Below are positions 1-32,000 of a stretch of DNA of 32,000 nucleotides, one piece after another. Within the stretch, counting starts at the first letter, position 1; the number at the start of each line of letters is the position of its first letter. The translations under genes and the position numbers were made by a program. The notes under the pieces are model-generated. The model had not been told where the DNA came from. It saw only the letters and a program-made list of their open reading frames with translations, and did not search any database. Location: contig NZ_DS995298.1 in NCBI RefSeq assembly GCF_000155895.1, forward strand, positions 1-32,000. The letters run 5' to 3'. Origin of the DNA: Candidatus Pelagibacter sp. HTCC7211. GTDB taxonomy: Bacteria > Pseudomonadota > Alphaproteobacteria > Pelagibacterales > Pelagibacteraceae.

Positions 1-54
1 CCATATCAATTATTACTTCCCGTCTTATTTTTTAAATTATTTTTAGTAAAGTTA

Positions 55-639
55 TTAGTAAAAATAGAAAGGTTTGACTATTTTATTTTTTAAGAGTAAT
101 GGGATTTGACAAAGAATTTGTTTTTCAACCAAACCTAAATCTGAATTTATCCAAGAATTCACTATATCTATTGGATTTCGATGAATATTAATTATTTTTA
201 AATTTTTAATTTTTAGATTTTCCCAGAATTTATAAAACCATATGCCATCATGTGCATCGAGAAGCATATGTGTATTGATTTTTTCATGATGAGCTAAAAC
301 ATTTGGTCCTCTCCTTAAAAAAATCCTTTTTTTATATAACTTTGGGCTTTTCGATTGATATACACTTGTTTCGTCTTCTTCTCTAAAATTCATATTTCTG
401 CCAATTAACTGCTCATAGTAACTTAAATCTAATATATGCTGACCCATGAATCTTGCACTTTCTGAACTAATTTTATTAAAGTTATATAAAATTGAAAGTT
501 GATCTAAATAATAAATTTTTCTTAACATCTCTACATTTGTGAGACTTGCAATAATTGGAGAAACCATACTCTTGCCTGAGGTATGAGTTCCTGTCACTAA
601 AATTAAATTTTTTAAAAAATTTTTTTTTATAAATTTCAT
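55..639 (-). CDS. Sulfotransferase-like P-loop protein, short (194 aa) tandem paralog
   Basis: The ATG at 639 overlaps the upstream stop (ATGA). N-terminal 'VTGTHTSGKS' resembles the 5'-phosphosulfate-binding loop of bacterial PAPS sulfotransferases (G-x-x-R-S-G-T/S-T type). 'IHRNPIDIVNSW' resembles the R-x-P-x-D 3'-phosphate-binding segment. It aligns by eye with ORF 636-1598 (SGKS, IGRxxNxRxxDxTS, RxPxD) but ends about 130 aa earlier. Confidence 0.45.
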   Translation of the reverse strand: MKFIKKNFLKNLILVTGTHTSGKSMVSPIIASLTNVEMLRKIYYLDQLSILYNFNKISSESARFMGQHILDLSYYEQLIGRNMNFREEDETSVYQSKSPKLYKKRIFLRRGPNVLAHHEKINTHMLLDAHDGIWFYKFWENLKIKNLKIINIHRNPIDIVNSWINSDLGLVEKQILCQIPLLLKNKIVKPFYFY

Positions 640-1598
640 TTTTTTTTATATAATTTTTCCAACTTTATTAATTTTTGTTTATATTTATCGCTGATATTGT
701 GAATGATCTTATCTCTTCTATTTTTGCGAATCGAAAATAGATTATCTCTATTACCATTTTGTTTTTTTATTTCTAGTTGAGTAAAACTACTTTTTTTTAA
801 ATTTAAGAATTTCTCAATTTTGTTAATTTCAATATCTGTATCTTGAACTAAAGTTTCAAATTTTAAAAGTAAAAGATTTTTTTTATATTTTTTTTTATAT
901 TTTAAATAATTCGTTTTTTGAATATTATATAATTTATCTAATAAAAAAATTGTTTTTTCATATACATTGTTCAATTTAGCGAATTCATTTTCGTGTCCCT
1001 TACACCAGAATGGATATGAAAATTTTTTTTTATAGTTAAAGGCTAACGTGCAATTTCTTGGGTTTGAATAAAATTGACCATAATATTTTTTTTCTTTCCA
1101 TTCAAAAATTAAATCAACTGGATGTCTTTCTATAAAGATAACTTTTGATTTTTCAAAGGATTTAAAAATAAAGTTAGGATTTATCAATATATCATGGAAC
1201 ATTATTGGATAATAATTTTGACTTTTTCTAATATCTTTTATTTTTAAATCACCTTCTATTATAGATTTTTCTCTCTGAAGGTAAATTTTTGAATTTCTAT
1301 ATCTATCTATTGAAGTATAATCGAATTTTCTTCTATTTAAATCTCTTCCAATATTAAGATTATAGATTTTCTCGTTAAAAATGTGCTTAAACAAATAATA
1401 TGCACTTTCATTACTTAACATTTTTAAATAATTTAAATAATAAATATTTTCAGCAGCTGAATTATAAATAAACATTTCTGTTTTATTAAATGTAGAAACA
1501 ATTGGGCATAAAAAACTTTTCCCACTTCTTGTAACACCACCTATAAATATTAGTTTGCTAGTTAAAATATTGATTAAAGGGTCATTTTTTTTTTGCAT
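636..1598 (-). CDS. Sulfotransferase-like P-loop protein (about 320 aa)
   Basis: The ORF track starts at a TTG at 1640. The in-frame ATG at 1598 ('MQKKNDPLIN') is the more plausible start. 'FIGGVTRSGKSFL' is a PAPS-loop-like motif and 'FIERHPVDLIFEW' is the R-x-P-x-D segment. It is a paralog of the downstream 194-aa ORF. Confidence 0.5.
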   Translation of the reverse strand: MQKKNDPLINILTSKLIFIGGVTRSGKSFLCPIVSTFNKTEMFIYNSAAENIYYLNYLKMLSNESAYYLFKHIFNEKIYNLNIGRDLNRRKFDYTSIDRYRNSKIYLQREKSIIEGDLKIKDIRKSQNYYPIMFHDILINPNFIFKSFEKSKVIFIERHPVDLIFEWKEKKYYGQFYSNPRNCTLAFNYKKKFSYPFWCKGHENEFAKLNNVYEKTIFLLDKLYNIQKTNYLKYKKKYKKNLLLLKFETLVQDTDIEINKIEKFLNLKKSSFTQLEIKKQNGNRDNLFSIRKNRRDKIIHNISDKYKQKLIKLEKLYKKK

Positions 1599-2262
1599 AA
1601 ATTTCGGCTTCTTTCCAATCTCTATTATTATCAATATCAACTGATTTTGTGCGTGGTAACAGTAATATATTTGAATTTTTTATAAAAACACTACTTTCTT
1701 TTTTCCATAATTTTTTTGTTCCCCAATAAAATTGGCCTGCATCAATATATGTATTTGGTAAATCTTGAGTTCTAGTATTTTTGAAATCAGCTTGAATCAA
1801 ATTAAGCTTTTTTTGTTTAAAATAAAAAGCTCTAAGATTAGATCTTGGAAGTTTATTGCCAGCAAATATAAACCCTTTTAAATTAGATTTTTTTAAAAAT
1901 TTAAGACCCTCTGATAGATATTTAGCTCTTAAAAATGGTGTTGCAGGAAAAATACAACAAACATTATTAAATTTAAATTTTCTATTTTCTAAATTTTTTA
2001 TTTCAAATTTTATTACGTCCATAATTGTTGTGTGTGCATCGGATAATTTTGAAGGTCTAGGATATAGAACTTTTGCACCGTATTTAATTGCGTATTGAGC
2101 AATTTTTTTGGAGTCAGTTGATACAAAAATATCTTTGAATAGTTTTGATTTTAAAGCTGTTTTTATTGACCAAAAGATAATTGGTTTTCCATTAAATATT
2201 TTAATATTTTTATTTTTTATTCTCTGACTATTTTTTCTTGCAGGTATTATAGCTATATTCAT
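1582..2262 (-). CDS. pseF: CMP-nonulosonic acid synthase (acylneuraminate/pseudaminate cytidylyltransferase family), PseF-like
   Basis: ATG at 2262. Motifs 'IAIIPARKNSQRIKNKNI', 'RAFYF', 'TRTQDLPNTYIDAGQFYWG' and 'SVDIDNNRDWKEAE' are collinear by eye with Campylobacter PseF and NeuA-family cytidylyltransferases. At 226 aa it is a single-domain enzyme. Confidence 0.7.
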   Translation of the reverse strand: MNIAIIPARKNSQRIKNKNIKIFNGKPIIFWSIKTALKSKLFKDIFVSTDSKKIAQYAIKYGAKVLYPRPSKLSDAHTTIMDVIKFEIKNLENRKFKFNNVCCIFPATPFLRAKYLSEGLKFLKKSNLKGFIFAGNKLPRSNLRAFYFKQKKLNLIQADFKNTRTQDLPNTYIDAGQFYWGTKKLWKKESSVFIKNSNILLLPRTKSVDIDNNRDWKEAEIYAKKK

Positions 2263-3219
2263 CTATAGCTTCTTATTTGGTTTTGATAAAAAAACAAAAT
2301 TATCTGAAATTTTTATCAAAAAAATAAATATCTTTTTATCTAACAAATACTGTAAAATTTTATTTAAAGTTTTTTTTATTATACTATTTTCATTTTCAGA
2401 CGCGTACAAAAATGGTCCTCCATAAAACTTGGTTACCCGAAAATCGTTATCTTCGATTGTTCTTTTTAATGTGGAGAAAGAAAAAATTCTTTTATGAATT
2501 TTATATTTCCAACTATTAGATTTTTGATTCATAAATTTTGAATTAAAAAATTTATTATTTTCATATTTTAAAAAATATTTTTTTATTTTTGACTCAAAAA
2601 TTATATCTTTAAAAGATAAAGAATAAGAATAAATATATTGTTCATTTGTAAAATACCAAATTATACATTTGAGCAATTTTCTAAAACTTACTAAATCATT
2701 AAGTGTAAACATGTTTCCTTGACCAATAATATAGTGACCATCATGTTTTAAAACTCTCTTAACTTCTAAAAAATTATTTGAAAGTTTTCCAGCATAGTGA
2801 ATGGCTCCACAAATTATTACTAGATCAAAAAAATTATCCTCAAAATGAAACTTTTCCTCCAAGCTTCCTTGATAAAAATAAGCCTGATCATTTTTAATAT
2901 AGTAAGAATAATTCTTTTTTGCATTCTCATACAGATGTTCAGAGATATCGACACCATAATATTTAAACCCTCTTTCTAAAATTTTTCCAGCAGTTTCAGC
3001 GCCTCCATATCCAAGCTCTAAAATTCTCGAGCTTTTTGGTAAATTAAGTTCATCTAATAATTTGAGAGTCTTTTCTTGTCTAATCCAGTAGTGTAAATGA
3101 GTATCAAAATCAGATTTATAAGTTTGTCCATGCCACTTTTGTTTTGTGTGTTCTGAATTCCACCAAGATTTTACTGCTTCTTTATGTTTGCTAAGAGAAG
3201 AGGTTTCTAAATCATCCAT
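2263..3219 (-). CDS. Class I SAM-dependent methyltransferase
   Basis: 'ILELGYGGAETAGKILERG' is SAM motif I, followed by 'YYGVDIS' and 'FDLVIICGAIHY'. The ATG is at 3219 and the stop abuts the pseF start. Confidence 0.7.
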   Translation of the reverse strand: MDDLETSSLSKHKEAVKSWWNSEHTKQKWHGQTYKSDFDTHLHYWIRQEKTLKLLDELNLPKSSRILELGYGGAETAGKILERGFKYYGVDISEHLYENAKKNYSYYIKNDQAYFYQGSLEEKFHFEDNFFDLVIICGAIHYAGKLSNNFLEVKRVLKHDGHYIIGQGNMFTLNDLVSFRKLLKCIIWYFTNEQYIYSYSLSFKDIIFESKIKKYFLKYENNKFFNSKFMNQKSNSWKYKIHKRIFSFSTLKRTIEDNDFRVTKFYGGPFLYASENENSIIKKTLNKILQYLLDKKIFIFLIKISDNFVFLSKPNKKL

Positions 3220-3305
3220 AGAGTTTGAGAATTAAATTTATTGTTTTAAAATATAATAAATATATATATATTTTAAAATATCATTAATGTTAACTAATTT
3301 TTGTT
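3220..3305. promoter_or_regulatory. Divergent intergenic region (86 nt) presumed to carry promoters for both flanking operons
   Basis: This is the only non-coding DNA between the divergent first genes at 3219 (-) and 3306 (+). No specific -35/-10 is asserted because near-pure AT sequence makes motif calls unreliable. Confidence 0.35.
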
Positions 3306-3758
3306 ATGAAATCAAAAGGTATAGAAATTATCAAAGTAAATACTGCCTATGATGATAGAGGTGATATTGTATATTGTAACGAATTTAACTTCATAAAAAA
3401 AAAAATTAAAAGATTTTACCAGATTACTAATAATAACATAAATTTTATTAGAGCTTGGCATGGTCACAAAAAAGAAGATAAATTTTTATTAGTTCAAAAA
3501 GGAGTATTTAAAATTTGTGCTGTAAAAATTGATAATTGGAAAAGTCCTTCAAAAACATTGTCTGTTAAGGAATTTGTAATAAATGCCAACTCGCCTAAAA
3601 TTTTATACATTCCAGGTGGGTACGCTCATGGTACACAGAATTTAAAAGCTGATTCTAAACTTATGGTATTTTCAACATTTTCATTACAGCAAACCATTGG
3701 AGATGATTATAGATTCAAAAGCGATCTTTGGTATGATTGGAATATTCAATTTAGATAA
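3306..3758 (+). CDS. RmlC-like cupin (WxcM/FdtA-like NDP-4-keto-6-deoxyhexose epimerase or 3,4-ketoisomerase)
   Basis: The 150-aa protein has a cupin core, 'RAWHGHKKEDKFLLVQKG' ... 'ILYIPGGYAHGTQNL'. Its size and His pattern fit small sugar-nucleotide cupins. The exact reaction cannot be called. Confidence 0.55.
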   Translation: MKSKGIEIIKVNTAYDDRGDIVYCNEFNFIKKKIKRFYQITNNNINFIRAWHGHKKEDKFLLVQKGVFKICAVKIDNWKSPSKTLSVKEFVINANSPKILYIPGGYAHGTQNLKADSKLMVFSTFSLQQTIGDDYRFKSDLWYDWNIQFR

Positions 3759-3765
3759 ATCTTAG

Positions 3766-5148
3766 ATGGCTAAATTTTCAAGTATTACAGAAAACAATAC
3801 AATTCGCTTAGCCTTTAAAAGACTACATGGAGAACATGGAAAAATATTGGCCGTAATTGATAAAAAAAAATCTCTTCTTGGAGTGATTTCTACCGGTGAT
3901 TTACGAAGGGCAATTTTAGATGGTTATAATTTAAATGATAAAATAAAAAAAATATATAATCGTAATGTAACTTATGTTTACAAAGATGAACTGGAAAAAA
4001 AGAAATTAAATAAAAGTAATTTTGGCAGTGGCAGTTTAGGAGACTCAACCTTTTATGTGCCTATAGTAAATAATAATAAAAAAGTTTATGACATGATACC
4101 AGTTGAAAAGGTCTTGGCAACTCTTGAAAATAGAAAACTAATGCCCAGTAAAAAAAAAAGAACGCTACCAAAAATTTTAATAGTAGGTGGGGGTGGTTTT
4201 ATTGGTACTGTTTTAGCCTCTAAACTTTTAGAGAAAAACTACCACGTCACAATACTTGATAAATTAATTTATGATCATAAAATAATTAAAAAAAATTTTA
4301 ACAAAAAAAAAAATTTAAATTTCATATTAGGTGACGTCTGTGATTTAAATACCCAAATTAAAGCAATAAAAGAAATTGATATTGTGGTATATTTAGCAGA
4401 GATAGTTGGGGATCCTGCCTGTAGTGCTAAGCCTGAAGATGCTCTTAAGACGAATTATTTATCAGTACTGAGTTTTGCACACCTCTGTTCACATCTTGCT
4501 ATTGATAAATTTATCTATACGTCTTCCTGTAGTGTTTATGGATTAGATAAAAATAATAAACTTTTAAATGAAAAATCTAATCTAAACCCAGTTTCTCATT
4601 ATGCACGAATAAAAATCATGTCAGAAAAAGCATTATTATCTAGCTCAAATAATTATTTTAAACCAACAATAGTAAGGCTTGGCACAGTATTTGGTCCTTC
4701 AAAAAGAATGAGGTTTGATCTTGTGGTAAATACAATGTCAAAATTTGCTTATTTTAATAATAAAATTGATGTTTTCGGTGGAAATCAGTGGAGACCAAAT
4801 ATACATGTTGAAGATGTAGCTGATGGAATAATTTCAATAATAAAGTCGAAAAAGAAGAAAATAGAAAATCAAATCTTTAACTTATCAAATGATAAATTAA
4901 ATTTACAAATAATTGATATTGCCGAAAAAGTAAAAACCACATTCAAAAATGCAAAACTTAATGTTATAAAAACTTCTACAGACCCTAGAAATTACAAGGT
5001 TACTTCAAGAAAAATCAAAAATAAAACTGGTTTTGTAGCAAAGAAAAGTATTGAAAATTCATTAAAAGAGATAAAAAATATGTTTAGATTAAAAAAAATA
5101 AAAAACCCAGATAATAAAATCTACAATAATTTTTTGAGTTTGAAATAG
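3766..5148 (+). CDS. CBS-pair (Bateman) domain fused to an extended-SDR NAD-dependent epimerase/dehydratase
   Basis: The first 125 aa or so carry CBS-like repeats ('ILAVIDKKKSLLGVISTGDLRRAIL', 'FYVPIVNNNKKVYDMIPVEKVL'). 'ILIVGGGGFIGTVLA' is the Rossmann motif and 'YARIKIMSE' the Y-x-x-x-K. The SDR part is collinear with ORF 27249-28238 ('FIYTSSCSVYG' vs 'FIYASSSSVYG'; 'VFGGNQWRPNIHVED' vs 'VFGGEQLRPNLHIKD'). Confidence 0.7.
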   Translation: MAKFSSITENNTIRLAFKRLHGEHGKILAVIDKKKSLLGVISTGDLRRAILDGYNLNDKIKKIYNRNVTYVYKDELEKKKLNKSNFGSGSLGDSTFYVPIVNNNKKVYDMIPVEKVLATLENRKLMPSKKKRTLPKILIVGGGGFIGTVLASKLLEKNYHVTILDKLIYDHKIIKKNFNKKKNLNFILGDVCDLNTQIKAIKEIDIVVYLAEIVGDPACSAKPEDALKTNYLSVLSFAHLCSHLAIDKFIYTSSCSVYGLDKNNKLLNEKSNLNPVSHYARIKIMSEKALLSSSNNYFKPTIVRLGTVFGPSKRMRFDLVVNTMSKFAYFNNKIDVFGGNQWRPNIHVEDVADGIISIIKSKKKKIENQIFNLSNDKLNLQIIDIAEKVKTTFKNAKLNVIKTSTDPRNYKVTSRKIKNKTGFVAKKSIENSLKEIKNMFRLKKIKNPDNKIYNNFLSLK

Positions 5149-5149
5149 T

Positions 5150-6331
5150 ATGCTAAAAAGATTTTTACCTTATAGCAGACAAAACATAGATAATCGTGAT
5201 ATTAAAAGTGTAATTCAAGTTTTAAAATCAGATTTTATTACACAAGGACCAAATATTAATAAATTCGAAAAAGAATTTGCTAAATATGTAGGGGCTAGAT
5301 ATGCAGTTTCTTGTGCAACTGGTACAGCTGCATTACACTTATCTTGTTTAGCTCTTGGTCTTAATTCTAAATCATCTTTGTTAACCTCAAGTATAACATT
5401 TGTAGCCTCTGCTAACTGTGCAGAATTTTTAGGTGCTAAAGTTTATTTAACAGACGTTGATAAAGATACATATTGTATGTGTCCAACATCATTAGAAAAA
5501 TTACTTAAAAAAAATAAAATAGATGTTGTTGTGCCTGTTCATATGTCTGGTCATAGCTCAGATATGAAAAAAATTTATAGATTAAAAAAAAAATATAATT
5601 TTAAAATTATAGAAGACTCATGTCATGCACTAGGAGGCAAATATAACAAATACAAAATTGGCTCTTGTAAATATTCAGATGTATCAACATTTAGCTTTCA
5701 TCCTGTAAAACCTATCACAACTGGAGAAGGTGGTATGATTACCACAAATAATAAACAAATTTATGAAAAATTGTTAATTTATAGAACCCATGGGATTATA
5801 AAAGACCAAAACAAATTTCTTAATAAAAAAAATGCATTTGATAAAAAAATTGTTAACAGATGGTATTATGAAATGATAGATTTAGGATATAATTATAGAT
5901 TAACTGATATTCAGTCAGCGCTTGGTCTGAGTCAATTAAAAAAATTGGATGAATTTACAGTTAAAAGAAATAAAATTGCAAAAAGATATGATGAAGGGTT
6001 TAAAAAAAATAAAAACATTATTACACCTAAAGTCAATAAAAATATAAATCATGCTTATCATCTCTACACTATTTTAATTAACTTTAAAAAGATCGGCAAA
6101 ACAAGAAATGAAATTATGACAGAATTATTTAACAATAAAATTGGAAGTCAAGTTTTATATATCCCTGTATATGAACAACCTTATTACAATAAAAAATATA
6201 AATTTAAGATTAAAAACTTTAAAAATTCACAAAATTATTACAATCAAGCTTTAAGCATTCCAATTTTTCCTGATTTAAAACTTAAAGAACAAGATTATAT
6301 AATTAATCTTATAAATAAAATTACGAATTAA
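5150..6331 (+). CDS. pseC: DegT/DnrJ/EryC1-family PLP aminotransferase, PseC-like
   Basis: N-terminal 'LPYSRQNIDNRDIKSVIQVLKSDFITQGPNINKFEKEF' resembles the Campylobacter PseC N-terminus. 'SFHPVKPITTGEGGMITT' holds the PLP-lysine region. The ATG lies 2 nt after the upstream stop. Confidence 0.65.
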   Translation: MLKRFLPYSRQNIDNRDIKSVIQVLKSDFITQGPNINKFEKEFAKYVGARYAVSCATGTAALHLSCLALGLNSKSSLLTSSITFVASANCAEFLGAKVYLTDVDKDTYCMCPTSLEKLLKKNKIDVVVPVHMSGHSSDMKKIYRLKKKYNFKIIEDSCHALGGKYNKYKIGSCKYSDVSTFSFHPVKPITTGEGGMITTNNKQIYEKLLIYRTHGIIKDQNKFLNKKNAFDKKIVNRWYYEMIDLGYNYRLTDIQSALGLSQLKKLDEFTVKRNKIAKRYDEGFKKNKNIITPKVNKNINHAYHLYTILINFKKIGKTRNEIMTELFNNKIGSQVLYIPVYEQPYYNKKYKFKIKNFKNSQNYYNQALSIPIFPDLKLKEQDYIINLINKITN

Positions 6332-6430
6332 TTATTTTCTATTAATTAATAACATTGTTATAATTCTAAAATTGATAGTTGCTGATAAAATAAAATTTGA
6401 ATTTTTATAATTAGATAAGATTATTAAATT

Positions 6431-8218
6431 TTATGAAAATGAACTAAGATTTTTATTACTAGTTATGATTTTATCAAATGATCCTTGATCTATAACTTGA
6501 CCTTTTTGAAGTTTAAATATCACATCACAATTTTTAACTGTGTTTAGGCGATGGGCAATTAGGATAATCGTAATATCTTTCTTGCCAAGGTTATTAACTG
6601 CTTCCATAACTACCTCCTCAGTTTGATTATCTAATGAACTGGTTGCTTCATCTAGAATTAATAATTTTGGATTATGATATAACGCACGTGCTATTCCAAT
6701 ACGTTGTCTTTGACCACCTGATAATCTTACTCCTCTTTCACCAATTGTAGTTTGGTATTGTTTGGGCAATTCTTCTATGACAAAATTATGTAAATTTGCA
6801 ATTTTAGCAGCCTTTTCTACAGCCTTTTGATCAATACACTTAGTCTCCACTCCAAAAGCAATATTATTAGTCACAGAGTCATCAGAAAGATAAATGAATT
6901 GTGGCACATAACCAATAGATTTTTGCCAAGATCTTGAGTTTTGTTTAGTAATTACTTTTCCATCAATTTCTAAAGTTCCCTTTTGAGCTTCAAGTAATCC
7001 TAATATAATATCCACTATTGTAGTTTTTCCACTTCCAGTTGCACCAACCAGTCCAACTGTAGATTTTGCAGGAATATTAATACTAATATCATTTAAGGTT
7101 ATTCTTGATGAATTTGGATAATTATAATGAATATTTTTTAAAGTTATATTTTCATTTAAAGATATAACTCCCTGATCTTGATTTTCATGAGAAGGTTCCA
7201 AATTTTTGATATCATAGTATAATTTATCAAGAGCAGGCCCAACAAATGTAAATTGAGCAAAAGAGGAATATAGTACTTGCAATGCAGGTAAGAGGCGATA
7301 TCCTGCAAAAACATAGAGGCTTATAATAGGTAAAGCATTGTTAAAGTTTCCTGTTTTTGTCATCATATAAAGTATTAATAGGATTATGCCACCAAAACCT
7401 ATTGCTTCTAAAAAAAATCGAGGTAATTGAGCTATAGTTGATGAAGAAGCCTGAGCTTCTGCAAAACTATGTGCAGGATCAGAAAAACGTTTAATATATA
7501 CTTGCTCTAAACCTCCAACTTTAACTTCCTTTGCTGCACCAAATGCTTCACTGATAGCTGAAAAACGTAACTGATTTTTTTTAAAACGCACCTTTCCAAG
7601 TTTTTTAAGATAGTTACGTATAGAATAAAAAATAATAACATAAGATATACCAAGTGAAGAACCAACTATAAGTGTAAGTTTTGGATCAGCTATAATTAAT
7701 AAAGATATAATTGCAATTGCGACTAAACCTTTACTAACAAATCCTAAGAATGGATTTATACCATATCCAATTATTGCACCGACTTCTGATAAAATATTTT
7801 TTCCAAGCTCGGCACTATTACGACTTAAAAACCAACTATAGGCTTGTTTTAGATATCCTTCTACTAAACGTTTGGCTATACCGTATTCACACATTTGAAT
7901 AAATCTAATTTGTGCGTAAAATGTAAAAGCTTTAAAGATAAGTGTAATAACTAATGTTACAAATACTAAAACTCCTAATGCAAACAGAAATTGTTGAATA
8001 TTTTCAACTCCAAAATTGTAGGAAGCTTGATATAAAATATTTAAAGCTAAATTTGTATCAACAATACTGGGATTAGTTAAAACTGCCATGAAAGGTAAGA
8101 TTGATGCTACTCCAATCATATCTAACAAAGCGCCTATTGTGATCATTATCAATAATAATACTAGGCGTTTACGCTCATTAGAATTAAGTAAAAACAGTAA
8201 TTTTTTAAATGTTTCCAT
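6431..8218 (-). CDS. Fused TMD-NBD ABC exporter (MsbA-like half transporter)
   Basis: The hydrophobic N-terminal half of about 300 aa has multiple predicted helices. Walker A is 'GATGSGKTT', the signature is 'LSGGQRQR' and Walker B is 'LLILDEATS'. The ATG overlaps the fcl stop by 1 nt (TAATG). Confidence 0.85.
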   Translation of the reverse strand: METFKKLLFLLNSNERKRLVLLLIMITIGALLDMIGVASILPFMAVLTNPSIVDTNLALNILYQASYNFGVENIQQFLFALGVLVFVTLVITLIFKAFTFYAQIRFIQMCEYGIAKRLVEGYLKQAYSWFLSRNSAELGKNILSEVGAIIGYGINPFLGFVSKGLVAIAIISLLIIADPKLTLIVGSSLGISYVIIFYSIRNYLKKLGKVRFKKNQLRFSAISEAFGAAKEVKVGGLEQVYIKRFSDPAHSFAEAQASSSTIAQLPRFFLEAIGFGGIILLILYMMTKTGNFNNALPIISLYVFAGYRLLPALQVLYSSFAQFTFVGPALDKLYYDIKNLEPSHENQDQGVISLNENITLKNIHYNYPNSSRITLNDISINIPAKSTVGLVGATGSGKTTIVDIILGLLEAQKGTLEIDGKVITKQNSRSWQKSIGYVPQFIYLSDDSVTNNIAFGVETKCIDQKAVEKAAKIANLHNFVIEELPKQYQTTIGERGVRLSGGQRQRIGIARALYHNPKLLILDEATSSLDNQTEEVVMEAVNNLGKKDITIILIAHRLNTVKNCDVIFKLQKGQVIDQGSFDKIITSNKNLSSFS

Positions 8219-9174
8219 TAAAGCTTTATGTAATCTTGATATGTTTTTAAAAGTCCGTTCTTTAAACTAATTTTTGGTTTAAAGCCAAAATTATTTATTT
8301 TTTTACTATCTAAAAACTTTCTATGACTTCCATCAAGTTTCGAGTGATCAAAATTAATTTTTCCTTTAAATCGAACTACTTCTTTAATGATTTCTGCAAG
8401 TTCTTTAATAGTAAGATCTTCACCACTTCCAATATTTATATGACTACACATAGGTAAAACATGCTTATCATAAATTTTTTTATTTATATTCATAAGATGG
8501 ATACTTGCATTAGCCATATCATCTACATATAAAAACTCACGTTTTGGTTTGCCAGTACCCCAAATAGTTACACTTTGTAAATTATTAACCTTTGCTTCAT
8601 GAAAACGGTAGATTAGTCCTGGAACTACATGGCTATTTTCAGGGTGATAATTGTCTCCTGGTCCATAGAGATTTGTTGGCATTATACTTCTATAGTCAAT
8701 ATTATGACTTTGGGCGTATTGACGGTTGTAACTTTCACACATTTTAATCCCAGCAATTTTAGAAATAGCGTAAGGCTCATTAGTTGGTTCCAACTTTCCA
8801 GTTAATAACTCATCTTCTTTCATAGGTTGGTTAGCATTCTTAGGATAAATACAACTAGATCCCAAAAATAATAGCTTTTTGATCCCACCTAAAAAAGAAC
8901 CGTGAATTACATTTGTTTGTATCATCAGATTTTCATAAATAAATTCTGCAGGATAAGTATTATTTGCATGAATACCTCCAACTTTTGCAGCTGCTAAATA
9001 TACTTGATCTATTTTTTGATATTTTAAAAAATTTTGAACATCATCTTGGTTTAATAAATTAAGTTCTTTTTTTTCTTTAGTAATAATTTCTACATTTTGT
9101 GTTTTTAAATTACGGATTAAGGCTGATCCAACCATACCATTATGTCCTGCTATAAATATTTTGAGTTTAGACAT
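8218..9174 (-). CDS. fcl: GDP-L-fucose synthase (GDP-4-keto-6-deoxy-D-mannose 3,5-epimerase/4-reductase)
   Basis: The protein is collinear along its whole length with E. coli Fcl/WcaG as I recall it: '[13 protein letters not shown]', '[24 protein letters not shown]', '[12 protein letters not shown]', '[23 protein letters not shown]'. Confidence 0.9.
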
Positions 9175-9207
9175 CTCTAATTCTATTTTTGTAATATATA
9201 ACCAAGC

Positions 9208-10257
9208 TTAAAGATTATTAAGTGCATCATTTTTTGCTAACTTTAGATCTTCATCGATCATTTCTTTTACTAGTTGTTCAAATGATATTTTAGGAACCCA
9301 GTTTAATTTATCTTTTGCTTTACTGGCATCTCCAAATAAATTTTCAACTTCTGTTGGTCTAAAATATCTTGGATCTACTTTTATGATATCTTCACCATTA
9401 AAAGAACCAACTTCATTTAATCCTTTTCCATTCCAATCAATTTTCATATTTAGATTTTTTGAAGCTAAATTGATAAAATCTCGAACTGAAAATTGTGTAC
9501 CAGTTGCAATAACAAAATCCTCTGGTTTTTGTTGTTGTAACATTAACCATTGCGCTTCAACAAAATCTTTAGCATGTCCCCAGTCTCTCAATGAACTTAG
9601 ATTTCCTATATATAAATTTTTTTGAATTCCTAATTTTATTCTTGCTAAAGCTCTTGTGATCTTCCTAGTAACAAAAGTTTCGCCCCGAACGGGGCTTTCA
9701 TGATTAAATAAAATTCCATTACAAGCATAAATACCATAAGCTTCTCTATAATTTACTGTTATCCAGTAAGCATACAATTTAGCAACTCCGTATGGACTTC
9801 TTGGATAAAATGGTGTCTGTTCATTTTGAGGAGTTTCTTTTGTAGCTCCATATAATTCAGATGTCGATGCTTGATAGTATTTTATTTTTTTTTCTAATTT
9901 TAAAATTCGAATTGCTTCCAAAATTCTAAGGGCTCCTAAAGCATCAGAGTTTGCAGTATATTCAGGTTGCTCAAAGGATACTGCAACATGACTTTGTGCA
10001 GCTAAATTATAAATTTCATCAGGCTTAACTTCTTGGATAATTCTAATTAAAGAGGTTCCATCTGTTAAATCGCCATGATGTAAAATAAAGTTTCTATTTT
10101 GTTCATGAGGATCTTGATATAAATGATCTATTCTATCTGTATTAATTAAAGAAGTTCTTCTTTTAATGCCATGTACTTCGTAACCTTTATTAAGTAAAAA
10201 TTCAGCAAGATAAGATCCATCTTGACCCGTTATTCCAGTTATTAAAGCTTTTTTCAT
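9208..10257 (-). CDS. gmd: GDP-mannose 4,6-dehydratase
   Basis: '[31 protein letters not shown]', '[10 protein letters not shown]', '[27 protein letters not shown]' and '[22 protein letters not shown]' are near-identical in pattern to E. coli Gmd. Confidence 0.92.
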
Positions 10258-10275
10258 ATAAACTACTTCTTTATA

Positions 10276-11268
10276 TTAAAGAATTTTCTTAATATCTATC
10301 ATAGCTTGCTTAAGATCATATCTATATTTCCAATTTAACTCTTTTATTGCTTTATTAGCACTACAAAAAGACTCTGCCACATCTCCTGTTCTTCTTTTTG
10401 TAAATTTAAAAGAGATAAGAATTCCAGTATGCTTTTCAAATGACCTTATCACTTCTAAAACGCTTGACCCTTTACCAGTACCAAAATTATAAATCTTTAA
10501 ACCTTTTTTTAGTCTATTGTTTTTTATCATTGCAACGTGTCCGTCAGCTAAATCCATCACATGAATATAATCTCTTACTCCTGTTCCATCTTTAGTTTTA
10601 TAATTTTTTCCAAATACTTTTAATATAGGTAATTTTTTTTGAGCAACCTTTATAATGCAAGGAATTAAATTATTTGGAATACCCTTAGGGTTTTCTTTTA
10701 TTAGCCCAGATGAGTGATTGCTTATTGGATTGAAGTATCTTGCAATTCTAATACTCCATCTATAATCAGATTTTACAAGATCCATTAAAATTCTCTCAAT
10801 AATATATTTAGTATTACCATATGGGTTTTTAATATTTCCAGTTTTGTTTGTTTCTTTTAAAGGTAGTAGTTGATTGTTATCATAAACGGTAGCTGATGAG
10901 CTGAATATTAGTTTGAATACGTTGCTCTTTCTCATACACTCCAACAAAGATAGTGTAGATCCAATATTGTTGTCAAAATAATCAATTGGTCTTCGAATAC
11001 TTTCAGCAACTGATTTTAAACCTGCACAATGAATTACAGCATAACAAGAAATTTTTTTAAAAATTGAGATTAACTTTTTTTTGTCCCTTATATCAACATC
11101 ATAAAAAGTTATTTTCTTGTCTGTAATAATTTCTAAATTTTTAATTACACTACTACGGCTATTTGAAAAATTATCAAGAATAATTGGATTATAACCATTT
11201 TTAAATAAAGATATAGCGCAATGAGAACCAATATACCCTGCACCACCTGTGATAAAAACATTTTTCAC
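10276..11268 (-). CDS. galE: UDP-glucose/UDP-hexose 4-epimerase (GalE family)
   Basis: It starts at a GTG at 11268, with no nearby in-frame ATG. 'VFITGGAGYIGSH', 'YGNTKYIIE' (Y-x-x-x-K) and 'DGTGVRDYIHVMDLADGH' are GalE-like. Substrate (Glc vs GlcNAc) cannot be called. Confidence 0.7.
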   Translation of the reverse strand: MKNVFITGGAGYIGSHCAISLFKNGYNPIILDNFSNSRSSVIKNLEIITDKKITFYDVDIRDKKKLISIFKKISCYAVIHCAGLKSVAESIRRPIDYFDNNIGSTLSLLECMRKSNVFKLIFSSSATVYDNNQLLPLKETNKTGNIKNPYGNTKYIIERILMDLVKSDYRWSIRIARYFNPISNHSSGLIKENPKGIPNNLIPCIIKVAQKKLPILKVFGKNYKTKDGTGVRDYIHVMDLADGHVAMIKNNRLKKGLKIYNFGTGKGSSVLEVIRSFEKHTGILISFKFTKRRTGDVAESFCSANKAIKELNWKYRYDLKQAMIDIKKIL

Positions 11269-11392
11269 TTTTTAATTTTTTGATTATTTAATTTATTATT
11301 ACCTAAATTAGCGATCTTCAATATAATAATAAATAATTTGTTTATTATTGATAGCTTAGATGTAACCTAAAACGTATAAGTTCTTATTTAAG

Positions 11393-11938
11393 TTAAAACT
11401 TTGCTTTTGCAATAAAATCTACAATTGAGAGAAGCCAAATATGATGAGTCATTTCTATTATATTATAGTTTTTACTATTTAACCATAAATTTATATTTCC
11501 AATTTTTCTTACTTTATTTTTTCCATCAAAACCAGTAAGTGTAATTACTTTACAACCAATTTTTTTTGCAAAATTTGCACCATTTATAATATTTTTAGAC
11601 TCTCCACTACTACTAATGCAAATTAATAAATCACCTTTATCAGCATAAGAAGATAAAGCTTTTTTAACCCAATTTTCATAACCGTAATCGTTTGAAAAAC
11701 AGGTTAAAAGATCAGCTTCATTAAAATTAATTGCTCTTATCTTGCACATCTTTGTTAGATCAACAGTGACATGACTTGCTATAGCAGCACTACCACCATT
11801 TCCCACTATAATAACTTTTTTTTTATCTTTTTTAATTTTTTTTAAAATTTCAACAATCTTTAAAAAATTTTTATTGTCATAATTTAAATGAATTTTAGAA
11901 AACTTATTTAGATAATTTGTAAAATAATTTTTTTTCAT
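11393..11938 (-). CDS. gmhA: SIS-domain sedoheptulose-7-phosphate isomerase (GmhA-like)
   Basis: A 181-aa protein with 'VIIVGNGGSAAIASHVTVDL' and 'LICISSSGESKNI', which are SIS/GmhA hallmarks. Heptose-pathway partners lie in the same island. Confidence 0.7.
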   Translation of the reverse strand: MKKNYFTNYLNKFSKIHLNYDNKNFLKIVEILKKIKKDKKKVIIVGNGGSAAIASHVTVDLTKMCKIRAINFNEADLLTCFSNDYGYENWVKKALSSYADKGDLLICISSSGESKNIINGANFAKKIGCKVITLTGFDGKNKVRKIGNINLWLNSKNYNIIEMTHHIWLLSIVDFIAKAKF

Positions 11939-12100
11939 AATAGATATATATATAGGTAAAAATTATTTTTATATAATAATTTCAATTAAAATTTAGAGTA
12001 AATTATATAATATATAAAAACAAAACTATTCGTTGTTTTAATAAAAAAAAATTGATTAATCAAAAATTGTTTATTATTAACTTAAATATAATTTAATTTT
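11939..12100. promoter_or_regulatory. Divergent intergenic region (162 nt) between gmhA (-) and the HAD phosphatase gene (+)
   Basis: Called from position only. Confidence 0.35.
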
Positions 12101-12457
12101 ATGAAGTTAAAAACTATCTGTTTTGATATTGATAATATCATTTGTAAAACTAATAATAAAAACGATTACTCAAAATCGTCACCTATAAAAAAAAATATAA
12201 AGATTATAAATAAAGCTTATGATAAAGGGCATAACATAATTCTATATACAGCAAGGTATATGGGTAGATGTAATGGAAACTTAAGAAAAGTAAATAAACT
12301 AATAAAACCTTTAACATTAAAACAACTAGAAAATTGGAGGGTAAAGTATCATAAAATTTATTTTGGAAAACCAAGTTTTGATTTATTTATTGATGATAAG
12401 TCTCTATTTTTTAAAAAAAATTGGGCAAATTTGTTAAAGAAAAAATTAAAGATTTAA
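12101..12457 (+). CDS. Minimal HAD-superfamily phosphatase (candidate sugar-bisphosphate phosphatase)
   Basis: 'ICFDIDNIIC' is HAD motif I (D-x-D), 'ILYTAR' motif II (T) and 'GKPSFDLFIDDK' motifs III/IV (K ... DD). At 118 aa it has no cap domain. Confidence 0.55.
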   Translation: MKLKTICFDIDNIICKTNNKNDYSKSSPIKKNIKIINKAYDKGHNIILYTARYMGRCNGNLRKVNKLIKPLTLKQLENWRVKYHKIYFGKPSFDLFIDDKSLFFKKNWANLLKKKLKI

Positions 12458-13311
12458 ATTATTAATTGTGATTTAGATGCTTCATTTAATAAATTTAAAT
12501 CCTCTCTACTAATAATTTCGTAATTTTTTTTTATTTGAGTTTTTTTATTGTAATTTTTTTCAAAAAATTCATCATATGTGAAACTTTTAAATTCATTTGA
12601 ACTTATTCCCTTTGGAAATATAGTAATTACCTCCATATCATGTGTTAATTTTTTGATTTTTTTTATATAGGACTCATAAATTGGTTCTCCAATCCGCGGA
12701 TCGCTATTTGAATAAAAATGGCCCTCGAGCTTAGGCGTGCCTAAATAATCACAGCCAATTAATATTATTCTCTTAAAACCTAAATATTTAGAAATACCGA
12801 TCATTATCCCCAAAGAACCCTCTGTACAATTGAAATTGTTAGTCAAATCATATTCAAACTCACCATTAGTTGATTTGAGATCTTTAAAAGAATAGAAAAA
12901 ATTAAGCAATTTGGGTCTCTTAAAAAAACCATAATAATTTGATAAATTTATAAAAAATCTTGTCTGCTTAGCTTTTTTAAAAATATTTTTGTAAATTTTA
13001 AGTCTATAATTAATATACAACTTAGATTTATAACGACCACTATAGTTAAATGGATAAAAATCATGTTTTTGAGGAATTACATAAAAATCTGGTTTTAAAT
13101 TCTCAATTTCTTTGTGGAACATGGCATATGTTGTTCCCATATAAAAGAAACCTTCATGCCTTTTTATATCAAAATATTTTATTGAGCCTCCATTTCCTAT
13201 AATTACACAAGAATTTCCTTTATATAAATTCTCTAAAGTTTTGTTCTTTTTTAATTTACTTTTATGTAATCTCCAAAAAAAGTTTAAAAAAGATTTTATT
13301 AATAGCTTCAT
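12454..13311 (-). CDS. Uncharacterised protein with GT42 (Cst-II)/DUF115 (Maf)-like features; candidate nonulosonic-acid transferase
   Basis: 'CVIIGNGGSIKYFD' resembles the N-terminal 'IIAGNGPSLKEIDY' nucleotide-sugar loop of Cst-II/Maf proteins. 'GIMIGISKYLGFKRIILIGCDYLG' resembles 'GVYMCAVAIALGYKEIYLSGIDFY'. This is a by-eye match only. Confidence 0.35.
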   Translation of the reverse strand: MKLLIKSFLNFFWRLHKSKLKKNKTLENLYKGNSCVIIGNGGSIKYFDIKRHEGFFYMGTTYAMFHKEIENLKPDFYVIPQKHDFYPFNYSGRYKSKLYINYRLKIYKNIFKKAKQTRFFINLSNYYGFFKRPKLLNFFYSFKDLKSTNGEFEYDLTNNFNCTEGSLGIMIGISKYLGFKRIILIGCDYLGTPKLEGHFYSNSDPRIGEPIYESYIKKIKKLTHDMEVITIFPKGISSNEFKSFTYDEFFEKNYNKKTQIKKNYEIISREDLNLLNEASKSQLII

Positions 13312-13419
13312 ATTTTTTTATTATATCATTACTTTTAGAAAAAAAATATGAGTTTAATCTAATTTACTTGTTTCAAAATTATTTAATTTAATTTATTATT
13401 CAAAAAAAGAGCCGTTGCT
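13312..13419. promoter_or_regulatory. Divergent intergenic region (108 nt)
   Basis: It lies between divergent starts at 13311 (-) and 13420 (+). Called from position only. Confidence 0.35.
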
Positions 13420-14178
13420 ATGAAATTTAAAATTAAAAATAAAACAGCACTTATTATTGGAGCAAGTAAAAATATAGGTAGAAGTATCTCAGTTGCTCTA
13501 GCAAAAGAAAAAGTTGCACTGATTATGGTAGCTAGATCAAGAGATAAATTGACTAAATTAAAAAAAGAAGTTGATAAATACTCAAAAAATAACTCTATAA
13601 TAAAAATAGACCTGAGTATAAAAAGTAACATTAATAAGCTTATTAATAAAGTTAACAAAAATCATAAAAAAATTGATATAATTATTCATAATTTAGGTGG
13701 ATCACTTAGCATTAAAGATCCATTTGCTTCATCTGTAAAATGGTCAAAAGTTTGGAATATCAATTTGGGTTATGCTATTGATATTAATAATTTTTTTATC
13801 CCTAAAATGGCTTTAAATAAATGGGGTCGTGTCATTCATATATCTTCAGCAATAACAACTTCTTTTGATGGATACTCACCATATGCTTCCGCAAAATGTG
13901 CCTTAGAGGGATATATTAAATCTGTCAGTAAAGTAGTTTCAAGAAATAATGTTATTATTAGTGGTATAGCACCTGGATTAATTGATAAAGAAGAGGGATA
14001 TTTTAATTATTTAAAAAATAATAATATTTTAAAATTAAATGAATATTATCAAAATAAATTACCTATTCATAGAATGTGTACGCCAGCTGAAGTAGCAAAT
14101 ACAGTAAAATTTTTATGCTCTGATCTTTCTTCATATCTTCCGGGTGTAATTATTAAACAAGATGGTGTGGGAAATTGA
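13420..14178 (+). CDS. Classical short-chain dehydrogenase/reductase
   Basis: 'ALIIGASKNIGRSI' is the T-G-x3-G-x-G variant, 'IIIHNLGG' the NNAG variant, and 'ISSA...YASAKCAL' the catalytic S/Y/K set. Confidence 0.8.
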   Translation: MKFKIKNKTALIIGASKNIGRSISVALAKEKVALIMVARSRDKLTKLKKEVDKYSKNNSIIKIDLSIKSNINKLINKVNKNHKKIDIIIHNLGGSLSIKDPFASSVKWSKVWNINLGYAIDINNFFIPKMALNKWGRVIHISSAITTSFDGYSPYASAKCALEGYIKSVSKVVSRNNVIISGIAPGLIDKEEGYFNYLKNNNILKLNEYYQNKLPIHRMCTPAEVANTVKFLCSDLSSYLPGVIIKQDGVGN

Positions 14179-14185
14179 AAAAAAA

Positions 14186-14962
14186 ATGACTAATAAATCA
14201 AAACTATCTTTTCATAATGGATTTGAAATCTATGAATCAAATAATATCAAATTATTAACTAAATTAAGAACTGATATTTATTTTGAGATGAAAAAAATCT
14301 TTAAGTTAAGTGAAAAAAATCCTGAGAAAGGATTAAATCATTTTCATAAAGCTGTAGGCAACTTATCTAGTAAGGATCTTAATGCAAAAAGAAAAAAATT
14401 AATTAATACAGTAACAAAAAAAATTAATTTTGGAGAAATTATTTTTAAAGCATTTGAAAAGTATCTAGTTAATAATTTAGGTCCAGATATAATTGTTCAG
14501 AAAAACTGTAATATTGTAATCCAAATGCCAAATGATCCAAATCCATCTGAGATCCATAGAGATGCACCTCTAAACTCGGCATATGAAATTGTAGCATGGA
14601 TACCTCTTGTAGATTGCTATAAATCTAAAGCAATGTATATTCTGGATTACCCTTCAACCAAAAAAGCATTAAAATTTTTAAAAAAAAATACTAAAGATTG
14701 GAAAAAGTTTGAAATTTATAGCAAAAAAATAAAATCAAATCCTGAAGTAAAATTTGGACAGGGACTGTTTTTTTCTTCATGTCTAATTCATGGATCTGAC
14801 ATTAATGTAGAAAAAGAAACAAGAATTAGTTTAAATATAAGATTTAAATCATTATTCTCACCGGCTGGTAAAAAAAATCAGCTTCAATACTTTAAATCTT
14901 TAAAACTTAGTAATATTTCAAATATTGGAATAGATTTTGAATCCGGTAACTTATTTGATTAA
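14186..14962 (+). CDS. 2OG-Fe(II) oxygenase (PhyH-like), carbohydrate-cluster type, copy 1
   Basis: The facial triad is 'IHRD' ... 'LIHGS', with the 2OG-binding Arg in 'ETRISLNIRF'. It is collinear with ORF 24748-25545. The ORF track starts at ATG 14162 inside the upstream SDR. ATG 14186 lies 7 nt after that SDR's stop and is my preferred start. Confidence 0.65.
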   Translation: MTNKSKLSFHNGFEIYESNNIKLLTKLRTDIYFEMKKIFKLSEKNPEKGLNHFHKAVGNLSSKDLNAKRKKLINTVTKKINFGEIIFKAFEKYLVNNLGPDIIVQKNCNIVIQMPNDPNPSEIHRDAPLNSAYEIVAWIPLVDCYKSKAMYILDYPSTKKALKFLKKNTKDWKKFEIYSKKIKSNPEVKFGQGLFFSSCLIHGSDINVEKETRISLNIRFKSLFSPAGKKNQLQYFKSLKLSNISNIGIDFESGNLFD

Positions 14963-15371
14963 ATCATTTTATTGTTGTATTGACAGTCTTCTTCCGGCAA
15001 CACAGCCAGAGCAACATATAATCTGTGAAAAAATAGCTAGCTTAAATAATGGAAAAATAATATTTTATGGAGCAGAAGATGTTTTGGTTACTAAGTACCA
15101 ACCATTTATTTATGAAAAGTTACGCAGGACACCTAAAATTGATGGTGTTATCTTCTTTACAATAGATCAGTTTTGTTATGAAAATTCTTTTAATATCGAT
15201 TTAATTCGAAAAATAATTGAATTAAAAATAAGTATACACTTTGCTAGAGAAAATATTTCATATTTTAATTTAAAAGAAGTTAAAAACGATTTACCACAAA
15301 TATATTCTTATTTTTATTCATTTAATAGAGCTAGAAGAAAATATGCAAGTAATATAAAAAAAATATTATAA
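14937..15371 (+). CDS. Small uncharacterised partner protein of the 2OG oxygenase, copy 1
   Basis: It immediately follows and overlaps the oxygenase. The start is ATG 14937 or an in-frame TTG at 14955. It is a divergent by-eye paralog of ORF 24359-24751: 'LPATQPEQHIICEKIASLNNGKII' vs 'IPQSIQNLAIRDYCSRNNIMYL', 'DGVIFFTIDQF' vs 'EDIILYSLFQL', 'ISIHFARENISY' vs 'KIYFALENRIF'. Confidence 0.5.
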   Translation: MNPVTYLIKSFYCCIDSLLPATQPEQHIICEKIASLNNGKIIFYGAEDVLVTKYQPFIYEKLRRTPKIDGVIFFTIDQFCYENSFNIDLIRKIIELKISIHFARENISYFNLKEVKNDLPQIYSYFYSFNRARRKYASNIKKIL

Positions 15372-15372
15372 T

Positions 15373-16584
15373 TTAGTTTAACCACCATTGATTTTTTTTC
15401 AAAAAATCACTACCAATTCTTCCTTTAATTTCCCCATGATATAATTTTGAATTAAATATTTTTTTACTTGGAAAAATTTTGATAAATTTTTCATTCAATT
15501 TATCACCTTCTTTGTCTTTCCATTCTTTTATATTTCTTTTTGCAGCTTCAATAGCCAATTTTTCTATCTCGTCAGCTGAATTTTGCATTAATTCAATACC
15601 TGCATCCTTAAAGTTTTTTGATTTAAGATATACTGCCGACTCACTATTTGTTATTTCTGAAATAGTTAGTCTTCTTGATAATTTTTTACTATAGTAGTGA
15701 CAGGGTATTGATAACAAACTTGAACATTCCATTCTTAAATCAAATAATGGCGCTATATTAACATAAATGTTTGGTTTTCGAAACATGAGGGTAATGCCAT
15801 CAAATCCTGTTCCTGTTGTTAAACAGAATTCACATTGTGAGCCTAAATAAATATCCATAAAGTCAGTTCTTAAATTATTATACGCGTAGTCAATTATCAT
15901 TTTATTATTTGTATCAATTGGTTTTTTTACAACAGCACCCATCCTTATCACGTAATATCCTAGTTTAGTTAATGCCTCACAAGCATTTACAAAATCATTT
16001 ATATCTGCATCACGATAATCATGAATGCTTATTTTTTTACCGTATAATTTTTCTAGATAAGATGAATCCCTTACGATAAGACAAACAAATTTTGCTTTTT
16101 TTGGTAATCCGATTCTTGCTCTTTCTTTTTCTCCATTAATTAAATCATAATTATTTAATTTTATGGTAGCTGGATATTGATCTAATAAATTTAATATATC
16201 TCGTTGACCACATAATGTATTTCCACATCTTAAAAACTTTAAAAATTTGAAATAACGAATTTGAAGACATAATGGCCTTAAAATAAATCTTGGAAATATT
16301 GTCAATTCCTCTCTCCAAAGTCTTTCAAGCGTTTTATTACATACATTTTTACGTCCTAAATAAAATAGATCTATTGATTTAATTTTCTTTTTTTTTTTTT
16401 CTAAAAGATATAACTCTGTATCTAATGTAAAATGCCCAATTCTATCAGACCTTAGAAAGCCAACTTTTATTTTGATAAATGGATAAATAACAATAAGAAA
16501 AAATAAAAAAGGTAATGAAAGAGGTAACGTTAAAAAAAGGTCTAATTCATATTTTAATATTCCTATAATTCTTTTATTTATCAT
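15373..16584 (-). CDS. Membrane-anchored uncharacterised protein, putative glycosyltransferase
   Basis: An N-terminal hydrophobic segment ('FLTLPLSLPFLFFLIVIYPFI') precedes a soluble domain of about 340 aa. 'FVCLIVRDSSYL...DYRDADINDF...LTKLGYYVIRMG' recalls a poorly characterised putative GT family from memory. The ATG overlaps the upstream stop by 1 nt. Confidence 0.3.
   Translation of the reverse strand: MINKRIIGILKYELDLFLTLPLSLPFLFFLIVIYPFIKIKVGFLRSDRIGHFTLDTELYLLEKKKKKIKSIDLFYLGRKNVCNKTLERLWREELTIFPRFILRPLCLQIRYFKFLKFLRCGNTLCGQRDILNLLDQYPATIKLNNYDLINGEKERARIGLPKKAKFVCLIVRDSSYLEKLYGKKISIHDYRDADINDFVNACEALTKLGYYVIRMGAVVKKPIDTNNKMIIDYAYNNLRTDFMDIYLGSQCEFCLTTGTGFDGITLMFRKPNIYVNIAPLFDLRMECSSLLSIPCHYYSKKLSRRLTISEITNSESAVYLKSKNFKDAGIELMQNSADEIEKLAIEAAKRNIKEWKDKEGDKLNEKFIKIFPSKKIFNSKLYHGEIKGRIGSDFLKKNQWWLN
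16388..16400. repeat. 13-nt homopolymeric T (A13 on the coding strand) inside the putative glycosyltransferase gene
   Basis: Counted directly: positions 16388-16400 are all T. The tract encodes the 'EKKKKK' stretch at about codons 62-67 of ORF 15373-16584. Confidence 0.9.
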
Positions 16585-17267
16585 TACTTTACTAAATTAT
16601 AATTTTTAACTGTGCCTATATCTATGAATAGTTTATCAGTTTTGTATGCTGCAATTTTATTTTCCATTGAACCAAGAACTTCTTTACTAAAATCATATGA
16701 CTCAGGAAATTTTTCAAAAAAAATTTTTAGAAATTCTTTAGATAATATGTAAACAGCACTATTAGCTTCATTTCCATAATTTTTATTCATCTTTTCATAA
16801 AATTTTGTGACTATGTTTTTATTATTTTTTTTGATTATTCCACAGGTTGATGGAGTATCTGTTTCAAACGTCATCATACTTAATTGACAGCTCTTAGGTC
16901 TATTTATATGAAAATTTATAAAATCTTTTAGATCATCTAAAGTATAGTTATCTGCATGTATAAAAAAACCATCTTGTTCATCAAAAAAAGAAATATTGTT
17001 TAATAAAGTTCCAGCTGTTCCTAATAATTCTTTTTCATAAACAACTTTTATTGATTTTTTATATTTTGAAGTATTTATATAATCATTAACTTTTTCACTA
17101 AGATAATGAGTATTAATTAGAAAATCACTTATGCCAGCATTTGATAATTTATCTAGCCATATTTCAAGTAATGGTATTCCTTTAATTGGCATAAGACACT
17201 TTGGAGTATTATTAGTATATGGCCTTAATCGCATACCTTTGCCAGCACACAATAATATTGCCTTCAT
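16584..17267 (-). CDS. Sugar-1-phosphate nucleotidyltransferase (HddC/GDP-heptose-type NTP_transferase)
   Basis: 'MKAILLCAGKGMRLRPYTNNTPKCLMPIKGIPLLE' is the G-x-G-x-R-L nucleotidyltransferase loop and resembles the Campylobacter HddC N-terminus. It overlaps the upstream gene with ATGA. Confidence 0.7.
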   Translation of the reverse strand: MKAILLCAGKGMRLRPYTNNTPKCLMPIKGIPLLEIWLDKLSNAGISDFLINTHYLSEKVNDYINTSKYKKSIKVVYEKELLGTAGTLLNNISFFDEQDGFFIHADNYTLDDLKDFINFHINRPKSCQLSMMTFETDTPSTCGIIKKNNKNIVTKFYEKMNKNYGNEANSAVYILSKEFLKIFFEKFPESYDFSKEVLGSMENKIAAYKTDKLFIDIGTVKNYNLVK

Positions 17268-18703
17268 ATGTTATTGATTTTATTTTGAATTTCTTTTGTT
17301 TTTAAAGGTATATTACCCACTCTACTTACTTGAATTCCAGCACCAACAGAACCTAAGTATGCTGCTTCAAAAATATTAGCTCCACAAGAAAGTGCAAGAG
17401 CGCTGCATACCAGAAGAGAATCTCCAGCTCCAGCAGGGTCAACTGCATTTGTATTGAATGTATTGAGCTGATCTGTAAATAGTTTATCTTGTACTTTGTT
17501 TTTAGAGTGAATTAAAAGACCTTCTTCTCCTAATTTCAGAAGTACATTGTTAGCTTTTGAAATTTCTTTAATCTTATCTGCAAGTACTACTAATCCATCT
17601 TCTCGATTTCTCAATGTTATACGGGCCTCATTTTCTGTGGGTGTAATCAAGTCCATATTTCTAAATCTACTAATATCACCAAATTGTGATGACGACTGAC
17701 TATCTGCAACAATTTTTATTTTTTTAGATATTGCTAATTTAGTTATATGATCAACAACTTTTTGTGGTAACACCCCATAATTAAAATCTGAAAAAATTAA
17801 TAAATTTGAACTTTCTAATTGTTTTTCAATTTTACTAATAAGAATATTTATAAATTTATCACTTATTGAGTTTTGTTTAAGATGGCTTACTTTAAGTAAG
17901 GTCTTATTTTTGTTTCGAAATCTCTTTTTTAATGTTGTTATACGATTATAATCGACAATAATATTGCTATGTACGCCTTGTCTAGATAAAGTTTTTTCAG
18001 CAAAATTTTTATTTTCATCATCACCTGACACAGTAAAAATACTGGATGAAGCACCTAGACCAGCTGCATGAGCAGCAACTATACCTGCTCCACCTATATA
18101 TTTTGAGCTATCTACTGGAGTAACAACAAGAGAAGGGTCTTCTTGAGACATACCAAGTGTTTCACAGTTAATATATTCATCTATTATAAGATCTCCTATC
18201 ACACTTACTTTAACACTTGAAAAAGTATTCAGTAAATTTGTTAATCTTTCAACCTTAATATTGTGTCTTTTGAGGTAATCATGATGCATTAAAAAGTCCT
18301 CGTTTGAGTCATTTTTAATTTCTTTTCTAATCAAATCCATAGAAGATAATAAATTTTCACCTGAGCCAAATAGTAGTTGACCGTTAAACTCTTCTAAAAT
18401 TTCTTTCTCAACATTAAATTTTTGTTCGTGTTCTTTTCCTTTTACAATAATATCTGGCTTTAATTTTTTGATGAAATCTTCAATTGGCTCATCAATAATC
18501 ACTGCTTTATCAACTAAGTTATTTGAAGAAATCCCCTCTAGTCTTAAATTTTCATTTATATAAGCAGCCTTCCCAGCATTTCTATCAGATAAAACTCCAA
18601 CAATAAGTTTTCCGTTCATATCCTTGGCAAATCTAAGAAGTCTTATGTGGCCGGGGTGTAAGACATTAAAAGCACCTGAAATAAAAATTGTTTTATTCAC
18701 CAC
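17264..18703 (-). CDS. Bifunctional cytidylyltransferase-fold nucleotidyltransferase (N-terminal) / PfkB-ribokinase-family sugar kinase (C-terminal); HldE-like with swapped domain order
   Basis: It starts at a GTG (18703 or 18700). N-terminal 'GAFNVLHPGHIRLL' is the (H/T)xGH motif and 'RLEGISS' matches the RTxGIST motif. The C-terminal 340 aa or so carry 'VSVIGDLIIDEYI', 'GGAGIVAAHAAGLGA' and 'DPAGAGDSLL', which are PfkB/HldE domain I hallmarks. Confidence 0.75.
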   Translation of the reverse strand: MVNKTIFISGAFNVLHPGHIRLLRFAKDMNGKLIVGVLSDRNAGKAAYINENLRLEGISSNNLVDKAVIIDEPIEDFIKKLKPDIIVKGKEHEQKFNVEKEILEEFNGQLLFGSGENLLSSMDLIRKEIKNDSNEDFLMHHDYLKRHNIKVERLTNLLNTFSSVKVSVIGDLIIDEYINCETLGMSQEDPSLVVTPVDSSKYIGGAGIVAAHAAGLGASSSIFTVSGDDENKNFAEKTLSRQGVHSNIIVDYNRITTLKKRFRNKNKTLLKVSHLKQNSISDKFINILISKIEKQLESSNLLIFSDFNYGVLPQKVVDHITKLAISKKIKIVADSQSSSQFGDISRFRNMDLITPTENEARITLRNREDGLVVLADKIKEISKANNVLLKLGEEGLLIHSKNKVQDKLFTDQLNTFNTNAVDPAGAGDSLLVCSALALSCGANIFEAAYLGSVGAGIQVSRVGNIPLKTKEIQNKINNI

Positions 18704-19413
18704 TTTAACTCTTTTCCATCATAGTTAAGAAACTTACCATTATGTTTGCGATCGAGTTTAAAAATAAGTTCATAAATTTTTTTTGTTGAATATGCAACGG
18801 ATAAATCAGCTGCAAATCCTCCTGATTTAGTTCTAACCCATCCTGGGTGTAGAGCAACAATTATCATATTTGTTTTAGATAAGTCATAAGAAATACTTTT
18901 TATGGCTGAATTCAAAGCACTTTTTGATATTCTATAAATCATATTCCCACCAACTTTATTATGTGCCATTTGTCCTCTCAAACTTATACTTCCAGCTAAA
19001 CTCGAAAAAAAAATTGCTCTACATTCTTTTTTTAAAATTTTTTTTTGTAATAAAAGTTCAAAAAGTATAACTGGGTTTATACAATTTATTTTCAAATAAG
19101 ATTCAAATTGTTTTGAGGACAAACCTTTTAAAAAAACTGTTTTATCTTGTATGTTAGATGATCTATTGTTTGAACCAGTTTGTGCAGCAATTAATAAAAT
19201 ATAATCAATTTTTATTTCTTTTAATGCTAACCATTTCACAAATTTTTTAACTTCTTTTAATCGACTCATATCTAATTTGTAGACGTTTTTATTATTTAAT
19301 TTTGGTTTAGAGTATCTATAAGTTGCTATTACGTTATGTGTTTTTTTATATATATTAAGAAGTTTTTTACCGATACCCGATCCACCTCCAATAATTAATA
19401 TATTTTTTTTCAT
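18697..19413 (-). CDS. Classical short-chain dehydrogenase/reductase
   Basis: 'ILIIGGGSGIGKKL' is the Rossmann motif and 'YRISKSALN' the Y-x-x-x-K. The ATG is at 19413. Confidence 0.75.
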   Translation of the reverse strand: MKKNILIIGGGSGIGKKLLNIYKKTHNVIATYRYSKPKLNNKNVYKLDMSRLKEVKKFVKWLALKEIKIDYILLIAAQTGSNNRSSNIQDKTVFLKGLSSKQFESYLKINCINPVILFELLLQKKILKKECRAIFFSSLAGSISLRGQMAHNKVGGNMIYRISKSALNSAIKSISYDLSKTNMIIVALHPGWVRTKSGGFAADLSVAYSTKKIYELIFKLDRKHNGKFLNYDGKELKW

Positions 19414-19480
19414 GTATTTTATTCTTTAAATAAATATTAATTGCATATATTTCATATTATTCAGTATATTTAAATATATT
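19414..19480. promoter_or_regulatory. Divergent intergenic region (67 nt)
   Basis: It lies between divergent starts at 19413 (-) and 19481 (+). Called from position only. Confidence 0.35.
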
Positions 19481-20353
19481 ATGCATATATCTTTATTTGG
19501 CCACACGGGTTTTTTTGGTAGCGAAATATATAAATATCTTAAAACAAAAAAAAAAATTAGTAGTTTGTCTACTTTTTCCTCTCAAGAATTTGATTTATCA
19601 AAAAAAAAAGCTGTTAGGAGTCTCTCAAAAAGATACCAAAAAGATTGTACTATTATTTTTTGTTCTGGAATAAAAAAACAATACGGTGATAATTTAAACA
19701 TTTTTGATTTAAATATAAAAATAATCACTAACTTTGCAAAATCTCTAAATACAAATGTTAAGAAAATAATTTACTTTAGCTCAGCCTCCGTTTACGGAGA
19801 AGATAAATTACATAAAAAAAGAATAAATGAAAATACTGAACTAAACCTCAAAAGTTATTATGGTTTGAGTAAATTTATTTCTGAAAGAATTTTAGAAAAA
19901 ACTGCAAAAGAACTTGGTATTAAATTAATAATTTTTAGAATACCGCTTGTATATGGTGTTGGAGATAGTACAAAAGGATACGGGCCCTCAGATTTTATAA
20001 ATAGTTTTATTGACAGTAGACCAATCACTCTCTGGGGAAAAGGAGATGAATACAGAGAATTTATATATATTTCAGATATCGTAGAATTAACTTATAAATT
20101 TTTAAATAATAAGTCCGAAGGAATATTTAATATAGTCTCTGGCAAAAGTTATACATTTTTTACAATTATTAAAATTTTAAATAAAATATTTTCAAAAAAA
20201 TATAAGATTAACTATAAAAGAAGATCAAAAAAGAAAGTAGATCATAAATTTGATAATAAAAAAATATTAAAGTTCTCACATGGATACAAATTTCATACAT
20301 TGGAAGAAGGTATTGTTAAATTTTTAAAATCTTATGAAAAAAAAAATAAATAG
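19481..20353 (+). CDS. Extended-SDR NDP-sugar reductase/epimerase
   Basis: 'ISLFGHTGFFGSEI' is a G-x-x-G-x-x-G variant. 'SSASVYG' and 'YGLSKFISE' (Y-x-x-x-K) follow. At 290 aa it is similar in size to 4-ketoreductases of the RmlD/GDP-6-deoxy-4-keto-hexose reductase type. Confidence 0.65.
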   Translation: MHISLFGHTGFFGSEIYKYLKTKKKISSLSTFSSQEFDLSKKKAVRSLSKRYQKDCTIIFCSGIKKQYGDNLNIFDLNIKIITNFAKSLNTNVKKIIYFSSASVYGEDKLHKKRINENTELNLKSYYGLSKFISERILEKTAKELGIKLIIFRIPLVYGVGDSTKGYGPSDFINSFIDSRPITLWGKGDEYREFIYISDIVELTYKFLNNKSEGIFNIVSGKSYTFFTIIKILNKIFSKKYKINYKRRSKKKVDHKFDNKKILKFSHGYKFHTLEEGIVKFLKSYEKKNK

Positions 20354-21518
20354 ATATAACGAAATTATAAATCTTGGATTACAACCTGTTTCTAATAGAT
20401 ATAATAAATCTCCAAATAAAGAATGCTTAAAAACAGATTTGATTTTAGAACAATCAAGTGAAACTGGAATTATTAAACTAAAAAATAGTAGAAATCCTAT
20501 TATCTACAAACCATTAGTTAAATGGATTAAATATAATGAGCCAGAACCTCATCTTGATCAATTTGTTAACACTATATTAAAGAAATATTTTAATAATAAA
20601 AAAATAATTGTAGGTGGCATATCCTCAAAAGATGATTCTACGCTTAATCGATTTTTGAAGCTTGGTCATAAAATTTGGAGAATAGATGAAAAAAAAGATC
20701 TTAAAATAAGTTATGGATCTGGGATTGAAACTATTCAGCACTATTTGGCAAAGAATAGACTTATTCATCTCAATAAAAAGTATGACAAGGTAGATTTTTT
20801 AGTCGTAAGACATATTTGGGAACATGTTTATAATCAAAAAGAATTCAGCGACGTATTAAAAGGTTTGATCAAAAAAGATGGTATAATATTTATTGAAATT
20901 CCTGATTGCCGTAAATTACTAAAAAGTAAAGATATAACAATGATTTGGGAAGAGCATCTCTTTTATTATACTTCACAAACTATCATAACTTCTTTGAGAC
21001 AAAATGGTTTAAGAGTAATAAGTAAAAAAATAATAAGCTATCCTACTGAAAACAGTATTTTATTATGTGTTAAACCGTATAAAAAAAAGAGAAGCTTAAT
21101 TTCAAATCTTCATAATTTAAAAAAAGAGATAAGTCTTGGTGTCAATTATGGAAAACAATATCAAAAAAATAAAAAATATTTAAATAAACTCTTTTCAGTA
21201 ATAACTAAAAAGAAAAAAGAGATTGTGTTATTTGGTGGTGGACATCTTTCATTAGCATTCATCGCATTTTATGATATTTATAAGTATATAAGTTTTATTG
21301 TTGATGATGATGTAAACAAGAAAGGAATGTTTATGCCAGGTAGCTCGATTCAAATAAAATCATCGAATGAACTTACCAATAAACAAAATATACTTTTACT
21401 ACTTACAGTTAACTTAACCAGTGAAAAAAAATTAATAAAATTAATTAAAAAAAAATATGGTAACATTAAAATTAAATCAATATTTCCTCTCAGTACATAT
21501 TCAATTTTTAAGAAATAA
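20334..21518 (+). CDS. NDP-hexose C-methyltransferase-like protein lacking the Zn-ribbon and with a degenerate SAM motif
   Basis: It shares 'LGLQPVSNRY' and the C-terminal 'IVLFGGGHLSLAFI...FIVDDDVNKKGMFMPGSSIQI' domain with the downstream paralog. It has no C-x2-C pairs, and motif I reads 'IIVGGISSKDDS' instead of 'ILDVGSNDGS'. The ATG overlaps the upstream gene by 20 nt. Confidence 0.5.
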   Translation: MKKKINRYNEIINLGLQPVSNRYNKSPNKECLKTDLILEQSSETGIIKLKNSRNPIIYKPLVKWIKYNEPEPHLDQFVNTILKKYFNNKKIIVGGISSKDDSTLNRFLKLGHKIWRIDEKKDLKISYGSGIETIQHYLAKNRLIHLNKKYDKVDFLVVRHIWEHVYNQKEFSDVLKGLIKKDGIIFIEIPDCRKLLKSKDITMIWEEHLFYYTSQTIITSLRQNGLRVISKKIISYPTENSILLCVKPYKKKRSLISNLHNLKKEISLGVNYGKQYQKNKKYLNKLFSVITKKKKEIVLFGGGHLSLAFIAFYDIYKYISFIVDDDVNKKGMFMPGSSIQIKSSNELTNKQNILLLLTVNLTSEKKLIKLIKKKYGNIKIKSIFPLSTYSIFKK

Positions 21519-21526
21519 ATTTTAAA

Positions 21527-22771
21527 ATGATAAATTTTAAAGAGATCTTGAAAGATAATAAATGTGATATATGTGGTTCAAAATCTATCAAACCGGCATT
21601 AAGCTTTAGCCCTTCTCCCTTAGGTGACATTTATCTACCATCAGATAAAAAACACTTATCTAACAAGTTGTATCCATTAGACTTATATAATTGTGCTAAG
21701 TGTGGTTATTTATCTTTAATAGATAAAGTAAATCCAAAATTGAGTTACACAAATTATATTTATGAGAGCAAAACAACCGTAGGTCTTTTGACTCACTATG
21801 ATAAATATGCAAAAGAAATATGTAAAAAATTAAGTCTATCAGAAAAAGACAAAATACTTGATGTTGGAAGTAATGACGGGTCAATGTTAAGTTCATTTAA
21901 AAAAGAAGGACTATTTACTTTAGGTGTAGAGCCTGCTTCGGAAATAGCTAAAATTGCAAATAATAGTGGATTTAAAACTATTAATGGATATTTGAACAGT
22001 AATACAAGTTCTTATATTTTAAAAAAATATGGGACATTTAATGTAATAACTGCAAATTATGTTTTTGCTAATATACTAGATGTAAATTCTTTTGTAAAAA
22101 ATATATATAAATTACTCTCAAAAAATGGGAGCTTTGTAATACAGACTGGGTACCATCCAAAACAATTTAAAAAAAATATGTTTGATTACGTGTATCATGA
22201 ACATTTTTCTTATTTTTCGTTAAATACATTAATATTCTTAATGTCTAAATATAAATTAAAGCTTGTTGATGTTGAAACCAATACTAAAAAAGGTGGTTCA
22301 ATTAGGGTCATTTTTTCTAAAGATCAAAAAGCAAAAAAAAATAAGAAAAAAATTGATAAAGTCATAAATTATGAAAAAAAATTAAATATAAATAGTGATA
22401 AGTATTTTATGAACTTTGAAAAAAGATTGGTTAAACTTAAAACTAAATCACAAAATGAACTTGAAAAAATAAAATTTAAAAAAAAAACAATAGTAGGTTT
22501 AGGTGCATCTCATAGTGTTTCTACTCTAACACATCATTTTAAATTAAATAGATTTTTCGATTACTTAGTAGATGATAACAAAAAGAAACATGGGCTTTAT
22601 TCACCAGGTTCAAATTTAATTGTTCGTCCAGTAAAATTTGGAAAAAAAATACCTAATTACATTTATGTTCTGGCATGGCAACATCAAAAAACAATATTAA
22701 AAAAATATCAATATTTAAAAAAAAGAGGGATTAAGTTTATTATTCCATTGCCAAAGTTTAAAATTATATAA
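21527..22771 (+). CDS. NDP-hexose C-methyltransferase (Zn-ribbon + class I MTase + C-methyltransferase C-terminal domain)
   Basis: 'CDICGS' ... 'CAKCGY' form the Zn-ribbon. 'ILDVGSNDGSML' is motif I. 'IVGLGASHSVSTLT...YLVDDNKKKHGLYSPGSNLIV' is the C-terminal domain typical of TylCIII-type sugar C-methyltransferases. Confidence 0.65.
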   Translation: MINFKEILKDNKCDICGSKSIKPALSFSPSPLGDIYLPSDKKHLSNKLYPLDLYNCAKCGYLSLIDKVNPKLSYTNYIYESKTTVGLLTHYDKYAKEICKKLSLSEKDKILDVGSNDGSMLSSFKKEGLFTLGVEPASEIAKIANNSGFKTINGYLNSNTSSYILKKYGTFNVITANYVFANILDVNSFVKNIYKLLSKNGSFVIQTGYHPKQFKKNMFDYVYHEHFSYFSLNTLIFLMSKYKLKLVDVETNTKKGGSIRVIFSKDQKAKKNKKKIDKVINYEKKLNINSDKYFMNFEKRLVKLKTKSQNELEKIKFKKKTIVGLGASHSVSTLTHHFKLNRFFDYLVDDNKKKHGLYSPGSNLIVRPVKFGKKIPNYIYVLAWQHQKTILKKYQYLKKRGIKFIIPLPKFKII

Positions 22772-22775
22772 ATAA

Positions 22776-23711
22776 TTATTCCCAAATTGTATCATTGTCT
22801 TTGAAAGGTCCATTATTTACCTCTAGAAAAATGCAATAATCAGATTTACTCTCGACAATTCTAAATTCATTAGGTTTCAATCTATATGATTTTGATAATG
22901 TTTCATTTTCAAATGTTTCTGATCCTAGAATAACTTTTTTGTTTTTATCTTTATTTGAAATCTCAAGCAAACCATCAATAATATGATAACTGATTGATTC
23001 TTTATTTTGTTTTAGTGGACCAACAGAGGATGGACAGGAATGAAACATGTACATTTCATGCAAATTTGAATCATCATCTTTGTGAAGACATATTCTGCTT
23101 ACTTTAATATTTCTTATTTGTGATAGAAAAAGAAAAAAATAAAGATGCTTTTTAGAAACATTAAAAATATTATTTTTAGAATAGTATACTCTCTCGTTTT
23201 TTTTAACTATATTAAGTTGATTTATTATATTTTTTTCAATTAAATTTTCATATTTTTTATTAAAATCTCTAAATTTTTTTGAAAGATAATTGCTAATTTT
23301 GAATAAATTTTCATAAATAGCTGGAACAATATCGAGATGCACTAATTCATCTATACTAAACCAGTTATATTCTATACCTTCATTAAGTTTAAATTTATTA
23401 TTTTCGTCTTCTTTACTTATAAAAATTGGAAAATAATGAAGATCAATTGATTTCCACTTACTCTGAAAAATTTCGCTTTCAATTAATTTTGGAGAGTATT
23501 CAATTTCTTCAATCAATTCTCGTCTGAGAGCTTCATGAAAATTTTCTCCAACTTCAACCTCTCCCCCAAAAAAATTCCAATGAAGAGGGTATGGAATTTC
23601 AGGGTTATTATCTCTTTTTTGAAGCAGCAATTTTTTGTCTGATCTATATATTATGGCTTTAACTGCATGGAAAGATTTTTTACTGGTATTATTCAAAGTA
23701 GATAAATTCAT
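22776..23711 (-). CDS. Nudix hydrolase fused to a C-terminal WbuC-like cupin domain
   Basis: The Nudix box is 'GGEVEVGENFHEALRRELIEEIEY' (G-x5-E-x7-R-E-x2-E-E). The C-terminal 130 aa or so, 'ICLHKDDDSNLHEMYMFH...SYHIIDGLLEI...FLEVNNGPF', resemble WbuC-family cupins. The ORF track starts at GTG 23777 inside the upstream gene; ATG 23711 ('MNLSTLNN') is preferred. Confidence 0.6.
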   Translation of the reverse strand: MNLSTLNNTSKKSFHAVKAIIYRSDKKLLLQKRDNNPEIPYPLHWNFFGGEVEVGENFHEALRRELIEEIEYSPKLIESEIFQSKWKSIDLHYFPIFISKEDENNKFKLNEGIEYNWFSIDELVHLDIVPAIYENLFKISNYLSKKFRDFNKKYENLIEKNIINQLNIVKKNERVYYSKNNIFNVSKKHLYFFLFLSQIRNIKVSRICLHKDDDSNLHEMYMFHSCPSSVGPLKQNKESISYHIIDGLLEISNKDKNKKVILGSETFENETLSKSYRLKPNEFRIVESKSDYCIFLEVNNGPFKDNDTIWE

Positions 23712-24354
23712 AATCACCTTTATATCCAAAATGTTCAAATAACCATATCCATGAGTCTTTATTAAAAAAAGATTCACATGTGAGGGCCCAGCATTGTAAA
23801 TTAAATTGTTCTTTTTCGTTTCTATAACTTTCGACAGCTATATATTTGTTTTTACCTACTCTCTCAATTTCTGTAATAGCAGTTTTTAAGTCAGGTATTT
23901 GAAGATTGTGCAAGGCATTTATAGATATGACTAGGTCAAATTCATTATCTTTAAAAGGAAGAGTTTTTTTCAAATTATGAATGAAAAAATTATTCTTAAA
24001 TATTTCAGGAGCCTCTTTAAGAGCATGCTTAGAAATATCTATTCCAACTATATTTATTGATGGTAATTGTTTTTTTATCTCTAAAAGCAAAAATCCTTTA
24101 CCACATCCTGCATCTAAAATTCTAGAATTATCTTTTAAGTTATAATCAGTTATTATTTGCTTAGCAAGACTGCTCCATCTTCCTTTTATATATTTATAGC
24201 CTCCATAACCATATCTTCTATCACCATCCCAATAATTAAATTCATATTTCTTAGCTTCAATCATACATGAAACCTTATCATCATTCATCCTTTCCAGATA
24301 TTCACGTTTAGTAGATTTATGAAGTGCAGTTATATAATCTTTTAATCGTCCCAT
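23689..24354 (-). CDS. Class I SAM-dependent methyltransferase
   Basis: 'ILDAGCGKGFLLLEI' is motif I, 'IVGIDIS' motif II and 'FDLVISINALHN' motif III. The ATG at 24354 lies 4 nt after the upstream stop. Confidence 0.75.
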   Translation of the reverse strand: MGRLKDYITALHKSTKREYLERMNDDKVSCMIEAKKYEFNYWDGDRRYGYGGYKYIKGRWSSLAKQIITDYNLKDNSRILDAGCGKGFLLLEIKKQLPSINIVGIDISKHALKEAPEIFKNNFFIHNLKKTLPFKDNEFDLVISINALHNLQIPDLKTAITEIERVGKNKYIAVESYRNEKEQFNLQCWALTCESFFNKDSWIWLFEHFGYKGDYEFIYFE

Positions 24355-24358
24355 TCCT

Positions 24359-24751
24359 TTAAAATTTTTCCAAACAGTTAGGTAATACTTCTTTTATACT
24401 CCAAATATCTTCAATTATTTGAATATCATCTTTATTATTAAAAATCCTATTTTCTAGAGCAAAGTAAATTTTTTTTTTATTTTTAATGGCAATTTTATAA
24501 ATTTTTTCTCTTTGACTAGTATCATTTGGTAATTGAAACAAACTATAAAGAATTATATCCTCTTTATTAATTTCATTAATTATTTTAAAAAGAACTTTTG
24601 ATGAGTTCTTCATTGCATATTCAGTTGCACTCAATAAATACATAATATTGTTTCTTGAACAATAATCTCTAATAGCTAGGTTTTGAATGGATTGAGGAAT
24701 TCGTTCACCAAGAAATTTCCTACTAAAGATATACCCTCTTGCTTTTTTCAT
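24359..24751 (-). CDS. Small uncharacterised partner protein of the 2OG oxygenase, copy 2
   Basis: This 130-aa protein overlaps the oxygenase with ATGA. It is a by-eye paralog of ORF 14937-15371. It has no transmembrane segment and no catalytic motif I can name. Confidence 0.55.
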   Translation of the reverse strand: MKKARGYIFSRKFLGERIPQSIQNLAIRDYCSRNNIMYLLSATEYAMKNSSKVLFKIINEINKEDIILYSLFQLPNDTSQREKIYKIAIKNKKKIYFALENRIFNNKDDIQIIEDIWSIKEVLPNCLEKF

Positions 24752-25545
24752 TTAATCTTTGGCAATTTATATTTCATTGCAAATTTTGAAGCTGCTTTAA
24801 GTGAAATTGGCTCAAAAAATTCTCCTAACTTTTTGTCACCATATGGAGTAAAAATACCTTTAAATCGACAATTCATCGACCATCTTGTCTCTTTTTCCTC
24901 ATTTACTAAATTTCCATGTGGTAGACATTGATTGAATATTAAAACCTGACCATAGTTTATTTTAAGCCATTTTATATCATTTTTAATTTTCGGAAAAAGC
25001 TCTGAACTATTTTTAAATTTTGAACTTTGAAGCAGATTAGTAATTTTTTTATACTTTGAGGCTGGAAGTATAAACATACTTTTTGTCTTAAAGCAGTTCA
25101 CGAGAGGTAGCCATACAACTGACTCAAATGGAGAGTCTCCTGACCAGGTATCTGCGTGAACATCTAACAATGAACTTTTATCTTTAGGTAATTGAATACT
25201 GAGGTTTACTCGGTTTTGCATAACAAGTTCGTTGCCAACAATTTCATTTAAAAATGGAGAAGCAACATTATAATATTCTTTTCTAAAATTTTTATCTTTA
25301 TTGACTTCCTGGATTAAACTAAGTCTAAAATTATTAAGATCATTAATTTTTATCAATTTATGAAAGTTATTTAAAATATCTTTATTTGAGTAATCTTGAT
25401 TAAAATAATTTTTAATAAATTTTAAATAAAAATTTCTTATCCAATCTAAAGACCTTATATTTTGGATATCAACAATGATATATCCATCTTTAAGATATCT
25501 TTTAGACAAATAATTTTCAGACTCAGTAATGAATATGTTACTCAT
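24748..25545 (-). CDS. 2OG-Fe(II) oxygenase (PhyH-like), carbohydrate-cluster type, copy 2
   Basis: 'VHAD' ... 'LPHGN' form the H-x-D...H triad, with Arg in 'ETRWSMNCRF'. It is collinear with copy 1: 'LNNFHK' vs 'LNHFHK', 'VVWLPLVNCFKTKSMFIL' vs 'VAWIPLVDCYKSKAMYIL'. Confidence 0.7.
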   Translation of the reverse strand: MSNIFITESENYLSKRYLKDGYIIVDIQNIRSLDWIRNFYLKFIKNYFNQDYSNKDILNNFHKLIKINDLNNFRLSLIQEVNKDKNFRKEYYNVASPFLNEIVGNELVMQNRVNLSIQLPKDKSSLLDVHADTWSGDSPFESVVWLPLVNCFKTKSMFILPASKYKKITNLLQSSKFKNSSELFPKIKNDIKWLKINYGQVLIFNQCLPHGNLVNEEKETRWSMNCRFKGIFTPYGDKKLGEFFEPISLKAASKFAMKYKLPKIK

Positions 25546-26473
25546 ATTTTTTTAGAAAATTTAAAGTAGTTTTAATAATTTTTTTATCGCTTAATCCATG
25601 ACTATCTAAAAGATCATCTTGAGAACCATAATTATTAATAAATTTATCTTTAAGTGAAAAATTTTGAATATTTCCAGAGTATTTATTCTCGTAGGCTAAT
25701 CCTTTAACAATTTCTGAAAGACCTCCAACAATTGAATGATCTTCAATATTTACAATATATTTATATTCTTTAAAAATTTTTTTTAATCTTTTTTCATCAA
25801 ATGGTTTTAATGTGCTGCAGCTATAAATTGAGCTCTTAATTCCATATTTTTTTAAAGCATCTACCGCGGTAAATGATTTTCTAATAATATTTCCATAGGT
25901 CAGAAAACAAATATCTTTACCTTCAATTATTCTTCTGATTTTACCAAACTGCCATTTTTCTTTGGAAATTTGTGTATAATTTTTTTCTCCAGATTTTCCA
26001 ATTCTAAGATATGTGGGTGAATTTGACTTGTTGCAGCAATAATCAACTGCTTGTTTTAATTCGAGAGGGTCAGATGGAGCAATGATAGTCATATTTGGTA
26101 TAGACCTTGCTACAGATATATCCTCCATAGTTATATGTGTACCTCCAAGTGTAGCATAAGTTGTCCCTGAACCCATTCCAACTATTGTAACTGGTAAATT
26201 TTGATAACATAAGTCATTCCTAACCATTTCAAATGGTCTATAAAGAGTGAAGTTTGCTATTGTGTATGCAAAAGATCTTTTGCCTTCTAGAGCTAGACCT
26301 GCGCACATACCTATCATGGTCATTTCTGAAACACCTACATTGATGAATCTTCGTGGATATTTTTTTTGAAAATTTAACATATTTCCAGCTATTGATATAT
26401 CAGCTACCACAACGTAAATATTTTTATTTTTTATTGCATTTTGATATAATGTTTCTGCAAATATATTTCTCAT
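25538..26473 (-). CDS. Transketolase, C-terminal (pyrimidine-binding + C-terminal domain) subunit
   Basis: 'FINVGVSEMTMIGMCAGLALEG' and 'MGSGTTYATLGGTHITMEDISVARSIPNMTIIAPSDP' are typical of the B subunit of split transketolases. It overlaps the N-terminal subunit gene with ATGA. Confidence 0.8.
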   Translation of the reverse strand: MRNIFAETLYQNAIKNKNIYVVVADISIAGNMLNFQKKYPRRFINVGVSEMTMIGMCAGLALEGKRSFAYTIANFTLYRPFEMVRNDLCYQNLPVTIVGMGSGTTYATLGGTHITMEDISVARSIPNMTIIAPSDPLELKQAVDYCCNKSNSPTYLRIGKSGEKNYTQISKEKWQFGKIRRIIEGKDICFLTYGNIIRKSFTAVDALKKYGIKSSIYSCSTLKPFDEKRLKKIFKEYKYIVNIEDHSIVGGLSEIVKGLAYENKYSGNIQNFSLKDKFINNYGSQDDLLDSHGLSDKKIIKTTLNFLKKYE

Positions 26474-27243
26474 AAATTATTTATTTCTTTTATCGCTTGT
26501 TTATATTCGTTTTTATTAGGTGATCTGTAATGCCATAATGCAACGTTCTTCATAAAACTGACTGGATAGCCTTTTATAGTTTTAGCAATTAATGCAAAAG
26601 GTTTTTTTCCTTTACGTGATTTAATTTTTTTGAAAATTTCCTCTGTAGAATGCCCGTTGCAGTTAGAGGACTCCCATCCAAACTCTTTAAATTTTTTTGA
26701 TATAGGATATAAATTTGGGTGAGTTTCTGATGACCTTGTTGAGCTTTGAAGATCATTATTATCTATAATTAAAACAATATTTGTTAAATTTAGTGCACCT
26801 ATAATAAGTGCAGACTCCCACACAGATCCTTCATGTAATTCTCCATCACTTAATAACACGAAATAAGTGCTATCTTTTTTTGCTAAAGCCATACCAGAAA
26901 CCATTCCTAAACCATGACCTAATGATCCTGTTGATGCATTAATTCCTTTTTTACCAAAATCAGGATGAACACCCAAATAACCACCCCTCTGGCAATATGA
27001 ATTTAATTCTTTTTTAGATATAATTTTCAAATAATATAGTAATACATATTGAATAATTCCCGCATGACCTTTTGAAAGAATAAATTTATCTCTTTTTTTT
27101 AAACAAATATTATAAATACAATCAACAATTTCTACTGATGAAAATGATCCACCTATGTGTAAAGCTTGAACTTTTTGGGATAAATTAAGAATTTCGCGTC
27201 TATGAATTTTACATCGTAATTTAGCATCAAAAAATTTTTTCAT
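26470..27243 (-). CDS. Transketolase, N-terminal (ThDP-binding) subunit
   Basis: 'LSKGHAG', 'TGSLGHGLGMVSGMALA' and 'LLSDGELHEGSVWES...IIDNN' form the ThDP/Mg-binding G-D-G...N-type motif region of split transketolases. Confidence 0.8.
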   Translation of the reverse strand: MKKFFDAKLRCKIHRREILNLSQKVQALHIGGSFSSVEIVDCIYNICLKKRDKFILSKGHAGIIQYVLLYYLKIISKKELNSYCQRGGYLGVHPDFGKKGINASTGSLGHGLGMVSGMALAKKDSTYFVLLSDGELHEGSVWESALIIGALNLTNIVLIIDNNDLQSSTRSSETHPNLYPISKKFKEFGWESSNCNGHSTEEIFKKIKSRKGKKPFALIAKTIKGYPVSFMKNVALWHYRSPNKNEYKQAIKEINNL

Positions 27244-27248
27244 TTTTG

Positions 27249-28238
27249 TTATTTAAGTTGATATGACTGCATTCTTTTAATATTGAAATACATTTCATTT
27301 TCGAGAGAGTTAACTAATAACTTTTCATCAAAAGCTTTTTTAAGATCTATAACAGCATCTTGAACTGTGAATTGAGTTTTAAAATTAAGTATTTCAGTTA
27401 TCTTTTTTGAGGAAATATGATAAGATCTATTATCATTTGTAGGAGTAGTTTCCAATACCACATCCTCACCAATAATTTTTTTTGTTACATTTGCTAAATC
27501 GATAACTTTTTGATTTTCAAACCCAACATTAAATATTTGATTTGATATCAAATTTTTTTTTGCATTAAGCACCAAGTAATAAGACTCAATCATATCCTTG
27601 ATATGTAAATTAGGTCTTAATTGTTCACCTCCGAAAACTGTAATTTTACGTTTATGATAGGCTAAGTTTGTTAAAATATTTACAACAACATCCAACCTTT
27701 GTCTTGTTGAATAACCACATACAGTTGCAGGACGAATTGTAACAGTTGTAAAATCTTCAGTGTTATATCTTGATAGAATAGACTCACACTCAGCTTTGAA
27801 TTTTGAATAATCAGTCAAAGGTTCGAGAGCCATATCCTCATGAACGTTTATTTCATTTTTAATTCCATATACAGATGATGAAGAAGCGTAAATAAATCTT
27901 TTAACATTTAATTCTCTAGCTATTTTCACCATTGGCTCAAATGCATCCAAATTTATTGATTTTCCAAGATTTGGGTTTAATTCAAAGCTTGGATCATTGG
28001 ATATACATGCTAAATGAATTACAGCGTCATGACCTTTCATTGATTTTTTAACATTCTCAATATCTCTAATATCGCCTGTAACTTTTTTTATTTTTGAATT
28101 ATCGGCAATGACATCCTCACCATATATCATTAGATCATAAATGGTTAGTTCATATCCCTTGGAAATCAAGAATGGAGCCAACATAGCACCAACATAACCA
28201 GCTCCACCAGTTATAAAAATTTTTTTTATTTCAGTCAT
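27249..28238 (-). CDS. Extended-SDR NAD-dependent NDP-sugar epimerase/dehydratase (first gene of the operon)
   Basis: 'IFITGGAGYVGAMLA', 'ASSSSVYG' and 'YSKFKAECE'. It is a paralog of the SDR portion of the CBS-SDR fusion at 3766-5148. Confidence 0.75.
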   Translation of the reverse strand: MTEIKKIFITGGAGYVGAMLAPFLISKGYELTIYDLMIYGEDVIADNSKIKKVTGDIRDIENVKKSMKGHDAVIHLACISNDPSFELNPNLGKSINLDAFEPMVKIARELNVKRFIYASSSSVYGIKNEINVHEDMALEPLTDYSKFKAECESILSRYNTEDFTTVTIRPATVCGYSTRQRLDVVVNILTNLAYHKRKITVFGGEQLRPNLHIKDMIESYYLVLNAKKNLISNQIFNVGFENQKVIDLANVTKKIIGEDVVLETTPTNDNRSYHISSKKITEILNFKTQFTVQDAVIDLKKAFDEKLLVNSLENEMYFNIKRMQSYQLK

Positions 28239-28417
28239 ACTTTCTATTTATCTCTAAAATAAAACAAAACAAGTAAAAGCTAAATAATTATACTTTTTAA
28301 CACTCATGTATGGTAAATTGGTAATTTATCATAATTTACAATATAATATGGAAAGTTATTAAAAAGTATGTGGAACAATAAAAAGATTTTATAAATACTA
28401 AAATCTTCTCATATCAA
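28239..28417. promoter_or_regulatory. Divergent intergenic region (179 nt) between the transketolase operon (-) and the sxtJ-like operon (+)
   Basis: This is the largest spacer between divergent genes in the window. It contains TTGGTA (28318-28323), an 18-nt spacer and TATAAT (28342-28347) on the + strand, about 70 nt upstream of ATG 28418. That match is weak given the AT background. Confidence 0.35.
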
Positions 28418-28807
28418 ATGAAACATAGCGATATTAAAATTTCATCTAATAAAAGTTTTGGAATAGTTTTTTGTGTCTTGTTTTTAATTATTTCATTATT
28501 TCCTCTACTAAATGGTGAGGGTATTAGAATTTGGTCTTTAATCATTTCTGTAGTTTTTTTAATTTTAGGTTTATTAAATTCAAAATTTTTAACACCTTTA
28601 AATAAACTTTGGTCTAATTTTGGAATTTTTCTAGGAAATTTTATTTCTCCAATTATTATGGCAATAGTTTTTTTTTCAATTGTTACACCCACCTCTATTG
28701 TAATGAAAATTTTAGGTAAAAACCTACTTAATTTAAAAAAAAAAAAGAAAAATTCATACTGGATTGAAAGATCTAAAATTAAAAGTAAAATGAAAGATCA
28801 ATTTTAA
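28418..28807 (+). CDS. SxtJ-like small membrane protein
   Basis: A 129-aa protein with several hydrophobic segments. 'SNKSFGIVF', 'LTPLNKLWSNFGIFLGNFISPIIMAIVFF' and the C-terminal '...SYW...MKDQF' match my memory of the SxtJ family found next to carbamoyltransferases. Confidence 0.6.
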   Translation: MKHSDIKISSNKSFGIVFCVLFLIISLFPLLNGEGIRIWSLIISVVFLILGLLNSKFLTPLNKLWSNFGIFLGNFISPIIMAIVFFSIVTPTSIVMKILGKNLLNLKKKKKNSYWIERSKIKSKMKDQF

Positions 28808-28809
28808 TT

Positions 28810-28959
28810 ATGGATTTTATAAAAGAATTTTGGCAATTTATAAAAGTACGAAAAAAATATTGGTTATTACCAATTTTAATTGTTTTAGTTATATTTGGAG
28901 GTTTAATCGTTTTAAGTCAAGGTTCAGCTATAGCGCCTTTTATTTATACAATTTTTTAG
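28810..28959 (+). CDS. SxtK-like / DUF5989-type 49-aa single-pass membrane protein (absent from the ORF track)
   Basis: My own translation from ATG 28810 gives MDFIKEFWQFIKVRKKYWLLPILIVLVIFGGLIVLSQGSAIAPFIYTIF, ending at TAG 28957-28959. It starts 2 nt after the SxtJ-like stop, and its stop overlaps the GTG of the carbamoyltransferase by 1 nt. The sequence pattern is typical of the small protein conserved beside carbamoyltransferases. Confidence 0.65.
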   Translation: MDFIKEFWQFIKVRKKYWLLPILIVLVIFGGLIVLSQGSAIAPFIYTIF

Positions 28960-30797
28960 TGAAATCTATTCTTGGTATATCAGCATTTTATCATGACAGC
29001 GCTGCGTCTATTCTTATAGATGGAAAAATAATAGCTGCTGCACAAGAAGAGAGATTTACAAGGAAAAAACATGACTCGAGTTACCCATATCATGCAATTG
29101 AATTTGTTTTAAGTTTTGCTAAAATTAAACTTAGTGAAGTTGATCAAATTATTTTCTTTGAAAAACCTTTTTTAAAATTTGAAAGATTATTGGAAACATA
29201 CGTTGCTTTTGCACCAAAAGGTTTTAAATCTTTTTCTACTGCAATGCCAATATGGCTGAAAGATAAATTATTTCAAAAAAAATTACTTTTTACTAAATTA
29301 AAAAAACATGACGATAAATTTAATGATAATAAAAAAATTTATTTTTCAGAACATCATTTAAGTCATGCTGCAAGCGCCTTTTTTCCGTCTCCATTCGAAG
29401 AGGCGATAGTTTTAACTGCTGATGGTGTTGGTGAGTGGGCAACAACTACAGTTGCTATCGGTAAGGGAAATAGTCTTGAAATTAAAAAAGAAATACATTT
29501 CCCTCATTCATTAGGATTACTTTATTCAGCCTTTACTTATTATACTGGATTTAAAGTTAATAGTGGAGAATATAAACTCATGGGTCTGGCTCCTTATGGA
29601 GATCCTATTTATGAGCAAGTAATAAAGAGAAATATAATTGACATAAAGGAGGATGGGTCCTTTCATCTTGATCAGTCATATTTTAATTATGCTACTGGTT
29701 TAACAATGACGAATGAAAAGTTTAATAATTTATTTGGACGAAAAGCTAGGAACCCTAGGTATGAAGAACTTACACAATTTCATATGGATATAGCATCTTC
29801 AATTCAAAAAATAACAGAGGACATAATGATTAAACTCTGCAAATCCTTAAAAAATGAATTTAATATTTCGAACTTATGTTTAGCTGGTGGTGTTGCACTA
29901 AATTGTGTTGCTAATGGAAAAATTTTGAAAGAAAAAATTTTTGACAAAATTTGGGTTCAACCAGCTGCGGGGGATGCTGGGGGTTCATTAGGTGCAGCTT
30001 TAGCTTTATGGTATATTGAACAAAATAATCCTAGAAAAATTAATATTAAAGATGATATGCAAGGTTCTTATCTTGGACCCGAATACTCACAAAATGAAAT
30101 TGAAGAGCAACTTACTAAAATTGGAGCAAAATATGAAATTATTTCAGATCAAGAATTAATAGATAAAACTGCTAATGATTTATCTCAAGATAATGCAATT
30201 GGTTGGTTTCAAGGAAGAATGGAATTTGGACCACGTGCACTAGGTGCAAGATCTATTTTAGCTAATCCTAAATCAGATCATATGCAAAAAAATTTAAATT
30301 TGAAAGTTAAATATAGAGAGAGCTTTAGACCATTTGCACCATCAGTGTTAAAAGAGGATGTATCTGAATGGTTTAATATTGATGTTGATAGTCCTTACAT
30401 GCTTATGGTTTCAAATATTAATAAAGATAAGACAATTGAAATGACTAATGATCAAAAAAAGTTATTTGGCATAGACAAATTAAATGTAAAAAGATCTGTA
30501 ATACCTGCAGTTACGCATGTTGATTATTCTGCGAGAATACAAACTGTTCACAGAGAAACAAATAGTAAATATTATGATTTAATTAAAAGATTCAAGGATA
30601 AAACAAATTGTCCTATTCTTATAAATACATCTTTTAACGTTAGAGGAGAACCCATTGTAAATACTGTCTTTGATGCTTTTAATTGTTTTATGGGTACGAA
30701 TTTGGATAAATTAGTTATAGGCAATTGTTATCTAGATAAAAAAAATCAAAATAAAAGTTTGAAAAAAGAGTACAAAAATAAATTTGAATTAGATTAA
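28959..30797 (+). CDS. NodU/CmcH-family O-carbamoyltransferase
   Basis: From GTG 28959 the protein begins 'VKSILGISAFYHDSAASILIDGKIIAAAQEERFTRKKHD', the canonical N-terminus of this family. 'EHHLSHAASAF' is the metal-binding His cluster. The ORF-track start (TTG 28830) adds 43 non-homologous residues in a frame that overlaps the 49-aa gene. Confidence 0.85.
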   Translation: MKSILGISAFYHDSAASILIDGKIIAAAQEERFTRKKHDSSYPYHAIEFVLSFAKIKLSEVDQIIFFEKPFLKFERLLETYVAFAPKGFKSFSTAMPIWLKDKLFQKKLLFTKLKKHDDKFNDNKKIYFSEHHLSHAASAFFPSPFEEAIVLTADGVGEWATTTVAIGKGNSLEIKKEIHFPHSLGLLYSAFTYYTGFKVNSGEYKLMGLAPYGDPIYEQVIKRNIIDIKEDGSFHLDQSYFNYATGLTMTNEKFNNLFGRKARNPRYEELTQFHMDIASSIQKITEDIMIKLCKSLKNEFNISNLCLAGGVALNCVANGKILKEKIFDKIWVQPAAGDAGGSLGAALALWYIEQNNPRKINIKDDMQGSYLGPEYSQNEIEEQLTKIGAKYEIISDQELIDKTANDLSQDNAIGWFQGRMEFGPRALGARSILANPKSDHMQKNLNLKVKYRESFRPFAPSVLKEDVSEWFNIDVDSPYMLMVSNINKDKTIEMTNDQKKLFGIDKLNVKRSVIPAVTHVDYSARIQTVHRETNSKYYDLIKRFKDKTNCPILINTSFNVRGEPIVNTVFDAFNCFMGTNLDKLVIGNCYLDKKNQNKSLKKEYKNKFELD

Positions 30798-30819
30798 AAT
30801 TTTTTATTTATTCCATACA

Positions 30820-31803
30820 CTAATTATTTCCTAAATATTTAAACCAATCTTTAGTTGCAACTTTAATTTTCTTAGGAGTCCACACTGGTGCACTATTCCA
30901 ATAATTTATTTCATTTAAAAGATTTTTAATTCCTTGTTTGATGCTAATTTTTGGTTTCCAATTAAGTTCTTTTTTAATTTTAGTTATATTAGCACTTGTC
31001 AAATCTGGCTCTCCAGGTCTCTTTGGGATATTTATACTTTTACACCCCAGTAACTTTACAATTTCATTAACTGCTACAGGTTTTCCTGTTCCCAAGTTAA
31101 AGGTCTGAAAATTTTTTTTGATTTTTATTGCTTTATAAAATGCTTGGATTACGTCACTAATATATGTGAAGTCTCTTTTTTGTTTTCCGTCTCCAACTAC
31201 TGTAAGAGGTTTATTTTTTAATTTTTGCGCTAGAAAAACACCAAACATTGCTCCATAAGTTCCTGAGGTTCTTGATCTTGTGCCATAAACGTTAAACAAT
31301 CTTAAGGAAGTAACATTAACACCATATATTTTTGCATAATGTATTAAAATTTGTTCACCTAAATTTTTAGTTAAGGCATATGGATATTGAGGTTCAATAC
31401 TTGCAGTTTCTAATGTTGGATAATTTTTTGGAATACCATAACAAGATGATGATGCTGAATAAATAACTTTTTTTACTTTATATTTAATACTTGCTGAAGC
31501 TATATTTTCAGTTCCAACTACGTTAGATTCAAAATATTTTTTTGGATTTTGAATACTAGGAACAATATCTGCTAGAGCAGCCAGATGGTATACTACTTGT
31601 GTATTTTCAAAATTTTCAATCCATTTACCTATTTTGGAAATGTCTGCTTTTACAAATTTTATACTATTTTTAAATGTTTTTATGTTACTTAGTCTGCCAG
31701 TACTTAAATTATCAATAATTACAATTTTATGACCTTTTTTAACTAAAAACTCTGCTAAGTGAGAGCCTATAAAACCTGCACCTCCAGTTATAATTATTTT
31801 CAT
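30820..31803 (-). CDS. Extended-SDR NAD-dependent epimerase/dehydratase (GalE/WbpP-like)
   Basis: 'KIIITGGAGFIGSHLAEFL', 'IDNLSTGR', 'SASSSCYG' and 'YALTKNLGE'. The ORF track starts at GTG 31809. ATG 31803 ('MKIIITGG') is preferred. Confidence 0.75.
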   Translation of the reverse strand: MKIIITGGAGFIGSHLAEFLVKKGHKIVIIDNLSTGRLSNIKTFKNSIKFVKADISKIGKWIENFENTQVVYHLAALADIVPSIQNPKKYFESNVVGTENIASASIKYKVKKVIYSASSSCYGIPKNYPTLETASIEPQYPYALTKNLGEQILIHYAKIYGVNVTSLRLFNVYGTRSRTSGTYGAMFGVFLAQKLKNKPLTVVGDGKQKRDFTYISDVIQAFYKAIKIKKNFQTFNLGTGKPVAVNEIVKLLGCKSINIPKRPGEPDLTSANITKIKKELNWKPKISIKQGIKNLLNEINYWNSAPVWTPKKIKVATKDWFKYLGNN

Positions 31804-32000
31804 ATACACTCTTCTTTAATATAGAATTAATAATAAATACAATCTTAATTTAATAAAAATATTATTTTACATTTTATTTATATCGACTCTCTATTTATTT
31901 CTATAAAATTTGTAAATTTATTTGTTATTTTAAACCTAATATGTAAAGTAATTTTATATGAATAACTCTGATAAATATTCAAAAGTTTTTGAAAAAAGTT

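Follow-up and report, generated by a model that had tools for sequence, protein, structure and literature searches.

The first 32,000 nt of contig NZ_DS995298.1 of Candidatus Pelagibacter sp. HTCC7211 (this whole stretch is hereafter the window) hold a SAR11-type cell-surface sugar island with two anciently diverged copies of one gene pair, in which an oxygenase gene is followed by the gene of a small partner protein. The locus thereby raises the question of whether oxygenase and partner form a single unit, and of what the small partner may contribute to it.

Two cassettes in a surface sugar island

A preliminary description of this DNA had placed one pair on each strand, and both are present. 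On the + strand, oxygenase copy 1 (14186-14962, 258 aa, the length also of its homologs; an alternative upstream ATG lies at 14162) belongs to a divergent clade of TIGR04324, here called type 1, and is followed by small partner copy 1 (14955-15371, 138 aa, TTG start), a divergent LIC12192-like protein. On the - strand, oxygenase copy 2 (24748-25545, 265 aa) is a canonical TIGR04324 protein and is followed by small partner copy 2 (24359-24751, 130 aa), which is canonical for the LIC12192 family, TIGR04323. The surroundings are likewise those that had been described: a classical FabG-like SDR (13420-14178, + strand; NCBIfam SDR matches) lies directly upstream of oxygenase copy 1, and a split transketolase (both halves together 25538-27243, - strand) directly upstream of oxygenase copy 2, with its N-terminal half at 26470-27243 (- strand; Pfam Transketolase_N) and its pyrimidine-binding and C-terminal half at 25538-26473 (- strand; Pfam Transket_pyr and Transketolase_C). 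A class-I SAM methyltransferase (23689-24354, - strand, 221 aa; Pfam Methyltransf_31/25/11) is found 4 nt downstream of partner copy 2. A sugar nucleotidyltransferase (16584-17267, - strand), an HldE-like bifunctional kinase/nucleotidyltransferase (17264-18703, - strand), a GmhA-like SIS protein (11393-11938, - strand) and a HAD phosphatase (12101-12457, + strand), each assigned by Pfam/NCBIfam matches, make up what is by these matches an NDP-heptose activation route, reported as lying between both cassettes.

An overlap of oxygenase stop and partner start had been noted for both copies, and overlaps exist in both: that of copy 2 is the ATGA at 24748-24751, and that of copy 1 amounts to 8 nt, given a partner start at 14955. 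The part of the claim to be revised is the copy-1 start itself, which had been put at 14937, where an alternative TTG on the + strand would give a protein of 144 aa. The copy-1 small ORF contains no in-frame ATG, and orthologs of the copy-1 partner begin at a site matching TTG 14955 (with TTG in L007 and L004 and ATG in L001); the copy-1 partner therefore likely spans 14955-15371, and its start is not necessarily 14937.

The two oxygenases align over about 253 residues at 32% identity (BLASTP, E 5e-35) and are, on this similarity, paralogs. Homology along their length had been proposed from paired motifs, all of which are present and aligned: IHRD/LIHGS opposite VHAD/LPHGN, WIPLVDCYKSKAMYIL opposite WLPLVNCFKTKSMFIL, and ETRISLNIRFK opposite ETRWSMNCRFK. 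Both score nearly full-length above the curated cutoff (150 bits) of the NCBIfam whole-protein HMM TIGR04324 ("sporadic carbohydrate cluster 2OG-Fe(II) oxygenase"), copy 1 at 190.2 bits and copy 2 at 318.5 bits. The metal and 2-oxoglutarate (2OG) ligands are H124, D126, H202 and R213 in copy 1 (codons 14555-14557, 14561-14563, 14789-14791 and 14822-14824, + strand) and H130, D132, H210 and R221 in copy 2 (codons 25156-25158, 25150-25152, 24916-24918 and 24883-24885, - strand). The HxD...H triad with an Arg at +11 is invariant in 39 oxygenase sequences, and its conservation within each type is 90% or higher; in PhyH, the 2OG-binding Arg stands 11 residues past the distal His. No Pfam model, PF05721 included, matches copy 1 above its gathering score, copy 2 has just a 14-bit match to 2OG-FeII_Oxy_5, below threshold, and a PDB sequence search with the copy-2 oxygenase returned nothing meaningful; a precomputed PF05721 match is present on some oxygenase homologs. 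An AF2 model of copy 1 (pLDDT 91.8) has a predicted double-stranded beta-helix of the PhyH type, with 320 Foldseek matches in the PDB at E <= 0.001, led by AndA, ThoJ, SptF, SyrB2, PtlH and PhyH. These PhyH-type oxygenases (PhyH as 2a1x) share the predicted fold, the HxD...H triad and the Arg at +11 with the window enzymes, although identity is 11-14% and TM 0.43-0.57. Both window oxygenases are accordingly best described as predicted, catalytically complete PhyH-type Fe(II)/2-oxoglutarate oxygenases. Residues adjoining the HxD motif are type-specific, and because of this the earlier suggestion that the two copies act on different sugars is plausible.

Pairing and co-divergence of oxygenase and partner

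The small proteins had been described as much more divergent and yet as keeping the same order of conserved patches, F-A-x-E-N among them. Pairwise BLASTP finds no similarity between partner copies 1 and 2 (E 11), whereas profiles of 23 copy-1-type and 31 copy-2-type sequences align by hhalign with a probability of 96.2% and E 2.6e-9 over 96 columns, FAxEN being in register (HFARENIS opposite YFALENRI). The description of the patches holds because this profile-profile match, which had been proposed as a check and might have found the two proteins unrelated, is significant and beyond chance. Some partners bridge the two types by matching each profile, as does that of Prochlorococcus L023 (E 1.5e-13 and 1.5e-11). 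Against TIGR04323 (LIC12192 family sporadic carbohydrate cluster protein; curated NCBIfam cutoff 55 bits), partner copy 2 scores 132.5 bits, with residues 4-122 on profile positions 2-121 of 122, and partner copy 1 falls below the cutoff at 16.6 bits (E 0.0056), matched over residues 60-117 alone. The copy-1 partner is thus, by profile comparison, a LIC12192 homolog in a sister subfamily outside the family as currently delimited. Pfam assigns no domain to either small protein (a weak OspG_kinase match in copy 1 was treated as noise).

The TIGR04324/TIGR04323 pair has the same gene order, overlap and carbohydrate-cluster context as the window, and copy 2 belongs fully to both families. In copy 1 the oxygenase passes TIGR04324, but its partner fails TIGR04323 and forms a sister clade with an oxygenase clade of its own. 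In both window copies a TIGR04324 oxygenase stands beside a LIC12192-like gene in a carbohydrate cluster. The pairing itself is already known, being encoded in the NCBIfam family names, and a literature search on LIC12192, TIGR04323, TIGR04324 and related topics found no relevant paper. What is new here is the pairing at 80 loci, the joint deep split, the co-divergence, the predicted fold, the fusions and the recurrent NDP-heptose/transketolase context.

These 80 loci come from other genomes, of many bacterial phyla and an archaeon, and yielded 96 oxygenase matches. In 83 of these the partner gene comes directly after the oxygenase, in the same orientation, and the two usually overlap by 4 nt. 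The other 13 comprise 4 weak oxygenase-like ORFs (~30 bits) outside the family and 9 family members. L027 and L031 carry a single extra gene that separates the partner from its oxygenase; in L028 an aminotransferase follows the oxygenase as in those two loci, and the contig then ends before any partner; in L014 the contig ends ~115 nt past the oxygenase stop, where a third-type partner reading frame is just beginning. This third, very divergent partner type is found in L010, L015, L016, L019 and L020 (Actinobacteria, Acidobacteria), and its profile, made from four sequences, matches the copy-1-type profile with a probability of 72% and E 3e-5. Strict pairing, proposed from the two window copies, therefore extends across the 80 loci, where a partner lies near the family oxygenases save at the contig ends of L014 and L028; oxygenases that routinely lack an adjacent small ORF were looked for in these loci and not found. 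Leptospira has the pair in O-antigen-type loci, SAR11 and Prochlorococcus have it in hypervariable islands for surface glycans, and in L004 oxygenase and partner are missing as a unit between transketolase and methyltransferase.

Trees of the two proteins (UPGMA and NJ), whose congruence had also been proposed as a check, agree at the deepest split, which parts the same 18 and 61 loci in each; the duplication was therefore ancient and joint, a co-duplication. Paralogs of the same genome stand 0.69 (oxygenase) and 0.83 (partner) apart, farther than orthologs of different phyla, and both types occur together in L001, L017, L025, L013/L064 and the window, which has one cassette of each. Between oxygenase distances and partner distances the correlation is r = 0.94, a value reached by 0 of 2000 permutations. 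In subsets with neighbours, r between oxygenase and partner is 0.88-0.92, and the oxygenase correlates at 0.63 with the methyltransferase and at 0.58 and 0.26 with the two transketolase halves. As far as sequences can tell, oxygenase and partner are inherited, duplicated and lost together, and a single old duplication gave rise to the two types.

Around the canonical cassette, a class-I methyltransferase lies within 5 kb in 51 of 60 cases and usually completes the module as its third gene, the order oxygenase-partner-methyltransferase being strongly conserved; a transketolase is found upstream in 34-37 of the 60 loci. Type-1 cassettes usually lack such a methyltransferase, and 7 of 17 have an SDR next to them, including those of Verrucomicrobia and other Alphaproteobacteria. 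Roughly one in three of the 80 loci has a homolog of hldE or gmhA within 6 kb. Partner-methyltransferase fusions occur in L047, L062, L078 and P0247 and involve two kinds of methyltransferase, and there is also a protein made of two partner units in tandem; an oxygenase-partner fusion was looked for in the best 150 of the 956 partner-family representatives at 50% identity and did not appear.

The predicted fold of the partner

The preliminary description could assign no motif to the small protein, a statement that does not stand, as copy 2 is a canonical TIGR04323/LIC12192 member, modelled with the fold of a serine-recombinase catalytic domain. In this AF2 model, the one on which the fold assignment rests (copy 2, pLDDT 83.8), a single alpha/beta domain is joined by one helix, and the top 19 Foldseek matches in the PDB are all serine recombinases (TMq 0.62-0.68 and probability 0.97-1.0 against their catalytic domains). 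The partner is predicted to share the fold, the strand order and the long C-terminal helix of the catalytic domain of these enzymes (gamma-delta/Tn3 resolvase, TP901-1 and Bxb1 integrases), and conserved polar residues of the model lie at the C-terminal strand ends, the position of the recombinase active site. However, the catalytic Asp-Arg position of the recombinases is Phe-Gln in the partner, and whereas they belong to mobile elements, the partner belongs to sugar operons and is without a DNA-binding domain, none being present N- or C-terminally in the 130 aa of copy 2. Sub-threshold matches to Pox_F16, which we take to be a family of inactivated recombinases, are seen in 6 of 31 canonical members and weakly in copy 2. 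The Resolvase Pfam model gives no match to the partner even at E up to 1, a PDB sequence search with the partner profile gave nothing meaningful, and hhalign of the partner family with E. coli PinE yields a probability of 0.2%, with the catalytic 'KLDRLG' of PinE opposite 'SLFQLP'; because of this negative comparison with PinE, kinship with recombinases is claimed for the fold alone.

About 20 positions of the partner, mostly polar, are invariant across phyla, and the invariant polar residues of the canonical type are Y7, S10, R11, R17, Q20, Q23, N24, E44, S70, Q73, R81 and E100. Ser10-Arg11 is absent from the copy-1 type, and no one residue that could serve in catalysis or as a carrier is shared by all partners. 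Partner residues common to the two types include the PQxxQ motif, the Glu after strand 2, the Ser/Thr-x-x-Gln after strand 3 and the FAxE motif. A possible covariation between the two proteins pairs Arg11 of the canonical partner with an oxygenase Asp five residues past HxD, against Asp10 with Asn in the copy-1 type. A covalent carrier role via Ser10 was considered as a general mechanism and is disfavoured, because a hydrophobic residue occupies that position in the copy-1 type.

Possible roles of the partner

Taken together, these data allow a model that we hold to be somewhat likelier right than wrong, by which the island carries two copies of an inseparable oxygenase/LIC12192-like unit. The model proposes that the partner is translationally coupled to the oxygenase as its obligate, probably dimeric companion, and that a pocket of the partner may bind or present a sugar substrate, possibly a phospho- or nucleotide-sugar, or complete the oxidative step. 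In the canonical type, the partner would also pass the product to the adjoining methyltransferase, and the two units could then each carry out an oxidative tailoring step of its own on surface-polysaccharide sugars derived from NDP-heptose. The complex, the pocket function, the substrate and the reaction are the conjectural elements of this model, and several observations weigh on it. Tight adjacency and an overlapping stop and start are common in compact genomes and are no proof of a complex; a mirror-tree correlation can arise from joint horizontal transfer instead of physical co-adaptation; the copy-1 type does not retain Ser10-Arg11; the recombinase likeness comes from one model, with sequence comparison unsupportive; and the substrate is suggested by context alone, with heptose genes near about a third of loci. 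Further, the fusions to methyltransferases fit an adaptor, or an enzyme acting in sequence with the methyltransferase, equally well.

Precedents for such dependence exist among the structural neighbours of the oxygenase model, as SyrB2, with its carrier SyrB1, and the TlxI/TlxJ heterodimer demonstrate that enzymes of the PhyH type can need another protein to deliver the substrate or to assemble. However, SyrB1 is a phosphopantetheinylated helical carrier and TlxJ an oxygenase paralog, and the LIC12192-like partner is neither. Fe/2OG chemistry on sugars or LPS components within biosynthetic clusters is performed by KdoO, LpxO and SnoK/SnoN, which act alone and belong to other sequence families, and we know of no PhyH-type enzyme among those listed above that requires a resolvase-fold partner. 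A bolder form of the model, which we offer tentatively and would expect to fail in some part, sees LIC12192-like proteins as recruited recombinase domains, the dimers of which would be the presenting core or composite site of a new heteromeric oxygenase class, docking the methyltransferase in the canonical type, with the duplicated pairs as specificity variants on NDP-heptose-derived sugars.

An alternate scenario, possible though we rate its chances well short of even, makes the partner a separate enzyme that uses a recombinase-like pocket between hydroxylation and methylation (e.g., in isomerisation, elimination or phospho-transfer) and travels with the oxygenase merely through a shared substrate. 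A sequential enzyme or shared adaptor is a live rival because the fusions join the partner to methyltransferases and not to the oxygenase; such fusions, here with two kinds of methyltransferase, are typical of consecutive enzymes, the invariant polar residues at the C-terminal strand ends sit where alpha/beta enzymes usually have their catalytic site, and the order of the three genes is strongly conserved. However, the co-divergence of oxygenase and partner (0.88-0.92) is much tighter than that measured with the methyltransferase (0.63), the pair persists in the copy-1 type, which usually lacks such a methyltransferase, and S10 and R11, the most prominent canonical residues, are not conserved between the types.

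It is improbable that the partner only aids solubility or assembly, being needed for oxygenase folding without any part in catalysis or substrate handling, in the manner of the MbtH-like proteins of adenylation domains. Its small size without cofactor motif or Pfam domain, its strict adjacency and translational coupling, and the tandem partner-partner protein, which suggests a dimeric scaffold, would fit such a role; the roughly 20 invariant, mostly polar positions would be rare for a pure chaperone, and the methyltransferase fusions would be hard to account for.

Two further readings can be taken as refuted, or effectively so, and we give them almost no credence. A mobile-element serine recombinase fragment unrelated to sugar chemistry is what the resolvases and integrases atop the Foldseek matches and the weak Pox_F16 matches might suggest, but the partner consistently follows the oxygenase across the 80 loci and has neither a DNA-binding domain nor the recombinase signature, by Pfam or against PinE. 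A copy-1 small ORF that is a decaying remnant or chance ORF, the second cassette being a recent degenerating local duplication, would agree with the missing ATG, the sub-cutoff family score and the failed BLASTP between copies, but it is contradicted by 37 homolog clusters of the copy-1 partner down to 45-50% identity, by a dN/dS of ~0.11-0.13 against its nearest orthologs that equals that of the oxygenase (rough values, because dS is saturated), by orthologous type-1 pairs in Verrucomicrobia, Bdellovibrionota, Magnetospirillum and Prochlorococcus, by paralog distances exceeding those of cross-phylum orthologs, and by a 138-codon stop-free frame in 25% GC DNA, which is very unlikely by chance.

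The oxygenase-partner pair occurs in many phyla of bacteria and in at least one archaeon and behaves as one evolutionary unit. Partners of the second type, and probably those of a third, are now annotated as hypothetical proteins, and their recognition improves annotation. Should catalysis prove to need the partner, a 2OG oxygenase would have an unusual accessory subunit, and the resolvase fold a rare use away from DNA. Islands with two copies, such as that of the window, provide natural material for tests of specificity by partner swapping.

Homology of the two oxygenase-partner units

The oxygenases of copy 1, at 14186-14962(+), and copy 2, at 24748-25545(-), share 32% identity over ~253 residues (BLASTP, E 5e-35), and every oxygenase motif quoted in the preliminary description was found and could be aligned between them. 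Both fall within NCBIfam TIGR04324, "sporadic carbohydrate cluster 2OG-Fe(II) oxygenase," with 190 bits for copy 1 and 318 bits for copy 2 (cutoff 150 bits). The oxygenase model (pLDDT 91.8) matches the PhyH-type Fe/2OG enzymes AndA, ThoJ, SptF, SyrB2, PtlH, and human PhyH. Since the His-x-Asp...His triad and an Arg 11 residues past the distal His are conserved in both oxygenase types, both window copies look catalytically competent on sequence and model. The residues just after HxD are type-specific, reading "HRDA-PxNS" in the copy-1 type and "HxDxWSGDSP" in the canonical type to which copy 2 belongs, a difference compatible with different substrates or regiochemistry.

Pairwise BLASTP detected no similarity between the small ORFs that follow the two oxygenases, and their homologs form separate sets (37 clusters for the copy-1 partner vs. 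more than 521 for the copy-2 partner). Profiles of the two partner types align over 96 columns with a probability of 96.2% (E 2.6e-9), bringing together the patches PQxxQ, (S/G)A(T/E)E, DG(I/V)xx(Y/F)(S/T)xxQ(L/F), and (Y/H)FAxEN, so that the small proteins, proposed earlier to be divergent versions of one another, are indeed homologous; bridging sequences that match both profiles occur in Prochlorococcus and other Pelagibacteraceae. The copy-2 partner, at 24359-24751(-), belongs to TIGR04323, "LIC12192 family sporadic carbohydrate cluster protein," with 132.5 bits (cutoff 55 bits), whereas the copy-1 partner reaches only 16.6 bits and belongs to an unrecognized sister clade of that family. 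The copy-1 small ORF shows a dN/dS of ~0.11-0.13, values that are approximate given saturated dS, and is under purifying selection as strong as that on the oxygenase. The overlap of each small-gene start with the oxygenase stop also holds in both copies, as ATGA in copy 2 and as 8 nt in copy 1. No methionine codon exists anywhere in the copy-1 partner ORF (14937-15371(+)), and its start must therefore be a TTG, which ortholog comparison places at 14955; the equivalent position carries TTG in the related loci L007 and L004, and ATG in locus L001.

Strictness of pairing and co-duplication

A scan for the oxygenase, with one genome per species, returned 269 relatives, and the best 80 of these 269 loci were analyzed, spanning Pelagibacteraceae, Prochlorococcus, other cyanobacteria, Leptospira, Bdellovibrionota, Verrucomicrobia, Magnetospirillum, Acidimicrobiia, Acidobacteria, Bacteroidota, and an archaeon. 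An LIC12192-like ORF lies directly downstream on the same strand, mostly with a 4-nt overlap, in 83 of the 96 oxygenase-like ORFs. The other 13 comprise four weak oxygenase-like ORFs (~30 bits, outside the family) and nine strong exceptions. A methyltransferase separates oxygenase and partner in L031 and an aminotransferase does so in L027; L028 likewise has this aminotransferase next to the oxygenase, on a contig that stops short of any partner position. At five high-GC loci the downstream ORF overlapping the oxygenase represents a third, very divergent partner type, the profile of which (four sequences) aligns in register with the copy-1-type profile (probability 72%, E 3e-5) and weakly with the canonical one, and at a sixth, L014, the contig ends ~115 nt past the oxygenase stop, with only an ORF start visible. 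With adjacency in 83 of 96 cases and the strong exceptions thus accounted for, oxygenases routinely lacking a small ORF were not found, and the pairing claim of the preliminary description stands. The weak ORFs are much more distant PhyH-like sequences that occur in the same islands without an LIC12192-like partner (L012 1162-1977, L027 8187-8930, L034 7163-7945(-), and L035 1-702). The third partner type comes from the Acidobacteria locus L020 and from loci of Acidimicrobiia and other Actinomycetota (L010, L015, L016, L019, and, as an ORF start only, L014); its sequence pattern, 'FVGVLLEFD...APTxxEQ...DGVLLFSLD...LALLVEDL', is missed by both partner HMMs.

Scored against both profiles, the partners of 79 non-redundant pairs divide into 18 with a better match to the copy-1-type profile and 61 with a better match to the canonical one. 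UPGMA clustering into two groups, performed separately for oxygenase and partner, returned the same 18/61 partition, and in each neighbor-joining tree one branch parts exactly these loci, such that the two trees are congruent at their deepest split. Every oxygenase and every partner has a nearest neighbor of its own type, and in 44 of the 79 pairs the same locus is nearest for both proteins. The window paralogs are separated by distances of 0.69 (oxygenase) and 0.83 (partner), farther than either lies from Oligoflexia or Kiloniellaceae orthologs (0.58-0.64 and 0.60-0.74), and L001, L017, L025, and the L013/L064 contig, like the window, contain both types. The duplication thus dates far back, and the types have been kept side by side. 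The closely related island L004 has the copy-1-type pair but lacks both genes of the canonical pair together, and the methyltransferase there directly follows the transketolase C-terminal gene (1-1461; GCA_001757065.1, MDTF01014284.1).

Distances among the oxygenases track those among the partners with r = 0.94, a value reached by none of 2000 permutations. Restricted to loci carrying a given neighbor, the oxygenase-partner correlation is 0.88-0.92, as against 0.63 for oxygenase and methyltransferase, 0.58 for the transketolase C-terminal half, and 0.26 for its N-terminal half, and the partial correlation given a neighbor remains 0.80-0.88. These values are compatible with co-adaptation or, at a minimum, with the two genes being exchanged only together. 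In the 79-pair alignment, partner Arg11 accompanies an oxygenase Asp five residues after HxD in the canonical type, and partner Asp10 accompanies Asn at the equivalent positions in the copy-1 type, which may reflect a compensating change between the two proteins. The window thus carries two paralogous oxygenase-partner units from the TIGR04324/TIGR04323 system, duplicated together in the distant past; the original observation holds, as do its predictions at the genome level. Given the two family assignments, the pairing is already implicit in curated NCBIfam names and the unit is catalogued, and a literature search found no paper mentioning either family.

Island setting and gene neighborhood

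The window (~25% GC) is dense in glycan-biosynthesis genes. It encodes sugar-nucleotide functions (GDP-mannose dehydratase, a fucose-synthase-like gene, several NAD epimerase/dehydratases, and a DegT aminotransferase), modification functions (two TylC3-like C-methyltransferases, a sulfotransferase-like protein, and a carbamoyltransferase), an ABC exporter, a TIGR04372 glycosyltransferase, and an NDP-heptose activation set (a GmhA-like SIS protein, an HldE-like kinase/nucleotidyltransferase, an HAD phosphatase, and a nucleotidyltransferase). The closest related locus, L007 from a Pelagibacteraceae single-cell genome, has identical gene order around copy 1 at 65-87% protein identity, and this match together with the gene content marks the window as a SAR11-type surface-glycan island. 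The HldE-like bifunctional protein (17264-18703(-)) is encoded between the two cassettes, adjoining a second nucleotidyltransferase, and carries a cytidylyltransferase-like N-terminal domain and a C-terminal PfkB kinase, the reverse of the order in E. coli HldE. An NAD-dependent sugar epimerase/dehydratase (3766-5148(+), 460 aa) carries a CBS domain at its N-terminus, a fusion that may indicate ligand-regulated sugar-nucleotide metabolism. At the island edge, the genes for a small membrane protein of the SxtJ family and, after it, a 655-aa carbamoyltransferase (28418-30797(+)) look like an O-carbamoylation module; in L029 and L058, carbamoyltransferase homologs are encoded downstream of the canonical module.

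The canonical module runs from NAD epimerase/dehydratases, where present, through split transketolase, oxygenase, and partner to a class-I methyltransferase. Within 5 kb of the canonical cassette the methyltransferase is found at 51 of 60 loci and the transketolase halves at 34-37 of 60, and gmhA or hldE heptose genes occur within the 6-kb flanks of about a third of loci, the archaeal locus included. Copy-1-type cassettes more often have a FabG-like SDR upstream (7/17) or an adjoining TIGR04372 glycosyltransferase (6/17). Directly after the canonical-module methyltransferase of the window lies a 333-aa protein with an N-terminal NUDIX hydrolase domain and a C-terminal WbuC-type cupin (22776-23777(-)); L004 has a similar gene after its methyltransferase, and homologs occur near cassettes in L013 and L064.

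Partner fold and proposed function

The model of the copy-2 partner (pLDDT 83.8) consists of an alpha/beta domain of four to five strands and, C-terminal to it, a 23-residue helix. Each of its 19 closest PDB matches is a serine-recombinase catalytic domain (TMq up to 0.68), among them a pneumococcal resolvase, the TP901-1 and Bxb1 integrases, and the gamma-delta and Tn3 resolvases. Membership in the serine recombinases is not supported at the sequence level: the partner has no Resolvase Pfam match (only sub-threshold Pox_F16 matches in 6 of 31 members), hhalign against E. coli PinE gives a probability of 0.2% with the catalytic "KLDRLG" opposite "SLFQLP," and the protein is without a DNA-binding domain. 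Residues invariant across the family lie just past strands 1-4 and where helix A begins, a position that by topology of the model would correspond to the recombinase active-site pocket. Nearly all of the 956 partner representatives (50% identity) are 125-150 aa long. Fusions to the class-I methyltransferase of the module occur in representative P0247 (353 aa), in Silvanigrella (L047 6582-7727), and in Pelagibacteraceae (L062 4999-6063; L078 6621-7685), and P0358 (503 aa) joins the partner to a TylC3-like C-methyltransferase. A tandem partner-partner protein, P0239 (270 aa), has lost Ser10 and Gln20 in its second copy and is consistent with a partner dimer of the kind that resolvases form. Among the best 150 of the 956 representatives, none joins the partner to the oxygenase.

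The reading that we lean toward, by a modest degree and for all of its steps jointly, proposes that the partner is an obligate companion of the oxygenase, that its conserved pocket would bind or present a phospho- or nucleotide-sugar, that in the canonical type it would connect hydroxylation to methylation, and that the two units would introduce two different oxidative modifications on NDP-heptose-derived sugars. The main alternative, that the partner is a separate enzyme acting after the oxygenase, is possible, although we regard it as rather unlikely. By speculative extension from established transketolase chemistry, the transketolase may provide sedoheptulose 7-phosphate or else contribute a two-carbon unit. 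The maintenance of two types side by side argues for distinct functions.

Follow-up and report, generated by a model that had tools for sequence, protein, structure and literature searches.

ThDP-dependent C–C coupling to an NDP-4-keto sugar of a surface glycan is known from YerE and YerE-like enzymes of LPS O-antigens (yersiniose, erwiniose, and caryophyllose). YerE is a single-chain member of the decarboxylase/AHAS superfamily with TPP_enzyme_N/M/C domains; it uses 2-oxo acids and a 3,6-dideoxyhexose acceptor. Heterodimeric ThDP enzymes of the E1 alpha/beta class (alphaKADH2) have also been shown to put C2 branches on keto sugars (PMC12247030), and their known cases, aldgarose, kibdelomycin, paulomycin, and avilamycin, belong to actinomycete secondary metabolism with pyruvate as donor. 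Hydroxyacetyl transfer to keto sugars has been proposed for split-gene transketolases (TKs) in the miharamycin and amipurimycin pathways (PMC12247030). The 13 candidates all come from Streptomycetes and nucleoside-antibiotic pathways. They share with the locus described here the two-gene encoding, the setting in a sugar-tailoring cluster, and an oxidoreductase thought to supply the keto acceptor; their function is proposed only, likewise here. In the literature, acceptance of a ketone sugar in vitro has not been shown for any transketolase. The Campylobacter jejuni GDP-heptose pathway, composed of GmhA, a kinase, HddC, and Cj1427, is a further relative, and the chemistry of Cj1427 is documented (PMC10680097). 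After oxidation, this pathway has only epimerases and reductases, without a ThDP enzyme, a 2OG oxygenase, or the small protein (SML) described below.

Our locus lies in a 32,000-nt stretch of the Ca. Pelagibacter sp. HTCC7211 genome, which is referred to as the window. Its ORF listing has seven closely spaced ORFs on the minus strand at 22776-28238. They encode an extended SDR (SDR*), the two split transketolase-like subunits TktN and TktC, a 2OG-Fe(II) oxygenase (OXY), SML, a class I SAM methyltransferase (MT), and a Nudix-cupin fusion, and HMM family searches upheld all seven identities given in an earlier note on this DNA. The very short gaps and overlaps reported there were identical on recomputation, being +5, -4 (ATGA), -8, -4 (ATGA), +4, and -23 nt from SDR to Nudix-cupin. 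Tight spacing alone is weak operon evidence, because 13 of the 17 other same-strand junctions of the window are also ≤10 nt. Promoter and terminator scans performed no better than shuffles in this DNA of 25% GC. One point of the earlier note has to be corrected: it placed a ThDP-dependent two-carbon transferase outside every textbook O-antigen or capsule pathway, yet YerE already branches sugars in O-antigen biosynthesis. Branching of keto sugars has, moreover, been proposed before for the split-gene enzymes of miharamycin and amipurimycin. Different from YerE, the window enzyme is a two-subunit member of the transketolase superfamily, and its acceptor is probably a heptose.

The order TktN-TktC-oxygenase-SML-methyltransferase is the same in about 60 of 80 loci. 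The block is carried by Pelagibacterales, Leptospira, cyanobacteria, Actinomycetota, Chloroflexota, and others (GC 27-57%), mostly next to heptose-type activation genes. In contrast to the Streptomyces enzymes, the cluster family resides in surface-polysaccharide islands, among them those of Pelagibacterales, Leptospira, cyanobacteria, and Actinomycetota, and always with a TIGR04324/TIGR04323 pair. Specifically, SML adjoins OXY in 77/78 loci, TktC is immediately upstream of the oxygenase in 62/77, and a transketolase gene of either kind lies within 10 kb in 47/51, so transketolase, oxygenase, and small partner co-occur as a conserved unit, against the case of no linkage outside this genome that the earlier note would have taken as a refutation. 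A ThDP heterodimer is present in 34 of the 35 loci with full flanks, and the 35th (L012) gives tblastn matches. Median junctions along the block are -4, -4, and +3 nt. The order is also kept in three more distant contigs, where OXY is 45% identical. As this synteny is kept across phyla, the grouping of the seven genes is more than chance. The best explanation is that the seven genes represent, in Pelagibacter, a sugar-nucleotide tailoring module that has spread horizontally and belongs to a larger heptose-type surface-glycan cluster. The functional unit is larger than seven genes and also takes in the heptose-type isomerase, the kinase/nucleotidyltransferase, TIGR04372 glycosyltransferases, and C-methyltransferases, all located elsewhere in the window.

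SDR* (27249-28238, minus strand; Pfam Epimerase, 132 bits) is a candidate NDP-heptose C4-dehydrogenase. Among solved structures, 6VO6/6VO8 is the nearest (E 3e-35, about 30% identity), and we take 6VO6 to be Cj1427, a 2-oxoglutarate-recycling heptose C4-dehydrogenase. In the alignment, the GxxGxxG and YxxxK motifs are there and the dehydratase Asp-Glu is missing. The orthologues across phyla are 60-68% identical. SDR* is one of the SDR families of these loci that come closest to 6VO6, and the window encodes, at another site, a CBS-SDR that is just as close. An L-2-hydroxyglutarate oxidase (556 bits, cutoff 299) is encoded in 11 loci, all of which have SDR*; it was not found in the window. Its presence in related loci is consistent with a ping-pong mechanism on 2-oxoglutarate, as in the C. 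jejuni system. Together with the likeness to 6VO6, these oxidase genes strengthen the earlier proposal that the SDR makes a keto sugar. By homology and context, SDR* would oxidize C4 to the ketone as Cj1427 does.

TktN (26470-27243, minus strand; Transketolase_N, 85.9 bits) corresponds to the PP domain, and TktC (25538-26473, minus strand; Transket_pyr and Transketolase_C) to the Pyr and C domains. The closest solved structures for both subunits are those of the Carboxydothermus hydrogenoformans split TK (6YAK for TktN, E 2e-35; 6YAJ for TktC, E 8e-43), which has the same two-gene design and catalytic core. In 64 family members, TktN has invariant catalytic His residues and an invariant ThDP/Mg motif, and G[AS]LGHG takes the place of GSLGQG. 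Residues of TktC are given in E. coli numbering as we take it to fall on the 6YAJ alignment. The window TktC retains the cofactor Glu and His473, and has Gly for His461, Leu for Asp469, and Lys for Arg520. Across the cluster family, the cofactor Glu and Arg358 are invariant, Ser385 is replaced by Gly in 66/69 members, His461 by Gly, Ala, or Ser in 69/69, Asp469 by Leu in 65/69, and Arg520 mostly by Lys. In contrast, the C. hydrogenoformans enzyme retains His461, Asp469, Arg520, and GSLGQG, all four of which are replaced in the cluster family. The alignments indicate that the catalytic core is intact while the sugar-phosphate and Asp469 acceptor pocket is remodelled, and that this pocket is neither of the pentose-phosphate TK type nor of the DXS type.

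These replacements bear on whether the split transketolase is simply the housekeeping pentose-phosphate enzyme, placed among chance neighbours in a streamlined genome. Tight junctions are the norm in the window, and the window TktC is divergent, with 30% identity to genuine split TK against a median of 32% to other cluster members. Nevertheless, this explanation is largely refuted and scarcely credible: the synteny statistics hold across phyla, TK substrate-binding residues are lost family-wide, the window protein included, and a neighbour-joining tree places the window TktC inside the cluster family. Moreover, fragmentary transketolase genes in the hypervariable region of another SAR11 lineage, Fonsibacter, were noted as unlikely pentose-phosphate enzymes (PMC6811365). 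The earlier view of a non-housekeeping transketolase thus agrees with the systematic replacement of acceptor and phosphate residues.

Our tentative reading, to which we give slightly less than an even chance, is that oxidation of an NDP-heptose to a 4-keto sugar is followed by ThDP-dependent addition of a C2 branch and then by hydroxylation and methylation. The heterodimeric transketolase-like enzyme would transfer the C2 unit to the C4 carbonyl and form a C-branched tertiary alcohol; the unit would be hydroxyacetyl with a ketose or hydroxypyruvate as donor, and acetyl with pyruvate. C2 addition by the transketolase, as put forward earlier, gained support from three Pelagibacter loci (L017, L018, and L037) that have a PDH-E1 alpha/beta pair (families f28/f29) without any transketolase match. 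The pair also occurs in L053 with no adjacent transketolase, and L042 has both enzyme types. The class that replaces the transketolase in these loci is the one known from alphaKADH2, and the window has the transketolase type. The C2 ketol might instead be added to a terminal aldehyde, at C6 or C7 of an oxidized NDP-sugar, to give an octose- or nonose-type higher-carbon sugar that is then acted on by the oxygenase and the methyltransferase; the earlier note had named chain extension as an alternative to branching. Aldehydes are the natural transketolase acceptors, His473 and the four catalytic His residues of the N domain have all been kept, and the heptose context would yield a C9 product. We consider such a chain extension unlikely, as the SDR next to it looks like a C4 dehydrogenase rather than a primary-alcohol oxidase, the substituting E1 alpha/beta class is documented for ketone branching, and Leu stands in place of Asp469, the residue that senses the alpha-hydroxyl of aldose acceptors. 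Overall, the gene block probably joins a two-carbon piece to a surface sugar.

The oxygenase (24748-25545, minus strand) and SML (24359-24751, minus strand) are clear members of the 'sporadic carbohydrate cluster' family TIGR04324 (318.5 bits, cutoff 150) and the LIC12192 family TIGR04323 (132.5 bits, cutoff 55), respectively, in line with the TIGRFAMs families to which the earlier note pointed. No function, product, or mechanism comes with the family names, and our literature search found no paper mentioning either model. OXY has invariant H130-x-D132...H210 and R221, and its AF2 model (pLDDT 86.8) falls into the PhyH clan by Foldseek (TM 0.43-0.53). The AF2 model of SML (pLDDT 84.9) adopts the fold of a serine-recombinase (resolvase) catalytic domain (TMq up to 0.70) and shares with it a long C-terminal helix that resembles the E-helix. 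Different from resolvases, SML lacks a DNA-binding domain, is fused to methyltransferases, and is encoded in sugar operons; its comparison with a gamma-delta resolvase profile gave no significant similarity (hhalign probability 0.25%). It has 22 invariant residues, mostly polar, and a weak Pfam match to Pox_F16. MT (23689-24354, minus strand; Methyltransf_31, 76.9 bits) has orthologues of 52-63% identity directly after SML in 49/65 loci. SML-methyltransferase fusions recur naturally in the same context, and the operon-type MT itself is fused to SML in P0250/P0391. Hence, adjacency agrees with the earlier assignment of SML as oxygenase partner, but the fusions tie it to the methyltransferase too. 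The window contains a second, divergent pair on the plus strand (14162-15371), composed of an oxygenase (14162-14962; TIGR04324, 190 bits; 32% identity to the operon oxygenase) and an SML-like protein (14937-15371; SML profile, 54 columns, hhalign probability 87%). Oxygenase, SML, and MT are linked because of the 77/78 adjacency, this second pair, and the fusions. In the proposed route, the PhyH-clan oxygenase may hydroxylate and MT may methylate the branched intermediate, and the resolvase-fold SML could be a nucleotide-sugar-binding or dimerizing subunit common to both.

The last gene encodes a Nudix hydrolase fused to a WbuC-like cupin (22776-23711, minus strand; NUDIX, 59.4 bits). Its start codon is ATG, and the frame can also be read from a GTG at 23777. 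The translation shows the REUxEE core of the Nudix box; the cupin half matches TIGR04366 with 35.6 bits, under the cutoff of 42. The same kind of fusion follows MT in L001, L052, L054, L068, L072, L073, and L080. With a presence in 8/45 loci, the Nudix part is accessory, and the fusion protein might hydrolyze or epimerize a nucleotide-linked species.

Like the C. jejuni pathway, the window has an isomerase, a kinase, a nucleotidyltransferase, and a Cj1427-like SDR. These are a GmhA-like SIS ketose-phosphate isomerase (11393-11938, minus strand; TIGR00441, 87.8 bits, below cutoff), an HldE-like kinase/nucleotidyltransferase (17264-18703, minus strand; rfaE_dom_I 188 and rfaE_dom_II 58.5 bits, below cutoff), and an HddC-like sugar-1-phosphate nucleotidyltransferase (16584-17267, minus strand; NTP_transferase 109.7, HddC model 75.7 bits). 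Their families (f11, f9, and f14) occur in 27, 42, and 20 loci, respectively. Unlike that of C. jejuni, the kinase is of PfkB type and forms, with the domain order reversed, a fusion with a cytidylyltransferase-like domain, and all matches are below equivalog cutoffs. Together, the three proteins would supply an NDP-heptose or a close analogue. The association with isomerase and kinase fits a role before nucleotide activation equally well. In such a role, the transketolase-like enzyme would make an unusual ketose phosphate that isomerase, kinase, and nucleotidyltransferases turn into the NDP-sugar. PfkB-CT or SIS genes are present in 30/35 full-flank loci, both in the window, and a 540-aa APH-like kinase gene immediately precedes TktN in 37 loci; this kinase, carried by most other loci, was not found in the window. 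Arg358 is invariant and position 520 is Lys, and phosphate could therefore still be bound. However, Ser385, His461, and Asp469 are lost family-wide, the stop/start overlap couples the enzyme to oxygenase, SML, and MT rather than to isomerase or kinase, and sedoheptulose-7-P requires no dedicated enzyme. E1 enzymes do not make ketose phosphates by ketol transfer, and an E1 alpha/beta enzyme can stand in for the transketolase. We thus regard precursor supply as improbable.

DegT aminotransferases occur in about one third of the loci, in pairs between SDR* and kinase/TktN. Such aminotransferases would compete for the 4-keto group. They also bring into view a supply of activated glycolyl or acetyl by the ThDP enzyme, ending as an N- or O-acyl group on a DegT-made amino sugar. 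QncN/QncL make an activated C2 acyl via a ThDP enzyme, and acyl-ThDP after oxidation is possible for transketolase-like and E1-like enzymes. This acyl route is very unlikely: the conserved core is devoid of a carrier protein, lipoyl domain, and acyltransferase, SML lacks carrier-protein features, many loci have no DegT, and none adjoins the operon in the window. In the favoured C2-branching route, TIGR04372 glycosyltransferases would finally put the sugar into a surface polymer. One is encoded at 15373-16584 (minus strand; 229.2 bits, cutoff 45), and 30 loci have members of its family (f7), frequently as tandem copies. Two genes in tandem for proteins resembling sugar C-methyltransferases (20334-22771, plus strand; Methyltransf_13, Methyltransf_23, and Methyltransf_14) converge on the operon end, and their family (f10) is found in 28 loci, typically downstream of MT.

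The seven consecutive open reading frames on the minus strand between 22776 and 28238 encode, from 5' to 3', an extended SDR, a Transketolase_N protein (TktN), a Transket_pyr + Transketolase_C protein (TktC), a TIGR04324 2OG-Fe(II) oxygenase, a TIGR04323 small protein, a class I SAM methyltransferase, and a NUDIX-cupin fusion. HMM searches bore out the family that the earlier note had assigned to each gene, including the 'sporadic carbohydrate cluster' families of TIGRFAMs that it had suggested for the oxygenase and small protein; these are TIGR04324 and TIGR04323, and both score above cutoff. The recomputed junctions of +5, -4 (ATGA), -8, -4 (ATGA), +4, and -23 nt agree exactly with those it had reported. 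Tight gene spacing is a general style of this genome, as 13 of the window's 17 remaining same-strand junctions also measure 10 nt or less. Scans for promoters and terminators did no better than shuffles (40 sites versus 43.8 expected) and are uninformative at the window's GC content of ~25%. For both reasons, the argument for an operon must rest on comparative evidence.

A scan of the GTDB species-representative genomes gave 331 stretches encoding a relative of the oxygenase. The best 80 of these by score, not a random sample, were fetched with 10-kb flanks and analyzed. These loci range from 27% to 57% in GC content, and span Pelagibacteraceae, SAR116, Leptospira, cyanobacteria, Actinomycetota, Chloroflexota, Bdellovibrio, Beta- and Gammaproteobacteria, and Chitinophagales. 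Counting for each feature only the loci with sufficient flank, the small protein gene adjoins the oxygenase gene in 77/78 loci, TktC lies immediately upstream of the oxygenase in 62/77, TktN is upstream of TktC in 58/73, and the methyltransferase directly follows the small protein in 49/65. Within 10 kb, a transketolase gene of any kind is found in 47/51 loci, the methyltransferase in 43/45, and an SDR orthologue (at least 55% identity) in 40/51. A WbuC-like cupin occurs in 23/45 loci and a Nudix gene in 8/45. In other genomes, the junctions have medians of -4 nt for TktC-oxygenase, -4 nt for oxygenase-small protein, and +3 nt for small protein-methyltransferase, and the same gene order is kept in three more distant high-GC contigs whose oxygenase is 45% identical. 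The synteny of the module is thus conserved across related loci, and the linkage clearly extends beyond this genome. Beside this conservation, the view that the genes form no functional unit whatsoever is extremely unlikely, even where close spacing is the rule.

For both transketolase-like subunits, the nearest solved relative is the split enzyme of Carboxydothermus hydrogenoformans (6YAK/6YAJ). We assessed residue conservation over 64 TktN and 69 TktC sequences from the clusters, using E. coli positions as we take them to be numbered. Invariant residues are the four histidines of the N domain, His473, the Glu that activates the cofactor, the ThDP/Mg-binding Asp and Asn, and an Arg at TktC position 2. 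The residues of EC 2.2.1.1 transketolase that bind the sugar phosphate or aldose (Ser385, His461, Asp469, and Arg520) are not matched by the family consensus of Gly, Gly/Ala, Leu, and Lys. Specifically, Ser385 is replaced by Gly in 66/69 sequences, His461 by Gly, Ala, or Ser in 69/69, Asp469 by Leu in 65/69, and Arg520 mostly by Lys; furthermore, Glu468 is replaced by Pro and the motif GSLGQG by G[AS]LGHG. Neither subunit reaches the NCBIfam equivalog cutoff for transketolase (166 bits versus 488 for TktN, 144 bits versus 488 for TktC). DXS was rejected as an identity, given a TIGR00204 score of 166.7 bits versus 465.95 and the presence of Gly and Leu at the positions of the GAP-binding residues Arg420 and Asp427. 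Judged by its conserved residues, the heterodimer is predicted to be an active ThDP enzyme with an acceptor pocket of neither the pentose-phosphate transketolase nor the DXS type. The window TktC is divergent, having a median identity of 32% to other TktC sequences, which share 59% among themselves. With Ser, Gly, Leu, and Lys at the positions of Ser385, His461, Asp469, and Arg520, it shares signature substitutions of the family, and it falls inside the cluster family in a neighbor-joining tree. Many Pelagibacter loci encode a 163-aa TktC devoid of the C-terminal domain; such a form of ~163 aa, with the Pyr domain alone and no Transketolase_C, is present in loci L007, L015, L019, L020, L033, L038, L055, L069, L077, and L084-L086, which are mostly Pelagibacter-type.

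Three Pelagibacter loci (L017, L018, and L037) have a PDH-E1 alpha/beta pair in place of the transketolase, without any transketolase match; directly 5' of the oxygenase gene, they have a radical SAM/SPASM gene of 356-358 aa. An E1 pair with no adjacent transketolase is also found in L053, where a protein of 379 aa containing a CxxxCxxC motif is encoded two genes before the oxygenase, and L042 has both an E1 pair and a transketolase. E1 alpha/beta enzymes of the 'alphaKADH2' class form C2 branches from pyruvate (PMC12247030). Two of the three ThDP classes for keto-sugar branching are found interchangeably at one position, and this is the strongest contextual argument for C2 transfer to a sugar carbonyl. 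Chain extension at a terminal aldehyde is an unlikely reading for a family whose consensus departs from the aldose-binding residues. Supply of a C2 acyl group, a further role considered, is very unlikely. Fragmentary transketolase genes have been noted in a SAR11 hypervariable region (Fonsibacter), their role being left open (PMC6811365). The metagenomic contig L084 encodes at 1-616 a YerE/AHAS-type ThDP enzyme (TPP_enzyme_N/M/C), ~5 kb upstream of its split-transketolase module, and two different sugar-branching ThDP classes may coexist on this contig.

The closest solved relative of the operon SDR is 6VO6/6VO8 (E 3e-35), of which 6VO6 is presumably Cj1427 of C. jejuni, at an identity of only ~30%, a level that does not fix regiochemistry. 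The alignment reveals the GxxGxxG and YxxxK motifs (GGAGYVG, SSSSVYG, YSKFK) and no Asp-Glu pair of the 4,6-dehydratases. The SDR gene is located directly 5' of TktN in the window, with a 5-nt gap. In Cj1427, tightly bound NADH is re-oxidized with 2-oxoglutarate, yielding L-2-hydroxyglutarate (PMC10680097). A gene for L-2-hydroxyglutarate oxidase (NF008726, 556 bits versus a cutoff of 299) is absent from the window and present in 11 related loci (L016, L032, L035, L045, L052, L057, L060, L061, L064, L072, and L073), 11/11 of which have the SDR orthologue. The oxidase gene adjoins the SIS isomerase gene in ten of them, and the kinase/transferase gene in L045. Such an oxidase in a polysaccharide cluster is hard to explain other than as the recycling partner of a Cj1427-type dehydrogenase. 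That the oxidase is encoded together with the SDR suggests a wide distribution of the ping-pong mechanism of Cj1427, and a dedicated recycling partner for it.

The functional unit is larger than seven genes. Clustering of all open reading frames in the loci gave a usual gene order, which starts with a PglK-like ABC exporter and the L-2-hydroxyglutarate oxidase (both variable), a GmhA-like SIS isomerase, an SDR, and a variable pair of NTP-transferase and PfkB kinase-cytidylyltransferase-like fusion. The middle part consists of the SDR orthologue, two DegT genes (variable), a 540-aa APH-like kinase, TktN, TktC, the oxygenase, the small protein, a variable Nudix or radical SAM gene, and the methyltransferase. 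A variable RmlD-like reductase, or a C-methyltransferase/WbuC cupin/C-methyltransferase set, then precedes TIGR04372 glycosyltransferases. A kinase/transferase or an isomerase is encoded in 30/35 full-flank loci. The window carries the same families in scattered positions, namely an ABC exporter (6431-8218), a SIS isomerase (11393-11938), a TIGR04372 glycosyltransferase (15373-16584), an HddC-like transferase (16584-17267), an HldE-like kinase/transferase on the minus strand (17264-18703), and two C-methyltransferase-like genes (20334-22771). The HldE-like protein has a reversed domain order, with the cytidylyltransferase-like domain N-terminal and the PfkB kinase domain C-terminal, and this family is conserved in 42 loci. 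All matches to heptose-pathway models are below the equivalog cutoffs, so that the term heptose-type is our own interpretation. The isomerase, kinase, and transferase genes would provide an NDP-heptose-like sugar for the SDR; that the transketolase-like enzyme instead makes an unusual ketose phosphate before activation is distinctly unlikely.

The 540-aa protein, found in L004 (6639-8261) and 42 other loci, has its APH-like kinase domain at about residues 250-460, no Pfam match in the N-terminal 240 residues, and no PDB relative. In most loci outside Pelagibacter, its gene is immediately 5' of TktN; the window lacks this gene. Three IMG/VR contigs labeled viral (L081-L083, 55-62% GC) contain the TktC-oxygenase-small protein-methyltransferase module, with SDR and TktN also in L082 and L083; these contigs may be cellular fragments. 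L038, a contig labeled as an archaeal MAG (Methanobacteriota NAT11), resembles Pelagibacter in gene order at a GC content of 26.7% and may be misbinned.

The oxygenase matches TIGR04324 with 318.5 bits (cutoff 150), and has no Pfam match. This family comprises >3,000 clusters at 90% identity. His130, Asp132, and His210 of the HxD...H iron triad, together with the 2OG-binding Arg221, are invariant in 20 oxygenase sequences. In keeping with a jelly-roll fold, the AF2 model (pLDDT 86.8) matches PhyH-clan oxygenases with a probability of 1.0 and distantly resembles the CurA halogenase, SptF, AndA, SnoN, GriE, HygX, and PtlH (TM 0.43-0.53), while a search of the HMM profile against PDB returned only PhyH, at E 0.22.

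The small protein, whose gene shares 4 nt with that of the oxygenase, scores 132.5 bits against TIGR04323 (LIC12192 family; cutoff 55). Every top Foldseek match of its AF2 model (pLDDT 84.9) is to the catalytic domain of a serine recombinase (probability 0.99-1.0, TMq 0.49-0.70), and the match includes the long terminal helix. At the profile level, hhalign gave a non-significant probability of 0.25% against gamma-delta resolvase, and the register between the invariant Ser10/Arg11 and Arg8/Ser10 of resolvase is ambiguous. No DNA-binding domain follows the long helix, with which the 130-aa protein ends, and the family members are ~130-150 aa in length. Its 22 invariant, mostly polar residues, including Ser10, Arg11, Arg17, Gln20, Gln23, Asn24, Ser41, Glu44, Ser70, Gln73, Arg81, and Glu100, suggest a site for ligand binding or catalysis. 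In an exhaustive search with the family profile, 966 clusters at 50% identity were recovered, and almost all of them are stand-alone proteins. The exceptions include three recurrent multidomain forms (fusion sequences P0250/P0391, P0365, and P0242). One is a 353-aa fusion to the cluster methyltransferase (P0250/P0391; L084-L086), which has 16 members on many contigs and the context SDR-TktN-short TktC-oxygenase-fusion. A different, larger Zn-ribbon methyltransferase is fused to the small protein in 18 sequences of 503-516 aa, one of them labeled Myxococcales, and a 270-aa tandem form contains two copies of the small protein. The adjacency to the oxygenase and these fusions tie the small protein functionally to the oxygenase as well as to the methyltransferase. 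The methyltransferase itself has generic PDB relatives only. A GmhB-type phosphatase role for the small protein was considered and found unsupported.

In the last protein of the operon, the Nudix domain is clear (PF00293, 59.4 bits versus 21.1). Its Nudix box, GEVEVGENFHEALRRELIEEIEY, has an intact REUxEE core, and the last Gly is changed to Glu. The cupin half scores 35.6 bits against the WbuC family (TIGR04366), under the cutoff of 42, and is 28-37% identical to cupin genes of other loci; the standalone cupin of L004 scores 142 bits.

We propose that the NDP-heptose-like sugar would be oxidized at C4 by the SDR, after which the transketolase-like heterodimer would add a C2 unit to the ketone. 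This unit would be hydroxyacetyl with a ketose or hydroxypyruvate as donor, and acetyl with pyruvate. The oxygenase would then hydroxylate the intermediate and the methyltransferase methylate it, the small protein serving as their shared subunit. The Nudix-cupin protein would contribute an accessory editing activity, and TIGR04372 glycosyltransferases would install the finished sugar. The analysis shows which genes are present, their synteny, their conserved residues, and the folds and fusions of their products; every chemical step is inferred, and we rate the chance that this overall mechanism is right as slightly below even. Two other pathways were rejected: phosphonate biosynthesis, with no PEP mutase found and a ThDP enzyme not of the Ppd type (only a 0.0036 match), and de novo phosphocholine/ethanolamine synthesis, which offers no role for the oxygenase and in which the DegT genes would not fit, being sugar-type. 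A more specific picture, which we consider doubtful, is that the oxygenase, small protein, and methyltransferase form a hitherto undescribed three-part tailoring machine in which a domain built like a serine recombinase has been co-opted for binding the diphosphate of the NDP-sugar or for acting on it. With a natural ketone-accepting transketolase beside it, this machine would make a C9 branched heptose, likewise undescribed, that SAR11, pathogenic Leptospira, cyanobacteria, and freshwater Actinomycetota would display at the cell surface.

The earlier note had read the operon as an SDR making a keto-sugar, a transketolase adding two carbons, an oxygenase and a methyltransferase decorating the product, and a Nudix-cupin protein editing it. 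Its observation stands and its reading is largely sensible; its claim that O-antigen pathways hold nothing comparable was overstated, since YerE-like decarboxylases, one of three ThDP classes for branching keto sugars, do so in LPS (PMC12247030). The concept of ThDP sugar branching is thus not unprecedented. Split-gene transketolases have been proposed, untested, for branching, with 13 candidates, all from Streptomycetes, and in vitro proof of C2 transfer to a ketone acceptor is outstanding for every one of them (PMC12247030). The present system resembles the split transketolases of the miharamycin/amipurimycin type in that a two-gene transketolase in a sugar-tailoring cluster is next to an oxidoreductase able to supply the ketone. 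It differs from YerE in enzyme superfamily, and from the Streptomyces cases in taxonomy and product type. It would branch sugars with a ThDP enzyme in the manner of YerE, alphaKADH2, and the putative split-transketolase pathways, but with a probable heptose acceptor and an obligatory trio of oxygenase, resolvase-fold protein, and methyltransferase.

If the proposal holds, this would be the first natural transketolase family outside Streptomyces that uses a sugar ketone as acceptor, a reaction sought by biocatalysis groups (PMC12247030). The family offers a large number of sequence variants, with clear signatures at the active site. With this system, the question of ketone-accepting transketolases becomes directly testable. 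The proposal would also assign a role to TIGR04324 and TIGR04323, two catalogued, uncharacterized families to which the window proteins belong according to their model scores; a literature search found no paper mentioning either. The system is widespread, and its hosts include bacteria of ecological and medical importance. A sugar of this kind would be made in pathogenic Leptospira, where LIC12192 lies, we assume, within the rfb/LPS locus. In the most abundant marine bacterium, the product would be a new surface sugar encoded within a sugar-biosynthesis island, and SAR11 hypervariable regions of this type have been proposed to influence phage defense (PMC6811365).

Other sugar genes surround the operon. 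A plus-strand CBS-domain + SDR fusion (3766-5148) is as close to 6VO6 as the operon SDR (34% identity, 144 bits); it follows an FdtA/RmlC-like cupin gene (3306-3758) and precedes a DegT aminotransferase gene (5150-6331). PseF (above cutoff), the pseudaminic acid cytidylyltransferase, GDP-mannose 4,6-dehydratase, a near-cutoff GDP-L-fucose synthase, and GalE are encoded within 1582-2262, 8218-10257, and 10276-11268, and their presence in the same island means that several sugar pathways share it. The plus strand at 28418-30797, divergent from the operon, encodes a small SxtJ-like membrane protein along with a carbamoyltransferase, which hints at O-carbamoylation of a sugar. The plus strand also carries a second TIGR04324 oxygenase (190 bits, 32% identity to the operon oxygenase) followed by a small protein-like open reading frame (14162-15371 for the pair), a 144-aa frame with a partial match to the small protein profile (hhalign probability 87%). 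Extra pairs of this kind are also present in L020 and L076.
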